Of a stretch of DNA of 64,000 nt, positions 1-64,000 are shown one piece after another. The position numbers and the translations under genes are program-made. Each line of letters opens with the position of its first letter. Within the stretch, counting starts at the first letter, position 1. The stretch is from positions 321,453 through 385,452 of the forward strand of contig JAHIVW010000003.1 in NCBI GenBank assembly GCA_018816245.1, in the 5' to 3' direction. Origin of the DNA: Nanobdellota archaeon (GTDB lineage: Archaea; Aenigmatarchaeota; Aenigmatarchaeia; QMZP01). Below the pieces are notes generated by a model that saw nothing but the letters and a program-made list of their open reading frames with translations, had not been told where the DNA came from and ran no database searches.

Positions 1-606
1 CCCGACAATCTTTGTATCGTTGGTGAACAATCCTGCACGTTTTGCCTTTTCTGCGTCAAGCAGGATAGCAATTGCATCCGGCACGGTCATGTAGCGGTTC
101 GCCTCTTTCTTGATATCCAATAACACGAGCGTGTGCATTCCGCGGTTCTTGTTCTGCCGAATCACGTCGTAGAAGCTCACGGGAACATACCCCTCTTCAC
201 CATACGCCAGCGTCACGGTCCTGCCGAATTTGTACGGCTGCAATCCGGTCTCCCCGATTGCAGAAAAAATGCTTGACCCGTGGATGGTGTGCACGGTAAT
301 CCCCTGGCGCCGCGCTTCAAGGACCAGTGATGCATGAGTCGTTGCACAGAGAGCGTCCCCGCCAACGAGGATGCCAATATTGGCCTTGAATGCCTCACTC
401 AGGATCTTCCCGCTCTTTTCCTCAAGGTCCGATCGTGTCACCTCAAGGACGGGCCGACCCAGGAACCGGGTAAGTTGCTCTGCATTTGTATTCATCTTCA
501 TGGTGTAGAACTCAACGTAGAGCTTGGCGCAGGTCTTGGCTGCAGTCACAGCTCGAGTACTCATGTCCTTCTCGTCGTGGAGGCCCATGCTGATGAGGTA
601 GAGCAT
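1..606 (-). CDS. dphB: Diphthine synthase (Dph5/DphB), N-terminal ~202 aa; the 3' end lies beyond the window edge
   Basis: Absent from the ORF track because it runs off the edge. Manual translation from the ATG at 606 gives MLYLISMGLHDEKDMSTRAVTAAKTCAKLYVEFYT...ILVGGDALCATTHASLVLEARRQGITVHTIHGSSIFSA, typical of the diphthine synthase methylase family. Confidence 0.85.
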   Translation of the reverse strand, partial: MLYLISMGLHDEKDMSTRAVTAAKTCAKLYVEFYTMKMNTNAEQLTRFLGRPVLEVTRSDLEEKSGKILSEAFKANIGILVGGDALCATTHASLVLEARRQGITVHTIHGSSIFSAIGETGLQPYKFGRTVTLAYGEEGYVPVSFYDVIRQNKNRGMHTLVLLDIKKEANRYMTVPDAIAILLDAEKAKRAGLFTNDTKIVG

Positions 607-655
607 GGTATGCAGAAGCCTGGCAAGCTTTTTATCCCTTTTCCCAAGCAGATTC

Positions 656-1027
656 ATGCTCATTCGTGCGCTTGTGCTTGCTGAATCAGCTGCGCTGATT
701 GTCTTTGCCCTGCTTCCCAGCAGCTCGGTTCCTCCTGGCGATCCCACTGGGGGCGGCTACCTCTTCCATTTCCTCGCCTATACCATCTACGCAACACTCC
801 TCATCATCCTCTTCAGGAAATCCTCATCACAGAAGCGATTCTTCTTCACGCTCGGTATTGCCGTGCTTATGGGTATTCTCACCGAGGGGATTCAGAGTAT
901 TGTCCCGACCAGAAGCGCAGATCTCACAGACCTGCTTGCTGATGTCATTGGGGCGCTTGTAGGTGCCGTGGCTACGAGCGCACAAGCTCGATATCGAGGC
1001 CCATCACCTGCTTCGCGATCTTCTTGA
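656..1027 (+). CDS. VanZ-like small membrane protein
   Basis: Several hydrophobic helices and a C-terminal TEGIQSIVPTRSADLTDLLADVIGALVG segment resembling the VanZ motif. The internal ATG at 656 is preferred because the ATG at 605 would overlap the dphB start. The 3' end overlaps the convergent KH gene. Confidence 0.5.
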   Translation: MLIRALVLAESAALIVFALLPSSSVPPGDPTGGGYLFHFLAYTIYATLLIILFRKSSSQKRFFFTLGIAVLMGILTEGIQSIVPTRSADLTDLLADVIGALVGAVATSAQARYRGPSPASRSS

Positions 1028-1457
1028 TTGTCACAGACTTCAGAAGCAGGGGTTTTCGAGAAACACGGACACGGAGCTGCTGGCTTCCTTTGGTATAAAG
1101 CATAGAAACTTGTTCAACAGTTCCTGGTCGAACCAGCGTCGTGAGCAGCTGATCACGGTCGTTGGTTTCCGGAACAAGGTGTACAGGCTTGCCAATCTTT
1201 TTTGAGAGTTCCTGGACCTGTTTTCCACCGCGACCGACAAGCAAGTGCATGCTTGATGGAGAACAGACCAGTACAAGGGCTTCAGGATACTCAAAAACAC
1301 GGTTAATCTGCACACGCCGGAACCGGGGAAGGGTCTTGCGAAGGCGAGTCACTTCTCTGAAGAGAGCAAGCTGCACCCGGGAAATCGTCCCCTTCTCAAC
1401 TGACGCCTGACACGCACGGCAGAGCAAATCAGATTCCTGACAAAAGGCACAAAGCAT
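972..1457 (-). CDS. KH-domain RNA-binding protein with N-terminal Cys4 zinc ribbon (NusA-like KH family)
   Basis: CAFCQ...CRAC at the N-terminus and a KH GXXG loop (LLVGRGGKQVQELSKKIGKPV). Start is set at MLCAFCQ; the upstream 30 codons of the ORF look non-coding. Confidence 0.6.
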   Translation of the reverse strand: MLCAFCQESDLLCRACQASVEKGTISRVQLALFREVTRLRKTLPRFRRVQINRVFEYPEALVLVCSPSSMHLLVGRGGKQVQELSKKIGKPVHLVPETNDRDQLLTTLVRPGTVEQVSMLYTKGSQQLRVRVSRKPLLLKSVTIKKIAKQVMGLDIELVRS

Positions 1458-1508
1458 ATCACTTGATCGTTGCTCAAGATTTATAACCTCCCACGTGAAG
1501 AGAGAGGT

Positions 1509-2318
1509 ATGGCCAATTACGAACAGCTCCTCAAGGAAGCCTTCCATTTTGGAACAGACTATCGCCGCTGGGGACCGTTGTTTGTGTTTCAGACCGTGCT
1601 GCTTATGATTGCCATTGTCTGGTTCTTGCCCTCATTTGTCATGCTGCTTTCTGCAACAGAAACAAGTGCTGTAGGAGGTATTCTCAATGCCCTGCTTGGC
1701 TTGCTTGGTCTTGGGATTGTTTGGGGACTCGGGACACTATGGTTCTCCCTCGCACTGACGAAGCAGGCGGCGGGAACGAGTTCTTGGGGAACGAGCGGCC
1801 GGTTCGCTGTACGAAAAATCCCGTGGGCAATCCTCTTGTTCATTCTCGTTATGGTTGTCGGCACTGCGGCATCGCTTGTGTCAGCGATCTTTATCCTTGT
1901 TCCACTCCAGTTTGCGGCCAGCATTGTCCTTTCTGTGCTTGTTGGGCTTGCCTTCTTCGTTGCCATCCCGTCGCTTGTTGTCCGGAACACAACTGGTATT
2001 GCGGCATTCAAGGAATCGATATCTCTCTTCCGGAAACACAAACTTTCCGTGCTGGTAGGATGGGCACTGATTACCTTCATTGGCAACTTGATCACAGGCA
2101 TTGTCTTCCTGATTGATGCAACAGTGTTGTGGCAGCTCATCGCTCCGGTGTTCCTCTCTTTGACTGACCCTGCGGTGATGGCGAGTATCTTTTCTTCAGT
2201 TCTCACCAATATCCCGTTGCTGGCGGTTCTTGGCATCATTACAATGATCGGGTTTTCGGTTGCAACTGCCTTCTCACTCGCTGCAACAACATTCTTTTAC
2301 AAACAGCTGAAGAAGTGA
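1509..2318 (+). CDS. Polytopic membrane protein, function unknown
   Basis: Long ORF with at least 6 hydrophobic segments. Start is set at MANYEQLL. It abuts the fen stop. Confidence 0.5.
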   Translation: MANYEQLLKEAFHFGTDYRRWGPLFVFQTVLLMIAIVWFLPSFVMLLSATETSAVGGILNALLGLLGLGIVWGLGTLWFSLALTKQAAGTSSWGTSGRFAVRKIPWAILLFILVMVVGTAASLVSAIFILVPLQFAASIVLSVLVGLAFFVAIPSLVVRNTTGIAAFKESISLFRKHKLSVLVGWALITFIGNLITGIVFLIDATVLWQLIAPVFLSLTDPAVMASIFSSVLTNIPLLAVLGIITMIGFSVATAFSLAATTFFYKQLKK

Positions 2319-3344
2319 TTATTTCTTCAGAAATAATTCGAGTCGTGATTGACCTTTTTTTATTTTCGACAACTTTGCCAGTGAGCTGGAAACCCGTTCC
2401 TCAGAAAAGTCGTGTTCATGAACCAAGAGCTGTTTCACAGCGTCAAGGTCTTGTTTTCCTTTCGGAATGGCGTACTGTTCTGTGGGCGGATGTTTGAAGA
2501 AGTCAAACAAGTCCGCAATACTCATCGGGAAGGCCCACTCAACTGCAGCCTGCAGCGCTGTCGGTGTGGGGTGTTCCTTTACTGCTTTCAGTGCTTTCTT
2601 CGGACCGAATCCCAGAACACCGCCCGCATTATAATCTGTCCCAATTAAGATGCCAAGAAGGATGAGCTGGTCATGAGAGATAGTCAATGATTTCAAAACA
2701 TGGGACAACTGCACGAGCTCGGGAACAACCTCGACGTATAATTCCTTGCGCGGTACTTTCTTTCTTCCGGACACGGTGAGATTGCGGATGAGTCGCTCAG
2801 CACCAAATAATAATGAATCCCAGTCCTGTGACCCAACTGCCCAGACTTTGTTCTCTTGTGCCAACCGGACAGCTTGTGCTTCTCCTTCACTCGGTGCCTG
2901 AATCCACGCCACCCCAAGAGCGCTCAAAAGTTTCTTGGCTTCGTCTGCCATCTCTGGTGTCAGGCGGCTTGTCGCTTGTGCGTACATCCGAATCTTCTCA
3001 ACATCTCCTGTTTTCCGTGCGTGTTCAAGCTGCTCTGCTGCTGCTTCTTTGATCTTCCGTCGCTGGTTGAGGGTGTCCTGCTTCCAGGCGGGGGGTTTCC
3101 CGTCGAACACGTAGACCGGGGTCACCTCTGCTTCAAGGAGCCGAAGTGTCCGGTTAAAGAGTCCGGTCAGATGACTTGTTACCCTCCCTTCACGATCCCG
3201 GAGCGGTTCACCAGTGAACCGATCGCGAATCGTTGCGAGAAACTGGTACATTGTATTGTAGGCATCAATGGCAATGGTGTGACCACGAAGGTCGTCAAAG
3301 GTGATCGGTGTTGCTTCGATGAGTCCTGAGAAAGAGACTCCCAT
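2319..3344 (-). CDS. fen: Flap endonuclease 1
   Basis: MGVSFSGLI...IAIDAYNTMYQFL...GEPLRDREGRVTSHLTGLFNRT...VYVFDGKPP. This is the canonical archaeal FEN1/XPG N and I regions. Confidence 0.95.
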   Translation of the reverse strand: MGVSFSGLIEATPITFDDLRGHTIAIDAYNTMYQFLATIRDRFTGEPLRDREGRVTSHLTGLFNRTLRLLEAEVTPVYVFDGKPPAWKQDTLNQRRKIKEAAAEQLEHARKTGDVEKIRMYAQATSRLTPEMADEAKKLLSALGVAWIQAPSEGEAQAVRLAQENKVWAVGSQDWDSLLFGAERLIRNLTVSGRKKVPRKELYVEVVPELVQLSHVLKSLTISHDQLILLGILIGTDYNAGGVLGFGPKKALKAVKEHPTPTALQAAVEWAFPMSIADLFDFFKHPPTEQYAIPKGKQDLDAVKQLLVHEHDFSEERVSSSLAKLSKIKKGQSRLELFLKK

Positions 3345-3407
3345 GAAGTCTCCTTACACTCCTGAACTTAATATTGGTATATCTATGCACGCCACCAAAA
3401 TGGGGTT

Positions 3408-3959
3408 ATGCACATCAGTTTGCGTTCCAATTTCAGGACACAGAAGCTGGCCATATTCATCGTCAGTGCGATCATTACAGTTGTGATCATGACGACTCCC
3501 TGGTTCCAGGAGAGCTTACTCTCGCTCGGTGATCTTGGCCACATTGGTGCCTTCATCATCGGCTTCTTCTTCTCCTATGGCATGACCACCATTCCTGCCA
3601 TCGCTGCTTTTACTATCCTCGCCAAGACCATGAATCCATTTCTCCTCGCGCTTGTTGGTGCCTTTGGCGCAGTCCTCTCAGATTACCTCATTTTTCACAT
3701 TGTCAGGGACGATATTGTGACGATGGCCAAGATGAAGGCCTGGCGCATCCGAATCCATCCGAAATGGCACCTGATCCTGCACCTCCGCAAGCTGGCCCCC
3801 CTCCTTGGCGGGTTGATTCTTGCCTCACCGCTTCCGGACGAGGTTGCCATGGCAGTCTTCGGGGTAGGCCACCTCAAAAACAAGATGTGGCTTGCAATCA
3901 CCTTTACTGCGAAATTCTTCGCCATCCTCGTCATTGCGCTTGCTGCTCCCTTCTTCTAA
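3408..3959 (+). CDS. Integral membrane protein, function unknown
   Basis: 183-aa ORF with about 5 hydrophobic helices. No diagnostic motif recognised. Confidence 0.5.
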   Translation: MHISLRSNFRTQKLAIFIVSAIITVVIMTTPWFQESLLSLGDLGHIGAFIIGFFFSYGMTTIPAIAAFTILAKTMNPFLLALVGAFGAVLSDYLIFHIVRDDIVTMAKMKAWRIRIHPKWHLILHLRKLAPLLGGLILASPLPDEVAMAVFGVGHLKNKMWLAITFTAKFFAILVIALAAPFF

Positions 3960-3993
3960 AGCTTTTTGTAGGTTTGCACCCAAACAAGAAGGT

Positions 3994-4251
3994 ATGAGTG
4001 CGTTTATCCAGATCCTCGGGTTCATTATCTTCATATTGGGGATTGTTGGTGTTGTGATCGGCAGTGTGGCAGGCTTTGCTGTTGAGGGTGCGATTCAGGA
4101 ACTCTCAGCAAACCCTGATTTCCAGGAGTTCTCTTCTGTTGCAGAAGGTGTTGCAGGGTTTGCAGGTTGGATCTCCTTGCTCATCCAAGTCATTGGAGCA
4201 GGAAACCTCCTCGCTGGGATTGCGATCATTGCAATCGGGCGGCGTGTCTAA
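3994..4251 (+). CDS. Small two-helix membrane protein
   Basis: Internal start MSAFIQILGFIIFILGIVGVVIG. There is a second hydrophobic helix near the C-terminus. Confidence 0.4.
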   Translation: MSAFIQILGFIIFILGIVGVVIGSVAGFAVEGAIQELSANPDFQEFSSVAEGVAGFAGWISLLIQVIGAGNLLAGIAIIAIGRRV

Positions 4252-4526
4252 AGGAGTTCACTAATCAGGCCTGCCAGCTTCACGTCTGCACTTGTCACCC
4301 CACCAACAGAACGAGTCCGGAGCCGAAGCATGACCTTGTTGAATTGAATCGTCATCTCTGGATGGTGATTATATTCAACAGCGAGCTCTGACACCTCTTC
4401 AACAAAGACCATGGCTTCCTTGAAATCGTAGAAGGACACGGTCCGGGCAAGCGCGTTCCGTTCTGCGCGCCATCCCGGGACCAACAGAATCTTTTTCTTC
4501 AGTTCTGCTGGGGTGTATTTCTTCAT
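4248..4526 (-). CDS. Pterin-4a-carbinolamine dehydratase (PCD/DCoH)
   Basis: 92 aa with ...FKEAMVFVEEVSELAVEYNHHPEMTIQFNKVMLRL..., the conserved HHP core of PCD. There is a 4-nt overlap with the upstream gene. Confidence 0.85.
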   Translation of the reverse strand: MKKYTPAELKKKILLVPGWRAERNALARTVSFYDFKEAMVFVEEVSELAVEYNHHPEMTIQFNKVMLRLRTRSVGGVTSADVKLAGLISELL

Positions 4527-5818
4527 GCTTTCTCAGGGAACTGTGATTTCCGGAGGATTTTCCCGGCCTCCCGGATGAACTTGCGGACATATTCCCGCTG
4601 TGCCAGAATATCGTTCTTGGGAATCGACAGGATCTTCCCCCGTTTAATTAACTTCCGCATCTTGTCGAGGTTGGTCAGAACCTCGAGATAGTGTTCTGGA
4701 ACCGTGTGAGTTGTTATCAGGTGCTTCTTGAAGGTAAGGTTGAATGACTCTGATGCTGCCGGTCGTTTCCCCATGGATCGCATCAAGGTCATCGCTGTTT
4801 CGGTCATAATTGCATATGATTTCTGGACCATGCTCTCCCGTTTCAAGATCTCGATCTTCACAATCAACGATCTCATTTTGGAGACGAACTTGTCTGCAAC
4901 ACTGATCCATTTGTCGAGTTGTGCCCCTGTCATGAACTTAATGCGCTTGTGTTCAACTCCCTTTCGAATCTCAATCACGTCTTCGAGTTGTTTGACATCA
5001 TGCTCGGTCATGAGCTTCATTGGAACGAGGATCTTGCGGAGTTCTTTGGGTGCGTCAACAGGCCGTGGTGGGGTCTTGCCCAGAAACATCAGGACAGCTT
5101 GCGCACTTTCGAGCATCGCATAGTAGAGATCCTCCACAACCATGTACATTTTTGCGTTTTTGACGCGTCGGATTCGTTGTGGACCGCGATCGATGAACTT
5201 CTCAACCGCTTCCTTGCTTGGCCGGATCTCGCCCATTTGTAAAAGGCGCTTGATGGGAAGGAAAATATCCTTGTCATAGACCGGCACGCCTTCCCGGATG
5301 AAATTAAAGACGATAGGGTGCCCTTCGCGAACGAGCCGCCAGAACTCGGTCAGGGTATAGGGTTGTTGAATCGAAAGATGCTTGGAACACGCTTTTGCAA
5401 TATCCTCGATCTCCCATTCGATCTTGTCCCGAAGGGCTGGGGTGAGGCGCTGCCGGGTATCGTCAATAATCATGAAGACGTCAATGTCAGACTCGCCTCG
5501 CTCTGTTCCCCGGGCAGTCGACCCGAAGAGGACAATCGACCGGATCACGGATCCGTGTTTCTTCAGGACCTCGGAGGTGAATTTCTTGAGAATTTCAATG
5601 CGTTTTTTCTTGTCAATTTCGTCTGGTTCCTTCTTCTTCTCTTTTGCATCGTCACGAGGCTTCCGTTCCAAGGCCGCATTAATTGCCTTTTCTTCCGAAG
5701 AGCCCGCTCGTTCAGCTGCCTCCTCTAGCGGAACTCCCAGATCTTCAACCTTCTCAGGCTGGTCAGGTCGGTCAACCCGCTCCTTGGGTTCATTTATGAA
5801 CTTCTTGCGAGTAACCAT
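4523..5818 (-). CDS. Fused Pol-beta-type nucleotidyltransferase plus HEPN-like helical domains
   Basis: The NTase signature is LFGSTARGTERGESDIDVFMIID. Helical C-terminal domains follow, with an Rx4H motif (RKGVEH). Start is set at the ATG at 5818, preceded by GGAGG; the longer ORF to 5968 overlaps the upstream gene. Confidence 0.7.
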   Translation of the reverse strand: MVTRKKFINEPKERVDRPDQPEKVEDLGVPLEEAAERAGSSEEKAINAALERKPRDDAKEKKKEPDEIDKKKRIEILKKFTSEVLKKHGSVIRSIVLFGSTARGTERGESDIDVFMIIDDTRQRLTPALRDKIEWEIEDIAKACSKHLSIQQPYTLTEFWRLVREGHPIVFNFIREGVPVYDKDIFLPIKRLLQMGEIRPSKEAVEKFIDRGPQRIRRVKNAKMYMVVEDLYYAMLESAQAVLMFLGKTPPRPVDAPKELRKILVPMKLMTEHDVKQLEDVIEIRKGVEHKRIKFMTGAQLDKWISVADKFVSKMRSLIVKIEILKRESMVQKSYAIMTETAMTLMRSMGKRPAASESFNLTFKKHLITTHTVPEHYLEVLTNLDKMRKLIKRGKILSIPKNDILAQREYVRKFIREAGKILRKSQFPEKA

Positions 5819-5850
5819 ATGGTACTCCTTCCGTAAGGAGACATAAAAGG

Positions 5851-7761
5851 CTACCGGAACTCGCCGCGTTTCCACTGTTCTGGCTTCTTTCCTTTCTGCA
5901 ACACTTCTCGGGAGAGCATGGTCCAGTCCTCCTCGGGGATCTGCAGGAGATCCTTCAGTGGCTCCCATGCCTTATCGCGAATGATTGCCCGCTGGCGCTC
6001 AATGTCACCTGCTGTCAATCCTTTCATCCCAAAGAATTCCATGGGGAGATTTTCTGGTTTCACGAGTTTCTCGGCATACTTTGCAACTTCCCGGAGGACA
6101 TCAACGGATTTCTGAAAAGGATCTTGTGCCCCGCCGCGTTCGAACATAAGGAAGGCGGTTTGTTTCTTTCCCAATCCTGTCTTGCAAAGATTGTAAATCA
6201 GTTCGTACAGTTCGATGTCGCCAATCTCAAGCGGGTTGTGTGGGTGAAGAGGATTTGGGTGGTTCGCATGCACGGAGATTACGATTTCACCGAAATCTGG
6301 TCGCGTCAGCACGTCCTTTCGGCTTTCGACGAGCACATCAACGCCTTGTGTCGCAATATGTTCATTATCCACTATCATCATCACATGGTTCGTGTTGAGA
6401 GTCTTTTGCAGCGTCTTGATAAGCGCATACATTTGTTTGGGACGCCAGATGAAGTACAAACCAGCGTACTGCGCTTCACGCGCATCGGGGTTTTCGAGAC
6501 CAATGATTAAATTCCGCGCGTTTTGTGTCAAGGTTTCGATTTCCTTTTTCTTTTCCGTGGCAGAGAGGTTCGTACTGTTCACTGCCTCGGGGATCTCCTT
6601 CTTAATAAGGACATGTTCAATCCAGTGAAAGGCGTCCCGCAAGTGCCCTTCAATAAATTTCGCACAAATGGCTGCATAAAAGAATTCCTTGAACTCTCGG
6701 TCGTTCGTGTCTTCTGCCTTCTGCCATGCATTCTCAAGCCACCGTTTATCACTATAATCGAGTTTGTATCGCTGCATCAATTCTGGGTATTCCTTAGTCA
6801 TGGCAACCCATTGCGGATCCTTGGTGTAGAAGAGGTAGTGTCCCATAATGTGGTACCCGTCCAACATCCCAACCGGTGCCCGGCGGAGCTCTTCGGATTC
6901 CCAGGGATCTCCCTCCATGAACTTCTCCCGAAGGAAGTTGTCAATCTCCTCCTTCTGAATTTCTGCATTCTTTTCAACCGTGGCCTTGCGAAGTCGCTCA
7001 AAAATATCCTCAACAATTCGATCGAGCTTTGCGTGCCGTGTTTTCCGGGGGATCCCGCGGATGATTGCCGCTTCGATGAAGTCTTCAACAAATTCTTCAT
7101 AGTTCAGATTCCTAGTTCCGCGAGGACTGGAAATTTGAATACCTTCGATGAGTTCTTTGTACGGCGCAAGTTCGCTGCGAAGGCGGTGGTCGGTCTCTTC
7201 CCGCTTCCACCGATCTTCCCGCAACTGATACCGACTTGAGATCACTGTTTGTTCCTCACGGTTGACAATATCTCCATAGTAGATATCGCCTTTCTTCCGA
7301 ATGAACCATTCCCGGAGATCTTCGTTCTCTTTGAGGATGGTTTTGATAAACCGGCCCATGTGATCACAAAAACTCATGGTAAGTTTTCGACCGGTATAGG
7401 TGACGAGTTCAAGCCAGATGTTCAGACATGCGTGAAAATCAATATACTTTGCGCCAAGGTAGACAGCAGACCGCAATGACTTGTATACTCGATCTTGTGC
7501 ATCACGCCATTCGCCTCGCTCGGGGATTTCAAACGGAACAGTCAAATCACCATGGAATGCGAGGGTAACACCCTGTTTTTTGGCAATATGTCGGATCTCG
7601 TAACCTTGGGTGTAGGGGACCTCGTGGGCAACGTCTGCTGCAAGTTCCATAGAAGAGGTTCCTCGGGTGAGGGTGTAGCCGAGCTTCCGCATGATCGTGG
7701 AGAGTTCTTCACTCCGAGCAGCGTAATAGATGCCGCTCGTCACACCGACTTTGAGTGCCAT
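5851..7761 (-). CDS. Xylose-isomerase-like (AP endonuclease 2 family) TIM-barrel protein split by a ~300-aa helical insertion
   Basis: The N-terminus (MALKVGVTSGIYY...AFHGDL...LGAKYIDFHAC) and C-terminus (MMIVDNEHIATQG...VHANHPNPLHPHNPLEIGDIELYELIY...FERGG) resemble the metal-binding strands of sugar-phosphate isomerase/Endo IV TIM barrels. The middle is charged and helical. Confidence 0.55.
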   Translation of the reverse strand: MALKVGVTSGIYYAARSEELSTIMRKLGYTLTRGTSSMELAADVAHEVPYTQGYEIRHIAKKQGVTLAFHGDLTVPFEIPERGEWRDAQDRVYKSLRSAVYLGAKYIDFHACLNIWLELVTYTGRKLTMSFCDHMGRFIKTILKENEDLREWFIRKKGDIYYGDIVNREEQTVISSRYQLREDRWKREETDHRLRSELAPYKELIEGIQISSPRGTRNLNYEEFVEDFIEAAIIRGIPRKTRHAKLDRIVEDIFERLRKATVEKNAEIQKEEIDNFLREKFMEGDPWESEELRRAPVGMLDGYHIMGHYLFYTKDPQWVAMTKEYPELMQRYKLDYSDKRWLENAWQKAEDTNDREFKEFFYAAICAKFIEGHLRDAFHWIEHVLIKKEIPEAVNSTNLSATEKKKEIETLTQNARNLIIGLENPDAREAQYAGLYFIWRPKQMYALIKTLQKTLNTNHVMMIVDNEHIATQGVDVLVESRKDVLTRPDFGEIVISVHANHPNPLHPHNPLEIGDIELYELIYNLCKTGLGKKQTAFLMFERGGAQDPFQKSVDVLREVAKYAEKLVKPENLPMEFFGMKGLTAGDIERQRAIIRDKAWEPLKDLLQIPEEDWTMLSREVLQKGKKPEQWKRGEFR

Positions 7762-7762
7762 A

Positions 7763-9367
7763 CTACTTGATCCTCATCCATCCTTCAAGCAGCTTGACCA
7801 CATCACTGTAAATCGGTCCCATCTCACGAAAATACATCTTCGTCATCCGCTCGTAATAGATGGACTCATAGGGACCTCGTCGCACAAATCGGTAAAAGAT
7901 GAATTCAAAACCAGTTTTGATCGCACGACCGATCCTTCTGTATGGTTTCAGTTTCGCGCTTATCCGTTTCCGACGTCCCGGAACCTCTGGCTCAAACTCT
8001 TTTTCAATATTTTCGAGGACGTTCTCCTCGCTCCTGCGGGAACCAATGATCTCTTCAATATATTTGTCAAAGGCTTTTTCGCGTGCCTTGAGCTCGATGA
8101 GGAAAACCAAAAGAATGTTCTGGGAGATGATATACGTATCAAAAGGAATGAACATGAGGTTATCTGTCTCAAACCCTTCTGGCGGCGGAGCCTTGACGAG
8201 GCTGAGAAGAATGTGCATGTCAAAGAAGACGTAGTACAGGGCTGATGGATCCATCATTGGGAAGTACTGAGAATAATTGGGATCTGTCGCGTTTTCGAGA
8301 ATTGTTTTCACGTCCTCGTTCGTTATCTCCACGTTGTAATGTTCCTCAATTCTTTTTTGCCACTCCTTCACAACGTCGTCATAAGGATGAATGACCCACT
8401 TCGCGCTGCCTTTTGATACTTCAGCATAGGCCTCTGCTTTCCGTCGTTCCGGGACAGTAACCGCCCGCCAGCACCAGAGCCGTACGGCACTGAGTGCTTG
8501 TGATTGTCCCCAGCCCGGGGTGATGTTCGGTTCCGTTAACCACTCGCCAGCATTGTCTTCCTGTTTTTCACGGATCATTTTAAAGCGGGCGATGTACGGC
8601 TTCAGCCACGTTCGGTAGGCATCGATTGATTGGCGCCGGGAACGAAGTAGGGTATCAATGCGAGAGTAGCGTTCCTTAAGGTTGGGGAGAAAGAGCCGCA
8701 CCCACTCTCGGTAGAGCTCGTTCTTTGTTTTCAGGACCGTTGCCTCGGCTTGCGTGACATCGAGTTCCTTCCGGATGGTGTCGATATTGTCCCACCCACT
8801 CTTCATCCGGATGAAATCAGTGATAATGGTCGGCCAGCGCCGGACCATGGTAATCATGGAGTAGTTTTCCCCGGTAAATGCGTCAACCCGGTCGACGAAG
8901 ACGTTCCGAAGGACGTGTTCATCGCCGGTGTGTTTTGCGGTCTTGAAGTAATCGAGCATCTCCCGGTAGCGACGGGCATCATGTGCCAGGAGCTCGTAAT
9001 CAGCGACTGCCTGCGCTGCTGACTGGAGACCCTGTTTGATTGCTCCTTCGAGCTTCTGTTTCTGCGTAACGGTGATATTATAGTAATCTGCATAGGTGGG
9101 GGTGACCTCAAGCCACTCATCCACCTTTTTGACCGTGAATTTCATTTTCGGAAGTTTGTTGATGAGGGCGTGGTAAATCCCGTACGCGCTCCCGCGGAGA
9201 CCAGTATAGTCAAGGGTCGTTGTCATTTCTTTGGGTGCACCGATCACATAGTTTCCCACATGCCTGTAGCTCGCCTGCTGCTTCGAAATAAGTTCATCGA
9301 CAACCAATTTTTCTGTCGGTGGTTTCATGTCTGGCTTCTGAGCGAGCTGCTGAGGGTTGCGATCCAT
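7763..9367 (-). CDS. Large hypothetical protein (534 aa)
   Basis: Uninterrupted ORF separated by 1 nt from the downstream TIM-barrel gene. No motif recognised. Confidence 0.6.
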   Translation of the reverse strand: MDRNPQQLAQKPDMKPPTEKLVVDELISKQQASYRHVGNYVIGAPKEMTTTLDYTGLRGSAYGIYHALINKLPKMKFTVKKVDEWLEVTPTYADYYNITVTQKQKLEGAIKQGLQSAAQAVADYELLAHDARRYREMLDYFKTAKHTGDEHVLRNVFVDRVDAFTGENYSMITMVRRWPTIITDFIRMKSGWDNIDTIRKELDVTQAEATVLKTKNELYREWVRLFLPNLKERYSRIDTLLRSRRQSIDAYRTWLKPYIARFKMIREKQEDNAGEWLTEPNITPGWGQSQALSAVRLWCWRAVTVPERRKAEAYAEVSKGSAKWVIHPYDDVVKEWQKRIEEHYNVEITNEDVKTILENATDPNYSQYFPMMDPSALYYVFFDMHILLSLVKAPPPEGFETDNLMFIPFDTYIISQNILLVFLIELKAREKAFDKYIEEIIGSRRSEENVLENIEKEFEPEVPGRRKRISAKLKPYRRIGRAIKTGFEFIFYRFVRRGPYESIYYERMTKMYFREMGPIYSDVVKLLEGWMRIK

Positions 9368-9410
9368 AGGTATCCCATCTCTTAGTTAGCGGCTATTCCA
9401 TAAAAGGGTT

Positions 9411-9596
9411 CTAGAGGAAGAAAAACGCCCCCGCAAGCATGAGGAAGATAATACCAAGGATAATACCCGTTGTGGAGAATGTTGAGCCCTGATGTTCAGC
9501 TGTCCCGGGGAAGAAGAAAACAAGAAAAACCCCAAGAAGCAGGAGGATAACCCCAACAACACCCCCAGTTAACCCAAAGAGGACCATATACTTCAT
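9411..9596 (-). CDS. Small two-helix membrane protein
   Basis: 61 aa, almost entirely two hydrophobic helices. It is the first gene of the minus-strand string. Confidence 0.4.
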   Translation of the reverse strand: MKYMVLFGLTGGVVGVILLLLGVFLVFFFPGTAEHQGSTFSTTGIILGIIFLMLAGAFFFL

Positions 9597-9640
9597 ATTT
9601 ATGCGGATCTCGTTAAAATATACCCAGGAACGGTGAGAAC

Positions 9641-10162
9641 ATGGTCTTTGCGCGTGCCAAGCTGTTAATGGAGGATCAATGCTTTGATGAAGATCCGGGA
9701 ACCGTGGAAATCAAGTTGATTGGCCCTGACCTGCAGACTATGTATCAGAAGTGCTACGACTTACTGAAATCCGTTTTCAATGTTCCTGACGCTGATATTC
9801 AGGAAACTAATTATAGTTGGGGAAAGAGTGAGAAGGGGGACAAGTTCAAAGTTCGGTGGTGGCTCCACAAGGATCTTGATTTGTTTTCCTATTTCTACAT
9901 CAGATTCGAACTCGCGGGAGAAGGGAACGAGAAACAGGGGAACCTGATGGTCCGGATCCGTGGGCTTCTTCGAACAGAGTACCCACAAGACACACTCTGG
10001 CAACGATCGCTCTTCTACGAGATGCTCCGGGTGTTCTGGCACCGGATTTTCTATCACCGGCGACGAGAAATTTATGCAGAGGAATGTCGTCATGGCATTG
10101 TTCTCTACCAGAAGAAAGTCAAGGCGCTCTTTACAAAACTCACCGAAAAGAAGGAGGTGTAA
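9641..10162 (+). CDS. Hypothetical protein, paralog A of a tandem pair
   Basis: Shares LL.(E/V)D(Q/E)C, GPD, RWW and a C-terminal R....Y.E.CR..I......K..F pattern with the next ORF. Confidence 0.6.
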   Translation: MVFARAKLLMEDQCFDEDPGTVEIKLIGPDLQTMYQKCYDLLKSVFNVPDADIQETNYSWGKSEKGDKFKVRWWLHKDLDLFSYFYIRFELAGEGNEKQGNLMVRIRGLLRTEYPQDTLWQRSLFYEMLRVFWHRIFYHRRREIYAEECRHGIVLYQKKVKALFTKLTEKKEV

Positions 10163-10164
10163 TC

Positions 10165-10677
10165 ATGGGTCAGCTCCTCCTTGTTGACGAATGTCTCACA
10201 CCAAACAGGCAGATTGCAATGACGTATTCTGGTCCAGATCCGTGGGGGATTGCAAAAAAGATTGCTGATAACCTCAAACCATATTTCCATGTCAGCTCGT
10301 CCAAGAACGGAAGACAGCGGATCAACTGGGACGATGCCATGGATCCCATTACCTTCTATGCACGCTGGTGGGTCATGCGACCGAAATCTCGGTTCACAGC
10401 ATTCTGGATCGAAATGTGGGTTATTGGAAACAAAAGCAAGGTCAACAACACCGGTGAATTTACGCTCTACATGGAAGGGAAAACCAAAACAGAGGTCTCG
10501 GGATGGGGGATTTTGTTGCGACCCTTTTGGTTGATGTATTCCTACTTCTACTACGATCGTGTCCGTCGGCAGTACATCGAAAGCTGCAGAAACCAGATTC
10601 TGAACTTCCGAAATGAAATTAAAGAACACTTTGGTTTGGCAAAGACAGAAGTGCCGGTCCATGGTGTCTACGCATAA
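10165..10677 (+). CDS. Hypothetical protein, paralog B of a tandem pair
   Basis: The ATG at 10165 is preceded by AAGGAGGTG. Paralogous to 9641-10162 (see finding). Confidence 0.6.
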   Translation: MGQLLLVDECLTPNRQIAMTYSGPDPWGIAKKIADNLKPYFHVSSSKNGRQRINWDDAMDPITFYARWWVMRPKSRFTAFWIEMWVIGNKSKVNNTGEFTLYMEGKTKTEVSGWGILLRPFWLMYSYFYYDRVRRQYIESCRNQILNFRNEIKEHFGLAKTEVPVHGVYA

Positions 10678-10679
10678 CT

Positions 10680-10991
10680 ATGGGCTATCCACCACTCACC
10701 CAGGGGAGCACGATCCTCCGTGGTTTCCTTGGCGGCGGGCTTATTGTTGCTGGACTTATGAACCCTTGGGGACTCGCTCTCCAAGCTGTTCTCTTCGTCC
10801 TCGGTGTTTTCATCTTGTTTGAGAGTTGCATGCGGCAAAACGGCGGCGTCTATATTCTCACTGCAGTTTTAACGGCGATCGTCAGCGGCATCATCATGGC
10901 GTTCCTTAGCTTGCTCGGCTGGAGTTGGATCTTGGCCGCGCTCTTTGTTATCGGTGCCGTGCTCCTTCTGGTGAAACGGTTCACCCACTAG
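10680..10991 (+). CDS. Small membrane protein (3 TM)
   Basis: 103 aa and hydrophobic. It starts 2 nt after the preceding stop. Confidence 0.5.
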   Translation: MGYPPLTQGSTILRGFLGGGLIVAGLMNPWGLALQAVLFVLGVFILFESCMRQNGGVYILTAVLTAIVSGIIMAFLSLLGWSWILAALFVIGAVLLLVKRFTH

Positions 10992-11024
10992 TCTTTTAAA
11001 TTCTGCAATGAACAGGATGCAACC

Positions 11025-11098
11025 GGGACCGTGGTGCAGTTTGGTTAACATTCGAGGCTGGGGGCCTCGCGACCTGGGTTCAAATCCCAGCGGTCCCA
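11025..11098 (+). tRNA. tRNA-Pro (anticodon GGG)
   Basis: Hand-folded cloverleaf. The acceptor stem is GGGACCG/CGGTCCC. The anticodon stem is CGAGG/CCTCG with loop CTGGGGG. The T arm is CTGGG-TTCAAAT-CCCAG and the discriminator is A. No CCA is encoded. Confidence 0.9.
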
Positions 11099-11099
11099 T

Positions 11100-11540
11100 T
11101 CACCGAACGAGCATCGGGCCTTCTTTGAGCGTATTGAGAATGAGTTTGGTGTGGGTTTGCTCAACAAAATCAAAGGTCTGCAACTCTTTAATAAAGACAT
11201 CAAGCGAGCGTTTGTTTCTGAAGCGTGCCAAGACCGTACAGTCAGAGATGCCAGTGTGATCGTATACGGCAAGGACATTCACATTCGTAGCAACCCGCTT
11301 CTCAACTTCTAATAACTTTCCCTTTGCAATCCGCAGTTCGATTAGAACGTGAAGTTCATACCCAAGTTTGTCGTAGTTGATTGTTGTGGTATAGCCGTTC
11401 ACAATGCCATCGTGTTCAAGCTTGTTTACTCGGTTCATCACCGTTGCCACAGAAACACCGATCCGCTTCGCAATCTGTCGATAGGAAAGCCTCCCGTTTT
11501 TGATCAGCACATTGAGAATTTTCCTGTCTGTTGCGTCCAT
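11100..11540 (-). CDS. lrp: Lrp/AsnC family transcriptional regulator
   Basis: MDATDRKILNVLIKNGRLSYRQIAKRIGVSVATVMNRVNKLEHDGIV is the HTH, and an RAM-domain-like C-terminus follows. Confidence 0.9.
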   Translation of the reverse strand: MDATDRKILNVLIKNGRLSYRQIAKRIGVSVATVMNRVNKLEHDGIVNGYTTTINYDKLGYELHVLIELRIAKGKLLEVEKRVATNVNVLAVYDHTGISDCTVLARFRNKRSLDVFIKELQTFDFVEQTHTKLILNTLKEGPMLVR

Positions 11541-11688
11541 GACCTCTTCACCGTTTGTTTACTATTTCACTAATTTACCTCGCTAGATTAAACATTTTTC
11601 TATCTTTTTTCTTTTATTTTTGACATTTGTTTGTTTTTTCCCCTTCAGTATTAAATACTTTAAAATCACCTTTTCTGAAGGGGATTGT

Positions 11689-13101
11689 GTGTCGAAACCG
11701 TCGCCATCGTTGCTTTCACAGGTAACCCAAAGCGGGGCACAGATTGTTGATTTTCACTTTGTGGATATCCTCGGGCAACTGCACCACAAAAGTATCCCGG
11801 CATCGAATCTCGAAGCGGTTTTGCAGTATGGGGAAGGGATTGACGGATCGAGCATCGCTGGATTCCAAGCAATCCACGAATCTGATATGCTCCTCTTCCC
11901 GGACAAGCATGCTGCTCATTTTCTTGACCCCTTTACCGCGATACCGACATATGTTGTGTTGTGCAGTGTGAAAACACCAGATGGTGACGACTATGAAAAA
12001 GATTCACGAACCATTGCACAACGCGCTGAACGGTATCTTGTGAAGACAGGAATCGCAGAGAAGAGTTTCTGGGGACCAGAGGCAGAGTTCTTCATTTTGA
12101 ATCATCTCTCGTTTGATCAGGGAGCTCATTTTGCTCACTATCTTGTTGACTCAGAAGAAGGGATCTGGAACTCTGGGAAGAACGGTCAACCAAACCTTGG
12201 CCATCGCCCGGGATTCAAGAAAGGGTATTTCCCGTCGCCTCCTATCGATAGCCTTCATGATATTCGGTCAGATATGATGCTGACGTTGAATCGTGTTGGA
12301 GTTCAAACAGAAGCGCATCACCACGAAGTTGCGAGCGGAGGGCAGTCAGAAATTTCAATACAATACGACAGCCTCCTCCGGATGGCGGATAAAACCGTTC
12401 TCTACAAATATATCGTTAAGAATGTTGCCCGTCGGCATGGACGGACAGCAACATTCATGCCCAAGATTCTGTTCGGTGATAATGGGAGCGGCATGCATAC
12501 CCACATCAGCTTGTGGCAGGGAGGAACGCCTCTTTTTTATGAACAAGGTCGGTACGCAGACCTCTCCGAAGCGGCAGAATACTTCATTGGTGGTATCCTG
12601 CGCCATACACCCGCGTTGCTTGCGTTCGTTGCCCCAACGACAAACTCTTATAAACGCCTCGTGCCCGGGTTTGAGGCACCGATCAATCTCGTCTATTCAC
12701 AACGAAACCGGTCTGCGGCAATCAGAATTCCAATGTGTTCCACTCCTGCAGCGAAGCGGATCGAATTCCGTGTTCCAGACCCAAGCTGCAACCCCTATCT
12801 TGCCTTTTCCGCGATCTTATTGGCAGGCATCGACGGAATACAAAATAAGATAAAACCACCGGCACCTATTGACAAGAATACCTACGAGCTTCCGGCCACA
12901 GACCGCCTGCACCTCGCAACACTCCCGAGGAGCCTCGAGCGGGCACTCGAGTTGGTAGATCAGGACAGCACGTTTCTTCGAAAGGGTGGTGTCTTTTCCA
13001 AGGATTTCATTCAGAGTTACCTTGCATTAAAGTGGCTGGAGGTTCATGAGGTTGGGTGCCGGCCACATCCCCAAGAGTTCGCTCTCTATTCTCATATATA
13101 G
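11689..13101 (+). CDS. glnA: Glutamine synthetase type I
   Basis: GSGMHTHISLW, NSYKRLVPGFEAP and RIPMCSTPAAKRIEFRVPD motifs. A GTG start at 11689 after GAAGGGGA is preferred over the upstream ATG, which adds a hydrophobic non-homologous leader. Confidence 0.93.
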   Translation: MSKPSPSLLSQVTQSGAQIVDFHFVDILGQLHHKSIPASNLEAVLQYGEGIDGSSIAGFQAIHESDMLLFPDKHAAHFLDPFTAIPTYVVLCSVKTPDGDDYEKDSRTIAQRAERYLVKTGIAEKSFWGPEAEFFILNHLSFDQGAHFAHYLVDSEEGIWNSGKNGQPNLGHRPGFKKGYFPSPPIDSLHDIRSDMMLTLNRVGVQTEAHHHEVASGGQSEISIQYDSLLRMADKTVLYKYIVKNVARRHGRTATFMPKILFGDNGSGMHTHISLWQGGTPLFYEQGRYADLSEAAEYFIGGILRHTPALLAFVAPTTNSYKRLVPGFEAPINLVYSQRNRSAAIRIPMCSTPAAKRIEFRVPDPSCNPYLAFSAILLAGIDGIQNKIKPPAPIDKNTYELPATDRLHLATLPRSLERALELVDQDSTFLRKGGVFSKDFIQSYLALKWLEVHEVGCRPHPQEFALYSHI

Positions 13102-13123
13102 GTTGACGGATCAATCATACTCG

Positions 13124-14911
13124 ATGCGACACGAACGAATTGCAATTATTGATAGGGAGATGTGTAAACCGAAGGTGTGCGATTGGTACCTCTGTCAGCG
13201 TGTCTGTCCTGTTGAACGTTCAGGAACCGAATGCATCACGGTTTCAGAAACCGATAAAAAACCGTTCATTAATGAGGAGACCTGCATCAGTTGCATGATT
13301 TGTGTCAAAAAATGTCCTACCAAAGCTATTAATATCGTCAATCTTCCCCATGAACTTGATGAACCTCCTGTCCATCGCTATGGAAAGAACGAGTTTGCCC
13401 TCTATCGGTTGCCAATTCCTGAAAAGAATGCCGTTGTTGGGCTTATTGGTCCAAATGGTGTGGGCAAGTCAACGGTAATGAATATCCTTGCTGGTGCACT
13501 CCAACCAAACAGCGGCGTCCTTGAACGAAAAACAGCAGAGTGGAAAGAATTGATTACCCAGTTCAAAGGAAGTGAACTCCAAGCATACTTGGAACGTGTT
13601 GCTGCTAAACAAATTCGTTCTGCGTATAAACCGCAAGCCGTTGATCAAATTCCTCTTATCTGGAAAGGGACTGTTCAAGAGATGCTGGCAACGCTTTCAG
13701 AGAAAAAACGAGTTGTCGATGCTGTCAAGAAGCTTGGGATTGGTCATTTACTGGGAAAAGAAGTAAAGGGACTTTCTGGTGGAGAGCTGCAGCTCCTCGC
13801 CATCGCCGCAACCATCGCCCGGGATGCTGATTTCTACTTTTTTGATGAACCATCCAGCTATCTCGATGTATATGAACGGTTGCGTGCAGCCGGAGCTATC
13901 CGCGAATTAGCAAAACATTCCATTGTGCTTGTTGTTGAGCATGATCTTGCTGTTGCCGATTATCTTGCGGACACGGTTCATGTATTATACGGAGAACCGG
14001 CTGTCTATGGTATTGTGTCCCATCCGCAGGCTGTTCGGAATGGGATCAACTCCTATCTTGATGGCTATTTACCAAGCGAGAATGTTAGGATCCGCCCTGA
14101 AGCTATCCGATTTGACTTGCGTGCAAAAGAAACACAAAAGAGCAAAGTGTTCATGACTTTCCCGGAGTTGGCCAAGACCTTTCCTGGATTTCAACTGCGA
14201 ACCTCCGCAGGAAGTGTGTATAAAGGTGAAGTCATTGGTATCATTGGACCGAACGGTATTGGAAAAACAACCTTCATCAAACTCCTTGCCGGTGAACTGG
14301 CTTCTGATACCGGAACACCTCTTCCAACGATGCGGCTCTCATATAAACCGCAGCGATTGATTCTCACCAACGAAGAAGAAGCGTTCACGGTTCATGAATT
14401 TTTGAGTGAGACGACTGACAGTCTCTCCACCACTGAAGCAAAGCGACTGCTTCGGCTTCTTGGTATCGAGAAACGGTTTGAGAAAATCATGAGCAACTTG
14501 TCCGGCGGAGAGTTACAAGCCGTGTTTATTGCCCGGGCGCTCCTGGCTCCCCATGACATGCTGCTTCTCGATGAGCCTTCGGCATTTCTTGATGTTGAAC
14601 AGCGGCTCGTTGTTGCAAAAATCCTCCGATCCTATACCGAGGACAGACAGATCCCTGCCTTCCTTGTGGATCACGATCTCCAATTTATTGATGTGATTTC
14701 CGACCGGCTTATGGTTTTTGAAGGAGAACGAGGGAAGATGGGCACAGGGAACGCTCCAACTGACCTGACACAAGGAATGAATACCTTCCTCAAGCAACTG
14801 GGGGTAACCTTCAGACGCGATCCGAGCACCGGGCGGCCCCGGGCAAACAAACCAGGATCACAGAAGGACCAGGAACAGAAACAACACGAAGCCTACTTTT
14901 ACGCTTCATGA
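13124..14911 (+). CDS. abcE1: ABCE1 / RNase L inhibitor ribosome-recycling ATPase
   Basis: The N-terminus has two 4Fe-4S motifs (CKPKVCDWYLCQRVCP and CISCMICVKKCP). Two ABC cassettes follow (GPNGVGKST and GPNGIGKTT, each with LSGGELQ). Confidence 0.95.
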   Translation: MRHERIAIIDREMCKPKVCDWYLCQRVCPVERSGTECITVSETDKKPFINEETCISCMICVKKCPTKAINIVNLPHELDEPPVHRYGKNEFALYRLPIPEKNAVVGLIGPNGVGKSTVMNILAGALQPNSGVLERKTAEWKELITQFKGSELQAYLERVAAKQIRSAYKPQAVDQIPLIWKGTVQEMLATLSEKKRVVDAVKKLGIGHLLGKEVKGLSGGELQLLAIAATIARDADFYFFDEPSSYLDVYERLRAAGAIRELAKHSIVLVVEHDLAVADYLADTVHVLYGEPAVYGIVSHPQAVRNGINSYLDGYLPSENVRIRPEAIRFDLRAKETQKSKVFMTFPELAKTFPGFQLRTSAGSVYKGEVIGIIGPNGIGKTTFIKLLAGELASDTGTPLPTMRLSYKPQRLILTNEEEAFTVHEFLSETTDSLSTTEAKRLLRLLGIEKRFEKIMSNLSGGELQAVFIARALLAPHDMLLLDEPSAFLDVEQRLVVAKILRSYTEDRQIPAFLVDHDLQFIDVISDRLMVFEGERGKMGTGNAPTDLTQGMNTFLKQLGVTFRRDPSTGRPRANKPGSQKDQEQKQHEAYFYAS

Positions 14912-14943
14912 ACCTTTTTAATATTGACCCCCCTATCTCGATT

Positions 14944-15522
14944 ATGAAAGCACTTCTCCTCACGCTCATTGTTACCGGTCTGGTTCTGGTTTCAGGAGCA
15001 CAGGCCTGTACGTGCGTCCCGCCGGGAACCCCCTCCGAGGAACTCGTCCATACAGATATGATCTTCGCGGGAACTGTCATCGAACTTGAAAAAATGGTTC
15101 TTGACGGTAATCTCAAGGCAACCTTCCTCGTCCACACCGTCTGGAAGGGTGTTGAAGATCGCCTGATAACGATTGCAACGAGCGGTTCTGAGGAGGCCTG
15201 TGGCTTCCCCTTTGAGCAAGGAAAGGCGTATCTTGTCTACGCTGATGGGGTCACTGACTTTAGCACGAGCAGTTGTTCCCGAACTGCGTTGTTGGGTACT
15301 GCCCAACTCGATCTCGAAGAGCTCGGTCAGGGGACGCAATTCGACGCACCAGAAGAGACGTCGCCATTTGGAATCAACGCTGACTCCTTGGTCCCCCTGC
15401 TTCTCGGTGTTGTTATTATTGTTGTGATTCTTGCAATCATCGCCGGAGTTGTTATCAAAAAACGGGGGATCATACTCCCTAATATTTCACCACATTTGAA
15501 GCACCAAACAATGAATTTATAA
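14944..15522 (+). CDS. TIMP/NTR-like domain protein with signal peptide and C-terminal membrane anchor
   Basis: Signal peptide MKALLLTLIVTGLVLVSGAQA is followed directly by CTCVPPGTP. Further Cys residues in EEACGFPF and SSCSRT have TIMP-like spacing. There is a C-terminal TM helix. Confidence 0.6.
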   Translation: MKALLLTLIVTGLVLVSGAQACTCVPPGTPSEELVHTDMIFAGTVIELEKMVLDGNLKATFLVHTVWKGVEDRLITIATSGSEEACGFPFEQGKAYLVYADGVTDFSTSSCSRTALLGTAQLDLEELGQGTQFDAPEETSPFGINADSLVPLLLGVVIIVVILAIIAGVVIKKRGIILPNISPHLKHQTMNL

Positions 15523-15551
15523 ACTCAGCTCCCTATACGTCTCATTGTCTT

Positions 15552-16691
15552 ATGAAACACCTTCTTTTGGTCGCCTGTATTGTATTCTTGCTCCTTCCAA
15601 CAATCGGAGCAGCGCAGATTCCGAGTATTACGATTGAGGACGTCAGCCCACAACCTGTGGAACCAGGAAAGAATGTAACTATCGTTACCAAATTTGTGAG
15701 TAAGGAACAAGCAATAATGGATTTCACACTTGATCTTGTGATGCCTGACTCGTTTACGCTCATTTCAAAAGATGGTGTTCTTGGAGAAACAAGCATCTGC
15801 GGATTCTGCACACAACAGAAAACGTATATCGTCGCCATTGGCTCGTCAACGATCTCAGGCACCTACATTTTGCAACTCAAAGGATCGTCAGGAACCTTTA
15901 GTGTAACTGCTCCGATTACGGTTCAGGTCACGGGAAACCCAAATCTCCTTGTGGCAACTGACCAGGACAATCTTGGGAAACTTGTTGCAGGCTCGCCGTT
16001 CAGCCTTGATGTTGTCATTACCAATATTGGGACTGCGGTTGCGAGTGAGGTAACCGTTGCTCCTTCATCAACGAACTTTATCCCTCTTGGCGGGGCTACG
16101 AAGAGTGTTGGGATCATTGCACCTGGGAAGAGTAAAACAGTGACATTTAATCTGCTTGTTGGTGAGAGTGTGAGTCCGAACGCCTATTCGTTGCCGATGA
16201 ACATCTCTTATGTTGATGATGAAGGGAACGCGGTGAGTGTTCTTTCTTCCATTGGAGTGCTCGTGATTAATGCCGGGCAGCTCTCTCTTCAGAGCATGAA
16301 GATTGCAACGCAACTCGGAAGCCCGTCTATCTCGGCGGCTGATTCCTTTACGATGATCGCCCGAATCGAGAATGTTGGCCACGGAACAGCAGACTTCATC
16401 ACCACGGAAATTCACTGCTCCTTTGATGGCGGCAGCAAGAAATCATATCTCGGATCACTTGATGAAGGAGAAGATGCTCCTGCTGTTTTTGATTTCCTTC
16501 CAGCGCAAGCAGGCGATCACTCCTGTGATCTGACGGTTTCCTATGCCGATGACCTCGGAGAACATTCGTTTACAGAAAGCATCATGTTTACCATTAGCCC
16601 GGTTGATTATACAGGAGTATTCGTCCTTATCGTTATCATCCTTGTTATTGCTTACTACCTCTACCAACGACGTCAGAAAGGGAAGAAGTAA
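15552..16691 (+). CDS. Secreted CARDB/S-layer-like (COG1361-type) beta-sandwich repeat protein with C-terminal TM anchor
   Basis: Signal peptide present. Repeated segments of the type FSLDVVITNIGTAVASEVTV and FTMIARIENVGHGTADFITTEI. The C-terminal hydrophobic helix is followed by a basic tail. Confidence 0.55.
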   Translation: MKHLLLVACIVFLLLPTIGAAQIPSITIEDVSPQPVEPGKNVTIVTKFVSKEQAIMDFTLDLVMPDSFTLISKDGVLGETSICGFCTQQKTYIVAIGSSTISGTYILQLKGSSGTFSVTAPITVQVTGNPNLLVATDQDNLGKLVAGSPFSLDVVITNIGTAVASEVTVAPSSTNFIPLGGATKSVGIIAPGKSKTVTFNLLVGESVSPNAYSLPMNISYVDDEGNAVSVLSSIGVLVINAGQLSLQSMKIATQLGSPSISAADSFTMIARIENVGHGTADFITTEIHCSFDGGSKKSYLGSLDEGEDAPAVFDFLPAQAGDHSCDLTVSYADDLGEHSFTESIMFTISPVDYTGVFVLIVIILVIAYYLYQRRQKGKK

Positions 16692-16706
16692 CGGGGAGGT
16701 TACTGT

Positions 16707-17984
16707 ATGAGCGGATCACGTGCAGTGTTCTTTCTTGCAGTTCGCGATCTCAAGCGAGATCGGAAAATCTTTGGATTAGTGATCTTTCTCCTCATTTTCT
16801 CATATATTAATCTGACATTCTTTCCCGCATTCTTGAATGGGCTTTCAAACACGTTCCAAGATGAAATTGTTGATACCGGAACAAGTCACATTCTGCTCCA
16901 GCCTGCGTCAGGGAGGGAGTACCTTGACTCGGTGAAGAATATTCAGCAGAAGATTGAACTGATTCCTGGTGTCGTTGCAACGAGCACACACATCGGAGGG
17001 TCGGCTTCTCTTGCTGTCGATGGAGCGACCGCTGGCAAGAAACCAGGCCCTGCAACACCAGTAACAAGCGGGCTATCGCTTGGGGCACAGGTTATGGGTC
17101 TGACTCCATCAGAGGATCAATATGTCACTCCTATTTCCCAGCGAATCGTTTCCGGAGACTGGCTCTCAGATGACGATACGGACAAAGTTGTTCTTGGTCT
17201 CTATATTGCAGGTGAACGGCTCGAGGACAAGATCGGGGAAACAACATTATTCGGTACACTTATGGAAGGGCTTGGTGGAGTCCAGCCAGGTGATGTCGTA
17301 CAAGCGACCTTTACCAATGGAGTTGTCAAGAACTACAAGGTGAAAGGAATTGTTCATAGTGAAGGATTTAGTTTTGTATCACAGACCGCTTACTTCACCA
17401 CCAAGGAACTTGAAGATGTGTACGGATTACACGATCAGGCGAGTTCGATTCTTGTCCGGCTCAATGATCCCGAGAATGCGGACAAAGTGAAGACATTTAT
17501 TATCGGCTTGGGAATCAAGCAAGCAGACATCCTCACTTGGAAGGAAGCAAGTAACTTTGCCGAAGGACTGAGTCAGACCTTCGGGATCGTGAATGTTGTG
17601 ACAAATATTGTGGGGATTGTGATTGTTCTTGCCACAGTCAGCATTGTCATTTTCATCAACACAGCGCGGAAGAAGCGGATTATCGGTGTATTGAAGGCAA
17701 TCGGACTTCGAGAATCGCTCGTTCTTCGCGTGTTCCTTGTTGAGTCGCTTATCTTTGGGGTTATCGGTTCACTTGGCGGGATGGCCATTATGGGGATCCT
17801 GCTTTCGTTTTTCAAGGCAAGTCCGATTGTTCTTCCAATTGGGCTCCTCACACCAGTAGTCGGACCTGATATCTTCTTTGGATCAGCATTCATCATTATC
17901 TTTATCTCGCTCTTCGGTGGGTACTTCCCGTCTCGGCTCGCATCCCGGGCGGACATCATCGACAGTTTAAAGGTGGTCGAATGA
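16707..17984 (+). CDS. MacB/FtsX-type ABC transporter permease
   Basis: An N-terminal TM helix, a ~250-aa extracytoplasmic domain and three C-terminal TM helices. There is a 4-nt overlap with the ATPase gene. Confidence 0.85.
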   Translation: MSGSRAVFFLAVRDLKRDRKIFGLVIFLLIFSYINLTFFPAFLNGLSNTFQDEIVDTGTSHILLQPASGREYLDSVKNIQQKIELIPGVVATSTHIGGSASLAVDGATAGKKPGPATPVTSGLSLGAQVMGLTPSEDQYVTPISQRIVSGDWLSDDDTDKVVLGLYIAGERLEDKIGETTLFGTLMEGLGGVQPGDVVQATFTNGVVKNYKVKGIVHSEGFSFVSQTAYFTTKELEDVYGLHDQASSILVRLNDPENADKVKTFIIGLGIKQADILTWKEASNFAEGLSQTFGIVNVVTNIVGIVIVLATVSIVIFINTARKKRIIGVLKAIGLRESLVLRVFLVESLIFGVIGSLGGMAIMGILLSFFKASPIVLPIGLLTPVVGPDIFFGSAFIIIFISLFGGYFPSRLASRADIIDSLKVVE

Positions 17985-18658
17985 TCGATCTCAAAGATGT
18001 GTGGCGGATTTATGACATGGGTGAGGTCAAGGTTCCAGCACTCCAGGGAATTGATTTCACTGTAAAGAAGGGAGAGTTTGTTTCTGTCATGGGACGGTCA
18101 GGTTCAGGGAAGAGTACCCTCCTCCACATCGCCGGAGTGTTGGATCGCCAGACAAAAGGAAGTGTCAGGATTGAGGGGACAAATGTCTTGACACTTACTG
18201 AACGGCAGCGAACTCTTTTCAGACTCGATAAAATTGGGTTTGTCTTCCAGTTCTATTCCCTGCTCCCTGAACTTACGGCAGTCGAAAATGTCATGCTCCC
18301 GCAACTCATCATTGGGGAGACCCGTGAACACGCCCACAAGCAAGCAAAGAAGGTGATGGATCTTCTGGAAATTGGCAAGCGATTGAACAACTACCCACAT
18401 CAACTCTCGGGTGGGGAACAGCAACGAGTCGGTATTGCCCGGGCGCTTGTCAACGATCCTCTTATTCTCTTCGCAGACGAACCAACTGCTTCCTTGGATA
18501 CAACCTCCGCAAAGATTGTGATAGAAGCCTTCCGAAAGCTTCATGAAGAACGAGGACAAACCACGATAATGATCACCCACGAGGAAGCGCTTGGTCGCGA
18601 GGCAGAGCGGGGCGTCTGGTTGAAGGACGGAAAGATTGAGAAGGAAAAGCGGTTCTAA
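17981..18658 (+). CDS. ABC transporter ATP-binding protein (MacB/LolD-like)
   Basis: Walker A GRSGSGKST, signature LSGGEQQRV and Walker B ILFADEPT. Confidence 0.92.
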   Translation: MIDLKDVWRIYDMGEVKVPALQGIDFTVKKGEFVSVMGRSGSGKSTLLHIAGVLDRQTKGSVRIEGTNVLTLTERQRTLFRLDKIGFVFQFYSLLPELTAVENVMLPQLIIGETREHAHKQAKKVMDLLEIGKRLNNYPHQLSGGEQQRVGIARALVNDPLILFADEPTASLDTTSAKIVIEAFRKLHEERGQTTIMITHEEALGREAERGVWLKDGKIEKEKRF

Positions 18659-18683
18659 ATCAACCATACATGTATAAAGCTGG

Positions 18684-19178
18684 TTGTCAACTCTCAAGAT
18701 GACCAAAATCGTCAAGATTGAAACCACCACACTCGAGCCGTTTGAGAAGGATGCACGGATTGTTTCTATCGGGATCAAGGACACCCAGACAGGGGATGTC
18801 ATCATTCTCGCCGAGCAGGACGAACGGTTCCTCCTTGAGCAGTTCTGGAAGCAGGTCACTGATCGTGTTATTGGATTCAACTTTGATTTTGATTACCGGT
18901 GGCTCATTGTCCGTTCATTGAAACATCAGGTACCGGTGCAGCAACTTGTAGTGACGGACCTGCGGACGGTCCTCGGTCTTGGGAAGAAATTCGCTCCCGG
19001 AAAGCTGGAAGAGTTTGCAGAACTGATCGGCGAAGGTCGTGAGAAGTTCCACAGCCGGGAGATCCCCATTCTCTGGAAGCTGGGGAAACTGGAAGAGATC
19101 AAGTCATTCAACCAAGCCGACCTCGAACTAATTGAAAAACTCTACGAACGGATGAAGGTCATTGGATTGCTTCGGTGA
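18684..19178 (+). CDS. DnaQ/PolB-exonuclease-like RNase H-fold protein
   Basis: VKIETTTL (Exo I-like), GFNFDFDYRWL (Exo II-like) and NQADLELIEKLY (Exo III-like). The first acidic residue of Exo I appears replaced. Confidence 0.5.
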   Translation: MSTLKMTKIVKIETTTLEPFEKDARIVSIGIKDTQTGDVIILAEQDERFLLEQFWKQVTDRVIGFNFDFDYRWLIVRSLKHQVPVQQLVVTDLRTVLGLGKKFAPGKLEEFAELIGEGREKFHSREIPILWKLGKLEEIKSFNQADLELIEKLYERMKVIGLLR

Positions 19179-19182
19179 GGAT

Positions 19183-19725
19183 ATGATTATCACTATCTCG
19201 GGGCTAGCGGGTTCAGGAAAAAGTACGGCCGCAAAACTTCTTGCTAAGAAGCTCGACTACAAACACTACTCTATTGGCGACATGCGGGGTGAGATGGCAA
19301 AAGAACGTGGGATGTCCCTGGAAGAATTCAACATGCTTGGAGAAAAAGAGGCGTTTACTGATAAGGAAGTTGATGACTACCTCAAGAATGTGCTCGGGAA
19401 GCAGGACAACCTCGTGATTGATGGCCGGCTCGGCTTCTTTTTCATTCCCCACTCAGTGAAGATTTTCTTGATTGCTGACCTTGAGGAGCGAGCTAGGCGA
19501 GTTTTCTCTCATGAACGAGTTGATGAGCATTTTGAAAGCGTTGAAGCTGCAAAGAAATCCCTGCAAGCACGGGAACGGTCTGATACTTTTCGGTACCAGA
19601 AATACTATCACGTTGACTGGACTGAGCCCAAACACTTTGACCTGATTGTTGACACCACCCACATCCAACCCGAGGAGACGCTTGAGAAGATTCTGACGTT
19701 CCTTAAGAAAAAGGGAACAATATAA
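19183..19725 (+). CDS. cmk: Cytidylate kinase, archaeal type
   Basis: MIITISGLAGSGKSTAAKLLAKKL is the P-loop. Length and overall pattern fit archaeal CMP kinase. Confidence 0.8.
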   Translation: MIITISGLAGSGKSTAAKLLAKKLDYKHYSIGDMRGEMAKERGMSLEEFNMLGEKEAFTDKEVDDYLKNVLGKQDNLVIDGRLGFFFIPHSVKIFLIADLEERARRVFSHERVDEHFESVEAAKKSLQARERSDTFRYQKYYHVDWTEPKHFDLIVDTTHIQPEETLEKILTFLKKKGTI

Positions 19726-19748
19726 GGCGTCGCCACCGAGAGAAGGAT

Positions 19749-19937
19749 ATGCCAAAGCGACGAGCACGACAACGAGCAAAGAAAGAAAAGGTCAGCTCAG
19801 GAACAGCATTCGTTGGGTTCCTGTTTTTGGGACTCGCGTTCGGGATTCTCTACAACCAAGTCGCCGTTGGTGTCCTGGTAGGGCTTGGCCTCGGCTTCCT
19901 TGCAATGGTTGTTCTGCAGTACAAGGGATTCGAGTAA
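19749..19937 (+). CDS. Small membrane protein with basic N-terminus
   Basis: 62 aa, with MPKRRARQRAKKEK followed by two hydrophobic helices. Confidence 0.4.
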   Translation: MPKRRARQRAKKEKVSSGTAFVGFLFLGLAFGILYNQVAVGVLVGLGLGFLAMVVLQYKGFE

Positions 19938-19938
19938 G

Positions 19939-20190
19939 CTACGACTGATTGAGGATGACCCGCTTTGTGAAGTGGCCCCGGTCAGTTGCCCTTTGGTTTT
20001 GGATCTTGCGGAGTATTTCTTGATCGATGTTTTTGAAAGTCCAAATGGCCTCAAGAACTTCGAGGGTGTCAGCGAGTTCTTCCTCGGTGCTGTTTTCAAG
20101 AAACTCGCTCACCTCTTCCTGAAGTTTTTCCTTAAGTTTCTGCCAGTGTATTAAAGAGGTAGAATATGGAATATCTCCGATGCCAATCAT
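19939..20190 (-). CDS. MazG-like all-alpha NTP pyrophosphohydrolase (short form)
   Basis: KLKEKLQEEVSEFLENSTEEELADTLEVLEAIW resembles the EExxE/D MazG-type core. The start is uncertain: either candidate ATG (20190 or 20229) overlaps the divergent zinc-ribbon gene. Confidence 0.5.
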   Translation of the reverse strand: MIGIGDIPYSTSLIHWQKLKEKLQEEVSEFLENSTEEELADTLEVLEAIWTFKNIDQEILRKIQNQRATDRGHFTKRVILNQS

Positions 20191-20423
20191 GTGGGATGCC
20201 CTTGAGAAAGGAAGATGACTCAGGAACAAACCGCGACGGCAGCAAGAGCGACGAATACTGCCACTTTTGTTTTCAGAACGGCGTCTTCATGGATGAAGGG
20301 ATCTCTCTTGATGGTAAAATTGAGAAGGTTACGGACATAGCGATCAAGATGGACATACCGGAACATCAGGCAAGGTCCATGGCAGAAACCTTGCTCCCGA
20401 GCCTGAAGCGATGGAAGAAATAA
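20166..20423 (+). CDS. Zinc-ribbon domain protein
   Basis: CQSCGMP...YCHFCF gives four Cys in ribbon spacing. 85 aa. Confidence 0.6.
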   Translation: MEYLRCQSCGMPLRKEDDSGTNRDGSKSDEYCHFCFQNGVFMDEGISLDGKIEKVTDIAIKMDIPEHQARSMAETLLPSLKRWKK

Positions 20424-20451
20424 GTGTCCTGGTGTGACAAGAGTCACAGTT

Positions 20452-21723
20452 ATGTGCTACGCTATCCCTGGGAGGGTCGTTTCCATCAAGGGTCAGATTG
20501 CTGTTGTTGATTATTTTGGTGAACAGCGGACTGTCTTGAATGACAACGATGATATTCAGCCTGGGGATTATGTCTATGCACAGGGCGGTATTCTCATTAA
20601 CAAGATTGCGGAAAAGGACGCCCGTGAGATCTTGGGGTTCTGGAAGGAGAAATTTTTTGAGCTGAAAAAAATTGACGCCCAGTATTCGAAACTCCATACA
20701 TCAGGAGAGGGAGAACTTCTCCGAATCTTGCAGAGGGTGAACGTGAAACAGAAATTGAACAATGAGGAATTCATTTATCTCTTGAATCTACAGACAAAGG
20801 AAGAACAAAGCCTTCTTTTTGAAACCGCAAACGTTGTGAGACAAAAAGAGCATGACAACGCGTGTTGTGTTCACGGAATCATCGAGTTTTCAAATTATTG
20901 CCGATGTGACTGTTTCTACTGTGGCCTCAGGAAGTCAACGTCCCAAAAGCGGTACCGGATGACACCCGAGGAAATAATCTCAGCAGCGACATACGCCGTC
21001 AACGAGCTTGGTTTCAAGGCGCTTGTCCTCCAATCTGGAGAAGATGAATGGTATGATGAGGAAAAGCTCGTGACTCTTGTCAAGGAAATCAGAAAACTGA
21101 ATGTCCTTATTTTTCTGAGCATCGGAGAACGAAGCAAAGCATTGTACAAGAAGCTCTACGAGACCGGAGCACGGGCCGTTCTCTTACGATTTGAAACATC
21201 GAACAAGGAAATTTTCCAGAACTTGAGACCTGGAACGAATCTTGAGCAGCGCTTGGATTTGATCCGCTACGCGAAGGAACTTGGCTACATTGTTGCGACA
21301 GGATTCCTGATCGGACTCCCCGGAGAAACAGAAGAAGACATTCTCAACAACATTATGCTGACGAAGTCGCTCGGTGCTGATATGTATTCATTTGGACCGC
21401 TGATCCCTGCAGCAGGAACACCGTTAGAAAAGGAACCTCTTGGAGAAAAAAGCGCAGTGTTGAAAACAATAGCCGTAACACGGTTGCTTGACAGAAAAGC
21501 CAAGATCTTGGTGACAACAGCACTCGAAACGCTTGGGGATAATGCAAAGAAAGAGGGTTTGCTTGCCGGAGCCAATTCGTTGATGATCAATGTTACCCCG
21601 CCAACATACAGGGATTTATATATCATCTATCCAAAACATGGGAAAGAGGTCAAGAAAGCAATTCAAGAAACCATTGACCTGTTGTATTCCTTGGGGAGAG
21701 CACCAACGGATTTGGGGTTGTGA
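20452..21723 (+). CDS. HypC-like domain fused to HydE-like radical SAM enzyme
   Basis: The N-terminus MCYAIPGRVVSIKGQIAVVDYFGEQRTV...PGDYVYAQGGILINKIAEKDAREIL matches the HypC/HupF family. The radical SAM core has NYCRCDCFYCGLRKS (CX3CX2C with the HydE-like CGLR context). Confidence 0.75.
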   Translation: MCYAIPGRVVSIKGQIAVVDYFGEQRTVLNDNDDIQPGDYVYAQGGILINKIAEKDAREILGFWKEKFFELKKIDAQYSKLHTSGEGELLRILQRVNVKQKLNNEEFIYLLNLQTKEEQSLLFETANVVRQKEHDNACCVHGIIEFSNYCRCDCFYCGLRKSTSQKRYRMTPEEIISAATYAVNELGFKALVLQSGEDEWYDEEKLVTLVKEIRKLNVLIFLSIGERSKALYKKLYETGARAVLLRFETSNKEIFQNLRPGTNLEQRLDLIRYAKELGYIVATGFLIGLPGETEEDILNNIMLTKSLGADMYSFGPLIPAAGTPLEKEPLGEKSAVLKTIAVTRLLDRKAKILVTTALETLGDNAKKEGLLAGANSLMINVTPPTYRDLYIIYPKHGKEVKKAIQETIDLLYSLGRAPTDLGL

Positions 21724-21724
21724 C

Positions 21725-23104
21725 ATGCCAATTATCAAGGACATTGTCAATGAAGAGCTGTTACACCGGACTCTTGAGAAGACGAAGAATCCAACAGAAG
21801 AACAGATTATCGGAATTTTGAGGAAAGCACGGAAAAAACAAGGGCTAACATTGGAGGAGGTTGGGGCACTCTTAAATGCGACTGATCCAGCATTGACTCA
21901 GCAGATGTTTTCAACTGCAGGAAAAATTAAACGGGATATTTATGGGGAACGGCTTGTTCTTTTCGCCCCATTGTATGTTTCGAGTTTTTGTGTGAATGAC
22001 TGTGCCTATTGTGGATTTCGTGCACGAAATACCGCTGAGCGGAAGAAACTGTCACTCGAAGAAGTTCGGGAACAGGTCAGAATCCTTGAGGATATGGGAC
22101 ATAAACGGTTGCTGTTGGAGTTTGGTGAACATCCAACCGAAACACCAATTGACTATATTGTTGAAGTGATCAGGACGATCTATGATACCAAATCGGGGAA
22201 AGGGGAGATCAGACGGGTGAACGTGAACATCGCTGCAACCACGGTCGAAGCGTACCAGAAGCTCAAGGCAGTTGGTATTGGGACCTACCAACTATTTCAA
22301 GAAACGTACCACCGGGAGACGTATCAGAAGTTGCATCAGGGGTTGAAGGCAGACTATGAGCGACAGTTGTTTGCCCATGACCGGGCCTTTGCAGCAGGGA
22401 TTGATGACATCGGACTCGGGGTCTTATTTGGGTTGTACGATTATCGGTTTGAGGTATTGGCTCTGATATCCCACGCACAGTATCTTGACAGGACCTACGG
22501 TGTCGGTCCACATACCTTCTCGGTCCCTCGCTGGCAGCCGGCTGATGCTGTTGCTTGGGAGGAACCACCGGCTCCGGTTTCTGAAAATGAACTTCTCAAT
22601 ATCATCGCCATCTTACGGATGGCGGTCCCGTATACAGGCATGATCATTTCGACACGGGAACGACCTGAGATCCGGGAAAAGGCATTTGAGATCGGGATTT
22701 CGCAAACCTCTGCAGCCTCGCGAACAGCTCCAGGAGGATACGGAAAATCAGAGAAGCTTGCTCAATTTTCTTTGGCAGATCACCGAACGGTTGATGATGT
22801 TCTGAAGGGGATTCTGAAACAGGGATTGCTCCCGAGCTTTTGTACTGCCTGTTATCGCAAGGGACGAACAGGAGCAACGTTCATGGATCTTGCCAAGCCA
22901 GGTAATATTCACAATCTTTGTCGGCCGAACGCTCTCTTGACATTCAAGGAATATCTTGAAGATTATGCGTCGCCCGAAGTCAAGGAACGCGGTCTGTTGG
23001 TGATTGAGAACTATCTAGCACAAATTCCTGATGCAGCAACGAAACGGGAAACACGGGCCCGTCTCGACCGGATTGAACAAGGGGAACGGGATTTGTACTT
23101 TTAG
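21725..23104 (+). CDS. hydG: HydG-like radical SAM enzyme (ThiH/HydG family with C-terminal cluster motif)
   Basis: The N-terminal motif is CVNDCAYCGF. The C-terminal segment is SFCTACYRKGRTGATFMDLAKPGNIHNLC, an exact CX2CX22C. It starts 1 nt after the HydE-like stop. Confidence 0.8.
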   Translation: MPIIKDIVNEELLHRTLEKTKNPTEEQIIGILRKARKKQGLTLEEVGALLNATDPALTQQMFSTAGKIKRDIYGERLVLFAPLYVSSFCVNDCAYCGFRARNTAERKKLSLEEVREQVRILEDMGHKRLLLEFGEHPTETPIDYIVEVIRTIYDTKSGKGEIRRVNVNIAATTVEAYQKLKAVGIGTYQLFQETYHRETYQKLHQGLKADYERQLFAHDRAFAAGIDDIGLGVLFGLYDYRFEVLALISHAQYLDRTYGVGPHTFSVPRWQPADAVAWEEPPAPVSENELLNIIAILRMAVPYTGMIISTRERPEIREKAFEIGISQTSAASRTAPGGYGKSEKLAQFSLADHRTVDDVLKGILKQGLLPSFCTACYRKGRTGATFMDLAKPGNIHNLCRPNALLTFKEYLEDYASPEVKERGLLVIENYLAQIPDAATKRETRARLDRIEQGERDLYF

Positions 23105-23118
23105 TCTGAGATAATGTG

Positions 23119-23511
23119 TTACGCAACGACGAGCTTTGCTCGCTGAATTTGTTTCGTCTGCTGAAATCGGTGAAGCATCTCGTGAACGTCTTTCGCCTCT
23201 CCCTTCACGACAACGATCTCAAAACAACCTTGTTTGGTGTTCGTATGGAGTTGTGTTTCCACAAGCGGTTGAAATTCATGGATGATCTGGATCACCTCGG
23301 CAGCGGCGCGGTGGTGATGAACCAAGAGAAGGACACCAGTGATTTTTCCGGCAACCATGTGCTCTTTTCGTTCCTCCTGAAGATTCCGGAGTGCCAGACG
23401 AATGAGATCGCTTCTTCCTCTTGTTTTGAAGTGCTGCTGGAGTGCTATCGCTAAGGCGCTCGTTTCAGGATCCAGCGAGATGCTGATGATTTCGTGGGAC
23501 ATATGGCTCAT
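23119..23511 (-). CDS. nikR: NikR-like ribbon-helix-helix, metal-responsive regulator
   Basis: The RHH N-terminus is ISISLDPETSALAIALQ. The C-terminal domain carries GVLLLVHHHRAAAEVIQIIHEF. Start is taken at MSHMSHEI. Confidence 0.7.
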   Translation of the reverse strand: MSHMSHEIISISLDPETSALAIALQQHFKTRGRSDLIRLALRNLQEERKEHMVAGKITGVLLLVHHHRAAAEVIQIIHEFQPLVETQLHTNTKQGCFEIVVVKGEAKDVHEMLHRFQQTKQIQRAKLVVA

Positions 23512-23537
23512 TAATAGTATCAGGAAAGGATAGAAGT

Positions 23538-23566
23538 TATTAATTATATTCATGTATTTATTAATA
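23538..23566. promoter_or_regulatory. Inverted repeat TATTAAT-N15-ATTAATA in the nikR/ZIP divergent intergenic region (candidate operator)
   Basis: The half-sites at 23538-23544 and 23560-23566 are exact reverse complements. They lie between the divergent nikR and ZIP starts. Confidence 0.4.
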
Positions 23567-23585
23567 CCACCAGAAAGAAGAGGGT

Positions 23586-24335
23586 ATGGTAGACCTCACA
23601 CTTATCCTCGGGGCGGTCATTCTTGTCAGTTTAGTTTCACTTCTGGGTGCTTTGACGCTCCTCAAGACGCGCTTGGTGAATACGCTGCTCTTTGTCTTTG
23701 CAAGCTTTGCTGCAGGGACCCTTCTTGGAAGTGCATTCTTGGGGCTCCTCCCTGAAGCAATTGAGGAAGCCACAAGTGTGGAGTTTGCCCTCTTCTATGC
23801 ACTTGCCGGGGTTGTCCTCTTCTTTATCATCGAACGTGGGTTGCATTGGCATCATTACCACGCCAAGAAAGAGTCACATCCCTTTACGTACTTGAACCTC
23901 ATTGGTGACGGGATCCACAACTTCGTTGACGGTGTTTTGATTACCGCCTCTTTCTTTTTGTCTGTTCCCCTTGGGTTTGCCACAACGCTTGCGATCATTG
24001 TTCACGAGATTCCCCAGGAATTGTCTGACTTCGGTCTCTTAATCTATGGTGGGTGGTCCGCGAAGCGAGCACTGGTGGCCAACTTCATCACCGCGCTCAC
24101 TGCTGTTGTCGGGGCAATTGTGGGGTATCTTTTCTTGAGTGTGATCGAGACCGCCATTGTCCCGCTTGTCAGTATTGCTGCAGGTGGGTTTCTCTATATT
24201 GCCTCAGCGGACCTTGTTCCTGAAATCCATAAAGAGCGGGACTGGAAAAAAATTATTGTCCAGATTCTGGTGTTCTTGCTTGGGATTGCGATCATCTGGG
24301 CTGTCGGTGTCTTTGGACCAAGCCATAGTCATTGA
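23586..24335 (+). CDS. zupT: ZIP-family divalent metal transporter (ZupT-like)
   Basis: HEIPQELSDFGLLI signature within about 8 TM helices. Confidence 0.9.
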   Translation: MVDLTLILGAVILVSLVSLLGALTLLKTRLVNTLLFVFASFAAGTLLGSAFLGLLPEAIEEATSVEFALFYALAGVVLFFIIERGLHWHHYHAKKESHPFTYLNLIGDGIHNFVDGVLITASFFLSVPLGFATTLAIIVHEIPQELSDFGLLIYGGWSAKRALVANFITALTAVVGAIVGYLFLSVIETAIVPLVSIAAGGFLYIASADLVPEIHKERDWKKIIVQILVFLLGIAIIWAVGVFGPSHSH

Positions 24336-24500
24336 TGTTGGCGATAACGCCATGAAAGTTTAATACTCCTTCAATCAATAGAATACTATAACTTAAAGGG
24401 GTGTGTCACACATGGCCAAGAAAAAAAAAGCCAAAAAGAAGAAGTAATCTTTCTTGCTGACTCCAACAGAGTCGCTTGTATTCGTTTTTCTTTGTTTCTT

Positions 24501-24785
24501 TTATTTCCAGGTAATTTTCGCCAAGACCGCCAAGCCAGCAAGCTGAACCACATTGACCAGTGCATTATGGGTTCCGAGGAAGCCAGCAAAAGCGTCTGGA
24601 TCAAGCAACAAGAAAATCAGATCGAGGATGTTCTCGAAAAGGAAAAGCCCCGCGAAGACGATTAAAGCGAGGGTGAACGGTGCTTTGGCTTTCATGTAAC
24701 TCGAGAGGTACACGTAAAGAATCGAGAGCGCGAGCAGCACATTGACGCCGGCAAGCCCGGTGAAGATGATTGCGAGTCCTCCCAT
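24501..24785 (-). CDS. Small membrane protein (3 TM)
   Basis: 94 aa and hydrophobic. It lies immediately downstream of the wHTH gene. Confidence 0.45.
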   Translation of the reverse strand: MGGLAIIFTGLAGVNVLLALSILYVYLSSYMKAKAPFTLALIVFAGLFLFENILDLIFLLLDPDAFAGFLGTHNALVNVVQLAGLAVLAKITWK

Positions 24786-24789
24786 ACCA

Positions 24790-25131
24790 TCACTTTGCTT
24801 TTGACCCCTTTATGTCCTTTTTCCCTAATTTGACGAGGATCTCGTCCAGAATCTCGATATTATTCTCGAGAAGGGGGGTCAGAAAATAGAGCATCCCGTA
24901 TTTCTTCTCGCCTTCATTCGTGGTGATGATGTTGTTCTGTTTCAGCACCCGGATGTGATGCTCCACGGTCTTGTAGTCGAGTTCAAGGGTCTTGGCAATT
25001 TGGTGTGCGTTGTAGGGGCGCTTCATGAGGAGCATCAGAAGTTTTGCCCGGATTTCACCTCCCCGGGTCCCTGCGAGAAGGTACCAGAGGGTCCGGGAGA
25101 GGTTCTTGAGATAGGGATTCTGAAGCTCCAT
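24790..25131 (-). CDS. ArsR-like winged-helix transcriptional regulator
   Basis: RAKLLMLLMKRPYNAHQIAKTLELDYKTVEHHIRVLKQNNII is the HTH. Confidence 0.65.
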   Translation of the reverse strand: MELQNPYLKNLSRTLWYLLAGTRGGEIRAKLLMLLMKRPYNAHQIAKTLELDYKTVEHHIRVLKQNNIITTNEGEKKYGMLYFLTPLLENNIEILDEILVKLGKKDIKGSKAK

Positions 25132-25160
25132 GGACATCTCTTGGACGAGCAACGTTAAAA

Positions 25161-26879
25161 TTACATCTCCTCTGGGGCGGCAATGCCGAGGAGCGCGAGA
25201 CCGGTGTAGAGGACTGTTTTCGTTGCGGCGACGAGGGCAATCCTTGCCGCTTTCACAGCTGCGTCAGCCTGAAGCACAGGAACTGCCTGATAGAAGTGGT
25301 TGAATGCGGTCGCAAGGTCGAAGATGGCGTGTGCAATAATGTGTGGTTTGTTTTCTCGAACCGTTCGGTGGATGGCATGCGGGAAGTGGGCAAGGGAACG
25401 GAGCACCGCGATTTCCTTGGTATCAGTGAGCGCAGCTGCACGGAATGATGGCGGTGTGGTGACACCCCCTTTCTTCAGGATTGAGGTACACCGGGCATGG
25501 GTATATTGAAGATAGGGACCTGTATCACCTTCAAAGGAAAGGAGGTCATCCCAAGAGAACACAATGTTCTTGATCCGATCTCGGGAGAGGTCAGCATACT
25601 TGAGCGCTCCCACACCAACATGGAAGGCAACGTCCTTGCCGCGGTCGGTCGTGAAGAGATCTGGATTCTTTTCTTTCATAATGGTTTCTGCGCGACGTGC
25701 TGCCTCGGCAATCACATCATTGAGATAAACAACACGTCCTTTTCGGGTGCTCATCTTACCGCCAGGGAGGGACATGAGCCCGAAATCAACGTGCGTCGCA
25801 CGAATCACGTCAGGGAGAAGGTTGAGCTTCTTGGCTGCTGCAAAGAGTTGTTGAAAATAGAGTTTTTGTTCTGAGCCAACAACGTAGAGGAGCGAGAAGA
25901 TGTTCGGGATTTTGATTCGTTCCTGCAACATCGCGAGATCGCGGCTTGCGTAGATCGTTGATTCGTTTGATTTCTGGATGATGAGTGGTGGGAGCGGATC
26001 AAGAGGAACGATCCAAGCACCCTTTGATTCCTTTACGATTCCTTGTTTCAGCGCATCCTGGGTCAGGTGCTTTGCTGCAGCAACGTAGCGCCGCTCGCCA
26101 CTCCAGGTATCAAAAGAAATGTTCAAGAGATCATAGGTTTTCTTGAAGCTTTCAGCACTGAGTTTCCAGAACCACTCGAATGTTTTAACGAGCTTGGGAT
26201 CGCCCTCTTCGAGTTTCCGGAAGGCCTCCCGGGCAGCGTCTTCCAAGGTCGGATCCTTTTCTGCCTTGTCATGGAACTGCACATACAAGGAAAGCAATTC
26301 AGGGATAGGGTCGTTCTTGACTTTTTCTTCTGATCCCCATTTCTCGTAGGCAACGAGAAGCTTCCCGAACTGTGTTCCCCAGTCACCGACGTGGTTGTCC
26401 CGGATGATTTTGTAGCCGAGATGTTGGTAGATGCGGGCAAGCGCATCGCCGATGATGGTTGAGCGCATATGGCCGACAGACATCGGCTTTGCAATATTCG
26501 GGCTAGAAAAATCGACGAGAACTGTTTTTTCGTTTCCGATGCTTGAACTACCGAAGGCGTTCCCCTTGGTAATAATGTCTTTCAGGAGGTGATCCCCGAA
26601 AAGAGACCAGTTAGCAGTGATGTTGAGGTATGGTCCGGCGGCGTCAAACCGTTTGATGATGCCGGCTGGCTTGAGGGTTCCCGCAAGATTGTCGGCAATT
26701 TCGTTCGGGGATTTCCTCAGTTGTTTGGCAAGCGCATAACACGGAAAGGCGAGATCGGCGTTTGTTTGTGGAGGAGGGATCTCAAGCTGCTCCTCGACAA
26801 CCGATGACGGCATCTTCGTTTGGGTAGCAATGAGTTCGACAACGGCGTTGAAGAAGGGATTATCGGGGTCCATGGTCAC
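25161..26879 (-). CDS. argS: Arginyl-tRNA synthetase
   Basis: Class I motifs SPNIAKPMSVGHMRS and GGKMSTRKG, with a C-terminal anticodon-binding domain ending ...APEEM. Confidence 0.95.
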   Translation of the reverse strand: MTMDPDNPFFNAVVELIATQTKMPSSVVEEQLEIPPPQTNADLAFPCYALAKQLRKSPNEIADNLAGTLKPAGIIKRFDAAGPYLNITANWSLFGDHLLKDIITKGNAFGSSSIGNEKTVLVDFSSPNIAKPMSVGHMRSTIIGDALARIYQHLGYKIIRDNHVGDWGTQFGKLLVAYEKWGSEEKVKNDPIPELLSLYVQFHDKAEKDPTLEDAAREAFRKLEEGDPKLVKTFEWFWKLSAESFKKTYDLLNISFDTWSGERRYVAAAKHLTQDALKQGIVKESKGAWIVPLDPLPPLIIQKSNESTIYASRDLAMLQERIKIPNIFSLLYVVGSEQKLYFQQLFAAAKKLNLLPDVIRATHVDFGLMSLPGGKMSTRKGRVVYLNDVIAEAARRAETIMKEKNPDLFTTDRGKDVAFHVGVGALKYADLSRDRIKNIVFSWDDLLSFEGDTGPYLQYTHARCTSILKKGGVTTPPSFRAAALTDTKEIAVLRSLAHFPHAIHRTVRENKPHIIAHAIFDLATAFNHFYQAVPVLQADAAVKAARIALVAATKTVLYTGLALLGIAAPEEM

Positions 26880-27727
26880 TTGTTTGTCTTCTGTCTTATA
26901 ACAGCATTTCTCTGAATCTGCTTGAAGGCGATAACCGCAGCGCCTGCATAGTCATCTGTGTCCTGCTTCTGATAAGCGTAGTTCACTGCTGAAGAAGCAT
27001 TGATCCGACAAAGAGGAAGAGGATAAGCGGCATGCTTCAATGATCTCATGATTTCTTCCACTGTTCCGCCCTGACCGCCGATACCCGGAATGAGTAAGGG
27101 AAGCTCTTTGCCACTCTTCGTGAACTGTGTTGCGATGTTTTCAAGTTCCTCGGGGTAGGTCGCGCCGAGCACGGCTCCTGTCCCAAGCTGTGCCCACTGG
27201 AGAAGCTGATCTGCAACCTTCTGATATAGAGGGACTCCTTCAATGAGGAGGTCTTGGATATCCCCGGCACCAGGGTTTGAAGTTCGACAGAGAACATAGA
27301 CACCCCTGTCGGCGTAGTGAAGGAAGGGAGCAATCGAATCTGAACCCATGTATGGTGCAACGGTGACAGCATCGACGTTCCAGAAAACAAAGCAGGCTTT
27401 TGCGTAGGCGGCGCTTGTTTTGCCGATGTCGCCTCGTTTTGCATCAAGAATGATGGGGATGTTTGCTGCTCGCCAGATTGTGATCACGTTTTGGAGCGCT
27501 CGAAGTCCTTCAAATCCATATTGTTCGTAGAAGGCAATGTTCGGCTTAATTGCTCCCGGGAGCACGTTTTCACTCTGGAATGCTTCGAAAAGATCGGTAT
27601 AGAATTTTGTGATAACCTTTTCCGGGTTGCCTTTAATAGGAATCTTTTCCAGGACAGGATCAAGACCAACACAGATGATGCTGCCCGTTCGCTCCGTTGT
27701 TGTGCGGAGGAGATCAAGGTAGGTCAT
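26876..27727 (-). CDS. pyrF: Orotidine 5'-phosphate decarboxylase (type 2)
   Basis: ILDAKRGDIGKTSAAYA motif. There is a 4-nt overlap with argS. Confidence 0.9.
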   Translation of the reverse strand: MTYLDLLRTTTERTGSIICVGLDPVLEKIPIKGNPEKVITKFYTDLFEAFQSENVLPGAIKPNIAFYEQYGFEGLRALQNVITIWRAANIPIILDAKRGDIGKTSAAYAKACFVFWNVDAVTVAPYMGSDSIAPFLHYADRGVYVLCRTSNPGAGDIQDLLIEGVPLYQKVADQLLQWAQLGTGAVLGATYPEELENIATQFTKSGKELPLLIPGIGGQGGTVEEIMRSLKHAAYPLPLCRINASSAVNYAYQKQDTDDYAGAAVIAFKQIQRNAVIRQKTNK

Positions 27728-28647
27728 AACGTTTTCAAATTTCCTTTGACATCTTCGATAGTTTCGTATCCTTTCTTTGCCATGAGTTCGTTGAATTCCC
27801 GTTCAATCCTCTCAAAACAACCGTGTTTTTCCTTCATGAATGTTGTTCCGATCTGCACTGCTGTTGCCCCAGCAAGAATGAATTCAAAGACGTCGGTTCC
27901 GGAAGAGATACCACCGACACCAACAATATCGATAGTTGGGTTGAGGAGTTCAGAAAATTTCCGGACATTGGCAAGTGCTGTTGGCTTGACATAGGCACCA
28001 CCAAGACCGCCGAAACCATTTTTCGGCCGGATAATAACTTGTTCTTTTTCCGGATCAATAACGAGTGCATTGCCAATCGCGTTAATGCAGGTTACAAATC
28101 GTACATTATTTCTGTTAAGAATTGCTGCGATTTGCTCGAAATGGACGAAATCAAAATAGGGTGGGAGTTTCACACCAAGCGGTTTCTTTGTGATATGCAT
28201 GATCTTTCCAAGGACGTCATCGGTTTGTTCGGGATCATAACCCATTTGTGGTTTGCCAATGACATTCGGGCATGAAAGATTAAACTCAATGAGATCAACA
28301 GGAGCATCGTTAAGCGCCTGGATAATCGTGAGATTGTCTTCTAATGAAAGACCAGAAACACTTGCAATGATCGGTTTGTTGTATTTTTTAAGAAGCGGTG
28401 CGAACGCGATGTATTTTTTGTAGCCAAGGTTTGGGAGGCCCATGGAATTCAGGGAACCGTGGGGGATGTCTTGATAGCGGGGTTCAGGATTCCCCTCCCG
28501 CGCTTCGAGCGTGCATGATTTCATGGTGATTGCGGCGGCATGTGATTCACCAAGCACAGTGAGTTCTTCTAATGTTGCATCCAAGGGACCAGCTGCATTG
28601 AAGATAGGATGTTCCAGTTCAATGCCAGCGACTGTTGTCTTTAACAT
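27724..28647 (-). CDS. pyrD: Dihydroorotate dehydrogenase, class 1
   Basis: NLSCPN active-site Cys loop and GVGGISSG FMN loop. No adjacent pyrK was seen. Confidence 0.92.
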   Translation of the reverse strand: MLKTTVAGIELEHPIFNAAGPLDATLEELTVLGESHAAAITMKSCTLEAREGNPEPRYQDIPHGSLNSMGLPNLGYKKYIAFAPLLKKYNKPIIASVSGLSLEDNLTIIQALNDAPVDLIEFNLSCPNVIGKPQMGYDPEQTDDVLGKIMHITKKPLGVKLPPYFDFVHFEQIAAILNRNNVRFVTCINAIGNALVIDPEKEQVIIRPKNGFGGLGGAYVKPTALANVRKFSELLNPTIDIVGVGGISSGTDVFEFILAGATAVQIGTTFMKEKHGCFERIEREFNELMAKKGYETIEDVKGNLKTL

Positions 28648-29908
28648 ACATCCCCTCCTGTTCGAAGAATTTTCCTTCTTTGTAGACGATATTCCCGTTC
28701 ACAATTGTCATACCGAGCCAGCCCTTCACTGAGATTCCATCAAACGGTGTCCACCCACATTTTGAGAATTGCTGATTGTTGGTAATGGTTTCTTCCTTTT
28801 TCATATCAATAACAACAAGATCAGCATAAAACCCTTCTTTAATTTGGCCCCGTTCCATGATGCCAAAGTGTTTCGCTGGGTGCTCAGCGCAGAGTTTGAC
28901 AATATCACAAAGCCCGAGGGTTCCTTTGTTGACTTCGTTGAGGAGAAGCGGGAGCATGGTTTGAACCCCAGGGACACCACATGGTGCGGTTTCAAAGGGA
29001 GCGCGTTTTTCTTCTACCGTGTGCGGCGCATGATCTGTCGCAATGAGATCAACAATACCTTCCTTGATTCCTTGCCAGAGGGCTTCCCGATCTTGAACAG
29101 AACGAAGCGGTGGATTCATCTTCCCGAAGTTACCATGTTCTTTGAAGAATGAGTTATCAAGGAAGAGGTGATGCGGAGCGACTTCACAGGTTACGGAAGG
29201 TGGTTTGTTTGCCCGGAGGAAGTCGATCTCCTCTTTTGTTGAAAGGTGTGCAATATGAACGTGTTTTTTGGACATGTTTGCTAAGAGCGCTGCCGTCACG
29301 GTTGAGACAAGCGCGGCAAGATTGTCCCGCATCTTATGGTGCATCTTCGTCTCCGCGTATTTCTGGGAGAAATAGGTGATCAACTTCTCGTTCTCCGCGT
29401 GCACAACGACAGGTTTCTTTGTCTGGTGGAGGAGGTGTGCGAGATCTTGTGGGTTATCGAGAAGGAGGTCTCCGGTACTTGAGCCAAGATAGGCTTTGAT
29501 GGCAACGGCGTCGGTGTCGTTGAGAATGTCAAGATTTTCTGTGGTTGCGCCTACATAGAACCCATAATTCACGATGGATTTCTTTGCTGCTTCCTTCTTC
29601 TTTTCAAGATCGTCCTGTGAAATAATGGGAGGACTGTTGTTTGGCATGTCGAGGATCGTTGTGACACCGCCGGCAGCTGCTGCCTTGCTACCGGAACAGA
29701 AGTCTTCCTTGTGTGTTTGTCCTGGATCACGGAAGTGGACATGGACATCAATGAGACCAGGAAGAACGGTTTTCCCAGAAATGTCTTCTTCTATGTCAGC
29801 GGTCAGCTTCTGGCCAATCTGCCTAATGCGCCCGTTTTCAATAAGAATGTCTGCAGCAACGAGTTTTCCTTCAGTGAACACCTTGCAATTTTTCAGGACA
29901 AGGCTCAT
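28619..29908 (-). CDS. pyrC: Dihydroorotase
   Basis: GLIDVHVHFRDPG metal-binding motif. The ATG at 29908 forms an ATGA overlap with the pyrE stop. An alternative ATG lies at 29920. Confidence 0.9.
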   Translation of the reverse strand: MSLVLKNCKVFTEGKLVAADILIENGRIRQIGQKLTADIEEDISGKTVLPGLIDVHVHFRDPGQTHKEDFCSGSKAAAAGGVTTILDMPNNSPPIISQDDLEKKKEAAKKSIVNYGFYVGATTENLDILNDTDAVAIKAYLGSSTGDLLLDNPQDLAHLLHQTKKPVVVHAENEKLITYFSQKYAETKMHHKMRDNLAALVSTVTAALLANMSKKHVHIAHLSTKEEIDFLRANKPPSVTCEVAPHHLFLDNSFFKEHGNFGKMNPPLRSVQDREALWQGIKEGIVDLIATDHAPHTVEEKRAPFETAPCGVPGVQTMLPLLLNEVNKGTLGLCDIVKLCAEHPAKHFGIMERGQIKEGFYADLVVIDMKKEETITNNQQFSKCGWTPFDGISVKGWLGMTIVNGNIVYKEGKFFEQEGMYVKDNSRWH

Positions 29909-30525
29909 GCGCGCCTCCATGCGTCTGGGTCCTTACTCCAAGAGAGGACAAGGTCTTTTTGTTCTGGTGTGATGTATCCTGTCTTTGTGGCAAGCATTAC
30001 CACGTCGGTGAATGTTGTTAAGGGATGGAGGGTACATTGCGCCTTCTGGTATCCATCTTTTGCTATTTGTAATTCGTAGGTAAAGATTGCAATGCAGTCA
30101 GTGACGATACCACCAGCAACTCGGACTGCGTCAACAGCACCAAGGGAACTCCCGCCAGTGGAAACCAAGTCCTCGATCACAACAACGTTTTGTCCTTTCT
30201 CGAGGTTACCTTCAATTTGGTTCTGCTTGCCGTAGCCTTTGGCTTTCCTCCGAACATAAACCATGGGTTTCTTGAGTTCCTGCACTAACCATGCTGCCCA
30301 CGCAATGCCTGCTGTTGCGGTTCCTGCGATGACATCGAAGTCAAGTGGTTTGAGGACAGCGAGGAATGCATCGATAATCTTCTCCCGTTGTTCCGGGAAA
30401 CTCAGGAGGAGACGGTTGTCGCAGTAGATCGGGCTCTTAATACCTGATGTGAAGGTAAACGGAGTGTCTGGTTGAAGTGTCACGGCTTTGGTCTCGAGTA
30501 GGATCTGGGCAATGTCCCCTTCCAT
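29905..30525 (-). CDS. pyrE: Orotate phosphoribosyltransferase
   Basis: PRPP-binding loop VVVIEDLVSTGGS. Confidence 0.92.
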   Translation of the reverse strand: MEGDIAQILLETKAVTLQPDTPFTFTSGIKSPIYCDNRLLLSFPEQREKIIDAFLAVLKPLDFDVIAGTATAGIAWAAWLVQELKKPMVYVRRKAKGYGKQNQIEGNLEKGQNVVVIEDLVSTGGSSLGAVDAVRVAGGIVTDCIAIFTYELQIAKDGYQKAQCTLHPLTTFTDVVMLATKTGYITPEQKDLVLSWSKDPDAWRRA

Positions 30526-30527
30526 GA

Positions 30528-30647
30528 TAGCCCCGCCCGGATTCGAACCGGGGTCGACGGGTGTCCTCTTTCACAGCGATGCTCTCGCTCAACGCTTTGG
30601 GTGTGAAACCCAAGGCCCGTAATCTTTGACCGCTAGACGACGGGGCT
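30528..30647 (-). tRNA. tRNA-Gln (anticodon UUG) with a 47-nt intron at the canonical 37/38 position
   Basis: The acceptor stem is AGCCCCG/CGGGGCT (A1-U72, typical of archaeal tRNA-Gln). The T arm is CCCGG-TTCGAAT-CCGGG. The anticodon stem is ACGGG/CCCGT. An hBHBh' motif consists of the 4-bp helix CCTT/GAGG flanked by the 3-nt bulges GGG and ACA, plus an outer helix TTTC/GAAA. The intron is at about 30563-30609. The mature loop is CCUUGGA. Confidence 0.8.
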
Positions 30648-30682
30648 GTTTGGAGAAATGATGGACAAGAGAACATTAAAAG

Positions 30683-30892
30683 CTACTTCTTCAGCGCCCG
30701 CATGCCCTGTTGCGTGACCACGTAGCAGTTGCCCATGCTTTCAACGGCCTCAACGTAGCCGAATTCGCGGAGCCGCTGGAGGCTGACGTCGTTGCTCCCG
30801 TCTTTTGTTTTGAGGGCATTCATCAGTTCCAGTTTGGTCATGAGGAGATTCTTCCCCATAAGCTCGAGAATCTTCTTGTCGGTCTCGGTCAT
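30683..30892 (-). CDS. Small winged-helix DNA-binding protein
   Basis: MTETDKKILELMGKNLLMTKLELMNAL...LQRLREFGYVE has an HTH-like pattern. 69 aa from the internal ATG. Confidence 0.45.
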   Translation of the reverse strand: MTETDKKILELMGKNLLMTKLELMNALKTKDGSNDVSLQRLREFGYVEAVESMGNCYVVTQQGMRALKK

Positions 30893-30920
30893 GATACCAT
30901 TTGCCTTGCGTAACATGAGA

Positions 30921-31490
30921 TCACACGCGGAGATAGGTTACTGGTTCGCTGGGAAGAGCGCCAAGATCTTCTCGCAATCGTGCAGCTTTGGCCTTGCCCT
31001 TCAGTTCCTCAACAAGTTTGAGCGCAAAATCAATAGCTGTCGCAGATCCTTGTGCTGTGATAATGTTGCCGTCAACAACGATGCGTCCGGATCGGGGCAT
31101 GGTCAATTCGCGCTCCATGCCTGGGGCCACGGTGGCCCGTTTGTCATGGAGGATGCCACACTTGGCGAGGATAATCGGAGCGCGGTCAATTGCAGCGAGC
31201 AACTTCTTCTGTTGGTTGAACCGGGTAACCATTGAGGTCAGTGTTTTGGATTGGAGAAAAATGTTGTTTGCGGGATCGCCGGAAACAAGGACCATGGCAT
31301 CGAAGTCGTCCGGGTTGATGTCCTTGAGTTGCCGGTCAGCAGTCAGGTTGAGACCATGGGAGCCTTGGATCATGGTTCCCGGGAGACCGGCAGTCACGAC
31401 AGAGAGGCCAGCTCTTTTGAGAATGTTGATCGAGACGATTGCCTCAAGTTCATCAAAGCCTTTGGAAAGTGGAATAAGGATTTTTGCCAT
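30921..31490 (-). CDS. DJ-1/PfpI (ThiJ) family protein lacking the nucleophile Cys
   Basis: MAKILIPLSKGFDELEAIVSINILKRAG...DAMVLVSG...LLAAIDRAPIILAK. The usual AIC nucleophile elbow reads AID. Confidence 0.8.
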   Translation of the reverse strand: MAKILIPLSKGFDELEAIVSINILKRAGLSVVTAGLPGTMIQGSHGLNLTADRQLKDINPDDFDAMVLVSGDPANNIFLQSKTLTSMVTRFNQQKKLLAAIDRAPIILAKCGILHDKRATVAPGMERELTMPRSGRIVVDGNIITAQGSATAIDFALKLVEELKGKAKAARLREDLGALPSEPVTYLRV

Positions 31491-31604
31491 GCACAACCCC
31501 GGATGTGCTTTATTGGGTGCGAACGTTTATATCTGCTTTGATGGAGAGGAACATAACACCGTTATACATCCAAGACACCATATTTAAACCTTGATACCCA
31601 CAGC

Positions 31605-32042
31605 TTGCCTATGCCAGTTATCGGCTTTACCTTCCAACGCCTTGAAGGGCAGCGCCTCGGTGGCCAGCCCACCGGCGAGATCAAGATCAACTCCACTCCC
31701 AAGATTACCGAACTGAAGGAAGTTGGCCTGCCGAACACCGACAAGAAAGGGATTGACTTCACCTTCGAATTTGTAACAGACTACAATCCTGATGTGGGGA
31801 AGGTCACGGTCTCGGGAAACGTTCTCTTTGTCTCTGACAAGCACAAGGAAATCATGGCTCACTGGAAAGAGAAGAAGGCCCTCCTCGATGATATTTCTGT
31901 TGAGGTTCTGAACTATCTCTTCCGTCGCTGCTTGGTACAGATCACTGCGATTGCAGACGATCTCCAGCTGCCGCCGCCAGTTGCGCTTCCTCGCGTGGAA
32001 CACAAAAAGAAAGAGAAGCCTGCGGACAAGGGTGTTGGGTAA
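31605..32042 (+). CDS. Hypothetical protein (145 aa); weak resemblance to SecB-like chaperones
   Basis: Beta-rich N-terminal half, then LNYLFRRCLVQITAIADDLQLPPPVALPRV and a basic tail. The assignment is tentative. Confidence 0.45.
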   Translation: MPMPVIGFTFQRLEGQRLGGQPTGEIKINSTPKITELKEVGLPNTDKKGIDFTFEFVTDYNPDVGKVTVSGNVLFVSDKHKEIMAHWKEKKALLDDISVEVLNYLFRRCLVQITAIADDLQLPPPVALPRVEHKKKEKPADKGVG

Positions 32043-32045
32043 CTT

Positions 32046-32324
32046 CTAAAGAAACAACAACACAACAAACCCGAGCACGACGAATGCAAGCACAATCAGG
32101 TACAGGATTCCCTTTCCTGAAGCAAAGAAGAACTTTCCAACAAAGAAGGCAAAGATACTGAAGAAAATAATCGTCGGGCCAATTGTGAAGGCACCACCTG
32201 AGGTCACAAAGGAGACAAAGCTTTTCAAAAATGATTGCAACCACTCGACTGCGGTAAAGACGAACGAGAAGCCATTACTCATGATTGTATTTTGCAGGGT
32301 AAACAGCTGCTCCAGAATCGTCAT
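32046..32324 (-). CDS. Small membrane protein (3 TM)
   Basis: 92 aa and hydrophobic. It lies downstream of the PadR gene. Confidence 0.45.
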   Translation of the reverse strand: MTILEQLFTLQNTIMSNGFSFVFTAVEWLQSFLKSFVSFVTSGGAFTIGPTIIFFSIFAFFVGKFFFASGKGILYLIVLAFVVLGFVVLLFL

Positions 32325-32354
32325 AGGATCCTTTTTGGGTTCTGGACTGATAAA

Positions 32355-32660
32355 TCAGGAAGCAAGGCGTTTCACAAGATCTTTGTAGAAGGAGCGCGCC
32401 CGCTGCAGTTCTCCTTTTCCCTTTTCTGTGAGGGAGTAGACACGCTTGCGTCCTTGCACGGTTTTTTTCACAAACCCGTCTTTTTCCAGAAGGTAGAGGA
32501 CCTTGTACGCGGTCATGGTCCCTGGCCGGAATCCATAGCGCTGCTCAATTGTGGCACGGATCGTATACGCGTGGGTCGGCCCGTCCTTGAGGATGCGGAG
32601 CACGTACACCCAGAGACAGTCAGTGGTGTTGAGTTTCCTCAGGCGGTCTGTCGGTTGCAT
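32355..32660 (-). CDS. PadR-family transcriptional regulator
   Basis: WVYVLRILKDGPTHAYTIRATIEQRYGFRPGTMTAYKVLYLLEKDGFV. Confidence 0.85.
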   Translation of the reverse strand: MQPTDRLRKLNTTDCLWVYVLRILKDGPTHAYTIRATIEQRYGFRPGTMTAYKVLYLLEKDGFVKKTVQGRKRVYSLTEKGKGELQRARSFYKDLVKRLAS

Positions 32661-32751
32661 GAGATTCCCTTGGTTTCTGGACGTAAAAGCGACTATTTTA
32701 CAATCATAAAAGTATTTAAGGGTCTGGTCCTATGAAAGAACTAGTGATTGC

Positions 32752-33849
32752 ATGGGAATCCGACTTGCTGTCGCCGGCGTGGGAAACTGCGCCAGCTCGC
32801 TGATTCAGGGGCTGTCCTACTACAAGGACGTTTCTGATACGAATGAATTGGTTCCCGGTCTCATGCACAATATCCTTGGTCCCTATAAGATCAGCGACGT
32901 CCAGCCGGTCGCGGCGTTTGACGTGGACGCCCGAAAGGTCGGCAAGGATCTGAGTGAAGCAATCTTCGCCCTCCCAAACTGCACGACCCGTTTTCAGAAC
33001 GATGTTCCCCGCTACGACGTCACGGTGCAGATGGGCCCGGTGCTTGACGGCGTTGCCAGCCACATGAAGGACTACCCGCCACACCAGAGTTTCGTTGTCG
33101 CAGACAAGAAGCCGGTGGATGTTGCCAAGATCTTGAAGGAAACCAAGGCAGACGTGCTCGTCTGCTACATGCCTGTTGGTTCTGAAGACGCGGTCCAGTA
33201 CTATGCACAGGCTGCGCTGGATGCGGGCGTCGCGTACGTGAACTGTATGCCAGTGTTCATTGCGTCAAATCCCGCGTGGGCACGGAAGTTCGAAGATGCA
33301 AATATTCCTATTATTGGTGATGATATCAAAAGCCAAGTTGGTGCGACCATCACCCACCGCGTGCTGACGCGATTGTTCCATGACCGGGGGGTGAAGATCG
33401 ACCGGACGTACCAACTGAATACCGGCGGGAACACTGACTTCCTGAACATGCTTGAACGCGCCCGGCTGAAGAGTAAGAAGATCTCGAAGACCGAGGCTGT
33501 GCAGTCGCAGCTACCGGCACCAATCGAGCCTGATAATATTCATATTGGCCCATCGGACTACGTTCCGTGGCAGAAGGATAACAAGATCTGCTTCATTCGC
33601 ATGGAAGGGCGAAAGTTTGGGAATGTACCGATTGAGCTTGAGCTGCGATTGTCTGTTGAAGACTCCCCGAACTCTGCTGGCGTGGTGATCGACGCGATTC
33701 GGTGCGCAAAACTCGCAAAAGATCGTGGTATTGGTGGTCCGTTGATTTCTCCCTCTTCCTACTTCATGAAACATCCACCGCAGCAGTTCCCGGATACAAT
33801 CTGCCGGAACATGGTTGAGGAATTCATCAAAGGTGTGCGAGAGCGGTAA
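32752..33849 (+). CDS. ino1: myo-Inositol-1-phosphate synthase
   Basis: [19 protein letters not shown] is the Rossmann motif. Also [15 protein letters not shown] and [10 protein letters not shown], as in archaeal/bacterial MIPS. Confidence 0.9.
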
Positions 33850-34000
33850 GTCAGGAAGGAAAGAAGGAGGGGGTCACACGCGAACGCGTGGTCATTCCGT
33901 TGTTGCATGGGGGTACTGATCCATTCTCCTGACCTATATAAAGTCTTCTCCGGACTGCTTCCCGAGTGATTCCCAAATTGAATTGTGACCCACTGTTTCA

Positions 34001-34008
34001 TTTATATA
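34001..34008 (+). promoter_or_regulatory. TATA-box-like TTTATATA upstream of the L7Ae-S28e-L24e operon
   Basis: Consensus archaeal TATA element about 55-60 nt upstream of the rpl7ae ATG. Confidence 0.4.
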
Positions 34009-34062
34009 CCCCCCTGCTATACTATAGCCGATATTTGACCGGAGACTGCGGTCGAGGAAGGG

Positions 34063-34437
34063 ATGACTATGCCAGGATTTGTGAAATTCGAGGTTGACAA
34101 GGACCTCACCCAGAAAACTCTTGAGGCGATCGGCCTCGCGAAGACGAGCGGCAAGCTCCGCAAGGGTGTTAATGAAACAACCAAGGCACTCGAACGAGGC
34201 ATTGCCAAGTTTGTAGTGATGGCGGTTGACGTGACACCTGAAGAGGTGCTCATGCACGTACCCGTGATCTGTGAGGAAAAGAACGTTCCTTACAGCTATG
34301 TGGTCAGTAAGCTCGAGCTCGGGAAGGCCGCAGGCATTGAGGTACCAACATCCTCGATCGCCGTGATCGAAGAAGGCGAAGCCAAGAAAGTGATCGCTGA
34401 GATCGCTGCGAAGATCAAGACGCTCAAAGGGAAGTAA
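34063..34437 (+). CDS. rpl7ae: Ribosomal protein L7Ae (K-turn binding)
   Basis: KLRKGVNETTKALERGIAKFVVMAVDV...PYSYVVSKLELGKAAG. Confidence 0.95.
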   Translation: MTMPGFVKFEVDKDLTQKTLEAIGLAKTSGKLRKGVNETTKALERGIAKFVVMAVDVTPEEVLMHVPVICEEKNVPYSYVVSKLELGKAAGIEVPTSSIAVIEEGEAKKVIAEIAAKIKTLKGK

Positions 34438-34439
34438 GT

Positions 34440-34646
34440 ATGGCAACTGCTGCTGAGGTACTGACGATCATGGGCCGCCTTGGTGTGAAGGGCGTCCGGC
34501 GCGTTCGCTGCCGAGTACTCGAGGGCGAGGACAAGGACAAGGTACTCGTCCGAAATGTTGTGGGTTCTATCCAGAAAGGTGACGTGATCATCTTGAAGGA
34601 AACCTCAATGGATGTTGCCGGCAAGCTCCAAAAGCGAGGCGGATAA
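34440..34646 (+). CDS. rps28e: Ribosomal protein S28e
   Basis: AEVLTIMGRLGVKGVRRVRCRVLEGEDKDKVLVRNVVGSIQKGDVIILKE. Confidence 0.95.
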   Translation: MATAAEVLTIMGRLGVKGVRRVRCRVLEGEDKDKVLVRNVVGSIQKGDVIILKETSMDVAGKLQKRGG

Positions 34647-34647
34647 C

Positions 34648-34878
34648 ATGAAATGTTCTTTTTGTTCTGATTCCCTACCAGCAGGCGCGGGCAAGATGCT
34701 CGTGAAGCTGGACGGGACAGTCTTGTATTTCTGCGGCAGCAAGTGCGAGAAGAACAAGAAGCTGGGCAGGCAAGGAAAGAAGTTCAAGTGGACACAAACG
34801 TCTCGATCACTCCGAAAACCAGGCCCAAAGCCACCTGCGAAGAAAGCAGCACCCAAACAATCTTACACCGTTTTATAA
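34648..34878 (+). CDS. rpl24e: Ribosomal protein L24e
   Basis: MKCSFCSDSLPAGAGKMLVKLDGTVLYFCGSKCEKN is the zinc ribbon. Start is at the internal ATG just after the rps28e stop. Confidence 0.92.
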   Translation: MKCSFCSDSLPAGAGKMLVKLDGTVLYFCGSKCEKNKKLGRQGKKFKWTQTSRSLRKPGPKPPAKKAAPKQSYTVL

Positions 34879-34911
34879 ACCACGCCAGCCAACCTCTGTA
34901 GAGGGGGATTC

Positions 34912-35901
34912 ATGGCGCGAGATGCAGTGACACTAACACTCGTTGATTATAACGAGAAACGATTGACCGAGAAGCGGATTGCCTTCATTGACGAGTGCTT
35001 CCGCTACAAGAACCAGAAAAGCGTGACCTGGGTCCATCTCGACAGCTTGAAGAACACCACCCTCCTCAAGTCCATTGGTGATGGATTCGGGCTCCATCCT
35101 CTTGTTCTTGAAAACATCCTTGATGCTGACCAGCGGGCAAAGATCGAAGACTATGGCGACTATCTCTTTCTCAACTTTAGTGGCTTTGCATTTGACAAGG
35201 CGAAACGATTCCTAACGACACCGATCAGCGCGGTTTTTGGACCGAAGTTCGTGATCACCTTTCAGGAAGGTGGTGAGGACTTCTTTGCACCAGTTCGAGA
35301 ACAGATCAGAAACGCCAAATCACGCATTCGAAAAGAAGGACCGGATTACCTTGTATATGCCATGCTCGATGCACTGGTTGACCAATACTTCACGCTGGTT
35401 GACCAGCTTGAAGAAAATGTCGAGCTGCTGGAAGACCGATTAACCCGCACGTCGTCCCAGAAGTCCCTGCAGAACCTCCACACCCTGAAACGACAACTGA
35501 CCCATCTGCGACGGGCCGTCGCGCCGCTGCGCGATGTTTTGAGCAACCTAGAACGCGGTTCCACAAGAATCATCAAGAAATCAACGATCGTCTACATGCG
35601 TGATGTCTACGAGCACATGATCCATCTCATTGAAACAATTGAAACACTCCGGGAATCGCTGTCGGGTGCATTGGATGTCTACCTTTCCCGTGAAAGCGCC
35701 CGCACGAACGAAATCATGAAGGTGTTGACAGTGATCTCAACCGTGTTCATCCCACTGACGTTCATTACTGGTGTCTACGGCATGAACTTCCACTTCATGC
35801 CGGAAATCCCGTCAGTGTACGGGTACCCTGCAGCGCTCCTGCTGATGTTGTCCATCGGCGGTTTCATGCTTCTCTACTTCCACCGGAAGAAATGGGTTTA
35901 G
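34912..35901 (+). CDS. corA: CorA magnesium/cobalt transporter
   Basis: GVYGMNF signature followed by two C-terminal TM helices. Confidence 0.92.
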   Translation: MARDAVTLTLVDYNEKRLTEKRIAFIDECFRYKNQKSVTWVHLDSLKNTTLLKSIGDGFGLHPLVLENILDADQRAKIEDYGDYLFLNFSGFAFDKAKRFLTTPISAVFGPKFVITFQEGGEDFFAPVREQIRNAKSRIRKEGPDYLVYAMLDALVDQYFTLVDQLEENVELLEDRLTRTSSQKSLQNLHTLKRQLTHLRRAVAPLRDVLSNLERGSTRIIKKSTIVYMRDVYEHMIHLIETIETLRESLSGALDVYLSRESARTNEIMKVLTVISTVFIPLTFITGVYGMNFHFMPEIPSVYGYPAALLLMLSIGGFMLLYFHRKKWV

Positions 35902-36164
35902 ATTAATTTCTCGCTCGTTGTCTTGTTCGTCACGTGAATGACGTTCACTGGGCAGGCATCGGCTGCTTCCTTGTGTCCGTTCAGGTCGGTCACGGTGAGT
36001 TGCTCGCGAATGATTTCCCCGTTTTCTTCAATTCGTTCTGCATCTTTCAGATCGCTCTTCCCGTCTGCTGCCATTTCCCAGAACTGCGGGCACACTGCTG
36101 TGCAGGCACCACAGCCGATACAGCCGGGTCGTTCATGCTCGATCAAGAATTGTTCGTCGGCCAT
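35898..36164 (-). CDS. Small [4Fe-4S] ferredoxin
   Basis: CIGCGACTAVCP plus a distal ACP. It lies directly downstream of the radical SAM gene with a 5-nt gap. Confidence 0.75.
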   Translation of the reverse strand: MADEQFLIEHERPGCIGCGACTAVCPQFWEMAADGKSDLKDAERIEENGEIIREQLTVTDLNGHKEAADACPVNVIHVTNKTTSEKLI

Positions 36165-36169
36165 AACAA

Positions 36170-38146
36170 TCAGTCACTCCTTCGTTTTATAAGCTCCTCT
36201 GGTTTCACGATCGCGTATGTGGGATCACAGGAACCATATGACTGTGTGTTGCCGGTGAGGATTTTTGTAATTTGTTCGATCGGTGCTGTTGCCTTGTTCT
36301 TGGTGATTATTGTTGCTGCAGCTGCGAGCACGGTATCCGGTGTTTTTGTTTGGAGGCTATCAGGGTCAAAGGCGTCATCCTCTGTGGTAACCTTCCCTAC
36401 TGGTTTGATGAAGTGGTTGTATTGTTCCTTAATCTTCCGCATTTGTTCGGAACTGATGTTCCGATGATACATATCATCCTTCAATTGTTTTCCTGTTTTC
36501 CGTTCCCAGACATCCCGAGGGATGCTGAACTTCTCCTGTACCTTGTCCCGGTACAATCCTGGGATCACGTTGAACGTGCAGAATGGGAGCACGCGACCGT
36601 CAGGAACAGCGTAGTGAATGTCGCATTTGTGGACACGGTCAATGTCCCAGTTGTACGGGTCCTGGAAATGCATCATCCCGAGGAACAATGATTTGAGATG
36701 GAACGCTGCAAGCCCGTGGTAGTTTCCCCCGCCAACGGCACCACTGAGGAGCTTGACAATGTTGAGATTCTGCGGCTTCTTTTTCGAGTCAACGAACTTG
36801 TTCAGGTTCAGGAGCAGCTTGGCGAGCACAACCTTTTTCTTGATTTTCCTGTGCTTGCTGCCGGTAAGTTCCCGTGTCAACTCGCCAAGGTAGTTGAAAA
36901 AGCCTTCCACATCGACAAACGATGGGAGAGGAATGAGTTTGCCGTGCTCATCCTTGAATACGTATGTTGCCATGCCACAGGAGAAGTGCACGGATAACCG
37001 ATACTTTGGTTCCTGTTTGAGCGCTTCGATGAAATCAGTGATCTGTTTTGCACAGGGAACAGGGAACCAGGCGTCCTTGCTGATTTCTCCTGCAGTCTGC
37101 GCTTGGATCCGGTTGATTGAACCAGGAATCGTGATCCGCTGCTTTCGGCGCTGGCGTTCCGGCATGCGGCCAACGAGGGACACGGGCTGGAAGTTCACCG
37201 CGCGCACGGCGTGGATGTTGCCGGATGCGAAGCGGATGATGTCACCCAGTTCGTGATCATTCACGCCGCCGATCACGGTCGGGACCAGCACAACCCCGAT
37301 CCCCGCCTTGTGGCAGTTCTCGATTGCTTGTTGTGCTTCCCAATAATTCTTCGGATTTGTCGACGGGGCCATGCCGTCGAAGGACATGTACAGGTTGGAC
37401 ACGCCGGCCTCGCGGAGGCGCAGGGGAAGGTTCGGATCGCGCGACAGGTTGATCCCGTTGGTGTTCAACTGTATATGATCGTACCCAAGTTCTTTGGCGA
37501 GCTTGATGATGTCAATCAAGTCTTCACGAAGGGTTGGTTCGCCGCCCGTGAACTGAACGGAGTTGGCGCCGACGGGCTTTTCATCCCGCATGCGCGAGAG
37601 CATAAGTTTCATCTGGTCCATGGTCGGTTCATAGATCGGGTCGCCTTCTTTGCTGTAAAAGAAACAGTACCAGCAGGACAGATCGCAGCGATTGGTTACC
37701 ACAATATTACCGAGGCCGGTATGACTTTCATGATTTGCACACAGGCCGCAGTCAGTCGGACAGTTGATGTCACCTTTTTCTATATGCGGGTTCTGGATTT
37801 CGATGCCGGGATCCTGGAATCGCTCTGCTTTTTGGTACAATCCGTAATCTGACCAGTAGACTTCCTTGAAGGGGCCGTGCTTCGGGCAGGACTTCTTGAT
37901 CCAGACCTTGTTGTGCTTCAGATAGGTGACGGCATCGATTTTCATGGTGTTCCACTGTTTGTCCTCGACGCAGCCAGGACAGAGGGACTGGTGGAACTTG
38001 AGCAAGCGGACATCCCCTTCATCTGCGAGGAGAGCGACGAGCTGCTGCTTCCGCTCAGCGGTAAAGTCGTTCACATACGGGGAGGTCGGGACAGCCAAGA
38101 AGTCCTCCCGGGTATGCTGGGTTGCTTGGGGATAAGCGTTCACCAT
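36170..38146 (-). CDS. Radical SAM protein, tetraether lipid synthase-like (Tes / GDGT-MAS, MJ0619-type)
   Basis: The N-terminus has a rubredoxin-like CPGC...CPKHG. The radical SAM motif is NRCDLSCWYCFF, with VQFTGGEPTL. The protein is long (658 aa). The family call rests on recalled motifs only. Confidence 0.55.
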   Translation of the reverse strand: MVNAYPQATQHTREDFLAVPTSPYVNDFTAERKQQLVALLADEGDVRLLKFHQSLCPGCVEDKQWNTMKIDAVTYLKHNKVWIKKSCPKHGPFKEVYWSDYGLYQKAERFQDPGIEIQNPHIEKGDINCPTDCGLCANHESHTGLGNIVVTNRCDLSCWYCFFYSKEGDPIYEPTMDQMKLMLSRMRDEKPVGANSVQFTGGEPTLREDLIDIIKLAKELGYDHIQLNTNGINLSRDPNLPLRLREAGVSNLYMSFDGMAPSTNPKNYWEAQQAIENCHKAGIGVVLVPTVIGGVNDHELGDIIRFASGNIHAVRAVNFQPVSLVGRMPERQRRKQRITIPGSINRIQAQTAGEISKDAWFPVPCAKQITDFIEALKQEPKYRLSVHFSCGMATYVFKDEHGKLIPLPSFVDVEGFFNYLGELTRELTGSKHRKIKKKVVLAKLLLNLNKFVDSKKKPQNLNIVKLLSGAVGGGNYHGLAAFHLKSLFLGMMHFQDPYNWDIDRVHKCDIHYAVPDGRVLPFCTFNVIPGLYRDKVQEKFSIPRDVWERKTGKQLKDDMYHRNISSEQMRKIKEQYNHFIKPVGKVTTEDDAFDPDSLQTKTPDTVLAAAATIITKNKATAPIEQITKILTGNTQSYGSCDPTYAIVKPEELIKRRSD

Positions 38147-38160
38147 GCAGCTTCCTCCAA

Positions 38161-38188
38161 CATTTGAAAGTTATCAAATGTTTCAAAT
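38161..38188. promoter_or_regulatory. Nested inverted repeats between a TATA-like element and the radical SAM start
   Basis: CATTTGA-AAGTTA-TCAAATG spans 38161-38180, and ATTTGAAA-N11-TTTCAAAT spans 38162-38188. A TATA-like TTATATGT (minus-strand sense) lies at about 38203-38210. Confidence 0.35.
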
Positions 38189-38233
38189 ATTGAACTTCAG
38201 AGACATATAAGCGTTTTCTGTATTTTGACTCTT

Positions 38234-39085
38234 TTATACATAGTGTTTGAGCATCATTGAAAGATCAATGTTCGAGATATCCCGCGTCGCCGGGACACCC
38301 TTCTCATAGACCGAAACTTCACCATCATAGGTCGGCCGGTCCTCCTTGAAGAACAACCCAAGTGGCAGTTTGTCAGTTCGCCGAGCGAGCTTCATGGCCT
38401 CGTCCCAGTTGGCAGGATCGTTTCCTTGAAGGACTTGCGTATTCTCCTGATACCATTGAGGCGTGTTCGCCCGGTTATAGTTGACGCATGGTTGCAACAC
38501 ATCGACAAACGCGTAGCCTTTGTGGTTGAGAGCATCAACAAACAATTCCTTGAGCTGGGAGACGTTCAGCGCATAGCCGCGGGCAACATAACTGGCACCC
38601 ATAGTCAAGGCGAGCGCCAGCGGATTCACCGGGGTTTCCAGCGCACCATGTGGTGACGATGGTGATTTGAACCCTTTCTTACTCGTTGGGGAATACTGCC
38701 CTTTTGTCAGCCCGTATACCTGGTTGTCCTGCACGATGTGCACGATATCAAGATTGCGGCGCATGGTATGCATGAAGTGGTTGCCACCAATGCCGTACGT
38801 ATCACCATCGCCGGAGATGGCAATCACCGTCAAGGTCGGATTTGCCAGCTTGATGCCCATAGCAACCGGCAACCCGCGACCGTGCAACCCTTCGAAGCCG
38901 TACGTCTTGACGTAGTGCGGAATCTTTGAACCACAGCCGATTCCTGAAACAATAACAACATCCTTCGGATCAATAACGAGTTCTGCGAGCGCATTCTTCA
39001 ATGACGCGAGGATGGTGTGGTCACCGCACCCCGGACACCAGGTTGGTGTTTCCTGTGTTGTGAGATCAGCAAGAGAAATCGTCAT
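38234..39085 (-). CDS. 2-oxoacid:ferredoxin oxidoreductase beta subunit (TPP-binding)
   Basis: TWCPGCGDHTIL and GDGDTYGIGGNHF motifs. Confidence 0.92.
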   Translation of the reverse strand: MTISLADLTTQETPTWCPGCGDHTILASLKNALAELVIDPKDVVIVSGIGCGSKIPHYVKTYGFEGLHGRGLPVAMGIKLANPTLTVIAISGDGDTYGIGGNHFMHTMRRNLDIVHIVQDNQVYGLTKGQYSPTSKKGFKSPSSPHGALETPVNPLALALTMGASYVARGYALNVSQLKELFVDALNHKGYAFVDVLQPCVNYNRANTPQWYQENTQVLQGNDPANWDEAMKLARRTDKLPLGLFFKEDRPTYDGEVSVYEKGVPATRDISNIDLSMMLKHYV

Positions 39086-40896
39086 ACAATCATCTCCTTG
39101 ATCGCGGCAACAATGTCTTCAGGATCAAAGGGCCGACCGTCATACCGCAAGATCTTTTCTTTAATGGTAATTAGGCACTGTTCCCGGATCAGGGAACCGA
39201 GTTGACTGGTCATGTTACTTTCCACAAGGACCAGTTGTTTCGCCTTTTTCAAAATCCGGGAAACCGTCTCTGTAGGAAACGGGCTGAGATACATGAGCTG
39301 TAGGAAATTCGTTGCAACACCATCTGATTTCAGGAGCTTCATTGCCTCGAGGATCGGCCCTTTCGGTGATCCCCAGCTGACAAAAGTGATCGGCGCATCA
39401 GCCGGACCGATGAGTTTCGGTTGCGGCAGGGTCTTGGCGAGCTGCTCAATCTTGCGGAACCGCTTCTGGTGCATGGCGACCCGGACTGCTGGCTCTTCAC
39501 ACTCGTTTCCTTCCTCGTCGTGTTCGTAACTTGAAGCAACAAACATACAACCGGGAATGCCGGGCCGAGCCCGCGGTGACACTGCGTCCTTGGTCAATGC
39601 GTACCGCTTGTAGTTCTGTTGTGCTGTTGTTACCATTTTCCCGCGGTGCACAGAAAGCTGGTGTGGTAGGGGATCGACTGAACAATAACTTTCTGCAAGG
39701 TACTTGTCTGAAAGAAGAATCACCGGCAGCTGGTATTGATCCGCAAGGTTGAATGCCTCGAACCCGAGTGTGTAGTTCTCAGCGGCATCTCCGGGGGCGA
39801 CCACAACGCGCGGGAATTCGTCCGTTGACGCATGCAACACATACTGGAGATCACCTTGGCCAGAATGCGTTGCCATGCCTGATCCCGGGCCAGGACGCAT
39901 GACGTTTGCCACCACAAGCGGTGTTTCTGTTTGCGCTGCAAGACCGAGTCCTTCAACCATCAGCGCAAAACCGCCGCCACTTGTTGCGGTCATGGACCGC
40001 GCGCCCGCGTAGCTTGCACCGATCGCCGCATTGATCGCGGTAATCTCGTCTTCCGTATGCTTGACCACAATATTGTAGTCTTTCTCATTCGCTGCAACCG
40101 TGTGCAGGATGGATGAGGCAGGTGTCATCGGGTATGCGGCAAAAAACGTGAGGCCTGCTTTGATTGCGCCAGCGGTCATGGCTTCGTTGCCAGACATGAA
40201 CAGTCTCTGCGGGCCAGGTTGTTTCTTCAATGAAACAGGAAATGGTTTTCCTTTGACCAGATCGTATCCTGCTTGGGCGGCCTTAATATTCTTCTGAACA
40301 ACCGCATCGCCTTTCTTCTCAAAGGTTTCTGTGAGGATGGCGATAAATGATGAGAGCGCAACACCGAGCAGGCCAATCGTTGCCCCCATGGCAACCACGT
40401 TTCGCATGATGGGGCCGCCGCATGCGCTTGCGGTCTTGAGGAGGGGAAGCGGGAAGAGTGCAATGTCGCTCCGTTTGAGACTCTCGACGCTCACCTTGAG
40501 GGTGTCTCCGTCGTAAATGATCCCGCCGCCAGGGATGATCTTGCTCGCGTGCTTGTCAACTGCTTCCTGATTCAGGGCAACGAGGAGATCAACCCATTTT
40601 GTGTGGGATGCAAGCGGCTTGTCTGAGACACGGATATCAAGATGATTGTGCCCGCCGCGGATCAGGCTGGGATATTCTGCTGACGCAAAGACGTATAAGC
40701 CGTCCCGCATGCACAGCTTGGCGAACATGCGGCCAGCGTTCAGGATCCCGTCGCCTGCTGCTCCCGCAATCTTCCAGGAAAGGTTGTTGATCCGTTTCCC
40801 TCCCGTGATTGAGCCGTGGGCAGGTGAAGTAGTAGGGATTGTTGCAACCGCGTTTGCGCGTGGAATCATAGCCTCATCCTTCGTGACATACTTCAA
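39082..40896 (-). CDS. 2-oxoacid:ferredoxin oxidoreductase alpha subunit (fused gamma-alpha type)
   Basis: 604 aa. The N-terminus is gamma-like (GAGDGILNAG) and an alpha domain follows. There is a 4-nt overlap with the beta gene. Confidence 0.9.
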   Translation of the reverse strand: MKYVTKDEAMIPRANAVATIPTTSPAHGSITGGKRINNLSWKIAGAAGDGILNAGRMFAKLCMRDGLYVFASAEYPSLIRGGHNHLDIRVSDKPLASHTKWVDLLVALNQEAVDKHASKIIPGGGIIYDGDTLKVSVESLKRSDIALFPLPLLKTASACGGPIMRNVVAMGATIGLLGVALSSFIAILTETFEKKGDAVVQKNIKAAQAGYDLVKGKPFPVSLKKQPGPQRLFMSGNEAMTAGAIKAGLTFFAAYPMTPASSILHTVAANEKDYNIVVKHTEDEITAINAAIGASYAGARSMTATSGGGFALMVEGLGLAAQTETPLVVANVMRPGPGSGMATHSGQGDLQYVLHASTDEFPRVVVAPGDAAENYTLGFEAFNLADQYQLPVILLSDKYLAESYCSVDPLPHQLSVHRGKMVTTAQQNYKRYALTKDAVSPRARPGIPGCMFVASSYEHDEEGNECEEPAVRVAMHQKRFRKIEQLAKTLPQPKLIGPADAPITFVSWGSPKGPILEAMKLLKSDGVATNFLQLMYLSPFPTETVSRILKKAKQLVLVESNMTSQLGSLIREQCLITIKEKILRYDGRPFDPEDIVAAIKEMIV

Positions 40897-40973
40897 ATAT
40901 CCCGTGCTGCGGTCTTCGACAATGAACGGGAATTGTGTCTTATAGGAAAGATATAAGAAGGAATAACTGGTTC

Positions 40974-41132
40974 TTACAGCACAAACTTCACAATCAGCTC
41001 AAAGGCAACAAGAATCGCGATCGCCCCAACAATATGTTCGGGTCGGATCTTCGGACCCTTGGCAGATTCGTCGTAGTAGTTGACCAGTCCACCGCTTGAC
41101 TGCGGCATATAGTTCCGTTGCTGCTTCGCCAT
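40974..41132 (-). CDS. secG: Preprotein translocase subunit Sec61beta (archaeal SecG)
   Basis: 52 aa, below the ORF-track cutoff. Manual translation gives MAKQQRNYMPQSSGGLVNYYDESAKGPKIRPEHIVGAIAILVAFELIVKFVL, matching the archaeal Sec61beta pattern (SxGL.xYxDE...PEHV.G plus a TM helix). Confidence 0.8.
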   Translation of the reverse strand: MAKQQRNYMPQSSGGLVNYYDESAKGPKIRPEHIVGAIAILVAFELIVKFVL

Positions 41133-41162
41133 GGCTGGATTTAGCCGCAGAGGTTTAAAAGG

Positions 41163-41435
41163 TTACTTTCCGGTTGCCCAGGCCTTCAGTTTCTCGTAGG
41201 TCGTGGTGCCGCAGATCCACTTCCCGGTCTTTTTGTTGAAAAGGAAGGGAACGCCGCCGCACTTGCCGCCGTCCAGCTCCTGCCACATGGCTGCATTCTC
41301 TGCGTTGTGCCAGACCTCCAGATGGGTCAGTTCAATCCCGGCTTCTTCTTTCAAGCGGTCGAAGAGCGGTTCCAGTTCATGGCAGTGTTTGCATTCCGTT
41401 CCGTAGAAAACAATTAGATTCGGGTCTGCTGCCAT
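41163..41435 (-). CDS. Thioredoxin-fold / glutaredoxin-like protein
   Basis: FYGTECKHCHELEP is the CxxC motif, with GGVPFLF further on. Confidence 0.75.
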   Translation of the reverse strand: MAADPNLIVFYGTECKHCHELEPLFDRLKEEAGIELTHLEVWHNAENAAMWQELDGGKCGGVPFLFNKKTGKWICGTTTYEKLKAWATGK

Positions 41436-41465
41436 GCCTTCTCCTTGGCACGGGAAGTATAAAAG

Positions 41466-42659
41466 TCAGAGCGGCAGAATGTGGCCGAGCTTTTCCTTTT
41501 TTGTTTTAAGGTAGTTCTTGTTGAACGGGTTTGGGTGCACAAAAATCGGCACGGTTTTCGTAATAGTCAACCCGTGTCCTTCGATTCCCACAACCTTGCG
41601 TGGATTGTTGGTCATCAACCTAATTGTTGACAAGCCGAGGTCCTTCAGGATTTGTGCGCCGATGCCGTAATCGCGAAGATCATGCGGCAAACCGAGTTGC
41701 TCGTTTGCTTCAACGGTGTCGAATCCCCTGTCTTGCAGCTCGTATGCACGCATTTTGTTTTCCAAACCAATCCCGCGGCCTTCCTGTTTCATGTACAACA
41801 GCACCCCGGTCCCTTCGGTTGCGATCTTTTTGAGTGCGCTGTCAATCTGCGGGCCGCAGTCGCAACGGAGTGACCGGAAAACTTCGCCGGTGAGACACGC
41901 AGAATGAACGCGAACCAAGACGTTTTCTTTCCCGTGAACGTCTCCTTTGAGGAGTGCAATGTGATGTTGTCCGTCCAGTTGTGACCGGTAGGTAATCGCC
42001 CGGAAATTTCCGTAGGTTGTTGGGAGACTGATTTCTGCAACACGGTGGATGTGGTTTTCTGTTTTTCTGCGATATGCAATCAAATCACTGATGGAAATCA
42101 ACTTCACGTTGTGCTGCTTCGCAAAATCATGGAGCGCTAGCAGCCGCATCATACTCCCGTCTTGGTGCATGAGTTCGCTGATGATTGCGCCTTCGCGCAG
42201 ACCAGCGAGTCGACACAGATCAACGCCGGCTTCTGTATGACCAGTTCGTTTAAGGACACCCCCATCTTGTGCGCGAAGCGGAAACACATGGCCAGGACGC
42301 CGCAGGTCATGCGGCTTCGCTGCAGGATGAATTGCTGCTCGGATGGTTTGCGCGCGGTCAGGTGCAGAAATGCCGGTCGTAATGCCACGTGCTGCTTCAA
42401 TACTGACTGTGAATGAGGTACCAAATCGTGATGTGTTTTGGTGGACCATGGGAGGAAGGTCCAATTGATCGGCAATGGCATTGTTCAGGGCAAGACACAC
42501 GATCCCGCCGGTGTGATGGATGATAAACGCCATCTTCTCTGAGGTGACATGTTCTGCGGCAAGAATGAGATCGCCCTCGTTCTCCCGGTCTTTGTCGTCA
42601 ACGACGATCACCAGCTTCCCCTGCCGAAAATCAGCAATCGCCTCATCGATCGTGTCCAT
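41466..42659 (-). CDS. ribBA: Bifunctional 3,4-dihydroxy-2-butanone-4-phosphate synthase / GTP cyclohydrolase II
   Basis: The RibB half has [18 protein letters not shown]...HTGGIVC. The RibA half has [23 protein letters not shown]...EGRGIGL. Confidence 0.93.
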
Positions 42660-42702
42660 GATCGTGGTTTCCCTATTGAGATTTAAGAAAGGAAGGGGAG
42701 GG

Positions 42703-42915
42703 CTATTGCGCCCCTAAGAGTTCTGCTTCGAGGTTGCTGAGGTCCCCGTCATCGACGAGCTTGTTCAGCTCTGTTTCGAGCGCGGCATCGATCTCGTCGT
42801 CAACGACACTCCCTGAGACCGGGAGTGTCGGTGCCTTTTCACGGGGAAGGGCCGCAGCAAACGCAACCACTGCGATGATCGCCACGAGGACGATGGTGAC
42901 AGTAACACGGTTCAT
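42703..42915 (-). CDS. Small secreted acidic protein (paralog of 44934-45131)
   Basis: N-terminal hydrophobic signal/anchor, then [34 protein letters not shown]. Confidence 0.5.
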
Positions 42916-42926
42916 TGGGTCACCAT

Positions 42927-43832
42927 TTAGTCGTCAACGGATGCAGTGACAGCAGCGTTGAGTTTGTTTTTGAGTTCTGGCGCTTTGATGCGGACAAGCT
43001 CCAATTTCTCTTTTATGTTTTTGATTTGTTCTGTGGAGATTGCCGTCAATGCATTAGATTGGTCGTCTTCGTCAAGCGAACGCCAGACAGCGAGTTGCGC
43101 TTGGACGGCATTTGCATTACCAGAGCCAAAGTTGACTGGTATTGTTTCAAGCACATTCTTGCAGTCTTCTTTATTAGCGGTGCAGAGTTCGCGAAGACGC
43201 AATCGAACGCGGGCATCCTCGTTCGCGATTTCAGCGTACCCAGCAATTTGTGCCCGAACCCTGTGGGTATAACCGAGTTCGTTACCGTTTTCTTCAGCGT
43301 CAGTTTCGTCTTCCTCGTCCAGACCGGTTACGATCTGCTGTTTGATGACAACGTCCCACTCTTCGCCATTAAGCGTCATGGTTCCTCGTACACGTTCGTT
43401 CCCATCCTCTTTGATGCTGACTGCGAGATCGATGGTACCGACCTGTTGTGTGCTTCCATGAAGGAAGAGATCGCCTGTGACACTGAGCGCTTCGCTGTTG
43501 TAGACGGGATTCTTGATTTGATAGAGTTCTGTTTTCCCGTCATCATTCCCATCGAATTTCAGGAGTCCTGCTGTCTTTTCTGCATTCCCTGCGGTTGTGC
43601 TCACTAGAGCCCGTGCAATGACAACGTGGATTCGCCGAGCGCCTTCGAGATCGTCAAGAGTATAGGTCCCATCAGCGTTTTTGGGAACAGCGAATCCTTG
43701 GCCAACAATGTGAACCTTTGTGAATTTGACACTCTTCCCTTGGTTGCCGAGGCCTTGCGCTGCAGCAATTCCAATGGTCAAGGTGCTTGCAATGAGCACA
43801 ACAACCATGAGGGCTGCGATGATTCCTTTCAT
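42927..43832 (-). CDS. Secreted protein, function unknown (~301 aa)
   Basis: Signal peptide MKGIIAALMVVVLIASTLTIGIAAAQG, then a beta-rich N-terminal half, an acidic linker and a helical C-terminus. Confidence 0.55.
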   Translation of the reverse strand: MKGIIAALMVVVLIASTLTIGIAAAQGLGNQGKSVKFTKVHIVGQGFAVPKNADGTYTLDDLEGARRIHVVIARALVSTTAGNAEKTAGLLKFDGNDDGKTELYQIKNPVYNSEALSVTGDLFLHGSTQQVGTIDLAVSIKEDGNERVRGTMTLNGEEWDVVIKQQIVTGLDEEDETDAEENGNELGYTHRVRAQIAGYAEIANEDARVRLRLRELCTANKEDCKNVLETIPVNFGSGNANAVQAQLAVWRSLDEDDQSNALTAISTEQIKNIKEKLELVRIKAPELKNKLNAAVTASVDD

Positions 43833-43963
43833 ATAGTTTCCTCCTTGATTTGAAACAACGGAGCCTTTGAGTATTGACACCGTTCCGTTGTAATATCTTG
43901 TTCTTAGTGTCTTCCCCTATGAATACTGCCCGTGAAACAGTTTGAAACAGTTGTCTGAAACAA

Positions 43964-44902
43964 TTATTTTTTCTCGGGAGTGAGTTCAAGAAGGTTCTGC
44001 TGCGGCGGTTCCTGCTGCTTTTCTTGAAGAGGGATTGATTTTCCAGTCCAGGTTAGCCTGTTCGTCCTTCCTGCCTTTTCCTTCTTGATCAGGCCGCGGG
44101 CCTCGAGCTTCTTCACGATCCTCGTCATCTTGGCCCGGGAGAACCCGAACTGCCGTTCAATCTTGTTCTGGTAGACGATCTTTGTTTTCTGGACAGCAAC
44201 AATCACCTTGCGTTCATCTTCAAAGAAGGAGAGCAGGAACTGGCTTCGGTGCCGGCGGCGGAGGAAGAAGATGACCGCCACAAGGATACCGATCCCCGCG
44301 GCTGCGGCGAGGATGAGCAGGAACGAGTCTTGCAGGGGAATGCCGCTCTCGAACTGAATCGAAAAGAACTGGGTGCCCTTCGGATCTGTGATCGTCCAGG
44401 TGTACCCAATTTGTTCACCATCTGACACCGGTGTCCCGCTGCCAGGAAAGACACTATTCCCAACAGCAACATAGCCTTTGGGGAGATACGCAGTAACATG
44501 CAAAGTCGTGACTCCGGACGGTGGAGAAAAGGGAAATGTGAACACAAATCCTTCATCATTGGAGAACAGCACGTCTGATGTGGAAAATGAAAGCAGGATA
44601 TCATGGGTTCCCGCCGCTGCAGGGAAGGTCATGGTTGTGAGCCCGTCGTTCCTCGTAATTGTTGGTTCAATGGGTTGGTTGTCGACCAGGATTACCAGAT
44701 TTGTCACCGCCCCATTCACATCATACGAGAGTTCACGGGACTCAGGAAGAGGTTCTGTCAAGAGAATGTGAATTGTTTCCTCTGCCGTGTCAGTGGTGAG
44801 GTCAAACATGATCTCGTACGTGGTGATCGGTAGGGCGCGTCCCTGCGGAATGAGGGAGAGTATGACGAGAAGCGCGATCACGATGCTGATTCTCCTCTTC
44901 AT
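43964..44902 (-). CDS. Membrane-anchored winged-helix regulator with extracellular sensor-like domain (COG2512-like architecture)
   Basis: A signal peptide, a ~190-aa extracytoplasmic beta-rich domain, one TM helix (FLLILAAAAGIGILVAVIFFL), then a cytoplasmic wHTH (FSRAKMTRIVKKLEARGLIKKEKAGRTNRL). Confidence 0.65.
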   Translation of the reverse strand: MKRRISIVIALLVILSLIPQGRALPITTYEIMFDLTTDTAEETIHILLTEPLPESRELSYDVNGAVTNLVILVDNQPIEPTITRNDGLTTMTFPAAAGTHDILLSFSTSDVLFSNDEGFVFTFPFSPPSGVTTLHVTAYLPKGYVAVGNSVFPGSGTPVSDGEQIGYTWTITDPKGTQFFSIQFESGIPLQDSFLLILAAAAGIGILVAVIFFLRRRHRSQFLLSFFEDERKVIVAVQKTKIVYQNKIERQFGFSRAKMTRIVKKLEARGLIKKEKAGRTNRLTWTGKSIPLQEKQQEPPQQNLLELTPEKK

Positions 44903-44933
44903 AGCAACCGAATAGAAAGGAGGTTAAAAAGGA

Positions 44934-45131
44934 CTAGAGATCGCCGAGGAGCTCGTTTTGAAGATCATCAAGAGATTCATCTGGGAGTTGGTTCAATTCA
45001 TTCTCGAGTGCCGTGTTGATCTCGTCGTCAACGTTCGCCGTCGCCCCATTGTCGCCTCCGGTGTCTGCTGGGATTGTGGTACAGCCGGCAACAAGGAGAA
45101 TGGCAATGAGTGCGAACAAGAGGAGTTTCAT
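44934..45131 (-). CDS. Small secreted acidic protein with lipobox-like signal (paralog of 42703-42915)
   Basis: MKLLLFALIAILLVAGC followed by NVDDEINTALENELNQLPDESLDDLQNELLGDL. Confidence 0.5.
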   Translation of the reverse strand: MKLLLFALIAILLVAGCTTIPADTGGDNGATANVDDEINTALENELNQLPDESLDDLQNELLGDL

Positions 45132-45184
45132 TAATATTCTTTGTCCTGTTCCTATAAATACACTGTCCTGTAATAGGCGATAGT

Positions 45185-46033
45185 ATGGTTTTCCAGGAAT
45201 ATTTTCTCGATCCCATTCTTGCGAATGGCTACTTCAATCCGATTAATACCGCAGTGTATGCGATCTTGTTGGTGGTGGCGGTCTATATTGTATATCGCGT
45301 CATCACGAAACTGAACATCCCGATTGACAAACATTTCTTCTACGCGATCCTGCCGTTCGTGGTGTGGGGATCCAGTACGCGTGTGTTGCATGATGCTGCC
45401 TTTGTTGGTGTGCTGCCGTCAGGAGTGCAGGAGTTCTATTCAGCGCCCTTCTTTCCGACACCAGGAAGTTACTTGATCACCTTTGTTTTGGCCTTCTCAG
45501 TGTTCCTGCTCTCGATCGGGATCATGAAGGTGGGGAAGATTCCCTACTGGAAGCCCATGGCCGCGATCGGGTCGCTTCTGGTCCTCGTGAACTTCGTGAT
45601 TACCCCTTGGCGGTTCTTCGAGCCCCTCTGGCTTGTTCTGGGGTTACTGGTGGTGTCGGTGGGGATCTTCAATGGGATTGCCCGGCTCCTGCGGCAGCCT
45701 TCGGTGGCGAGGCTCCATCCTGAACTTCCTCGGATTCTGACGCCCGTGAACCAGGGGATCCTGGCAGCGCACTTTCTGGATGCGAGCGCGACCTTCGTAT
45801 CGCTCAGCTTTTTCGGGTACTTCGAGCAACACGTGGTGCCGAACATCCTGATCCCCTTCGTGGGGCCGGTCGCCATGTTCCTGCTCAAGATCGTGGTCGT
45901 GATCCCCGTGGTCTGGGTGATCGGGAAGTATGCCGAGAACGCGAACTTCAGGAACTTCCTGCTGATTGTGGTCTTCATCTTGGGATTTGCGCCAGGGATG
46001 CGGGATTTGCTGCGGCTCATTGCCGGGGTCTAG
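45185..46033 (+). CDS. DUF63-family archaeal membrane protein
   Basis: About 7 TM helices. The N-terminus MVFQEYFLDPILANGYFNPINTAVYAILL recalls archaeal DUF63 proteins. Confidence 0.65.
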   Translation: MVFQEYFLDPILANGYFNPINTAVYAILLVVAVYIVYRVITKLNIPIDKHFFYAILPFVVWGSSTRVLHDAAFVGVLPSGVQEFYSAPFFPTPGSYLITFVLAFSVFLLSIGIMKVGKIPYWKPMAAIGSLLVLVNFVITPWRFFEPLWLVLGLLVVSVGIFNGIARLLRQPSVARLHPELPRILTPVNQGILAAHFLDASATFVSLSFFGYFEQHVVPNILIPFVGPVAMFLLKIVVVIPVVWVIGKYAENANFRNFLLIVVFILGFAPGMRDLLRLIAGV

Positions 46034-46386
46034 TCGCTGAGGTCGACAAGGACAGCAAGATCGCTTTCGCTTCTGGAAGCTCGCGTGGTGTCGTCAGTCT
46101 TATTTGCTCGTTCCATCTCGGTGTACAACCCATCGAACAATCGATCCCCGTAGGTGTTGGCAAGCGTCTTGAGGGCGGTGAAATAGGTTCTCGCGCTCGG
46201 ATCGATATCGGCAACAGCAGAACGATAGTTGTTAAGGGTGTTCCGGAACGTTTGCACAGGACCATGCCGCCGCACATCGGAGTGCGGAAAGCGGAGTGGG
46301 CTGGCATTGGAGGTATACCTCCTGACGCCTTCGTTCCAATCGGTTACGGCAACCTGGCCGTCGACACAGACAATTTCGCTTTGCAT
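46030..46386 (-). CDS. Hypothetical protein (118 aa)
   Basis: The ATG at 46386 is preceded by AAGGAG. No motif recognised. Confidence 0.45.
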   Translation of the reverse strand: MQSEIVCVDGQVAVTDWNEGVRRYTSNASPLRFPHSDVRRHGPVQTFRNTLNNYRSAVADIDPSARTYFTALKTLANTYGDRLFDGLYTEMERANKTDDTTRASRSESDLAVLVDLSD

Positions 46387-46463
46387 AGCTATCTCCTTTA
46401 CCACTTATTAATGGTTAAAATAAACAATATCCTTATAAAGATTTGCCCATGAGAAAGATTGAC

Positions 46464-46478
46464 AATAACAATGTTATA
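46464..46478. repeat. Palindrome family copy 1 (AATAACAATGTTATA), flanked by direct ATTGAC repeats
   Basis: Arms ATAACA/TGTTAT. ATTGAC occurs at 46458-46463 and 46479-46484. Confidence 0.7.
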
Positions 46479-46494
46479 ATTGACCCAGACAAAC

Positions 46495-46502
46495 TTTAAA
46501 TA
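46495..46502 (+). promoter_or_regulatory. TATA-like TTTAAATA ahead of leader A
   Basis: The same octamer occurs at the equivalent place of unit B (complement of 58764-58771). Confidence 0.35.
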
Positions 46503-46529
46503 CTCATTGGTTCTATTACTGTCATCATA

Positions 46530-46890
46530 AAGTAGTGATTAATGATCATCAACCAATCGACTATCCCCTGGTGCGTCCACACGATGTGCCTTTCCCCATA
46601 CCAGAAACCTGTCCGTGACGGATCCGTCAGCGCTTCTTGAGCGCTGAAAACGCGCGGAGCGTGGTTTCGAGCACGGGAGCGGGAGCTCGGTTGACACCAT
46701 ACACTGACCGATGTGGGGCTGTCTTTCGTCGGTCTTGGGTTTTTACGCCTTCTGATTAGAAGGCAGGATACACGTTTGTGTATCCGCGTCCCGGGGGCGA
46801 CAGGATGGTGCACCAGAATGTCGTCCGTCTCAAGCCGGGACCGGATATTCTTCTCGCCAGTGGACTTGAGACATTGGAAAGGAGGCTCCG
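46530..46890 (+). other. Leader A: GC-rich, hairpin-packed non-coding region (candidate structured RNA or long 5' UTR)
   Basis: There is no credible ORF. Perfect hairpins or palindromes lie at 46616-46629, 46628-46646, 46747-46764 and 46766-46785. It ends in GGAAAGGAGG immediately before the ATG at 46891. Confidence 0.35.
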
Positions 46891-47148
46891 ATGTTGGAGT
46901 TTTTCGTCTATCTGTTCACAGTGGTTGGGATCATCTCGACCGCGATCTACGTCCTGCACAGGAAGGAGATCAACGCTGCTCTCAAGAAGCCTCAGGTTCC
47001 CCAGGGGTCGACGACACCTGCGACTCCTAAGGCACCCGAGGACCCGATGACGAAGCTCACGGAAACCCTTGAGCAAGTCGTCAAGCGGGTCGAGACGCTC
47101 GAGGCCACCGCCAAAAATCCGAAGAGCACAGGAGGTGGTGGATCATGA
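46891..47148 (+). CDS. Small membrane-anchored protein (85 aa)
   Basis: Strong SD (GGAGG 6 nt upstream). An N-terminal TM helix, then a Pro/Thr-rich linker and a helical tail. There is a 4-nt overlap with the next ORF. Confidence 0.45.
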   Translation: MLEFFVYLFTVVGIISTAIYVLHRKEINAALKKPQVPQGSTTPATPKAPEDPMTKLTETLEQVVKRVETLEATAKNPKSTGGGGS

Positions 47149-47816
47149 AGACCGTCATTATCGTTCTGGCAGTCCTCGCCATCAGCGCAGTGCTCTTCGT
47201 TGCCTTCGGCGGTGCCGGCCTCAACTTGGGGAAGGTCAACCCGAACCTGTTTGGTGGTGACAAGGCGCCTCTGACGAAGGGTACCCGGTATCCCCTGGCC
47301 AGCCATGTCAAGCTCTACGGAGCAGACATGGTGAACGAGGCGGAAGTGAAGACGATCTTGGAGTCCCGGGCGACCACCGACGACATCACGAACTTGCGAA
47401 AGCTCGTGATGAGGGGGGATCTGGACACAACTACTCGAGCAACAATCGAGAAGATGGTCGGCAGCTCCTACCTCCAGAACGCCAAGGATGCCACAAGCGT
47501 TGGGTTCGCGGTGACGGGGGACGACGGCAACCTAGTCGCCATCTCCGTTGGCGAACGCGACCCACTCCGCCTGATCGTCTACTACCTACTCGTCTCCTCC
47601 GACAAGATGATCGTCTATGATCCGGGAGAGGACGTGCCGGTAGGTACGAGGGGTGACCTTGGCATGGGCCTTATCACCCCGGCCGCCCGTCCTACGGCTG
47701 TCCGGTGGGTGAATGGTGCGGCCATATGTGGTACCCTGAACGCCGTCCCCGTGAGGGAGCATACGAGTATCTTCACCACAATTGACCTGACGACGGACAA
47801 GGTCAAGGGACCCTGA
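47145..47816 (+). CDS. Secreted/anchored hypothetical protein (223 aa)
   Basis: N-terminal hydrophobic helix MKTVIIVLAVLAISAVLFVAF. No motif recognised. The composition is GC-rich. Confidence 0.5.
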   Translation: MKTVIIVLAVLAISAVLFVAFGGAGLNLGKVNPNLFGGDKAPLTKGTRYPLASHVKLYGADMVNEAEVKTILESRATTDDITNLRKLVMRGDLDTTTRATIEKMVGSSYLQNAKDATSVGFAVTGDDGNLVAISVGERDPLRLIVYYLLVSSDKMIVYDPGEDVPVGTRGDLGMGLITPAARPTAVRWVNGAAICGTLNAVPVREHTSIFTTIDLTTDKVKGP

Positions 47817-47831
47817 TCTCGTCCCCAACCC

Positions 47832-47879
47832 GTCGGCGCGACACGCATGGAAAGTGCCGCGCCGACTTCTTTTCTTTTC
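47832..47879 (+). terminator. Hairpin plus T-run terminator-like element
   Basis: A 9-bp stem GTCGGCGCG/CGCGCCGAC (47832-47840 and 47858-47866) is followed by TTCTTTTCTTTTC (47867-47879). Confidence 0.5.
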
Positions 47880-47881
47880 AT

Positions 47882-47900
47882 AATATAACAGTGTTATATT
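47882..47900. repeat. Palindrome family copy 2 (AATATAACAGTGTTATATT, 9-nt arms)
   Basis: Perfect palindrome around a central G. It lies between convergent gene ends and is followed by GAAAGAAC. Confidence 0.8.
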
Positions 47901-47921
47901 TGAAAGAACAAAATAGAACGA

Positions 47922-50900
47922 TCAAACAATTTCTTGAAACGCCTTCAGGATTTTATCATCATCAAGAGGTGTACTTAACCACTGTTCGTACGCTTTCTTG
48001 CAATTATCCGGGTTTCCGCTATCTTCCAAACAACAGACACCAAGATCTCCTGAAGTTGTGGAAATGGTTTTGCATGCAAGACCTTCTAATGAATTACCAC
48101 CAAGATCGTATTTCGTTACTTGATCACAGTCTGCATCAGCACCTAGGAGTGTTTTGTCACATCCTCCTGCACCAAGACGACAGCCACTCTTCGTCTGCTC
48201 TTTGTACGCTTCGCAATATCCTGGTTTGCCAAAGAGTGAACTCAAACCAGTTATCCCATTCGACGACGTCCCGTTCCCAAAGTCCCCGCAAATGTTGTTG
48301 TTGCACGTCTGCCCGAACGCCGCATACGGGCAGTCGTTCGTCGTTTCGCAGCAGGTCACCCCGCCGAACTCCACCTTCTCGTTCACGGTCTTGGTCTGCG
48401 CAAAGATGTAGTCCGCGTGCGCCCGGACCTGGAACGTCTGCGTCGGGATGTTCTTGTTTCCAAAGGTAAATCGATCCTGGAAGTAGCAGAAGATCGTTGT
48501 CATGCCCTGGGGAATGTTTTCCGGTTTCCATGTATAGGTGGTCGCTGTTGCGCCAGGCGTCGTGGCAAACTTGTTGTTCGTGCAGCTCTTGATTTCCCCA
48601 AGCGCGTTGGGAATGATCAACTGGATCTGCGCGCTCTCGATCTGGGAGCTTGTGGACGCCTGGTATTTCTGCACAGGAACGAGCGACAAACCAATGAACA
48701 GCGGGGTCTTCTCCCGGATCGGTTGTTCAAGGGTGTCGAGGTTCAACTGGACCGGCGCATTGGTGAACGTCGATGCTTTCTTCGTTTGTGTGACAAGTTT
48801 TCCGTCCGCAACCAGGCGATCCCACTCGCCCTGGCTGATGAGCTCCACATCAATGCTGGAGTCGATTTGATACGGATACGTAACCGTGATGTTGAACGGA
48901 ATGTAGAAATTCCGAAGATCTATGTTTGATGTGATTCTCTTGGCACCAATGCCGCCAGCAAGTTTGTTCGCAATTTCGTCGAGGATGTGTTTTGCGCCAA
49001 TCATCTCCGAACAGGAAAACCCATTACTCTGGAAGAATCCCTGGCGGATATCCAGCTTGGTCATGGTTTCAGGAGTTGTGCCGCTGGGCTGCTGGTACGA
49101 GCCAACGGCACCGCCAGGGAAGGGAACGTAAGGGTAATGGACAACCTGATAGCAGGGTTCATCCTTGCTTGTTTGTTGCTGATGATCAACGCCGTCTTTG
49201 TCAATGCATACTTCTTCTCGTTCGGTAGCGTTGAACCCGAACTGGCTGATAGGAACCGTGACCCGGGTGAAGTCGATCTTCCCTCCTGAATCGGAAAACT
49301 TCATGTTGCTCGTTAACGTGACGTTGACATTGCTCGTCTCGAACGCCCCGGAATTCTTCAGTTTGTACACGATCGAGAAAGGTTGGCCTGGAAAGATCGG
49401 CGTGACGTCTATTTTGCCATCAAACTCCACACCGAGCGCTCCTTTTAACCCGGTCGTGGGATCAGTCGCATACGTGCCGTTGAGGATTTGTTGTGTATAT
49501 CCAATGGGATTCGTCAGTAAGAAGACTGCTTGGCCTAACGTGTTGCCAAGTTGCATCATCACTTCTGCTAATGGTTCTGTTAATTCAGCCACGCCGTTGT
49601 GCACGGTGGGCCACCACTGTCCTAACAGTCCGCTGCCAATGTCCTGCGATCCTGGTCCGATACCATAGATGACCGTGGCAGCGCCAAGCATGATCAGCCC
49701 TGCCTCTGGCCGGGCTGCCCGCGATGAAAAGAGTCCTGCGATAAATGAGACAAACCAGAAGTAGAGGAACGTTGCCCGAAGCGTGCCGGTGAGTTCCCAT
49801 CCAGGGCCAAAGGTGAAGAGTGGTGACACAACATTCAGCGCTCCGGAACCCAGCAAAGCAATAAACATCAAACCCACGAAAAGAGCTTTGTCGAACATTG
49901 CGCCAAATTCGCCAGTCGCTGCCTCTTCACTGCTCTCTGTTCCTTTCTTTGATCGCTCCACCGGCGGAACAGCGAAGAAGGCGAGCGCAAGGATTGCAAG
50001 AACATTCGAGTTGAAAATTGTCCCAAACAGGTAGAACGGAATCAAGTAACATCCGAGGATGAGAAATCTCATCAGTGATTCGATTCGTTCGCCAGGAATA
50101 TCAGGATCGTACGCTGTCTTGAGTGAGAAATACCCACCAAGACAAACAATGAGGAAGGCGATGTTGAACGGTCCTCCGAGCGCGCGGAACCCGAAGGCGA
50201 ACAGGGTGATCGCGGAAATCTTGAAAAAACTTCGCATCCAGCCGAACGTGGCATGGGATCGCCCGTCGCTTAACGGATTCATCATCTGGTACCAGATGTT
50301 TTTTCCTTTGTAGAGGTTGCCCTCTTGCGGCGCAGGGGTGACAAAATAGAAGCCAATTGCGAAAAATGCAAACATGAACCAGATCTGGCCGAGCAGGGCC
50401 GACATGGTGATCCCAAGCGCAGCAGCAGCAATTAAATAGAATCCTTTTTGGATGACGCTTTCCCCGTACCGGCGAACGGTCCAGGGTTTTTTGTACGATT
50501 CTTTCAGTTCTTTCAACTTGTCATCAATTTCTTCTTCGTATTGTTTGCTATCACGTTTGAATTGCTCTTCGATTTCCTTTCGCCGTTCATCTAAATCCTT
50601 TTTCGCATCTTGAAAATAATCTTGGGTAATATGACCTCCATTCAATTGATTCTGTAATTTGGTAAGTAAGCCATCAACGTTACGCAGTTCTCGATCACGA
50701 CGAACGCCTGGAAGATCATTCCATTTTTCATGGAGGTTTCTCGTTCTCTCAAGTAAAAGGTTCCGCTGTTGTTGGATATCAGCACGAAGATCCGGATCTG
50801 TTGTTCTTCGAAAACGGTTACCCAGCTCAATACCATGGGTTCGCAGCTGGTCGAGTTCTCTCTTTATTCGCTGCCGCGCAACAAGATGATCACGCTCTGC

Positions 50901-51518
50901 CTTGAGGTCTTTTCTTCGTTGCTTATACTGTTCCCGGACCGGGGCACCGGAGAAGATTCCCGCTGCCTTTCCCTTTTTTTGCTGCTTCTTCACTTGCGCA
51001 GGACTTAATTTTCTTCCTGCATCTCGAAACCCGCGTCGAGTTGCATCCCAATGAGTTGGACAACGCCTATTCAAACAAAAAAACGTCTCTTTTCCTTCAG
51101 TTGAAACGAGCGTGTGCAAGCGTTCCAAACCGCACCACGGACACACAATATCAGAAACCACGCTACTGATTTCGCCACGAAGGATGCGCACTTCGTGTCG
51201 TTTCTTTTCACGCTCCTTTCCTTCAGCACCATAAATGTCCTCGTAAATACCCTGAATTGCTTCCCGGAGTTCTTTCCCAGAAAGATGCCTTGTTTCTTCC
51301 CGAATGCGGCGATCAACTTGTCTGTTTTTTTCTTGCCGCTCAAAAATGGTCCATGCTGATTCTGGTCCCGGACCCGCAACACCAGGCGGCCAGTGGAAAT
51401 CTCCTTCAGGACAGACCACTTCAACCATCCGCTGGCCGGTTCCCGCGACCTTGGATTCGTAGATTTTGAGCTTGCCATGAGCTGAATTAACAGGACATTT
51501 GAGTTCTTTTTCAGCCAA
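47922..51518 (-). CDS. Giant membrane protein (1198 aa): cytoplasmic zinc ribbons plus coiled coil, polytopic core, large extracellular domain with Cys-rich tail
   Basis: The N-terminus has CP...CP and CPWC...C....CP motifs, followed by a long K/R/E-rich helical region. About ten hydrophobic segments lie in the middle. The C-terminal ~560 aa are beta-rich and end in a tail with about 13 Cys. Confidence 0.7.
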   Translation of the reverse strand: MAEKELKCPVNSAHGKLKIYESKVAGTGQRMVEVVCPEGDFHWPPGVAGPGPESAWTIFERQEKNRQVDRRIREETRHLSGKELREAIQGIYEDIYGAEGKEREKKRHEVRILRGEISSVVSDIVCPWCGLERLHTLVSTEGKETFFCLNRRCPTHWDATRRGFRDAGRKLSPAQVKKQQKKGKAAGIFSGAPVREQYKQRRKDLKAERDHLVARQRIKRELDQLRTHGIELGNRFRRTTDPDLRADIQQQRNLLLERTRNLHEKWNDLPGVRRDRELRNVDGLLTKLQNQLNGGHITQDYFQDAKKDLDERRKEIEEQFKRDSKQYEEEIDDKLKELKESYKKPWTVRRYGESVIQKGFYLIAAAALGITMSALLGQIWFMFAFFAIGFYFVTPAPQEGNLYKGKNIWYQMMNPLSDGRSHATFGWMRSFFKISAITLFAFGFRALGGPFNIAFLIVCLGGYFSLKTAYDPDIPGERIESLMRFLILGCYLIPFYLFGTIFNSNVLAILALAFFAVPPVERSKKGTESSEEAATGEFGAMFDKALFVGLMFIALLGSGALNVVSPLFTFGPGWELTGTLRATFLYFWFVSFIAGLFSSRAARPEAGLIMLGAATVIYGIGPGSQDIGSGLLGQWWPTVHNGVAELTEPLAEVMMQLGNTLGQAVFLLTNPIGYTQQILNGTYATDPTTGLKGALGVEFDGKIDVTPIFPGQPFSIVYKLKNSGAFETSNVNVTLTSNMKFSDSGGKIDFTRVTVPISQFGFNATEREEVCIDKDGVDHQQQTSKDEPCYQVVHYPYVPFPGGAVGSYQQPSGTTPETMTKLDIRQGFFQSNGFSCSEMIGAKHILDEIANKLAGGIGAKRITSNIDLRNFYIPFNITVTYPYQIDSSIDVELISQGEWDRLVADGKLVTQTKKASTFTNAPVQLNLDTLEQPIREKTPLFIGLSLVPVQKYQASTSSQIESAQIQLIIPNALGEIKSCTNNKFATTPGATATTYTWKPENIPQGMTTIFCYFQDRFTFGNKNIPTQTFQVRAHADYIFAQTKTVNEKVEFGGVTCCETTNDCPYAAFGQTCNNNICGDFGNGTSSNGITGLSSLFGKPGYCEAYKEQTKSGCRLGAGGCDKTLLGADADCDQVTKYDLGGNSLEGLACKTISTTSGDLGVCCLEDSGNPDNCKKAYEQWLSTPLDDDKILKAFQEIV

Positions 51519-51559
51519 GCAAACCGCCTCAGAGAATACTTGTCGTCAAGAGGTATAAA

Positions 51560-52678
51560 TCAGGCCTTCTGGAGGAGCACGGACGCGTCCCCAATTTCCC
51601 AGTTTCCGGTCCCCGAGAAGATCAGGGTGTTTTTCCCTTCCTGCACGTCAGCAGCGCCAAACGTCACGGTATTCTGCCCCTTCACCACGGACGACAGCTG
51701 GAATTCCTTGTCGTTCAGCGTGACCGATAGGGCACCGTTCTTGAGAATCTCATCAACATTGTAGACCAGCACCACATTAGCGTGCCCGTCCGCAACCTGC
51801 TTGGCCTGTTCCTGCGTCAAATCGAACGTCTTGGCCTTTGACAGCTCGCTCGTCAGGAGGAAGATGTTCAGCTGTCCGCCGCCAATCGTGGTCACGCCGG
51901 TCGAGGAAAAGGTGAGCGTGTTCGTCCCCACCTTGAGCGAAACATCAGTCAGCTCAAACGGGATCTCTTCCACTCCAGTTGGTGCACCAGAGAAGAGCTG
52001 CTGGCCATTCACATTGATTGCCAGGAGCCCGCTGCCTGACCCGAAGAATGACAACTCGCCCCGGTCAAAGGTGGCAAGCTCTGAGGAAAAGAGTTCGAAC
52101 GGGAAGATCCGGTCAGGACCATAATCAAGCTCCACTTTCACGTTCTTCAGCACGTAGACGGTCTGCGCCCAGAAGTACAGGCCAGGACCATCTGTGGTGA
52201 ATTCGAGGGTGTTCACGTTCTTGACCACGTCCTTGTCCAGAGTGAGCGACAGTGGCCCGGGGTTCGGATAGCCTGAATACACGGTCACGCCGTTCCACAG
52301 CACGTTCAGTTTCCCGTAATTGTTCGTGTCAAAGACTGAGAACGTGACGCGCACGTTCCGGGTTGTGTCTTCAAAGGCCTTGGGAACGACAATACTCATT
52401 TCCTCTTTCCGTTCGCCACTCAGCCCCTTGGTGACTTCAAGTTGCAAGATGCTCTTCAAGGTTTCGAACTGGGATTCCCCGACTGTGAAGGTTCCCAGGG
52501 TGAGTGACTTCGACGGGAGATTCTGGGAAAAGCCAACTGACCCGACGGTGAACGAGGCGATTGTGGTTTCCTCAACATCCTGGCCCGTGGTGGTCACGAA
52601 CACCGAGGCAACAGCAAAGACAACGAGAATGAGAATCGCGGCTGCGAGGATGTACATGAAGTCATCTGTCCCGCGCAT
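51560..52678 (-). CDS. N-terminally anchored secreted protein with three lectin/LamG-like repeats (372 aa)
   Basis: The start at the ATG at 52678 (MRGTDDFMYILAAAILILVVFAV) leaves a TATA-containing gap to the divergent pelota gene. Three segments follow the pattern L.V..NG...(15-25 aa)...G.NTL.F...G. Confidence 0.6.
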   Translation of the reverse strand: MRGTDDFMYILAAAILILVVFAVASVFVTTTGQDVEETTIASFTVGSVGFSQNLPSKSLTLGTFTVGESQFETLKSILQLEVTKGLSGERKEEMSIVVPKAFEDTTRNVRVTFSVFDTNNYGKLNVLWNGVTVYSGYPNPGPLSLTLDKDVVKNVNTLEFTTDGPGLYFWAQTVYVLKNVKVELDYGPDRIFPFELFSSELATFDRGELSFFGSGSGLLAINVNGQQLFSGAPTGVEEIPFELTDVSLKVGTNTLTFSSTGVTTIGGGQLNIFLLTSELSKAKTFDLTQEQAKQVADGHANVVLVYNVDEILKNGALSVTLNDKEFQLSSVVKGQNTVTFGAADVQEGKNTLIFSGTGNWEIGDASVLLQKA

Positions 52679-52730
52679 ACTATTCTTTTTTGTGAAGAAT
52701 CCATATAAAGCGGCACGGTGAAGCCTTCTC

Positions 52731-53753
52731 ATGATCGTCACGAAGAAGGACCTGAAGGCAGGGACGCTCTCGGTCACCTTGCAGGCTGCGGACGATCTGT
52801 GGCACCTCTCCCATATCATGGAGCCCGGGGACCTCGTGACCGCGAAGACCCTCCGGACGACCACGATCAAACAGGGCGCTGAATTCAAGAAAGGGGACAA
52901 GGTGCCGATGATCTTGACAATCAGGCTCGAGAAGCTTGAGTTCACCGAGGGGTCTGAGGCACTCCGACTTTCTGGAACAATCGAGCAAGGACCAGAAGAC
53001 GTCCAGCTGCATTCGTACCATACGCTGACCATTGAGGTGCGGTCCCACCTGACGATCCAGAAATCATGGAACGGCTACCAGCTCGACCGGATCGAGCGGT
53101 CGCGGATCAAGCAGCCGCTGCTCGTTGTTGTTGCGATCGACCGGGACGAGGCAACGGTTGCTCTTCTACGGGAATCAGGAATTGAATGGAAAGCAAGTCT
53201 GCAGTGCAAAGGAAAGAAGGACATCAAGGACGAAGGTGATCGTGAAGCATTCCACAAACAGATTGCCGCGGTGTTGCAAGAGCAGCCTGCTGACGTCAAG
53301 GCAATTGTGCTCGCAGGTCCGGGATTTGAGAAAGACCACGTCCAGGACTACTTGAAAAAAAATACTCCCGAGCTCGGCGAAAAAACCGTTACGGAAAAAG
53401 CCGCAGATGCTGGACGCCACGGGGTTCAAGAAGTCGTGCAGCAGAGCTCGCAGCGCATCCTGAAGGAGACGCGGATCGCGAAAGAAACCGGCTACTTGAA
53501 GATTTTCTTCACGGAGTTGCGGAAAGAGGGACTCGTAGTGTACGGACCGAAGGAAACGCAAAAGGCGCTCGAGTACGGCGCAGTTGAATTGTTGCTGGTG
53601 TCGGAACACAAAATCAAGGACTTTGACGCGCAGTTGCAGCAAGCAGAGAAAACAGGTGCGACCATCAAGTTCGTGTCCGCAGATCACGAAGCAGGGGAGC
53701 AGTTCTTGGCGCTTGGTGGTATTGGCGGGATTTTGCGGTACAAGGTGCACTAG
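52731..53753 (+). CDS. pelA: Pelota (aPelota/Dom34) ribosome rescue factor
   Basis: MIVTKKDLKAGTLSVTLQAADDLWHLSHIMEPGDLV and an eRF1-like C-terminal domain. Confidence 0.93.
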   Translation: MIVTKKDLKAGTLSVTLQAADDLWHLSHIMEPGDLVTAKTLRTTTIKQGAEFKKGDKVPMILTIRLEKLEFTEGSEALRLSGTIEQGPEDVQLHSYHTLTIEVRSHLTIQKSWNGYQLDRIERSRIKQPLLVVVAIDRDEATVALLRESGIEWKASLQCKGKKDIKDEGDREAFHKQIAAVLQEQPADVKAIVLAGPGFEKDHVQDYLKKNTPELGEKTVTEKAADAGRHGVQEVVQQSSQRILKETRIAKETGYLKIFFTELRKEGLVVYGPKETQKALEYGAVELLLVSEHKIKDFDAQLQQAEKTGATIKFVSADHEAGEQFLALGGIGGILRYKVH

Positions 53754-54331
53754 ACTTCGTAGAGAATGTTTCTGCAGGTACAGAAGCCGCCCAAGTGACA
53801 GATTGCCAATCGCGTTGCAGTGAAGGTGAACGATTCGGGCGCTTCAAGTCTTCCGACACCAAGCGTGATGTGCGGGTTGTATGCGATACCGCCATGATCC
53901 TGGAAGTTGCTGACCCATGTGAGATCCCGTTCAGCAAACACTGCAGCGGATTCCTTTGAAGCGTTGAACATCGCTGGACGGGGATCATACGTAAGATGCG
54001 GAACAACGTGTTTCATAAGCGTTCGTTGCAGCTCGAGAAGGGGTTCTGTCTTCTCGATCTGGAACGCCACATTGCCTGCCGGCCCACAGCTCACACTGGT
54101 TACTGAAAGCGCAACCGGCAAGAAGCGCGCCGCTGTTTCCTGGAGGAGTGTCTTGATAACCGGAAGGTTCTCATCAGCAAGACATCCCATCACCAAGGTA
54201 ATATGCGGCAAACACGTTTCCTTGTTCAACGTGATCATCCTTCCCTCGCCTAGCGATGTGTTCGCAGCGATCGCCCGGTCCATCACGTCGTCCGGTGGAA
54301 GGAGCGCGATGTCAATAGCCCGCGTTGCCAT
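53750..54331 (-). CDS. 2H phosphoesterase superfamily protein (2'-5' RNA ligase/LigT-like)
   Basis: Two HxTx motifs: CLPHITLVMG and YNPHITLGVG. Confidence 0.8.
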   Translation of the reverse strand: MATRAIDIALLPPDDVMDRAIAANTSLGEGRMITLNKETCLPHITLVMGCLADENLPVIKTLLQETAARFLPVALSVTSVSCGPAGNVAFQIEKTEPLLELQRTLMKHVVPHLTYDPRPAMFNASKESAAVFAERDLTWVSNFQDHGGIAYNPHITLGVGRLEAPESFTFTATRLAICHLGGFCTCRNILYEV

Positions 54332-54382
54332 ACATCACCCTTACACAAACGCTAATAAATTCTTCCGTCGTACAGAAACGCC

Positions 54383-55120
54383 ATGAAAGTTATTTTTCTC
54401 GCCGGTGGCTACGGCACACGGTTGAAGGCGCTTTCGTATAATACACCAAAGGCGCTCCTCCCGCTTGGGGGCAAGCCGATCCTTGATCACCTGCTGGCAA
54501 AGGTCCTGCCACTCAAACCGACCAGGATCTACGTCCTGACCAACAAACGGTTCGCTGCGACGTTCGAGCAGTGGAATGACACAGTCCCATCGAGCGTCGA
54601 CGTCCGGATCGTGGTCGAGCCCGGGACCACAGAAGAGAAGAAGTTAGGCGCCATCGGCGGCCTGGGAAACGTCATTGAACAGGAACGGCTCGCGGATGAC
54701 CTTCTCGTTCTGGCAGCGGACAACTACTTCACTTGCGACCTGACGCAGATAGCTGCGGCCTTCCAGCAGCGGAAGGCGCCCGTGGTCGGCCTCTATGATG
54801 TCAAGGATCGGACGAAAGCGAGCAACTATGGCGTCGTGTCCGTGGACCGCTATGGCCGGATCATCGGCTTCGCCGAGAAGCCCATGCAGCCGAACAGCAC
54901 CCTGGTCTCCACGGGGATCTACTTCCTCCCGCGGGAGGTCCTGGCCTCGGTGCTCGTCTACCTCAGGCAGGGGAAGAACCCTGACGCCTTCGGGAACTTC
55001 ATTTCCTGGCTCTCCGTTGATCGGGAGGTCGTGGGCTACACCCTTCCCAAGGGAGCAGCCTGGTTTGATATCGGTTCCCCGGAGACCTACGAGGCAGCCA
55101 AAGCTGCTACTGGCCCCTGA
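54383..55120 (+). CDS. Sugar-1-phosphate nucleotidylyltransferase
   Basis: LAGGYGTRLKALSYNTPKALLPLGGKPILDH pyrophosphorylase signature. Confidence 0.88.
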   Translation: MKVIFLAGGYGTRLKALSYNTPKALLPLGGKPILDHLLAKVLPLKPTRIYVLTNKRFAATFEQWNDTVPSSVDVRIVVEPGTTEEKKLGAIGGLGNVIEQERLADDLLVLAADNYFTCDLTQIAAAFQQRKAPVVGLYDVKDRTKASNYGVVSVDRYGRIIGFAEKPMQPNSTLVSTGIYFLPREVLASVLVYLRQGKNPDAFGNFISWLSVDREVVGYTLPKGAAWFDIGSPETYEAAKAATGP

Positions 55121-55162
55121 TCAACCGTGCTTTCTTAAAACTGATTTCTGTTAGATCACCCC

Positions 55163-57172
55163 ATGGCGGAGATGGCTCAGGTGCAGGACGATAAACCGAT
55201 GTACCTCGGCCAGTTCAAAGAATTCTTCCACCAGCGCTACAAGGAAGAGCTGACCGAGGCAGCCGCAACCGGCGAGTCGTTTGCCATTGATTTCGCGGTC
55301 TTGGAGAAGTTTTCTCCGACTCTAGCAGAGGCCTTGTTGAAAACTCCTGATGAGATTCTCCCTATTATCAAGGAAGCGGTGAAACAGATTGACTTGCCGC
55401 AAAGCCTGCCGGTGCACGTGACGAACTTGCCGGACCACGCAACAATCGGCATCCGGGATTTGCGGTCAGTGCACATTGGCCAATTCGTCCAGGTGGAAGG
55501 GGTTATCCGGCGGGCGAGCGAGATCCGTCCGGAACTCATGAGTATGATTTACGAGTGCACGGATTGTAACATGAAGATTACTGTTGACCGGCGTGGAACG
55601 TTCATTGGTCGTCCGTTTCAATGCGACTGCGGCAACCGGAAGTTTACGGAATCATCGAAACAGTTAGTGGACATGCGGTGGCTCACCATCGAAGAACCGT
55701 TTGAATTGACAGAAGGGGAGCGACCGAGCCAGGTGACCGTTGTGTTGAAAGATGATTTAGTGAACATGTACGGACGGCGGATCACCGAACCAGGAAACCG
55801 GCTGCGATTGACCGGCGTATTACGCGATATCCCGAAAGGAAAGCAATGGAGTGTGAAGCTTGATTTTTATCTCGATGCGGATCACGCAGATCCAACAGAG
55901 ATCGGCTGGGAACGGGTTCAGGTCTCGTCTGAAGAAGAAGAAGAAATCAAGAATCTGGCAAAGGATCCGCAAATATTTGAAAAACTTATTGGATCGCTTG
56001 CGCCGTCGCTGTACGGCATGGAAGAGATCAAGGAAGCGATTATCCTGCAATTTTTCGGTGGCGTGCCGCGGACGCTTGCAGACAAAACCAAGTTCCGAGG
56101 AGACATTCATGTTTTACTTTTGGGCGATCCAAGTTCGGGAAAGAGTCAACTTCTGAAGCTCGCGCCGCAGATTGTGCCGCGCGGAAGGTATGTTTCCGGA
56201 AAAGGTGCGACGGCCGTTGGGTTGACCGCAGGGGTAACAAAAGATGAACAGTTCATGGGTGGCTGGGTACTCGAAGCTGGTGCCATGGTGTTGAGCAACA
56301 AGGGGCTGTTGTCTATTGACGAGTTCGAAAAAATGTCTATTGAAGATCAGGTTGCAATGCATGAAGCAATGGAGCAAGGTTCTGTAAGTATCGCAAAAGC
56401 GTCAATTGTCGCAACCCTGCCTGCGCAAACGTCCGTATTGGCTGGCGGGAACCCGAAGTTCTCACGGTTCGATCCATACATGCCTATTTCGAAACAGATC
56501 ACAATTCCAGATACGTTGTTGTCGCGATTTGATTTGCGATTCATTCTGCGGGATGTCCCTGATGCAGAAAAGGACACGCTCTTGGTTGATCATGTACTGA
56601 CGGCACGGGAGGATGACCAGGACACTGCCGTCCCGCGAATCAGTACGGCCCTTGTTCGTAAGTATGTTTCGTACGCACGGGAAAAGGTGAAACCGAAACT
56701 TACCAAAGAAACCGGGAAGCTGTTGCGGAACTTCTACATCAAGATGCGACGGAAGGCCGAGGGCGGGAACGCACCGGTCCCGATTACGTTGCGGCAGTTC
56801 GAGGCCATGATTCGGTTGTCAGAAGCAGCGGCAAAGGTGCAATTATCCGAGTTGGTGAAACCAGAGCACGCGCAGCGGGCGATCAGGCTGATGCGGTATT
56901 CGCTGCAACAGGTCGGGTACGATCCCGAGACAGGAACGATCGATATTGACAAGGCCGAGGGGGCGCAGACGAGCTCTGCTGACCGCTCCAAGATCCGGGT
57001 GATCACGGACATCATCAACAAGCTGTCCGAGAGGAAGAAGGAGATCGCCGTGGGGGAGATCATTGAAGAGGCGCGGAAGGCCGGGATTGAAGGGGCCGAG
57101 GAGTACGTGGAGAAACTCACGAGAGAGGGGATGCTGTTCGAGCCGAGTCCGGGGTATGTGCAGAAGGTGTGA
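55163..57172 (+). CDS. mcm: MCM replicative helicase
   Basis: Zn motif CTDCN...CDCG, Walker A LLLGDPSSGKSQLL, Walker B IDEFEKM and arginine finger SRFDL. Confidence 0.96.
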   Translation: MAEMAQVQDDKPMYLGQFKEFFHQRYKEELTEAAATGESFAIDFAVLEKFSPTLAEALLKTPDEILPIIKEAVKQIDLPQSLPVHVTNLPDHATIGIRDLRSVHIGQFVQVEGVIRRASEIRPELMSMIYECTDCNMKITVDRRGTFIGRPFQCDCGNRKFTESSKQLVDMRWLTIEEPFELTEGERPSQVTVVLKDDLVNMYGRRITEPGNRLRLTGVLRDIPKGKQWSVKLDFYLDADHADPTEIGWERVQVSSEEEEEIKNLAKDPQIFEKLIGSLAPSLYGMEEIKEAIILQFFGGVPRTLADKTKFRGDIHVLLLGDPSSGKSQLLKLAPQIVPRGRYVSGKGATAVGLTAGVTKDEQFMGGWVLEAGAMVLSNKGLLSIDEFEKMSIEDQVAMHEAMEQGSVSIAKASIVATLPAQTSVLAGGNPKFSRFDPYMPISKQITIPDTLLSRFDLRFILRDVPDAEKDTLLVDHVLTAREDDQDTAVPRISTALVRKYVSYAREKVKPKLTKETGKLLRNFYIKMRRKAEGGNAPVPITLRQFEAMIRLSEAAAKVQLSELVKPEHAQRAIRLMRYSLQQVGYDPETGTIDIDKAEGAQTSSADRSKIRVITDIINKLSERKKEIAVGEIIEEARKAGIEGAEEYVEKLTREGMLFEPSPGYVQKV

Positions 57173-57190
57173 GGGTTTTGGTTTTCCTAT

Positions 57191-57205
57191 TATAACAGTG
57201 TTATA
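57191..57205. repeat. Palindrome family copy 3 (TATAACAGTGTTATA)
   Basis: Perfect copy between the convergent mcm and rnp1 ends. It has a T-rich left flank and an A-rich right flank (AAGAAAAAAGAAAAGAAC). Confidence 0.8.
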
Positions 57206-57224
57206 TTAAGAAAAAAGAAAAGAA

Positions 57225-57581
57225 CTACCAATTGATATGCCGTTTCTTGATCCGGTCTTCTGGGCGCCCTACGAGCAATTTACCATCAACCCGAACCCAC
57301 TGCCCTGCGGGCACGCGGAAGGAGAAGGTGCTCTGGTCCTTGACGTAGTTCTTGAGCTGACCTTCGATGTCCACGGTGAGGGTGTTCCGGGACTCATCAA
57401 CGACAGTACCTGAATCCCCGATGAAGTTGTGGTTGGTTCGATCAAGCATGCGGACGCCCAAGCCGACGAGCTCGTGCTGGAGGATGTGCTCGGGGATGCG
57501 CAGGGCGGCGGCGATGGCAGCTCGCTTCTCTTTCTTCGGAATAGCCATTTTTGCGACCATAGTATTCGACGGTGCTAACAT
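57225..57581 (-). CDS. rnp1: RNase P protein component 1 (Rpp29/Pop4)
   Basis: LVGLGVRMLDRTNHNFIGDSGTVVDESRNTLTV...VRVDGKLLVGRPEDRIKKR. The start may be the internal MVAKM. Confidence 0.85.
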   Translation of the reverse strand: MLAPSNTMVAKMAIPKKEKRAAIAAALRIPEHILQHELVGLGVRMLDRTNHNFIGDSGTVVDESRNTLTVDIEGQLKNYVKDQSTFSFRVPAGQWVRVDGKLLVGRPEDRIKKRHINW

Positions 57582-57613
57582 GAGAGCCTTCTATTGGGAG
57601 CGGAGATTTATAA

Positions 57614-57655
57614 GATAACGGTGTTAATTTGGTATGATGATATAACGGTGTTATA
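57614..57655. repeat. Palindrome family copies 4a (GATAACGGTGTTAAT, degenerate) and 4b (TATAACGGTGTTATA)
   Basis: Copy 4a is at 57614-57628 and copy 4b at 57641-57655. Copy 4b is followed by TTGAAAAGAAC. Confidence 0.7.
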
Positions 57656-57656
57656 T

Positions 57657-57698
57657 TGAAAAGAACCCAGAGCACGCGAGAAGGTCTCACGCACTCTG
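57657..57698 (-). terminator. Imperfect hairpin plus TTCTTTTC terminator-like element after the 57720-58418 ORF
   Basis: On the minus strand the sequence reads CAGAGTGCGTGAGACCTTCTCGCGTGCTCTG, then GGTTCTTTTC, then palindrome 4b. Confidence 0.4.
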
Positions 57699-57719
57699 AG
57701 TTGTCGGCGACGTGGCCGG

Positions 57720-58418
57720 CTAGTCCTCGTCTTCGAGGTCCGTCTCAGGGATCGGAGGCATCATGAAGTGCACTGTATGGGATCTGATATGCTGCTCCAC
57801 GAAGTGTGAGAACAGGGCGATGCCGCACCTGAGATCGCGCTCCCTGAGCAGCTGGATGATTCCCGCGAAGATCAGTTGCCCCGTGGCGTCGGGGTGCCGC
57901 ATGATCTGCTGGATGTCCCGGCATGCCTCCTCGCTGAGCTGACGCTGGTTCCCTCGCTCCATGTCGCCGACGGACTTGAAGAGATCAGTGAGGTTGATCG
58001 GGAGCGGAGCGTACGGCGCCAGGAGCTCGGTCATGAGGGAGAACTCGGCTACCTCATCAAGGATGTCTGGAGTAACACCGAGGCAGTGGTTCACGATGGT
58101 GGGTAGTGTTGCTCCCTCACGCCTGTATTTATCCACCATACCTGTCACACGCTTCCTGAGTTCGTTCCGCTTGTCGCTCCAGTCGGCGCGATTGAATCCC
58201 TCCACTTGAATGGGAAGCTCGTTCTCAGTGCGTTTCTTGAGGCCGACCGTTGAGAACCAGATGCTGAGGAGGTGCTCTGATTCCTCGGTATGGGCGTCAT
58301 CGCCGTTGACGACCTCTGCCGCGGCCTGTTCCCAAGACCCGTTCTGCCAGATGTCTTCGGTTCTGATGATCAGGTCGAGTTCGAGCTCTCTCTCACGTAA
58401 CGTTTTCTTCGCTGCCAT
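57720..58418 (-). CDS. Hypothetical acidic protein (232 aa)
   Basis: Long ORF with a purine-rich GGGAGGAAGAAAGGAAA upstream of the ATG. No motif recognised. Confidence 0.5.
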   Translation of the reverse strand: MAAKKTLRERELELDLIIRTEDIWQNGSWEQAAAEVVNGDDAHTEESEHLLSIWFSTVGLKKRTENELPIQVEGFNRADWSDKRNELRKRVTGMVDKYRREGATLPTIVNHCLGVTPDILDEVAEFSLMTELLAPYAPLPINLTDLFKSVGDMERGNQRQLSEEACRDIQQIMRHPDATGQLIFAGIIQLLRERDLRCGIALFSHFVEQHIRSHTVHFMMPPIPETDLEDED

Positions 58419-58763
58419 TTGGCGTTTCCTTTCTTCCTCCCAGAACAGAAAACCCGGCAGTGTAGGAGGGAGTGCTGCCGGTGTTGTGTGATTAGTTCAG
58501 AATAGGTTGATTCTCGTTGGGAAGACGAGCGTCACTATAAGGGTGTCTTTGGGGGTAAACGCGGATTTCGTCGGGGGTTTCATTAATTGGCCTCCTCTCC
58601 AATGCGAGACTGTCGAAAGACAGTCTCAAGACGACAAAATTCGTCCACCACTCGCGCTCCCGCTCCTCTTGGTGACGTGCGTGCATTTCTGGATTCTGCA
58701 ACGTTCTTGCGGAACGTGGGAACTGGTGATGTGAGTTGTGAACTTACGAGTTAGTAGTGGAAT
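58419..58763 (-). other. Leader B: GC-rich hairpin-rich non-coding region homologous to leader A
   Basis: Hairpins at 58454-58481 and 58606-58627 (9-bp stem; GAAA loop on the plus strand, TTTC in the leader sense). Three collinear blocks are identical to leader A (see findings). The only ORF here (58492-58701) has no counterpart in leader A. Confidence 0.35.
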
Positions 58764-58771
58764 TATTTAAA
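58764..58771 (-). promoter_or_regulatory. TATA-like TTTAAATA (minus strand) ahead of leader B
   Basis: The plus strand reads TATTTAAA. This is the same octamer and relative position as in unit A. Confidence 0.35.
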
Positions 58772-58851
58772 CCTTATCCCGGCCCGTTCCTTGGCAAACC
58801 ATTAAATGTCCAGATGATTCTTAGGAAAGAGGTACCAGAAAGAACTCTTAG

Positions 58852-58865
58852 TATAACAGTGTTAT
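58852..58865. repeat. Palindrome family copy 5 (TATAACAGTGTTAT)
   Basis: Preceded by AGAAAGAAC. Its last bases contribute the AT of the helicase ATG at 58864. Confidence 0.75.
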
Positions 58866-61806
58866 GGCCCCCTTCCCCCTCTTCAAAAAGCAACTCGGAA
58901 CCCTCGCCCAGGAGCGCTTCTCTTCCCCGACCGAGGTCCAGCAGGCGACGTTCCCGCTTATCCACGAAGGCAAGAACGCTCTCGTGATCGCAGAAACCGG
59001 CTCTGGAAAAACCGAAGCTGTCCTCCTTCCCTTCTTCGACCGCATGCTCCGCGACCGCGGACGCCCGTTCCAGCTCCTCTATATCACCCCGTTGCGAAGC
59101 CTCAACCGCGACCTGCTTTCCCGCGTGCTCTGGTGGGCCAACCGCCTTGACTTCACGGTCTCGGTCCGCCACGGCGACACGAGCCAGTACGAGCGCTCCA
59201 TGCAGGCAGCCAACCCCGCAGACATGCTCATCGTCACTCCCGAAACCCTCCAGGCCATCCTGGTAGGAAAGGTCCTCCGCACCCACCTTGCGAACGTCCG
59301 CTTCGTGGTCATTGACGAAGCCCACGAACTTCCAGACAGCAAGCGCGGCACCCAGCTTGCGGTCGGTCTGGAACGACTCAAAGCGCTCATCACGGAATAC
59401 GGCAACCCGTCCCCGCAACTCGTCGGCATCTCTGCAACCGTCGGCTCCCCAACAATCGTTTCCTCGTTTTTGGCCGGCAGCTCTGACCCGCTCACGGTCA
59501 TCACTGCAGACCGGCACAAGGAATTCTCCATCACGGTCGATGAGCCGGTTCCCACCCAGGATGATCACGAAGTCGGCAACCGCTTGTACGTCGGCCCCGG
59601 CGTCGCGGCGCGCATCCGCACCATGCACAATCTGATCAAAACACATGCACCAGTGCTCAGTTTCACCAACACAAGAGAAGCAGCAGAGGTCCTCGCTTCG
59701 CGTCTGAAAACACTTGACCCTGAACTCGGTGTTGAAACGCATCATTCTTCACTTTCACGAGACGTGCGCATCAGTGCAGAACAACGGTTCAAGGACAATG
59801 AACTCGCTGCCTTGATCTGTACCTCAAGTCTGGAATTAGGCATCGACATCGGTCACGTTGATCTCGTGCTCCAATACCTTTCCCCACGCCAGGCAGTCAA
59901 GCTCGCGCAACGCGTGGGTCGTGCTGGTCACCGACATGATAAGGTTTCACGCGGCGTTGTTCTGACACAAGACACCGAGGACGGCTTCGAAGCAGCAGTG
60001 ATTGCCAAGCGGACCCTGGAAGGCTGGGTGGAGCCAACCATCCTCCGCGAACAATCGCTCGATGTTCTTGCACACCAGCTTATCGGGCTCACCCTTGAAC
60101 GAAAGGACATCACCTTCCTCGATGCGTACACGATTCTCAAACGAGCCTACCCGTACCGGAACTTGTCCGCAGACGACTTGTTCGATGTCGCCAGATTCAT
60201 GATGCGATTACGACTCCTCCGCATCGAGGATCCTGCGCATCCCATGCCGTGGCAGCGACCAAAGACGCAAGAAGATCTTGACGCGCAACACCACATCAAG
60301 CCGCTTGAAGAGAAACCAACCGTCTTCACGCCGCGGCCAGCACTCAAGAAGAAAAATGATTTAACCCTCCACCGAAAGCTCCCAAGCTGGGAATACTACT
60401 ACACGAATCTCTCGACCATTCCGGACAGCAAGAACGTGCAGCTGTTCGACGTCGTGAATCACGCCCCGGTCGGGTCCCTGGACGCGGAATTCGTTTCTCT
60501 GTACGCACAACCTGGTGCAACGATTATCACCAAAGGAACTCCCTGGCGCGTGTTAGAAACCCGTGATCACCGCGTCAGCGTGGAGCCGGCATCCGGCATC
60601 AAGGCAGCCATTCCTGCATGGCAAGGTGAACTCATTCCTGTTCACTTCGAGATTGCCCAGGACGTTGGCAAACTCCGGCGGCTGATTGCAGAAACACTTG
60701 ACAACAACGAAGATCCGATTTCATTTCTAACAACAACCTATCCGGTCACCAAACAAATCGCCAAGGACATGGTGTCCTTGATCAAGAAACAGCGAAAGAA
60801 GGGGATCCTTCCTGACGACAAGACAATTGTGATTGACCGCTGCGAGGACAAGCTGGTCATCCACTTCTGTGGCGGGTCGTTGGTCAACGATACCCTCGGT
60901 CGCGCACTCTCTGTCTTGTTAACCGGAAAGATCGGCACCATTGGCCTGCAAACCGATCCCTATCGTATCATTCTTACCGTGTCACCAGAATATGCAGAAC
61001 GCATAAAAACTGAGTTAACCAAGCTCACCACAAAAACGTTCCAGGATGTGCTTCACCTTGCCCTTGAAAAAACTGATTTGTTCTTCCTCCGCTTTGCGCA
61101 CGTTGCGAAACGGTTCGGCATCATTTCCCGCGATGCAGACATCATGAAAGCGCAGCTCCGGCGCATTGTCCAGCGGTTCGACGGCTCCCCGGTGTATCGG
61201 GAAACATTCAACGAGCTCCGTGACAAGTTCGATGTTGATCAAGCAATCGACGTCTTGCAAAACATCCGCGAAGGAACGTATCCGATCATCATCAATGAAG
61301 GTATGAGTCCGCTCGCACGGTTCGGTGTCTCCCGGAAAACCGAACTCGTGGCAACAGAAAAACCAGAATCAGAAATATTTGCGCTCTTCAAGAAACGGTT
61401 GTTAGGAACACGGATCGGGTTGCTGTGCTGCCAATGCAACACCTGGGGCACGATCACCACCGCAGAAGAGGTTTCACAGCAACCGGTGTGCAAGAAATGC
61501 CAGGCACGGCTCATCGCGATTGTCCCTCGTGACCGTTACACCTTCGCGCATTCCTTACTCGAAAAAAACCGACAGGGAAAACCGCTTTCTGGAGAAGAAA
61601 AGAAAGAAGTGGAAACCATGTTCGCGTCTGCAAGCCTCGTGATCGACCACGGCTATGAAGCAGTTCGTGCGCTCGCCGGTCGCGGCCTCGGGCCGAAAAC
61701 CGCAGCACGCGTGCTCTCCAAACTCCTCCATGGCGACGACCTGCTGCACGACATCCTCGACGCAGAGCGCCAGTTCGTGAAGACCAGGCAATTCTGGAAG
61801 GGGTAG
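58864..61806 (+). CDS. lhr: Lhr-like large ATP-dependent DEAD/DEAH-box helicase
   Basis: PTEVQQATFPLIHEGKNALVIAETGSGKTEA, VIDEAHEL, SATVG and VGRAGH motifs. The long C-terminal domain has a CCQC...CKKC zinc motif. Confidence 0.92.
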   Translation: MAPFPLFKKQLGTLAQERFSSPTEVQQATFPLIHEGKNALVIAETGSGKTEAVLLPFFDRMLRDRGRPFQLLYITPLRSLNRDLLSRVLWWANRLDFTVSVRHGDTSQYERSMQAANPADMLIVTPETLQAILVGKVLRTHLANVRFVVIDEAHELPDSKRGTQLAVGLERLKALITEYGNPSPQLVGISATVGSPTIVSSFLAGSSDPLTVITADRHKEFSITVDEPVPTQDDHEVGNRLYVGPGVAARIRTMHNLIKTHAPVLSFTNTREAAEVLASRLKTLDPELGVETHHSSLSRDVRISAEQRFKDNELAALICTSSLELGIDIGHVDLVLQYLSPRQAVKLAQRVGRAGHRHDKVSRGVVLTQDTEDGFEAAVIAKRTLEGWVEPTILREQSLDVLAHQLIGLTLERKDITFLDAYTILKRAYPYRNLSADDLFDVARFMMRLRLLRIEDPAHPMPWQRPKTQEDLDAQHHIKPLEEKPTVFTPRPALKKKNDLTLHRKLPSWEYYYTNLSTIPDSKNVQLFDVVNHAPVGSLDAEFVSLYAQPGATIITKGTPWRVLETRDHRVSVEPASGIKAAIPAWQGELIPVHFEIAQDVGKLRRLIAETLDNNEDPISFLTTTYPVTKQIAKDMVSLIKKQRKKGILPDDKTIVIDRCEDKLVIHFCGGSLVNDTLGRALSVLLTGKIGTIGLQTDPYRIILTVSPEYAERIKTELTKLTTKTFQDVLHLALEKTDLFFLRFAHVAKRFGIISRDADIMKAQLRRIVQRFDGSPVYRETFNELRDKFDVDQAIDVLQNIREGTYPIIINEGMSPLARFGVSRKTELVATEKPESEIFALFKKRLLGTRIGLLCCQCNTWGTITTAEEVSQQPVCKKCQARLIAIVPRDRYTFAHSLLEKNRQGKPLSGEEKKEVETMFASASLVIDHGYEAVRALAGRGLGPKTAARVLSKLLHGDDLLHDILDAERQFVKTRQFWKG

Positions 61807-61838
61807 CTGTTTTTAAAATCTCCTGTCTTGAATGTTGT

Positions 61839-62462
61839 ATGGACGATGCAAAACAGCTGACGCAGGCAGCGTACGACGCCCACGCAACCATCCTTGCAGA
61901 AAAATACAAGGAACGTATGGACCTCAGCCGACGCCCTGAATTCAAGCGGTTCCTCGAGCTTGTTCCGGGAAACACCATTCTCGACGCCGGTAGCGGTGCA
62001 GGCGACCATGCACGCTACTTCAAGGAACACGACAAGGACGTCCTCTGTATTGACTTCTCGCCGAAGATGATCTCCCTGTGCAAGGAAAAGGGACTTGAGG
62101 CCCGGGTCATGGACATTGAAGCCATGAGCTTCCGGGAACATGCCTTCGACGGCATCTGGGCCGTAGATTCATTCCAGAACATCCGAAAGAGGAACCTTCC
62201 CAAGGTCGTCGCCCGCATGGCGTACATCATCAAACCCGACGGCATCCTCTACGTTGTCGTGCGGGAAGGCGACAGCGAAGGCGTCACCACAACAGAATAC
62301 GGTTCGAAGAAATTCCTTGCCCTTTGGCAGAAGGAAGATATTCTGCTGTTGTTCGAAAAGCAGTTCACCCTGCTCGACTTCAGCCGCGAAACCGTTGGTG
62401 ACAAAACGTATCTCCAGTTCTTCTTCAAGAAACGTCCGGACGCTCCAACAGCAAGTCATTGA
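61839..62462 (+). CDS. Class I SAM-dependent methyltransferase
   Basis: Motif I ILDAGSGAGDHARYF. Confidence 0.85.
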   Translation: MDDAKQLTQAAYDAHATILAEKYKERMDLSRRPEFKRFLELVPGNTILDAGSGAGDHARYFKEHDKDVLCIDFSPKMISLCKEKGLEARVMDIEAMSFREHAFDGIWAVDSFQNIRKRNLPKVVARMAYIIKPDGILYVVVREGDSEGVTTTEYGSKKFLALWQKEDILLLFEKQFTLLDFSRETVGDKTYLQFFFKKRPDAPTASH

Positions 62463-63201
62463 TCGTACCAAGGTCAGTTCCGTCCAGCAGGAACGCGCGC
62501 GCATCCCCGAACCGCGTCAGCTTCAGCATGGGGCTGCGGTGGTCTGCCGGCAGCTGCGGTAAATTCACGACACCACTTCCCGCCAGGTCGGAGAACGCAG
62601 GAACAAGCAACAAGGTCTGTTCTCCTGCGGCAACCGTCGTTGTCTTGTACTGTTCCATGAGCCGCTTCTTCACCACCGGTGCTGCCACCCATGCTGGTTC
62701 GCGCCAGATCTTCCCGGCATCATCATGGAATTCGATGTGCGGATGCACGTGTCCGCACAACAGCATTTCTGCGTTGACCACGTCTTCTGACGGCCACTTG
62801 TGCCCGTGCATGAAAAAGAATTCCCCATCACGAAACCCGCCTGCGTCATGGATCGTGACATTCGGCACGTTGCGCACGATCCGTTCCAAGACAGTATCAT
62901 GGTTCCCGGGAACAATGTCAACCGGAACAATGGATGCGAGTTTCCTGAAAAAAGGCGGCAGCTCTCGCCACTCCTGCTGGCTTGTCCCCGGCACCTCGTG
63001 TTTGACATCCCCGAGAATGAGCAGCCGTTCTGCCTTTTTGGTGAGCTTTTCAATCTTCTCAAGCAGCTGGTCTGTTCCTGAAGGCAGCCGGACGCCGGAC
63101 GCGAGCAACGCTGCCTCGATACCCAGATGCAGGTCAGCGATCACGAGATACTTCCCCACAACCACTGCTGGTTCATTCGTCACAAACTGGAGGCGTTTCA
63201 T
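62425..63201 (-). CDS. Calcineurin-like metallophosphoesterase (COG1407/PdeM-like)
   Basis: DLHLG, GDVKHE, GNHD, MHGHKW and GHVHP motifs. Confidence 0.85.
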   Translation of the reverse strand: MKRLQFVTNEPAVVVGKYLVIADLHLGIEAALLASGVRLPSGTDQLLEKIEKLTKKAERLLILGDVKHEVPGTSQQEWRELPPFFRKLASIVPVDIVPGNHDTVLERIVRNVPNVTIHDAGGFRDGEFFFMHGHKWPSEDVVNAEMLLCGHVHPHIEFHDDAGKIWREPAWVAAPVVKKRLMEQYKTTTVAAGEQTLLLVPAFSDLAGSGVVNLPQLPADHRSPMLKLTRFGDARAFLLDGTDLGTINDLLLERPDVS

Positions 63202-63261
63202 AGTGGCCCATTCCTTCCTGCTGGTTTATATCGTTTTCTTTCCTTTTAGTATCTGGTGCGC

Positions 63262-64000
63262 ATGCGGGAATATGGTACGGTCATCTCTCAATTCGACAGT
63301 CCGTCAACCCAGAAATTCTCCTTTGTGATTAACAAGGACGTTGTTGTCCGCCGCGGTCAGTTTGTCCAGCTGGCAGGCGATGACGGCACCATGATCGGCC
63401 GCGTTGCTGATATTCGCAAGGCAAACCGCTACTATATGCGCCCAGAATCCGTGAACCAGGTGGAGCAGACCGCTTCCCTTGCTGACACGTACCCAACCTG
63501 GGAATGGGAATTCATGGTTGCTGACGTCATTCCGATCGGGATCATCACGCCTACGGGGATGACGGACGCGAACATTCCACCATCTCCTGGTTCCCGCGTG
63601 TTCGAGCCAGAATCCACAATCCTGGAGCAGTTTTTCGGGTTTGAACCCACTGGTCTCCATCTCGGCCAGCTTGCCCATCACGCAGTCCCGGTTCGCCTGA
63701 ATCTCACCAAGCTGCTGCACAAACACCTCGCTATCCTTGCTATGTCCGGCGCAGGCAAGTCCCATCTGATGGCGATCATTATCGAGGAACTCCTCAAACG
63801 GACCCCGGATCAAGGACAAATCGGCATGGTGGTCATCGACCCACACGGCGAATACGTGGCATTCGCTGATGATCCGGCATATGCAAACACCGTTCGCGTC
63901 ATTCCGATCAATGACGTCCAAATCAGCCTCAAGAACTTGCGGGAGGCGAACTTTCACATGTTTATCCCTGATCTCACGAGTGCGCAAAGCCGGGTTCTGG
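63262..64000 (+). CDS. herA: HerA-type DNA translocase/helicase, N-terminal part (continues beyond the window)
   Basis: Absent from the ORF track because it runs off the edge. Manual translation gives MREYGTVISQFDSPSTQKFSFVINKDVVVRRGQFVQL... (HAS-barrel-like), then LNLTKLLHKHLAILAMSGAGKSHLMAIIIEELL (Walker A). Confidence 0.8.
   Translation, partial: MREYGTVISQFDSPSTQKFSFVINKDVVVRRGQFVQLAGDDGTMIGRVADIRKANRYYMRPESVNQVEQTASLADTYPTWEWEFMVADVIPIGIITPTGMTDANIPPSPGSRVFEPESTILEQFFGFEPTGLHLGQLAHHAVPVRLNLTKLLHKHLAILAMSGAGKSHLMAIIIEELLKRTPDQGQIGMVVIDPHGEYVAFADDPAYANTVRVIPINDVQISLKNLREANFHMFIPDLTSAQSRVL

Follow-up and report, generated by a model that had tools for sequence, protein, structure and literature searches.

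A vertically inherited gene module of Aenigmatarchaeota and the membrane-attached metallo-phosphodiesterase complex proposed for it

A block of genes in the 0.89-Mb genome of a member of the Aenigmatarchaeota (DPANN) is very likely a real conserved functional module. The module is vertically inherited, housekeeping in nature and specific to Aenigmatarchaeota. The three genes p534→p636→NTase make up its ancestral core, to which a divergent parA→parB(→m103) string and m61 are attached in most lineages. Its products are proposed to constitute a housekeeping, probably membrane-attached complex centred on a metallo-phosphodiesterase. No paper describing the module was found in the literature. The genes lie near one end of the window, by which the whole analysed stretch of 64,000 nucleotides is meant (Table 1).

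Table 1. Features of the locus, with positions in the window and the basis of each assignment
Feature	Position	Strand	Basis or remark
PCD, pterin-4a-carbinolamine dehydratase	4248..4526	-	Pfam PF01329, NCBIfam NF002017; local neighbour
NTase, 431 aa	4523..5818	-	start is an internal ATG; PF01909
p636, 636 aa, split TIM barrel	5851..7761	-	AlphaFold2 and Foldseek
p534, 534 aa, orphan protein	7763..9367	-	no family match; AlphaFold2
m61, 61 aa, two hydrophobic helices	9411..9596	-	sequence; family HMM
Divergent spacer, 44 nt	9597..9640	.	sequence; A/T box TTAAAATATA at 9613-9622
parA, 173-aa orphan protein	9641..10162	+	homolog and profile searches
parB, 170-aa paralog of parA	10165..10677	+	BLASTP against parA
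m103, 103-aa membrane protein, about four hydrophobic helices	10680..10991	+	sequence; HMM
tRNA-Pro(GGG), local boundary	11025..11098	+	ARAGORN, Rfam

The open reading frames, junctions, spacer with its A/T box, Shine-Dalgarno sequence and tRNA described in the original prediction all matched in their coordinates. On the minus strand, p534 and p636 are separated by 1 nt and p636 and NTase by 32 nt, NTase and PCD overlap by 4 nt, and a further gap of 43 nt, absent from that description, lies between m61 and p534. On the plus strand, parA stops 2 nt before the start of parB, which is preceded by the Shine-Dalgarno sequence AAGGAGGTG at 10151-10159, 5 nt ahead of its ATG. Gene spacing is what suggested that the minus-strand string may form one operon. 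Related loci typically have a short, A/T-rich spacer of 23-100 nt between their divergent strings, and the spacer of the window is a candidate shared archaeal promoter region from which two leaderless or short-leader transcripts would diverge. A scan for sigma-70 promoters and terminators, a model unsuited to an archaeon, gave nothing informative.

The conservation of the block extends over the whole phylum. Homologs of p534 were found in 289 of 301 genomes, in 97 of the 98 of high quality and in 39 of 41 relatives, and their E-values become weaker with growing taxonomic distance, which fits what is expected for vertical descent. The order m103←parB←parA, divergent from m61→p534→p636→NTase, is repeated in more than 100 loci of other genomes, which places the arrangement far beyond chance; it was kept in 20 loci of the window's own taxonomic order, in 17 of 18 loci sampled from the remainder of the class and in the majority of 70 loci from named species. 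Thus, far from never being co-localised elsewhere, the homologs of p534, p636, NTase, parA, parB and m61 occur together phylum-wide at short gaps, as anticipated by the proposal that the block is a single functional neighbourhood. The membership proposed has nevertheless to be narrowed. PCD is a clear enzyme of its family (Pfam Pterin_4a, E 8e-24; NCBIfam model above cut-off) which tblastn detected in none of 108 related loci, and it does not belong to the conserved system. The m103 gene is a frequent, not universal, member: an HMM places it beside parB in about 27 of the 70 named loci, and BLAST clustering does so in 10 of 39. Similarly, the tRNA-Pro gene at which the plus-strand string ends is no conserved boundary, given that tRNA genes are present in only 8 of the 108 related loci and none of them is tRNA-Pro. 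A conserved tRNA or non-coding RNA partner was also ruled out, since the loci have no tRNA in common and Rfam gives tRNA-Pro only.

It is conceivable, albeit very unlikely, that functionally unrelated genes merely share a conserved housekeeping neighbourhood. The conserved stretch does include ABCE1, an Obg-like GTPase and a small kinase, with FEN1 and glutamine synthetase also nearby, and the spacing of NTase is loose, with a median gap of 84 nt that may reach several kb with unrelated inserts. However, p534/p636 and parA/parB are tightly coupled, with median gaps of 16 nt (35 loci) and 9 nt (36 loci), respectively, and the linkage outlasts inversions and rearrangements. In two loci of one family (L017 and L020), parA-parB is inverted, giving parA→parB→p534→p636→NTase with linkage kept, and in a further variant p534 is followed by parB, with parA convergent. 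Moreover, the families co-occur even when unlinked and vanish together: in the deep-branching families f8, f15 and f27, where only p534→p636→NTase stay adjacent, a single parA/B homolog is found elsewhere in the genome, and five genomes, among them one that is 94% complete (G043), are without all three orphan-linked families at once. In three "absent" genomes parA/B sit at contig ends, and some of the joint absence seen among fragmented MAGs is due to assembly. The inserts between p636 and NTase comprise PQQ-type beta-propeller arrays, receiver domains and a radical-SAM protein; they are mutually unrelated, which rules out an extra conserved gene at this place.

The split TIM barrel that had been recognised in p636 was borne out by an AlphaFold2 model (pLDDT 86.7, pTM 0.83) and by Foldseek. 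As modelled, the protein is a split form, without precedent, of the well-known xylose-isomerase/endonuclease-IV-type (beta/alpha)8 barrel: a helical insertion of about 300 aa comes between strands b1-b4 (residues 3-110) and strands b5-b8 (419-541). This insertion consists of a variable coiled-coil arm (~165-283) and a conserved helical domain (~287-415), and the barrel is followed by a conserved C-terminal tail (575-636) for which model confidence is low. When the insertion was left out, the barrel aligned with the canonical PF01261 proteins of the phylum (hhalign 96.4%, E 1.2e-9), and eight ligand positions aligned with the corresponding residues of these paralogs. Of these, H70, H110, E423, D465, H498 and E541 are invariant among the 72 orthologs compared; H468 is kept in 71 of them and H508 in 70. 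In E. coli Nfo, the trinuclear metal ligands are H69, H109, E145, D179, H182, H216, D229, H231 and E261. The eight p636 positions are candidate equivalents of eight of these nine; the ninth, Nfo D229, has no clear equivalent (H506 in 52 and E512 in 53 of the 72 orthologs). The barrel links p636 to the AP_endonuc_2 superfamily (PF01261), which includes endonuclease IV (Nfo) as well as archaeal proteins of the MJ1311 type, and its conserved series His, His, Glu, Asp-x-x-His, His, His, Glu at the C-terminal ends of the strands would correspond to the Nfo ligands. These relatives are compact, single-domain proteins of about 280 aa, whereas p636 reaches more than twice that size through its insertion between b4 and b5 and its tail of 60 residues, and it always comes with the orphan 534-aa protein.

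Other comparisons place p636 less clearly. In Foldseek its top neighbours belong to the sugar isomerases and epimerases, with xylose isomerase, UlaE and psicose 3-epimerase reaching a probability of ~1.0 and a target TM of at most 0.63, and not to endonuclease IV, which counts against an endonuclease-IV-type reading. The p636 of the window gave no PF01261 match in Pfam, none in a six-frame search of the genome and no NCBIfam match, and profile searches against PDB sequences with p636 or its spliced barrel returned nothing significant; many of its orthologs bear a precomputed PF01261 annotation. On balance, p636 is somewhat favoured to be an active metallo-phosphodiesterase. It is not the only endonuclease-IV-like enzyme of the genome, a role ruled out by a canonical 282-aa PF01261 protein at C4:426567-427286, which itself weakly matches CbiR.

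The proposal that NTase is a fusion of nucleotidyltransferase and HEPN parts is supported by its Pfam match, the conserved R285-x4-H290 and the presence of PF05168 inside two of its orthologs. A variable K/E-rich N-terminus precedes a pol-beta-type minimal nucleotidyltransferase domain (~62-190; PF01909, E 1.9e-10, 41.4 bits against a cut-off of 21), and the C-terminal part is made of two tandem homologous HEPN-like domains (~196-322 and 323-431), whose helical content is predicted and whose duplication is evident from hhalign (98.6%, E 9e-16). G99-S100 and D111-x-D113, as well as R285, K286 and E289, are at least 95% conserved among 48 orthologs, and H290, which completes the Rx4H motif R285-KGVE-H290, is at least 80% conserved among 33 orthologs. 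PF05168 was detected in the orthologs of genomes G005 (23.3 bits, above cut-off) and G029 (E 5.5e-4); the C-terminal region of the window's own NTase had no PF05168 match in Pfam, and it aligned with a rough HEPN alignment at E 4e-4 and a probability of 34% (hhalign). The protein also matches the archaeal CCA-adding enzyme TIGR03671, at 24 bits and in the NTase core only. A divergent CCA-adding enzyme was ruled out by the canonical cca gene of the genome (426 bits, C4:549454-550659).

Such a domain combination recalls the MNT-HEPN pair of type VII toxin-antitoxin systems (HepT/MntA) and kanamycin nucleotidyltransferase, in which a nucleotidyltransferase is joined to a helical C-terminal domain; in NTase the minimal pol-beta domain with GS...DxD is followed by HEPN-like four-helix domains with a conserved Rx4H. 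The block could accordingly be regarded as a defence or toxin-antitoxin island built on an MNT-HEPN pair with nuclease effectors, and the NTase domain weakly matches the MntA antitoxin, the Hailong nucleotidyltransferase HalB and PADLOC candidate systems. Nevertheless, HepT/MntA consists of two separate small genes, whereas here a single chain of 431 aa combines both parts, with the HEPN-like domain present twice in tandem and a charged extension at the N-terminus. HepT/MntA is, moreover, a mobile and patchy accessory cassette, whereas NTase is a syntenic core gene in most sampled loci phylum-wide, coming after p636 in most of them, deep lineages included. In PADLOC and PHROG searches of the module only the generic NTase domain gave a match, with none for p636, p534, m61, parA, parB or m103; no composition anomaly was found at the locus, which is near-universal, single-copy and fixed among housekeeping genes throughout the phylum. 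The module is not taken to be a defence island, and that explanation is given hardly any weight.

By the searches made, the three orphan families are without sequence relatives. For p534, no match was obtained in Pfam, NCBIfam, PADLOC, PHROG or among PDB sequences. Its AlphaFold2 model (pLDDT 79, pTM 0.74) shows a base of five long beta-strands and helices from which a coiled-coil hairpin, formed by helices 93-147 and 206-264 and some 55 residues in length, extends to a small, helical and highly conserved tip (149-203). The model is without structural relative, since Foldseek retrieved nothing at E<0.1 in PDB and nothing at E<0.001 in BFVD; among viral models only weak matches to ssRNA-phage maturation proteins appeared (E at least 2e-3, TM ~0.1), which were taken as noise. 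The parA and parB proteins, as had been proposed, are paralogs (BLASTP, 25% identity over 164 aa, E 6e-15). Neither they nor the small membrane proteins matched Pfam, NCBIfam, PADLOC, PHROG or PDB sequences, and for parA/parB nothing significant was returned by profile search against PDB sequences either. parA is among the most conserved families of the module, with 52-74% identity to the homologs found; none of its 233 homologs carries a Pfam domain, those with a source name are almost all from Aenigmarchaeota/Aenigmatarchaeota, and the family profile recovered only 198 representatives among 1.84 billion proteins. Homology of parA/parB to a p534 domain was ruled out (hhalign probability <1%), as was a metal site at their Cys pair, both residues being replaced (V/L/I; G/A) in about two-thirds of the family. 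The proteins p534, parA, parB and NTase are basic (pI 8.7-9.7), and a search by acidic pI for parA/B homologs from halophiles (Nanohaloarchaeota) found none among the 150 best representatives.

Alternatively, the role of the module might be chiefly a structural one, in a cytoskeletal, division or host-contact apparatus peculiar to the lineage, with p534 (as the stalk) and parA/parB as its blocks and the enzymes as accessory or regulatory parts. Its favourable points are the strong conservation of parA in the lack of any catalytic-looking motif, the long hairpin of p534 with its conserved tip, and the fact that the module is universal in the phylum and confined to it, in keeping with the Aenigmarchaeota-specific family module without functional prediction of Castelle et al. 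2021 (PMC8204110). In contrast, the oldest and tightest linkage in deep lineages joins p534 to the two enzymes and not to parA/B, the invariant metal ligands of p636 argue that catalysis is central, and inspection of the sequences by eye revealed no signal peptide or obvious polymerisation motif. A mainly structural role is therefore judged improbable.

Taken jointly, the evidence is best explained, at a probability of roughly 0.45, by a membrane complex with p636 as its phosphodiesterase core and nucleotidyl transfer as the following step, nucleic-acid ends being the likeliest target. The housekeeping genes nearby and the basic charge of p534, parA, parB and NTase also count in favour of this reading. 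The module products would assemble as a single membrane-associated complex, for which the conservation of the hydrophobic m61 and m103 at the ends of both strings provides the membrane link; in several orders, the family HMM located m61, the first gene of the right-hand string, ahead of p534 in most loci. The p636 protein would be the catalytic centre: within the xylose-isomerase-like TIM barrels it would belong to the endonuclease-IV branch and act as a multinuclear-metal phosphodiesterase, with its large conserved insertion as a lid or arm above the active site. Produced in step with it, p534 may serve as a stalk-shaped scaffold or substrate-presenting partner, while a parA/parB heterodimer and the small membrane proteins would be structural or anchoring subunits. 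The NTase-HEPN protein would act on the same substrate as p636, such that a phosphodiester-linked substrate would be trimmed or cleaved and then receive a nucleotide. Nucleic-acid ends would be the most probable substrate, either in RNA or DNA end processing or in the salvage of imported nucleic acid, and this assignment of nucleic acid as substrate is tentative. The membrane proteins are a poor fit for nucleic-acid processing and count against it. Since the genome already has a canonical PF01261 protein and a canonical CCA-adding enzyme, there is no obvious missing function for the module to fill.

The substrate could instead be a phosphodiester other than nucleic acid, such as the head groups of host-derived lipids, a polymer of the cell envelope or a cofactor, which would be remodelled or salvaged at the membrane. 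In that case, p636 would be a phosphodiesterase as CbiR is on cobamides, NTase would re-activate the product with a nucleotide, and p534 and parA/parB would carry a hydrophobic ligand. DPANN archaea are host-dependent for lipids and further building blocks, the module is flanked by two small membrane proteins that are both conserved, and the PF01261 superfamily holds sugar-phosphate enzymes as well as the CbiR phosphodiesterase, to which the canonical paralog weakly matches, as the sugar-enzyme neighbours of p636 would also allow. Weak but repeated matches of the p534 model to the lipid-binding START/SRPBCC (Bet v 1-like) fold point in the same direction, yet they are not significant (E 0.5-1, probability 0.03-0.07, thus below 0.1) and appear among many coiled-coil matches. 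Furthermore, p636 keeps the endonuclease-IV-type His/Asp/Glu ligands rather than the four-ligand set of sugar isomerases, HEPN domains with Rx4H are typically RNases, and no conserved lipid or glycan enzyme is found among the neighbours. Such a substrate is considered rather unlikely. With a similarly low likelihood, the module could be a phylum-defining, membrane-tethered machine without counterpart elsewhere, in which a new-fold stalk, p534, and a new-family parA/parB heterodimer would position p636 and NTase-HEPN at the membrane to process phosphodiester material derived from the host, whether nucleic acids or other building blocks. If true, this would be a core part of how genome-reduced symbionts feed.

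The Aenigmatarchaeota are uncultured, genome-reduced DPANN archaea with genomes of 0.3-1.9 Mb. An Aenigmarchaeota-specific "module 128" entirely without functional prediction was described by Castelle et al. 2021 (Front Microbiol, PMC8204110), and many lineage-specific families of DPANN were predicted there to be membrane-bound or extracellular. Like the present families, those of "module 128" are restricted to Aenigmarchaeota, conserved within the lineage and unannotated, whereas the modules in that account are presence/absence profiles of families, with no gene cluster, structures or enzyme core described for them in the passages searched (PMC8204110). Retained with constant order in nearly all Aenigmatarchaeota and located among translation genes, the gene set of the present module is in all likelihood essential to their biology. 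Working out what it does would remove one of the largest conserved unknowns of the phylum and could show how these symbionts live on their hosts; it would also bring new folds to light, and perhaps an enzyme activity of a new kind. The module offers a well-delimited target for experiments: its genes are small and number six or seven, their orthologs are clear, and the active site is invariant.

The ORF map reproduced every gene that the original prediction had placed in the block (see table), including the 1-nt gap, the 32-nt gap and the 4-nt overlap along the minus-strand string; the small membrane protein m61 and p534 are separated by a 43-nt gap. The 44-nt divergent spacer was also present, with TTAAAATATA at 9613-9622, as was AAGGAGGTG upstream of parB, and the paralogy of parA and parB was confirmed (E 6e-15). 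Base composition is even throughout the block. A hydrophobic 119-aa ORF with a TTG start (3892-4251, plus strand) converges on the minus-strand string, its end reaching 4 nt into the PCD stop region.

Features of the block, with coordinates along the window
Feature	Coordinates	Strand	Source and remarks
PCD (pterin-4a-carbinolamine dehydratase)	4248-4526	-	ORF map
NTase (nucleotidyltransferase), 431 aa	4523-5818	-	ORF map; start = ATG 32 nt past p636 stop
p636	5851-7761	-	ORF map
p534	7763-9367	-	ORF map
m61	9411-9596	-	ORF map
parA	9641-10162	+	ORF map
parB	10165-10677	+	ORF map
m103	10680-10991	+	ORF map
tRNA-Pro(GGG)	11025-11098	+	

The genome carrying the window comprises 0.89 Mb in 6 contigs. 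In Pfam and NCBIfam, only PCD and the NTase core matched above threshold, m103 matched below threshold only, and no match was obtained for p636, p534, m61, parA or parB; sequence and profile searches of the PDB with the block proteins found none. By these searches, the module comprises three orphan families. The p534, p636 and parA homologs that carry names come nearly all from Aenigmatarchaeota MAGs. Full-text literature searches returned no description of the cluster; passages of Castelle et al. 2021 (PMC8204110) describe an Aenigmarchaeota-specific protein-family module wholly without functional prediction, with which the present families are compatible as far as that description goes.

The p534 protein was present in 39 of 41 relatives and in 289 of 301 genomes sampled phylum-wide (97/98 among high-quality genomes). 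In three of the 12 genomes without a p534 match, parA/parB sit at contig ends, and the absence is therefore attributed to an assembly break; five others (G043, G195, G238, G263 and G295) lack p534, p636 and parA/parB altogether, G043 being 94% complete. A pattern scan of GTDB species retrieved Aenigmatarchaeota-type genomes only, and no acidic, halophile-type parA/parB homologs were found by pI among the best 150 representatives. Family HMMs were mapped onto three sets of loci: 20 from the order to which the window belongs, 18 from elsewhere in its class and 70 from named GTDB species. The commonest arrangement in them was m103<-parB<-parA diverging from m61->p534->p636->NTase, with median gaps of 16 nt (p534->p636), 9 nt (parA->parB), 27.5 nt (m61->p534) and 84 nt (p636->NTase). 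In one family, represented by two loci, parA-parB is inverted to give a codirectional parA->parB->p534->p636->NTase string, and in another genome p534->parB and parA are convergent; the linkage of the module outlasts rearrangement. A merely coincidental neighbourhood, as an explanation of this linkage, is considered quite improbable.

The single functional system originally proposed for the block holds in so far as the module is conserved across the phylum, and fails for PCD. PCD had no match in any of 108 related loci (0/108), and no conserved tRNA neighbour was found among them, so that PCD and tRNA-Pro are regarded as local passengers, neither a member nor the boundary of the system. In 21 of 39 loci, ABCE1/RLI (13046-14911, plus strand, in the window) is no more than a few kb distant from the module, near which a ~185-aa kinase and an Obg-like GTPase are recurrent as well. 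These genes form a conserved translation-related neighbourhood, and their recurrence places the module in a fixed housekeeping setting; the genes flanking the block are likewise of housekeeping type (FEN1, glutamine synthetase and ABCE1). No PADLOC or PHROGs match was obtained beyond the generic NTase domain, and a defence or toxin-antitoxin island is extremely unlikely. The module is genuine: it occurs throughout the phylum, is inherited vertically and is not mobile.

In the deep-branching families f8, f15 and f27, shorter versions of p534, p636 and NTase are directly adjacent, from which it was concluded that this trio probably represents the ancestral operon; ABCE1 adjoins it in two of the three families. 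These families carry a single parA/parB homolog unlinked to the trio, 230 kb away in one single-contig genome. Since parA/parB co-occur with the trio even when unlinked, the association does not depend on physical linkage, which argues for a functional tie between them. Some loci depart from the common content: five (L026 7555-14212, G020) or two (L029 11659-14294, G026) tandem paralogs of ~435 aa, judged by eye to contain PQQ-type beta-propeller repeats, lie between p636 and NTase, and a complete Aenigmatarchaeota chromosome (L115, CP070801.1:872903-887736, and L092) bears a full-length p534 and, at another site, a second, partial copy that covers residues 21-287 and is 61% identical to the query.

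The predicted fusion of a nucleotidyltransferase with HEPN-like domains was supported. The minimal pol-beta motifs are at least 95% conserved in 48 orthologs, the last 240 residues form a tandem pair of homologous domains predicted to be helical (hhalign 98.6%), R285-x4-H290 in the first of these is kept in at least 80-95% of orthologs, and in two relatives the ortholog contains a Pfam HEPN match; the module thus appears to hold an NTase-HEPN fusion. A canonical CCA-adding enzyme is encoded separately in the genome. In family f13 (L040, L041, L042 and L044), an NTase-like gene of ~285 aa precedes NTase, so that the module there has two nucleotidyltransferases.

The split TIM barrel proposed for p636 was recovered in its AlphaFold2 model (pLDDT 86.7, pTM 0.83), a (beta/alpha)8 barrel in which strands b1-b4 (3-110) and b5-b8 (419-541) are parted by ~300 helical residues. 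With the insertion cut out, the barrel profile was compared with 15 canonical PF01261 proteins from the same phylum and gave an hhalign probability of 96.4% (E 1.2e-9) across 215 columns, in which the His/His/Glu/Asp-x-x-His/His/Glu positions coincide. H70, H110, E423, D465, H498 and E541 are invariant in 72/72 distinct orthologs, H468 occurs in 71/72 and H508 in 70/72. The protein belongs to the xylose-isomerase/endonuclease-IV barrel superfamily, with an apparently intact, largely invariant predicted metal site. We take this ligand set to be the multi-His trinuclear pattern of endonuclease IV (E. coli Nfo), not the four-ligand site of sugar isomerases, which favours phosphodiesterase chemistry; no clear equivalent of the ninth endonuclease-IV ligand was found in the orthologs. 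The Foldseek neighbours of p636 are sugar enzymes (xylose isomerases, UlaE, and psicose and tagatose epimerases), MJ1311 being retrieved as well, all at a probability of ~1.0. A role in remodelling phosphodiesters of lipids, the envelope or cofactors is a less probable alternative. Nucleic-acid ends would be the likeliest substrate, at a probability of roughly 30%. Two parts make up the insertion, a coiled-coil arm (~165-283) that varies and a helical domain (287-415) that is conserved and includes an invariant G372-H373; the C-terminal tail (575-636), conserved and modelled at low confidence, looks typical of a partner-binding segment. The genome also encodes a canonical 282-aa PF01261 barrel outside the window (contig C4:426567-427286), with a weak nfo match (TIGR00587, E 2e-10) and MJ1311 (3wqo) as best PDB relative; p636 is therefore an extra diverged paralog, not the sole such enzyme.

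The p534 model (pLDDT 79, pTM 0.74) has a base of five long beta-strands and helices, a coiled-coil hairpin (93-147 and 206-264) and a small helical tip (149-203), where conservation is highest; the model had no meaningful PDB or BFVD match. We propose that the products form one membrane-associated complex, in which p534 would be a scaffold for p636, p636 a phosphodiesterase and the NTase-HEPN protein an enzyme acting on the substrate of p636. A mainly structural apparatus is rather unlikely. A search of 1.84 billion clustered proteins gave only 198 representatives of the parA/parB family; most of those listed measure 150-190 aa, and some are shorter fragments. The family showed no Pfam domain in the representatives scanned and no catalytic-looking motif, and parA ranks with the best-conserved proteins in the module. 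The two paralogs share cysteines at C14/C149 in parA (9680-9682, 10085-10087) and C10/C146 in parB (10192-10194, 10600-10602), replaced elsewhere by V/L/I at the first position and G/A/S at the second. They are kept in 44 and 43 of 124 family members (~one third each), and these similar fractions, counted per position and not per member, hint that the cysteines may be a buried contacting pair.

Follow-up and report, generated by a model that had tools for sequence, protein, structure and literature searches.

What is made by a protein that joins a chaperone domain of [NiFe] hydrogenase maturation to an enzyme of [FeFe] hydrogenase maturation, and which hydrogenase does it serve? Such a protein is encoded in the window, the 64,000-nucleotide stretch of Nanobdellota archaeon DNA analysed here. 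A sequence-only reading had described it as a HypC domain fused to a HydE-like radical SAM enzyme and raised the possibility of a distinct route of metallocofactor assembly. To our knowledge, HydE and HydG are treated as specific to [FeFe] hydrogenases. For the Fe(CN)2CO unit of [NiFe] hydrogenases, in turn, HypC, HypD, HypE and HypF (HypCDEF) are regarded as a universal and well-conserved system (for instance in PMC9431212). The sequence-only reading knew of no described fusion joining the two pathways, and our full-text search of the literature likewise found no description of a HypC-HydE fusion.

The gene opens with an ATG and runs as a single continuous frame without stop or frame break (Table 1), with Pfam matches in the order HupF_HypC (residues 1-64), Radical_SAM (144-299) and BATS (317-390). 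All of its best 120 database relatives have the same collinear architecture, at 57-67% identity and lengths of about 425-430 aa, and the fusion is encoded in 337 species genomes from many bacterial phyla and small-genome (DPANN) archaea. The linker helix holds four residues that are invariant in the aligned fusions (W64, F68, L71 and D75), and an AlphaFold2 model of the entire protein was confident (pLDDT 92.1, pTM 0.92). With this architecture common to the best 120 relatives and the linker helix conserved, the fusion is a genuine conserved gene, as first described, and no sequencing error or assembly artefact. The opposite reading, in which a frameshift or mis-assembly has merged two genes or the gene is decaying, found no supporting point; against the continuous frame, the shared architecture, the conserved linker and the confident model it deserves practically no credence, and we rejected a two-gene origin. 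No frameshift or sequencing error, the caveat raised at the outset, was found at the junction. Upstream of the gene, the palindrome GTGACAAGAGTCAC was considered as a shared operator and rejected, since only one copy of that form is present in the genome.

Table 1. Features of the fusion locus, in window coordinates
Feature	Position	Strand	Description	Evidence
HypC-HydE fusion gene	20452..21723	+	423 aa	HupF_HypC + Radical_SAM + BATS domains; HydE TIGR03956 258.8 bits
HypC domain	20452..20643	+	aa 1-64: Met-Cys2 N-terminus, beta-barrel, then helix; Gln44 in place of the canonical conserved His	PF01455
Linker helix	20611..20685	+	about aa 54-78 (FWKEKFFELKK), from HypC domain to barrel	DSSP helix 54-78; pLDDT 85-93
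Cys139-Val-His141	20866..20874	+	clade-specific, first barrel strand; TmHydE has His52-Ile-Arg54	Cys 21/21, His 21/21 fusions
Radical-SAM [4Fe-4S] motif CX3CX2C	20899..20922	+	C150, C154, C157	invariant in both sets: 21 fusions, 88 canonical HydE
hydG	21725..23104	+	459 aa, one base past the fusion stop codon	TIGR03955 559 bits (cut-off 312)
NikR-like nickel-responsive regulator	23119..23553	-	convergent with hydG	NikR_C 38.4 bits; association only
ZIP-family metal importer	23586..24335	+	divergent from the NikR-like gene, 32-bp spacer	PF02535 142.6 bits; association only

The N-terminal domain covered profile positions 1-65 of 65 in Pfam PF01455 (55.2 bits, gathering score 28.5). Its first residues, MCYAIPG, place a cysteine directly after the initiator methionine, in agreement with the initial proposal that residues 1 to about 70 follow the HypC/HupF pattern with Cys2. 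In HypC this Cys2 is an iron ligand; of 46 fusions aligned, at least 90% have it. The domain resembles HypC, HybG and HupF in its full-length Pfam match, its Met-Cys start and its beta-barrel-plus-helix layout, as well as in occurring in genomes and operons with a [NiFe] hydrogenase, HypA and a protease. It also departs from them. HypC of T. kodakarensis (2z1c) and E. coli (2ot2) is a free protein of about 80 aa, whereas the window's domain is joined to an enzyme. The conserved histidine of HypC (H51 in E. coli, H45 in T. kodakarensis), which is believed to assist iron binding, gives way to a glutamine: in the alignment to 2z1c (53 bits) His45 stands opposite Gln44, part of a YAQGG stretch (residues 42-46) invariant in fusions of the window's type. 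Furthermore, the domain stays under the cut-off of NCBIfam TIGR00074 (41.5 against 48 bits), and HypD, the obligate partner of canonical HypC in the HypC-HypD scaffold, is absent here and found in only one of 50 other carriers.

The rest of the protein, initially assigned to the BioB/HydE-type radical SAM enzymes, scored best as HydE. It passed the HydE model TIGR03956 marginally (cut-off 254.6 bits) and fell far under the cut-offs of the sister families PylB (155 against 348), BioB (103 against 225) and HmdB (94 against 321), while among PDB sequences the barrel matched T. maritima HydE (TmHydE) at 230 bits and PylB at 109; on these family scores and PDB matches we rejected PylB, BioB and HmdB identity. 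The barrel shares with HydE (3cix, 7o1o, 7o1p) an end-to-end alignment at about 38% identity to TmHydE, the fold (TM 0.95 and rmsd 1.4 A between the AlphaFold2 model and 7o1p) and the CX3CX2C motif, here NYCRCDCFYCG. The two methionines on which HydE carries its Fe(I) units, Met224 and Met291, correspond to M311 and M378 and are kept in 21 of 21 fusions. The substrate-side residues are also kept: R246, E248, R267, T355-A357 and Y393 (TmHydE R159, E161, R180, T268-A270 and Y306).

The product side differs. We compared 21 fusion with 88 canonical HydE sequences, taking residue roles from PMC10114646 and PMC11826987. In TmHydE, R54, T134 and R155 are three of the four residues touching CN ligands of the Fe(I)2 dimer, R54 touching one such ligand (PMC11826987). 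Canonical sequences have Arg (80/88), Thr (77/88) and Arg (77/88) at these positions, whereas the fusions have His (21/21), Phe (19/21) and Gly or Ala (21/21), the histidine being His141. The product site of the HydE domain is remodelled, with three dimer-holding residues lost and an invariant Cys139 gained. Canonical HydE also lacks an N-terminal HypC domain, and the HydE auxiliary-cluster cysteines are missing from the fusion. Since the HypC domain is without its conserved histidine and the HydE product site is remodelled, neither half is a plain equivalog of its family. All fusions formed one clade in the tree (SH-aLRT 100). Beside an unfused member of this clade (locus L107), an upstream 89-aa ORF was considered as a stand-alone HypC and rejected, as it is a winged-helix protein.

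Like HydE, the fusion is genetically coupled to HydG, a tyrosine lyase in which CO and CN are produced on a dangler iron. The window's HydG aligned end to end with T. italicus HydG (4wcx; 554 bits) and keeps GVGPHT and the C-terminal C-x2-C-x22-C (CTACYR...22...C); retention of the dangler-iron histidine and the auxiliary-cluster motif places it within the HydG family. Beyond hydG, the NikR-like gene scored under the cut-offs of the NCBIfam NikR models, and the ZIP importer, a possible nickel supply, is close to the fusion in just one of 80 other loci.

A search of the 886-kb genome (88% complete) for HydA, HydF and Hyp genes, proposed at the outset, returned no HydA, no HydF above cut-off (GTPase-level matches of at most 26 bits only), no HypD candidate by profile, no HypE and no HypF, for which partial matches of at most 40 bits fell in the N-terminal, middle and C-terminal sections of its profile. 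A hidden HypD was rejected as well, the GPGCPVC and GFETT motifs being absent from all six frames. A tblastn search with a single bacterial HypB query (from locus L045), a weak test, gave no match, and the sole HypC domain of the genome is that of the fusion. Present, by contrast with these, is a complete [NiFe] operon in the order beta-gamma-small-large (C4:444727-448480), with HypA and a maturation protease alongside. Its large subunit carries the N-terminal RxCGxCxxxH motif as RICGICSCAH and the C-terminal DPCxxCxxH motif as DPCFSCSSH, the latter followed by a C-terminal extension, FLDVTWV; from these motifs and the gene order, the client is presumed to be a group 3b [NiFe] hydrogenase. We read the client as [NiFe] and not [FeFe] because the genome is without HydA, HydF and HypD/E/F but has an adjacent HydG and a [NiFe] operon with HypA and protease.

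Most fusion-carrying genomes are incomplete, fragmented MAGs. In counts over 50 other carriers, a [NiFe] large subunit was present in 48, HydG in 46 (the remaining four having none detectable), HydA in 10, and HypD and HypE in one each. Both of the latter belong to the same carrier (G050), where they lie beside a different [NiFe] large subunit, and the carriers lacking them include two complete chromosomes, G028 (OY970229.1) and G038 (OY969425.1). Across 14 control genomes, HypD occurred in exactly the four having a [NiFe] large subunit above cut-off. HydG adjoins the fusion in 44 of 80 loci, and a 3b-type large subunit (>200 bits) lies within 10 kb of it in 26 of 80. Two loci (L013 and L108) have operons of the form beta-gamma-small-large-HycI-x-fusion, and in L012 a HypA-fusion-HydG cluster stands next to a 3b operon. 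Two proteins (P0124 and P0135) are HypC-HydE-HydG triple fusions, the former encoded directly 3' of a 3b operon. Neighbour families recurring across loci are hydrogenase subunits, the protease, HypA/HypB, a His-rich membrane protein, Rex and a rubrerythrin-like protein. Conserved neighbours without annotation are also seen, namely 120-aa and 194-aa ORFs in L012 and a cNMP-binding protein in L108.

Taken as a whole, the sequence evidence suggests that a neofunctionalised HydE with a HypC domain, together with HydG, probably replaces HypC, HypD, HypE and HypF, assembling the Fe-CO/CN unit and delivering it to the organism's group-3b [NiFe] hydrogenase. The genomic evidence points to the distinct assembly route suggested by the sequence-only reading, with a group-3b [NiFe] and not an [FeFe] client. 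In the proposed sequence of steps, HydG would split tyrosine and, at its dangler iron, build an Fe(CO)x(CN)y synthon that has cysteine bound, as we infer because HydG is fully conserved. The HydE barrel would take this synthon and strip its cysteine backbone by 5'-deoxyadenosyl radical chemistry, a step proposed because the cluster, the substrate-side residues and the Met224/Met291 pair are retained. In canonical HydE two Fe(I) units are joined to give the [2Fe] precursor that HydF receives; the remodelled lower cavity of the fusion (Cys139, His141, Phe221 and Gly/Ala242) may instead hold one iron unit only and transfer it to Cys2 of the attached HypC domain, which presumably replaces HydF as carrier. 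By analogy with HypC, this domain would dock on the apo large subunit and insert the iron, after which HypA would put in nickel and the endopeptidase would trim the C-terminal extension; genes for both are present.

Other roles were weighed against this one. The pair might still work for an enzyme of [FeFe] type, or for an unrecognised H-cluster-like one, and the HypC domain would then be a convenient iron or chaperone module in HydF's place. [FeFe] maturation is the only other setting in which HydE and HydG are known, HydA is found in 10 of the 50 carriers (in G035 on one contig with HydG, the fusion and [NiFe] genes), and known maturases are missing for most archaeal [FeFe] hydrogenases (PMC11216029). 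Yet HydA is absent from the window's genome and from the other 40 carriers in a search sensitive enough for minimal 358-aa DPANN hydrogenases (G024), the fusion often lies within [NiFe] 3b operons, exactly these genomes are without HypD and HypE, and the dimer-holding HydE residues are lost, which makes this reading quite improbable. In the ten carriers with an [FeFe] hydrogenase, the fusion may have a role there. It is harder still to credit that HypD, HypE and HypF are present and were missed in incomplete MAGs, with the fusion an accessory HypC paralogue: the completeness of the window's genome and the fragmentation of most carriers would allow it, but HypD and HypE are each absent from 49 of 50 independent genomes, the two complete chromosomes included, the same assemblies yield [NiFe] large subunits and HydG, and the HypD and HypE of G050 lie beside a different large subunit.

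The ligands themselves raise another alternative. The HydG synthon has 2 CO to 1 CN, against 1 CO to 2 CN at the [NiFe] site. This difference, along with the unannotated conserved neighbours in L012 and L108, would fit a HydG and HypC-HydE pair that supplies part of the centre only, for example CO, with cyanide or scaffolding coming from an unrecognised non-Hyp system. We consider this unlikely, as HydG also makes CN, yielding one CO and one CN per tyrosine (PMC10114646), the recurring neighbours are limited to the families listed above, and the triple fusion suggests a self-contained unit. Points against replacement of the Hyp proteins are the CO:CN mismatch, the HypC domain without its conserved histidine, the incompleteness of most of the genomes, the ten of 50 carriers with an [FeFe] hydrogenase and the four of 50 without HydG.

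The proposed replacement of HypCDEF by HydG and the fusion can be set beside both known pathways. With HypCDEF it would share a presumed end point: a HypC-type Cys2 gives CO/CN-ligated iron to the large subunit, and HypA-dependent nickel insertion and proteolysis follow. HypCDEF, however, has a HypD scaffold and a HypE/HypF carbamoyl-phosphate route to cyanide, whereas the fusion system has neither and its ligands would come from tyrosine via HydG; four HypCDEF genes compare with two here, or one in the triple fusion. With the HydG-HydE-HydF pathway it shares a canonical HydG with dangler-iron motifs followed by a HydE-type enzyme. That pathway includes HydF and HydA, whereas the window's genome lacks both and the HydE product site is altered; unlike HydE, the fusion co-occurs with [NiFe] rather than [FeFe] hydrogenase and, in the window's genome, is without HydF.

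If Hyp replacement holds, the [NiFe] and [FeFe] maturation systems would be linked both mechanistically and evolutionarily, and a tyrosine-based source of CO under anoxia would be defined, a long-standing open point of the Hyp pathway. The fusion would also provide a natural HydE variant that stops short of dimerisation, a help in the ongoing debate on how HydE works, and a two-gene, even one-gene, cassette for heterologous [NiFe] hydrogenase production. The chances seem evenly balanced for a wider proposal: a second, HypD/HypE/HypF-independent route to the [NiFe] site, in which HydG would give CO and both CN from tyrosine and a HydE paralogue whose lower cavity is lined with Cys and His would release mononuclear Fe-CO/CN onto its own HypC domain, which would load the large subunit, the system having spread by horizontal transfer in small-genome archaea and bacteria (DPANN, Patescibacteria, Omnitrophota, Margulisiibacteriota and others). 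Such a route would answer the origin of the CO ligand for these anaerobes, and replacement of the Hyp proteins would account for active enzyme in many CPR/DPANN organisms that have group-3b hydrogenases but no hyp genes.

The fusion gene is a single uninterrupted reading frame whose product begins MCYAIPG (table). Its HypC domain covers the whole Pfam profile at a score well above the gathering score, as the sequence-only reading had proposed for the N-terminus. The top NCBIfam family was HydE (TIGR03956; 258.8 bits, barely above the cut-off of 254.6), with PylB (155), BioB (103) and HmdB (94) each far under their own cut-offs, in keeping with the HydE-type radical SAM enzyme read in the remainder. 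In a search against solved structures, residues 101-418 aligned to residues 24-344 of T. maritima HydE (TmHydE; 230 bits) and residues 1-66 to T. kodakarensis HypC (48-53 bits). An AlphaFold2 model built with 46 relatives as input reached a pLDDT of 92.1 and a pTM of 0.92, and its barrel superposed on TmHydE (7o1p) with a TM score of 0.95 and an rmsd of 1.4 Å. The position and content first assigned to the gene are correct on all these measures, and the fusion is a genuine finding. A Zn_ribbon_2 gene ends just 28 bases upstream of its ATG, and the intervening palindrome, of which the genome has a single copy in this form, is a candidate operator or small hairpin.

Locations of the fusion, its domains and other features (C, contig; L, locus of a fusion relative; G, fusion-carrying genome)
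Feature	Location	Strand	Remarks
Four large ORFs (636, 534, 1198, 490 aa)	window 5851-9367 and 47922-53032	-	no Pfam match at E <= 1e-5
Perfect palindrome GTGACAAGAGTCAC	window 20434-20447		ends 4 bases before fusion ATG
Fusion ORF	window 20452-21723	+	423 codons
HupF/HypC domain	fusion residues 1-64		Pfam, 55.2 bits vs gathering score 28.5; profile 1-65 of 65
Radical_SAM domain	fusion residues 144-299		Pfam
BATS domain	fusion residues 317-390		Pfam
NikR-like regulator (RHH + NikR_C)	window 23119-24335 (pair)		convergent with hydG
ZIP-family metal importer	window 23119-24335 (pair)		divergent from NikR-like gene, 32-bp spacer
658-aa radical-SAM protein	window 36170-38146	-	HMPTM-type N-terminal zinc ribbon
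Fused pyruvate:ferredoxin oxidoreductase subunit	window 39082-40896	-	near 658-aa radical-SAM protein
[NiFe] hydrogenase, four translationally coupled genes	own genome, C4:444727-448480		~100 kb from fusion, same contig
HypD + HypE, side by side	G050, C4:162967-169512		another [NiFe] large subunit, of far higher score, lies ~3 kb away
HypC-HydE-HydG triple fusion P0124	L108:8001-10721		906 aa; same strand as 3b [NiFe] operon
DsbD_2-like membrane protein, 239 aa	L013:9281-10000		His-rich loop HTHIHMHADGTKHIHDHGHCYEHAHMH; 9 more loci

We searched for relatives in a collection of 5.8 billion proteins. All 120 best matches (57-67% identity, about 425-430 aa) had the same order of three Pfam domains, so the architecture of HypC plus radical SAM recurs well beyond this gene. 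Scanning one genome per species gave 337 genomes with a relative. Archaeal carriers include Nanoarchaeota/Woesearchaeota, Aenigmatarchaeota, Micrarchaeota and Altiarchaeota, and bacterial carriers include Patescibacteria, Omnitrophota, gammaproteobacterial MAGs, Margulisiibacteriota, Elusimicrobiota, Planctomycetota (including Scalindua), Lentisphaeria, Brevinematales and Clostridia. The N-terminal MC(Y)AIPG, a YAQGG motif and W64, F68, L71 and D75 of the linker helix show almost no variation or none. A phylogeny of the radical SAM part (quick search, LG+G4, HydG root; deep order uncertain) placed all 15 fusion representatives in a single clade (SH-aLRT 100) that branches from within ordinary HydE, and the fusion therefore looks like one derived invention inside the HydE family. 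Two 50%-identity cluster representatives, P0124 and P0135 (881 aa), are HypC-HydE-HydG triple fusions. In another HydE variant, represented by P0148, P0164, P0170 and P0208, HypC gives way to a 'putative Se/S carrier' domain (PF11823) at the N-terminus, and these four make up a clade of their own (SH-aLRT 98) within the HydE sequences; small carrier domains seem to have joined HydE repeatedly.

Within the window, hydG (459 aa) starts one base past the fusion's stop codon. Its product scored 559 bits with TIGR03955 (cut-off 312) and aligned over its full length to T. italicus HydG (554 bits). It retains the C-x2-C-x22-C auxiliary-cluster motif and the GVGPHT motif, whose His is the dangler-iron ligand. 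The NikR-like and ZIP genes directly after hydG may form a nickel-uptake unit; a ZIP gene lies near the fusion in only 1 of 80 related loci. In a fermentative metabolism that evolves H2, the fused pyruvate:ferredoxin oxidoreductase subunit may act as the ferredoxin-reducing partner. The source is an archaeon, since the window encodes MCM and an ABCE1-like protein (Fer4 and two ABC domains).

Profile searches for HydA, HydF and Hyp genes covered all six contigs of the genome (886 kb, 88% complete). They detected no [FeFe]-hydrogenase catalytic domain, no HydF (best match 26 bits, cut-off 326), no HypD (its signature motifs are missing from every frame), no HypE and no HypF (partial matches of at most 40 bits, cut-off 466), and the sole HypC domain was that of the fusion. 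Of the canonical iron-ligand branch, comprising HypC, D, E and F, only the HypC domain carried by HydE is present. A [NiFe] hydrogenase is encoded, with its genes in the sulfhydrogenase order beta-gamma-small-large; its large subunit contains RICGICSCAH and DPCFSCSSH, the latter followed by a seven-residue extension. HypA and a maturation endopeptidase adjoin this operon, so nickel-insertion and processing functions are present. HypB was not found on any contig by tblastn with a bacterial query from locus L045, a weak test, and HypA may insert nickel alone or with a divergent GTPase.

The same searches were repeated in 50 fusion-carrying species genomes picked for longer contigs. The [NiFe] large-subunit family was above cut-off in 48 and HydG in 46, HydA in ten, and HypD and HypE in one each; both complete chromosomes (OY970229.1, OY969425.1) fit this pattern. 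Among 14 control genomes, HypD, HypC, HypE and HypF were above cut-off in exactly the four with a [NiFe] large subunit, and comparing HypD in 4/4 controls with 1/48 [NiFe]-positive carriers by Fisher's test yields a probability of ~2e-5 (hand calculation). Incompleteness of the MAGs cannot explain the missing HypD and HypE, absent from 49 of the 50 assemblies that yielded the large subunit and HydG so consistently. That the pair serves [FeFe] maturation is hard to hold for carriers without HydA, which number 40 of 50 in addition to the present genome, although it may be an additional role in the ten genomes with both enzymes. The only carrier among the 50 with HypD and HypE (G050, the 2.7-Mb genome of L094) has several hydrogenases and is an exception of the expected type, in which two maturation systems seem to coexist, each beside its own hydrogenase.

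Gene order also links the fusion to [NiFe] enzymes. Across 80 loci, many cut by contig ends, HydG adjoins the fusion in 44, mostly a few bases downstream, and in 26 a large subunit of the group-3b type (>200 bits) is no more than 10 kb away, compared with a roughly estimated few percent by chance. These neighbours mostly follow the order beta-gamma-small-large-(protease)-(x)-fusion on one strand. An archaeal contig (L012) has HypA-fusion-HydG next to a convergent 3b operon, a gammaproteobacterial genome (L013) has beta-gamma-small-large-HycI-membrane protein-fusion, and on a 589-kb bacterial contig (L108) beta-gamma-small-large-HycI-cNMP-binding protein precedes the triple fusion. The only other recurrent families were the protease, HypA, HypB, a His-rich DsbD_2-like membrane protein, Rex and a rubrerythrin-like protein, with no candidate substitute for HypD, HypE or HypF among them. 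The DsbD_2-like protein, encoded between protease and fusion in gammaproteobacterial operons, is likely a nickel or cobalt transporter. In some carriers with genomes of ~1.9 Mb (G035 contig C16, locus L073; G042 contig C59), two HydA, HydG, the fusion and a 3b operon lie on one contig within ~20 kb. A further HydG of lower score is encoded in these genomes as well, and HydG might act there for [FeFe] and [NiFe] enzymes alike.

We compared 21 fusions with TmHydE, whose numbering is used here, and with 88 stand-alone HydE representatives in one alignment. The fusions keep the cluster cysteines, V105, L157, R159, E161, R180, T268-A270, Y306, Met224 and Met291, and replace R54 with His, R155 with Gly/Ala and H52 with Cys (21/21 each) and T134 with Phe and V289 with Ser (19/21 each); the auxiliary-cluster cysteines of TmHydE are missing from them. 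In a QM/MM study of TmHydE, one Fe(I)(CO)2(CN)(SH) unit is held by Met224 and another by Met291 (PMC11826987), and a structural review describes a lower 'S3' site with conserved Thr/Arg and product exit towards HydF (PMC10114646). Read against these roles, the residue pattern indicates that the substrate half of HydE is conserved and the half stabilising and releasing the [2Fe] product has been remodelled, gaining a Cys-x-His pair. The conserved His of canonical HypC (H45 in T. kodakarensis, H51 in E. coli) corresponds to an invariant Gln in the fusions, a change consistent with a carrier that has ceased to partner HypD.

Gene content, co-occurrence and anti-co-occurrence, synteny, triple fusion and residue pattern are observed; we consider it likely that the fusion functions in [NiFe] maturation, and hold the mechanistic details with less confidence. 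HydG would convert tyrosine into a Cys-bound Fe-CO/CN synthon, whose cysteine backbone would be stripped through radical chemistry in the HydE barrel, as in the [FeFe] pathway. The remodelled cavity would retain a single iron unit for transfer to Cys2 in the tethered HypC domain, and this domain would load it into the apo large subunit; HypA would then provide nickel and the protease complete maturation. The main gap is ligand stoichiometry: HydG complex-B has two CO and one CN, the [NiFe] site one CO and two CN. Complex-A carries a single CO and a single CN, which are also the amounts that HydG makes from each tyrosine (PMC10114646); a product with CO:CN 1:2 is therefore chemically conceivable. 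HydG and the fusion may instead give CO only, with cyanide from another source.

In the full-text literature searched, with subscription journals mostly outside its scope, we found neither a HypC-HydE fusion nor any action of HydG/HydE on [NiFe] hydrogenases described, in line with the initial impression of novelty; an earlier description elsewhere is possible. A 2024 survey of archaeal hydrogenases and maturases, which likewise does not mention the fusion, filtered HydE/HydG matches with the same TIGRFAM models and treated them only alongside [FeFe] enzymes (PMC11216029). The names given to the fusion proteins in public annotation are 'HydE', 'biotin synthase' and 'HypC family chaperone'. The distinct metallocofactor assembly route suggested at first is supported, and can be sharpened to a probable role in [NiFe] maturation; we class the fusion as a hybrid that combines elements of Hyp and Hyd maturation.

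Follow-up and report, generated by a model that had tools for sequence, protein, structure and literature searches.

Several dimeric operators have been described in archaea, including the TGM of the Thermococcales (TATCAC-N5-GTGATA), which is bound by TrmBL1/Tgr, and the SurR site (GTTn3AAC). The bacterial REP/BIME elements are also short extragenic palindromes, imperfect and typically 20–40 bp long, which are often located at convergent 3′ ends beside terminators and occur in many copies per genome together with a RAYT transposase. Integron cassettes carry variable, unrelated cargo together with a 3′ palindromic element, the 57–141-bp attC site with its extrahelical bases, and differ in presence between relatives; their tandem arrays of promoterless ORFs are accompanied by IntI, attI and a common Pc promoter. 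At the RNA level, leaders such as the MS2 replicase operator and the RNA thermometers sequester the ribosome-binding site (RBS) in a hairpin.

Features reminiscent of each of these systems are found in the 64-kb stretch of DNA analysed here (64,000 nucleotides; hereafter the window), which comes from the chromosome of an uncultured DPANN archaeon labelled “Nanoarchaeota archaeon” by NCBI. The first-pass annotation of this DNA had described two palindrome-bounded units, A and B, which share a promoter box, a long leader and a terminator design but carry unrelated ORFs, and had likened them to a cassette or mobile-module system. The reading that we favour, and to which we give about an even chance of being correct, is that the units are self-contained accessory transcription units with lineage-specific orphan cargo and that the palindrome is an operator-like motif and not a terminus. 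Judging from the sequence comparisons below, the two units would represent an accessory-gene hotspot and not a demonstrated mobile cassette system.

The palindrome and its seven sites

The palindrome TATAAC-N3-GTTATA (15 bp) is present at seven sites in the window, all of them intergenic; six are recovered by pattern and the seventh is a degenerate copy at 57614. Scanning the window with TATAACANNGTTATA and up to two mismatches gives 12 strand-matches, that is six sites, compared with 0.20 expected. The four unit-flanking palindromes of the first-pass annotation (46464–46478 and 47884–47898 for unit A, 57641–57655 and 58852–58866 for unit B) are all present, but three more sites, at 31552, 57191 and the degenerate 57614, had been overlooked.

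Four of the seven palindromes are located at promoters. CATAACACCGTTATA (31552–31566) lies in the divergent promoter region of a DJ-1/PfpI gene and a 145-aa ORF, just downstream of the DJ-1 TATA box and 14 nt from an exact copy of the box TTTAAATA (31581–31588, minus strand), the third in the window. Between the divergent promoters of unit A and a 124-aa ORF, AATAACAATGTTATA (46464–46478) is upstream of both TATA boxes, by 16 nt for unit A and by ~24 nt for the minus-strand ORF, whose box is TTTATAAGG. The degenerate ATTAACACCGTTATC (minus strand, 57614–57628) abuts the TATA box TTATAAAT (57613–57606) of the RNase P/MRP p29 gene. TATAACAGTGTTATG (58852–58866) falls in the interval from the presumed TATA box of the Lhr helicase gene to its start codon and overlaps the ATG.

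The copies at promoters are imperfect, while the three perfect ones lie right after oligo-T terminators, between the 3′ ends of tandem or convergent genes. TATAACAGTGTTATA is found twice, at 47884–47898 where the 3′ ends of unit A and a 1198-aa ORF converge, and at 57191–57205 where those of MCM and RNase P p29 do so; TTCTTTTCTTTTTTCTTAA precedes the latter copy on the p29 strand. TATAACACCGTTATA (minus strand, 57641–57655) is located directly 3′ of the unit B terminator, 27 nt from the degenerate p29 copy, and the centre of both is ACC.

The core ATAAC-N3-GTTAT is kept at all seven sites and the spacer is variable. The central triplet differs among the sites of the window, between orthologous sites of the window and a related genome (L011, discussed below), and between the two palindromes that flank each unit (AAT/AGT in unit A, AGT/GGT in unit B). 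This variability fits the spacer of a dimer-binding site. Dyad symmetry, conserved arms and a free spacer, the hallmarks of an operator, are thus found together, and the palindrome, a lineage-conserved intergenic motif, is most likely the site bound by a dimeric DNA-binding protein. A MarR/DUF7343-like winged-helix protein (43964–44902) is the only candidate encoded nearby for the cognate protein.

Like the archaeal dimeric operators, the palindrome is a short, AT-rich dyad in which the arms, of 6 bp each, are conserved and the spacer is not. Four of the seven copies are at promoters, in positions that include overlap with the BRE/TATA and the interval between TATA box and start, and two of these four are kept in L011. 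The palindrome differs from the known operators in its sequence and in the three perfect copies after terminators, where no promoter is expected. With the REP/BIME elements it shares its extragenic location, its placement at convergent 3′ ends beside terminators and its occurrence at several loci. On the other hand, it is shorter (15 bp), the host is an archaeon, and some of the copies are embedded in promoters and positionally conserved between genomes; no RAYT/TnpA-like gene was found in the window. Replication-origin ORB repeats and a dif site were also considered and were rejected, because multiple copies are distributed across 12 kb and the spacer measures 3 nt.

Besides the units, the palindrome marks p29, Lhr, DJ-1 and the 3′ end of MCM, and so is not unit-specific; Lhr, p29, DJ-1 and the orphans have no obvious common theme. 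The p29 core gene (57225–57581, minus strand) has a palindrome on both sides, as units A and B do. Its TATA box is ~24 nt upstream of the ATG, a spacing typical of leaderless archaeal mRNA, and the gene appears to be leaderless. It shares its 3′ module with the units, as 57191–57224 and the unit A end are 88% identical over 34 nt, and the unit A and p29 3′ sites make up a 44-nt repeat family, D1. Six of the seven palindromes fall within 12.4 kb, around orphan genes. An ENA contig (L095) that is identical to the window and 7.8 kb longer contains neither further palindromes nor boxes in the additional sequence. Such tight clustering around orphan genes is odd, being unexpected of a general regulatory or boundary motif.

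A protein bound to the promoter palindromes could repress or co-regulate the adjoining genes. Bound to the post-terminator palindromes, it could provide the densely packed genome with a roadblock or insulator, a role for which we know of no archaeal precedent at such sites.

Units A and B and their leaders

Every feature that had been listed for the units was recovered in its place. In both, the order is TTTAAATA, leader, purine-rich RBS, ORF(s), GC hairpin, TTCTTTTC and palindrome, and a purine-rich RBS precedes each of the 85-aa and 223-aa ORFs of unit A and the 232-aa ORF of unit B. Two of these elements are generic signals. TTTAAATA is an archaeal TATA box; it fits the established archaeal consensus, TTTAWATA, and has three exact copies in 64 kb compared with 0.62 expected. 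TTCTTTTC, with 17 occurrences in the window, is an oligo-T terminator. Because a promoter box and a T-tract of this kind are generic to archaea, they cannot define a cassette framework. The T-rich TTCTTTTC tracts at the 3′ ends of the units fit archaeal oligo-T termination, which can do without a GC hairpin in front of the T-tract; both units have one.

Unit A is on the plus strand. Its TATA box (46495–46502) is an exact match to TTTAAATA and is followed by a 388-nt 5′ leader (46503–46890), which is strongly structured (z −4.3 compared with shuffled sequence) and contains perfect hairpins at 46616, 46627, 46747 and 46766. The 85-aa ORF (46891–47148) has an N-terminal transmembrane helix and no family match, and the 223-aa ORF (47145–47816) has an N-terminal membrane anchor. 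The terminator (47832–47879), read directly from the sequence, consists of the hairpin GTCGGCGCG...CGCGCCGAC followed by TTCTTTTCTTTTC.

Unit B is on the minus strand. Its TATA box TTTAAATA (58764–58771) has AAGG in front, as does the copy at 31581, and its 5′ leader is 345 nt long (58763–58419). The 232-aa acidic ORF (57720–58418) is predicted to be all-alpha, and the terminator (57658–57702) is an 18-pair hairpin, G-U pairs included, followed by TTCTTTTC. Archaeal 5′ leaders of 320–365 nt, as in these units, are unusual. The leaders had been described as GC-rich and hairpin-rich. They are not notably GC-rich, having 54% and 51% G+C compared with a window mean of 51%. Of the four perfect hairpins in the window with arms of at least 8 bp, three are in leaders A and B; the folding of leader B is not significant (z −1.45). 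If one coding region is set aside, the longest three perfect hairpins are all within the two leaders.

The leaders share three short boxes. In unit A, the shared segment (46676–46728) is formed by box 1, GGAGCGGGAGC (46676–46686), a gap of 32 nt and box 2, CTGTCTTTCG (46719–46728). In unit B (58590–58666, minus strand), box 1 is at 58666–58656, box 2 at 58623–58614 and box 3 at 58604–58590. Boxes 1 and 2 are exact matches of 11 and 10 nt at identical spacing, a combination with an expectation of 0 in 100 shuffles. Box 3, CATTGGARAGGAGGC, a 15-mer with one R position, is located downstream of box 2 in both units; in unit A it reads CATTGGAAAGGAGGC (46872–46886) and contains the RBS of the 85-aa ORF. 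The order of the boxes is the same in both units, and within the 64 kb all three are confined to these units. An ungapped 64-nt alignment window has 38 identities compared with 31 ± 2.2 in controls, and none of the 372 genuine controls reaches 38.

The shared patch is ~85 nt long in unit B, and in unit A a ~143-nt insert precedes box 3. Outside the boxes, identity is low in a MAFFT alignment, and 14 of 567 random segments of the window score at least as well as the leaders under stringent local alignment. Properly aligned, the leaders prove to be partly related, through boxes 1–3, and the proposed kinship of the units is not refuted on this count. The leader homology appears real but small, and the two units probably have a common regulatory leader.

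The placement of box 3 suggests what such a leader might do. In unit A, its RBS is displayed in the 8-nt loop of a predicted 9-bp hairpin (−10.1 kcal/mol, z −2.9) with the AUG inside the 3′ arm. The predicted fold in unit B has a similar topology, although the hairpin is weak and thermodynamically marginal (−3.8 kcal/mol); box 2 of this unit is inside a perfect 9-bp hairpin (58606–58627). By analogy, this arrangement resembles the RBS-sequestering leaders, in which the RBS is held in a loop and the start codon is in or next to the 3′ arm, and the pyrimidine-rich box 2 (CUUUC) could pair with the purine-rich box 1 or 3. It differs from them in that there are only two examples, one with a marginal hairpin, and no Rfam match: a tRNA is the sole Rfam match in the window and nothing with E < 0.4 is found in either unit. 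Box 1, the 32-nt gap, box 2 and the RBS-displaying hairpin may thus form a cis-regulatory leader, derived by duplication or from a common origin, which would place both units under one control, probably translational.

Leader B also contains a hypothetical 28-codon ORF (58497–58583, minus strand) with box 3 in front and its own RBS; consequently, the untranslated part is shorter than had been supposed. The ATG of this ORF overlaps the TAA of a 22-codon frame (TAATG). A 22-codon frame is present in both leaders; it begins 4 nt downstream of box 1, and the two stop codons coincide in the alignment. A conserved leader peptide is nevertheless unsupported, as 5 of the 22 residues are shared and the mismatches by codon position are 15, 10 and 11, with two copies only.

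The relative without unit B and the orphan cargo

A related genome, L011 (GCA_964373515.1), is syntenic with the window, and MCM, p29 and Lhr align at 65–72% DNA identity. In this genome, Lhr and p29 are divergent neighbours 158 nt apart and unit B is absent, so the comparison of synteny that had been suggested for the units does reveal a presence/absence difference. Both genes have their palindromes nonetheless: TATAACACTGCAAT-ATG at Lhr is orthologous to palindrome 58852, and AAAACAGTGTTAT abutting TTTTATAAAT at p29 is orthologous to palindrome 57614. The palindrome is therefore older than the units. In addition, the distance of CGGGCCGGGA from the Lhr ATG is 77 nt here and 80 nt in L011, and the “left” palindrome of unit B (58852), along with ~75 adjoining nt, appears to be ancestral. 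The block that is present in the window and absent in L011 extends from ~58776, just before the unit B TATA box, to palindrome 57641 and ends 12 nt from the resident p29 palindrome, with the ACC centre in both. Where palindrome 57191 stands alone in the window, L011 has a VapBC toxin-antitoxin pair.

A Logan contig, L001, matches unit B at 99.86% identity and switches exactly at the centre of palindrome 58852 to an unrelated sequence containing a truncated VRR-NUC gene. The position of this junction hints at breakage or recombination at the palindrome.

The absence of similarity that had been noted between the 223-aa and 232-aa proteins is borne out (BLASTP E 0.72), and the cargo has no family in Pfam, PHROGs, PADLOC or NCBIfam. 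A search of 5.8 billion protein clusters with the 232-aa protein returned only a self-match, and the neighbouring 1198-aa protein is likewise an orphan in the protein clusters. An exhaustive HMMER search with the 223-aa protein identified one distant relative, P0097, with 32% identity. The P0097 gene is on a small contig, adjoins an HNH endonuclease gene and is preceded by ~280 nt of GC-rich, hairpin-rich non-coding DNA; with its further matches to BrnT toxin and GP88, the contig looks like a mobile element. The cargo has no matches in phage and plasmid collections (tblastn, blastn), and the 223-aa family has no relatives in IMG/VR. AlphaFold models of both cargo proteins (pLDDT 43 and 47) are too poor for a fold search. 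A foreign base composition of the units is ruled out by the GC3 of the cargo (0.71–0.76), which is similar to that of the neighbouring genes.

The earlier statement that the window has no recombinase is upheld, as none of the large window ORFs has an integrase or transposase match in Pfam; the gene calls of the extra 7.8 kb of L095 include no integrase or transposase either. Further copies of the units were not found in genome, metagenome or viral scans, nor in the window or its 7.8-kb extension. The box 1–box 2 pattern has nine bacterial matches in the GTDB genomes (a collection without the source genome), which is about the number expected by chance, and none in IMG/VR. The combination of terminator and palindrome was matched at 81 metagenome loci, all unrelated and without the source contig among them. 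No target-site duplication is present at the units beyond the palindrome itself.

Accessory units, mobile modules or coincidence

The most conservative alternative is that the resemblance of the units is coincidental, the units being ordinary genes with a typical archaeal layout, a locally common operator and chance RBS-like boxes. The stringent alignment score, the low identity in the rest of the leaders, the GGAG-rich, RBS-like character of boxes 1 and 3, the insignificant structure of leader B and the lack of a coding signature in the 22-codon frame are all in accord with this. It has to contend with two exact boxes whose joint spacing is not expected in shuffled sequence, with a third box in the same order that is restricted to the two units, with an ungapped identity unmatched by the genuine controls and with the concentration of the longest perfect hairpins in the leaders, and we regard it as rather unlikely. 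The units could also be decayed virus or plasmid fragments, with the hairpin-rich stretches as remnants of replication or packaging signals instead of mRNA leaders. The cargo does consist of orphans, the P0097 contig combines HNH, GP88 and BrnT matches with hairpin-rich non-coding DNA before the gene, and the perfect Watson-Crick palindromes of leader A could form equally well in DNA. However, phage and plasmid collections, IMG/VR and PHROGs gave no matches, the GC3 is that of the neighbouring host genes, and replication, integrase and capsid genes are absent; the units are 10 kb apart with core genes (MCM, Pelota and p29) between them, and the G-U pairs in the unit B terminator point to selection on the sense strand at the RNA level. 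This origin seems to us very improbable.

The units may instead be true mobile modules, in which case a recombinase or nuclease encoded elsewhere would use the palindrome as its target or recombination site, and modules of promoter, leader, cargo, terminator and palindrome would insert at or beside resident palindromes, as an archaeal analogue of cassettes. What speaks for this is the lack of unit B in the Lhr-p29 spacer of L011, the end of the missing block 12 nt from a palindrome with the same ACC centre, the leader boxes common to units of unrelated cargo, the mobile-element-like surroundings of the sole relative of the 223-aa protein, the switch of L001 at the centre of palindrome 58852 and the position of six of the seven palindromes around orphan genes. 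Yet neither the window nor the L095 extension encodes an integrase or transposase, and the palindromes of Lhr and p29 were not brought by unit B, being present in the relative without it. The left junction of the inserted block has no palindrome, ~75 nt inside unit B appear ancestral, and the unequal central triplets of each unit are incompatible with a simple exchange by a tyrosine recombinase, whose att or dif sites have an identical central overlap; the orthologous L011 sites differ as well. The essential p29 gene is bracketed by palindromes just as the units are, no more leader copies were found in the GTDB genomes or IMG/VR, and the L001 junction, which truncates a gene, could stem from misassembly or from a rare illegitimate event. 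On balance, this explanation is an unlikely one. It is decidedly doubtful, too, that a nuclease or recombinase acting in trans uses the palindrome as landing pad or breakpoint, with orphan modules, shared leader included, being inserted, swapped or lost as in a promoter-carrying archaeal counterpart of cassettes and with L001 as a captured rearrangement. If the palindrome were such a recombination or breakage site, it would suggest how the numerous orphan genes of DPANN archaea are acquired and shuffled.

The cassette or mobile-module claim of the first-pass annotation is accordingly upheld in part: the leaders are partly related and unit B is an indel, but no recombinase, target-site duplication or further copy was found, and the palindrome is non-specific and partly ancestral. 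Like integron cassettes, the units combine variable, unrelated cargo with a 3′ palindromic element and differ in presence between relatives. Unlike them, each is equipped with a separate promoter and terminator, the palindromic element is a simple 15-mer, and the units are 10 kb apart and inverted instead of forming a tandem array of promoterless ORFs with attC; IntI, attI and a common Pc are absent from the window. The units also differ from MITEs and insertion sequences, as there is no target-site duplication, their interiors share only three short boxes and the left palindrome of unit B is ancestral.

We therefore return to self-contained accessory units with an operator-like palindrome as the preferred reading. 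Both units are complete, from TATA box through long structured leader and RBS-led ORFs to hairpin plus oligo-T terminator, and such units would be gained or lost as accessory genes in spacers that vary among relatives. If this reading is correct, it represents a small gain for annotation: an operator-like motif that is uncharacterised and positionally conserved, and a candidate regulatory leader common to two accessory genes of orphan type, in a DPANN lineage that has been little sampled. The spacers around RNase P p29 emerge as indel hotspots, with unit B here and VapBC in the relative.

Layout of the units and generic signals

At ~51% G+C, the window comes from the chromosome of an uncultured DPANN archaeon. 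It carries the core genes for MCM, the Lhr helicase, RNase P p29, Pelota, FEN1, ArgRS, and the RLI/ABCE1 translation factor, together with pyrimidine biosynthesis genes, pyruvate:ferredoxin oxidoreductase, and glutamine synthetase. The first-pass annotation described two palindrome-bounded units of common design, unit A (46464–47898, plus strand) and unit B (57641–58866, minus strand), and every element it listed has been located where it was placed. The promoter box TTTAAATA is found at 46495 (+) and 58764 (−), purine-rich ribosome-binding sites precede both ORFs of unit A (85 and 223 aa) and the 232-aa ORF of unit B, and each unit closes with a GC hairpin, then TTCTTTTC, then a palindrome. 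The cargo proteins of the two units are unrelated to each other, as had been claimed, and neither an integrase nor a transposase has been detected in the window, which agrees with the reported absence of a recombinase gene. The leaders, between the TATA box and the first main ORF, are indeed long (388 and 345 nt) but, at 54% and 51% G+C, not GC-rich relative to the window. They hold three of the window's four perfect hairpins with arms of at least 8 bp, but against shuffled sequences the fold stands out in leader A (z −4.3) and not in leader B (z −1.45).

Much of this layout recurs outside the units. TTTAAATA fits the archaeal TATA-box consensus, and there are 17 copies of TTCTTTTC in the window; oligo-T tracts of this kind are sites of archaeal RNA polymerase termination. 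Generic archaeal gene punctuation accounts for most of the "shared framework", together with an operator-like palindrome that is conserved in the lineage and found at core genes as well. What truly sets the units apart is a short stretch of leader homology and the unusually strong leader hairpins. In both the window (TATA box 57606–57613, ATG 57581) and the syntenic relative L011 (GCA_964373515.1, region 3499–3537), the p29 TATA box lies ~24–26 nt 5′ of the ATG. This spacing implies that the p29 mRNA would be leaderless, unlike the 320–365-nt leaders of units A and B.

Palindromes at core genes and in relatives

Allowing up to two mismatches, the pattern TATAACANNGTTATA gives 12 strand-matches in the window, corresponding to six sites against 0.20 expected. 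With the degenerate site 57614 there are seven, all intergenic; the palindromes initially listed are real, but three more (31552, 57191, and 57614) had been overlooked. The sites form two classes, imperfect copies at promoters and perfect copies after T-tracts. Among the imperfect copies, 46464 separates the TATA box of unit A from the divergent one of a 124-aa ORF, 57614 abuts the p29 TATA box, and 58852 overlaps the Lhr ATG. The fourth, 31552, is 14 nt downstream of a third exact TTTAAATA directed at a DJ-1/PfpI gene (minus strand), and probably overlaps the transcription start. Of the perfect copies, 47884 and 57191 separate convergent 3′ ends (unit A and a 1198-aa ORF; MCM and p29), and 57641 follows the unit B terminator. 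The p29 gene (57225–57581) is thus bracketed by palindromes just as the two units are, and its 3′ module (TTCTTTTC..AA-TATAACAnnGTTATA) is the window's best match to the unit A 3′ end (88% over 34 nt). The central triplet varies among sites (AAT, AGT, GGT, ACC) and also differs between orthologous sites, which fits the free spacer of a symmetric-dimer site and is unlike partner sites for tyrosine-recombinase strand exchange. The 7.8 kb past the right end of the window contain neither palindrome nor leader boxes.

The synteny of L011 is genuine: its p29 protein is 63% identical, and the MCM, p29, and Lhr DNA is 65–72% identical. Lhr and p29 are divergent neighbours there, 158 nt apart, and the palindrome motif is kept at both orthologous positions, as TATAACACTGCAAT-ATG at Lhr and as AAAACAGTGTTAT fused to the p29 TATA box TTTTATAAAT. 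As a result, palindromes 58852 and 57614 are older than unit B and form part of the Lhr and p29 promoters. In a more distant relative, where p29 (61% identical) sits in a ribosomal-protein cluster, no palindrome site was found in 20 kb.

A block of ~1.15 kb is present in the window and missing from L011. It lies between two conserved stretches, CGGGCCGGGA (at 77 nt from the Lhr ATG here and 80 nt in L011) and a sequence immediately upstream of the p29 palindrome, which reads TCATCATACCAA in the window and TCAAAAATAGGCCAA in L011. The block begins shortly before the TATA box of unit B (about 58776) and ends with palindrome 57641; it has one palindrome at the 3′ end and none at the 5′ junction. 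Since the block is missing in L011, unit B is, on this comparison, an accessory insertion or else a deletion in L011; presence/absence variation of the kind expected of a cassette is thus seen, but palindromes 58852 and 57614 are there without the unit. On the other side of p29, towards MCM, positions 3916–4975 of L011 are taken up by a PIN/MazE (VapBC) toxin-antitoxin pair and one small ORF, while the window has a spacer of just 52 nt (57173–57224) with palindrome 57191. With the unit B block on one side and VapBC on the other, both spacers flanking p29 are indel hotspots.

Two side observations concern this region and this type of motif. The cumulative GC skew is maximal at 57–59 kb, and its sign flips between MCM (+0.14) and Lhr (−0.18), both plus-strand genes, which could be a replication-related switch or noise. 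In human-gut metagenome contigs (L016, L021–L024, L026–L028, L030, and others; G+C about 0.39–0.41), a recurrent bacterial locus has the same palindrome as the window (TATAACAnTGTTATA), repeated in tandem at a distance of 13 nt and present a third time about 1.8–1.9 kb away. It is probably the operator array of an unrelated gut organism.

A leader segment common to both units

When properly aligned, the two leaders are mostly dissimilar, and stringent local alignment is unremarkable, but three boxes occur in both in identical order: box 1 (GGAGCGGGAGC), box 2 (CTGTCTTTCG), and box 3 (CATTGGARAGGAGGC). Each is found nowhere else in the 64 kb, and the gap between boxes 1 and 2 is exactly 32 nt in both units (2 matches against 0 expected). 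The best ungapped 64-nt leader window has 38 identities, compared with 31 ± 2.2 in random window segments, and no genuine control reached 38; one control scoring 64 was set aside, as the segment sampled is taken to overlap leader A. Box 3 serves the first ORF of each unit as ribosome-binding site; in unit A this is the 85-aa ORF, in unit B a 28-codon ORF that had gone unnoticed. The predicted fold places it in an 8-nt hairpin loop in either unit; the hairpin of unit A is strong (−10.1 kcal/mol, z −2.9), that of unit B marginal. Both units have a 22-codon frame that starts 4 nt past box 1 and stops in the same alignment column; the substitution pattern between the two copies carries no coding signature. 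The leaders match no Rfam family. Units A and B probably have a common cis-regulatory leader, as judged from two copies in which neither RNA structure nor peptide is established.

Just 5′ of the 232-aa ORF, at 58425–58490 (−), a 7-bp hairpin holds CUCCCUCC in its loop and is followed by GUUUUCUGUUCU. The loop motif is complementary to the GGGAGG ribosome-binding site downstream, and the hairpin might act in attenuation or mask the ribosome-binding site, although its predicted fold lacks statistical significance (z −0.7).

Cargo proteins and competing readings

The 232-aa protein, listed in NCBI as 'MAG: hypothetical protein KKA90_03145 [Nanoarchaeota archaeon]' from a 555-kb contig, has no relative among 5.8 billion protein clusters. 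The sole relative of the 223-aa protein, P0097, is distant (32% identity, E 2.7e-9). Its gene lies on a 10.9-kb contig with an HNH endonuclease gene directly after it and BrnT-toxin, DUF2958, and weak GP88 matches nearby. It is preceded by ~280 nt of GC-rich, hairpin-rich non-coding DNA (L013 3193–3489) that has no sequence similarity to leader A. AlphaFold models of the cargo proteins are too poor for use.

We give about an even chance to an ordinary explanation, in which the units are self-contained accessory transcription units with generic signals, an operator-like palindrome, and a common regulatory leader. That the leader likeness is pure coincidence, as the overall dissimilarity of the leaders would allow, is unlikely given the ordered boxes and their fixed spacing. 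Somewhat less likely still, the units may be true mobile modules. Several features expected of a mobile cassette were looked for and not found, but the palindrome sites cluster around orphan genes, and one junction falls at a palindrome centre. The latter is seen in L001, an independent Logan contig (SRR10598177) that matches window positions 58866 to 57408 at 99.86% identity. For its first ~88 nt it bears no relation to the window, with the changeover exactly at the centre of palindrome 58852 (58852–58866, compared with L001 1–95; L001 ...gaaCATgacg|ACTGTTATA; window ...ggcCATaac|ACTGTTATA). The foreign side codes for the C-terminal portion of a VRR-NUC nuclease domain (Pfam positions 80–105 of 116, E 5.8e-6); its gene is cut off at the junction, occupies the place of Lhr, and was found neither in the window nor in IMG/VR. 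Across this junction the ENA assembly L095 follows the window with 100% identity, and L001 represents either a minority variant rearranged at the palindrome or an assembly chimera. An origin of the units as virus or plasmid remnants is the least probable reading: the cargo proteins match no defence, phage, plasmid, or NCBIfam families, and their GC3 (0.71–0.76) is like that of the neighbouring DUF63, p29, and NTP-transferase genes, leaving no compositional sign of recent foreign origin.

Two further observations concern genes between units A and B. Pelota lies at 52731–53753 (+), matching the L095 gene calls; the long antisense ORFs that overlap it (51560–53032 by its 5′ end, and 53175–53750) are probably spurious or mis-started, so a mechanical ORF list is misleading at 51560–53753. 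The 1198-aa ORF adjoining unit A (47922–51518, minus strand) has no Pfam or NCBIfam match and no relative in the 5.8 billion protein clusters. Its product has zinc-ribbon-like motifs at the N-terminus, a multi-pass membrane region, and a C-terminus rich in Cys; the ORF is not confined to this assembly, as a 266-kb JGI contig carries it together with an identical p29.
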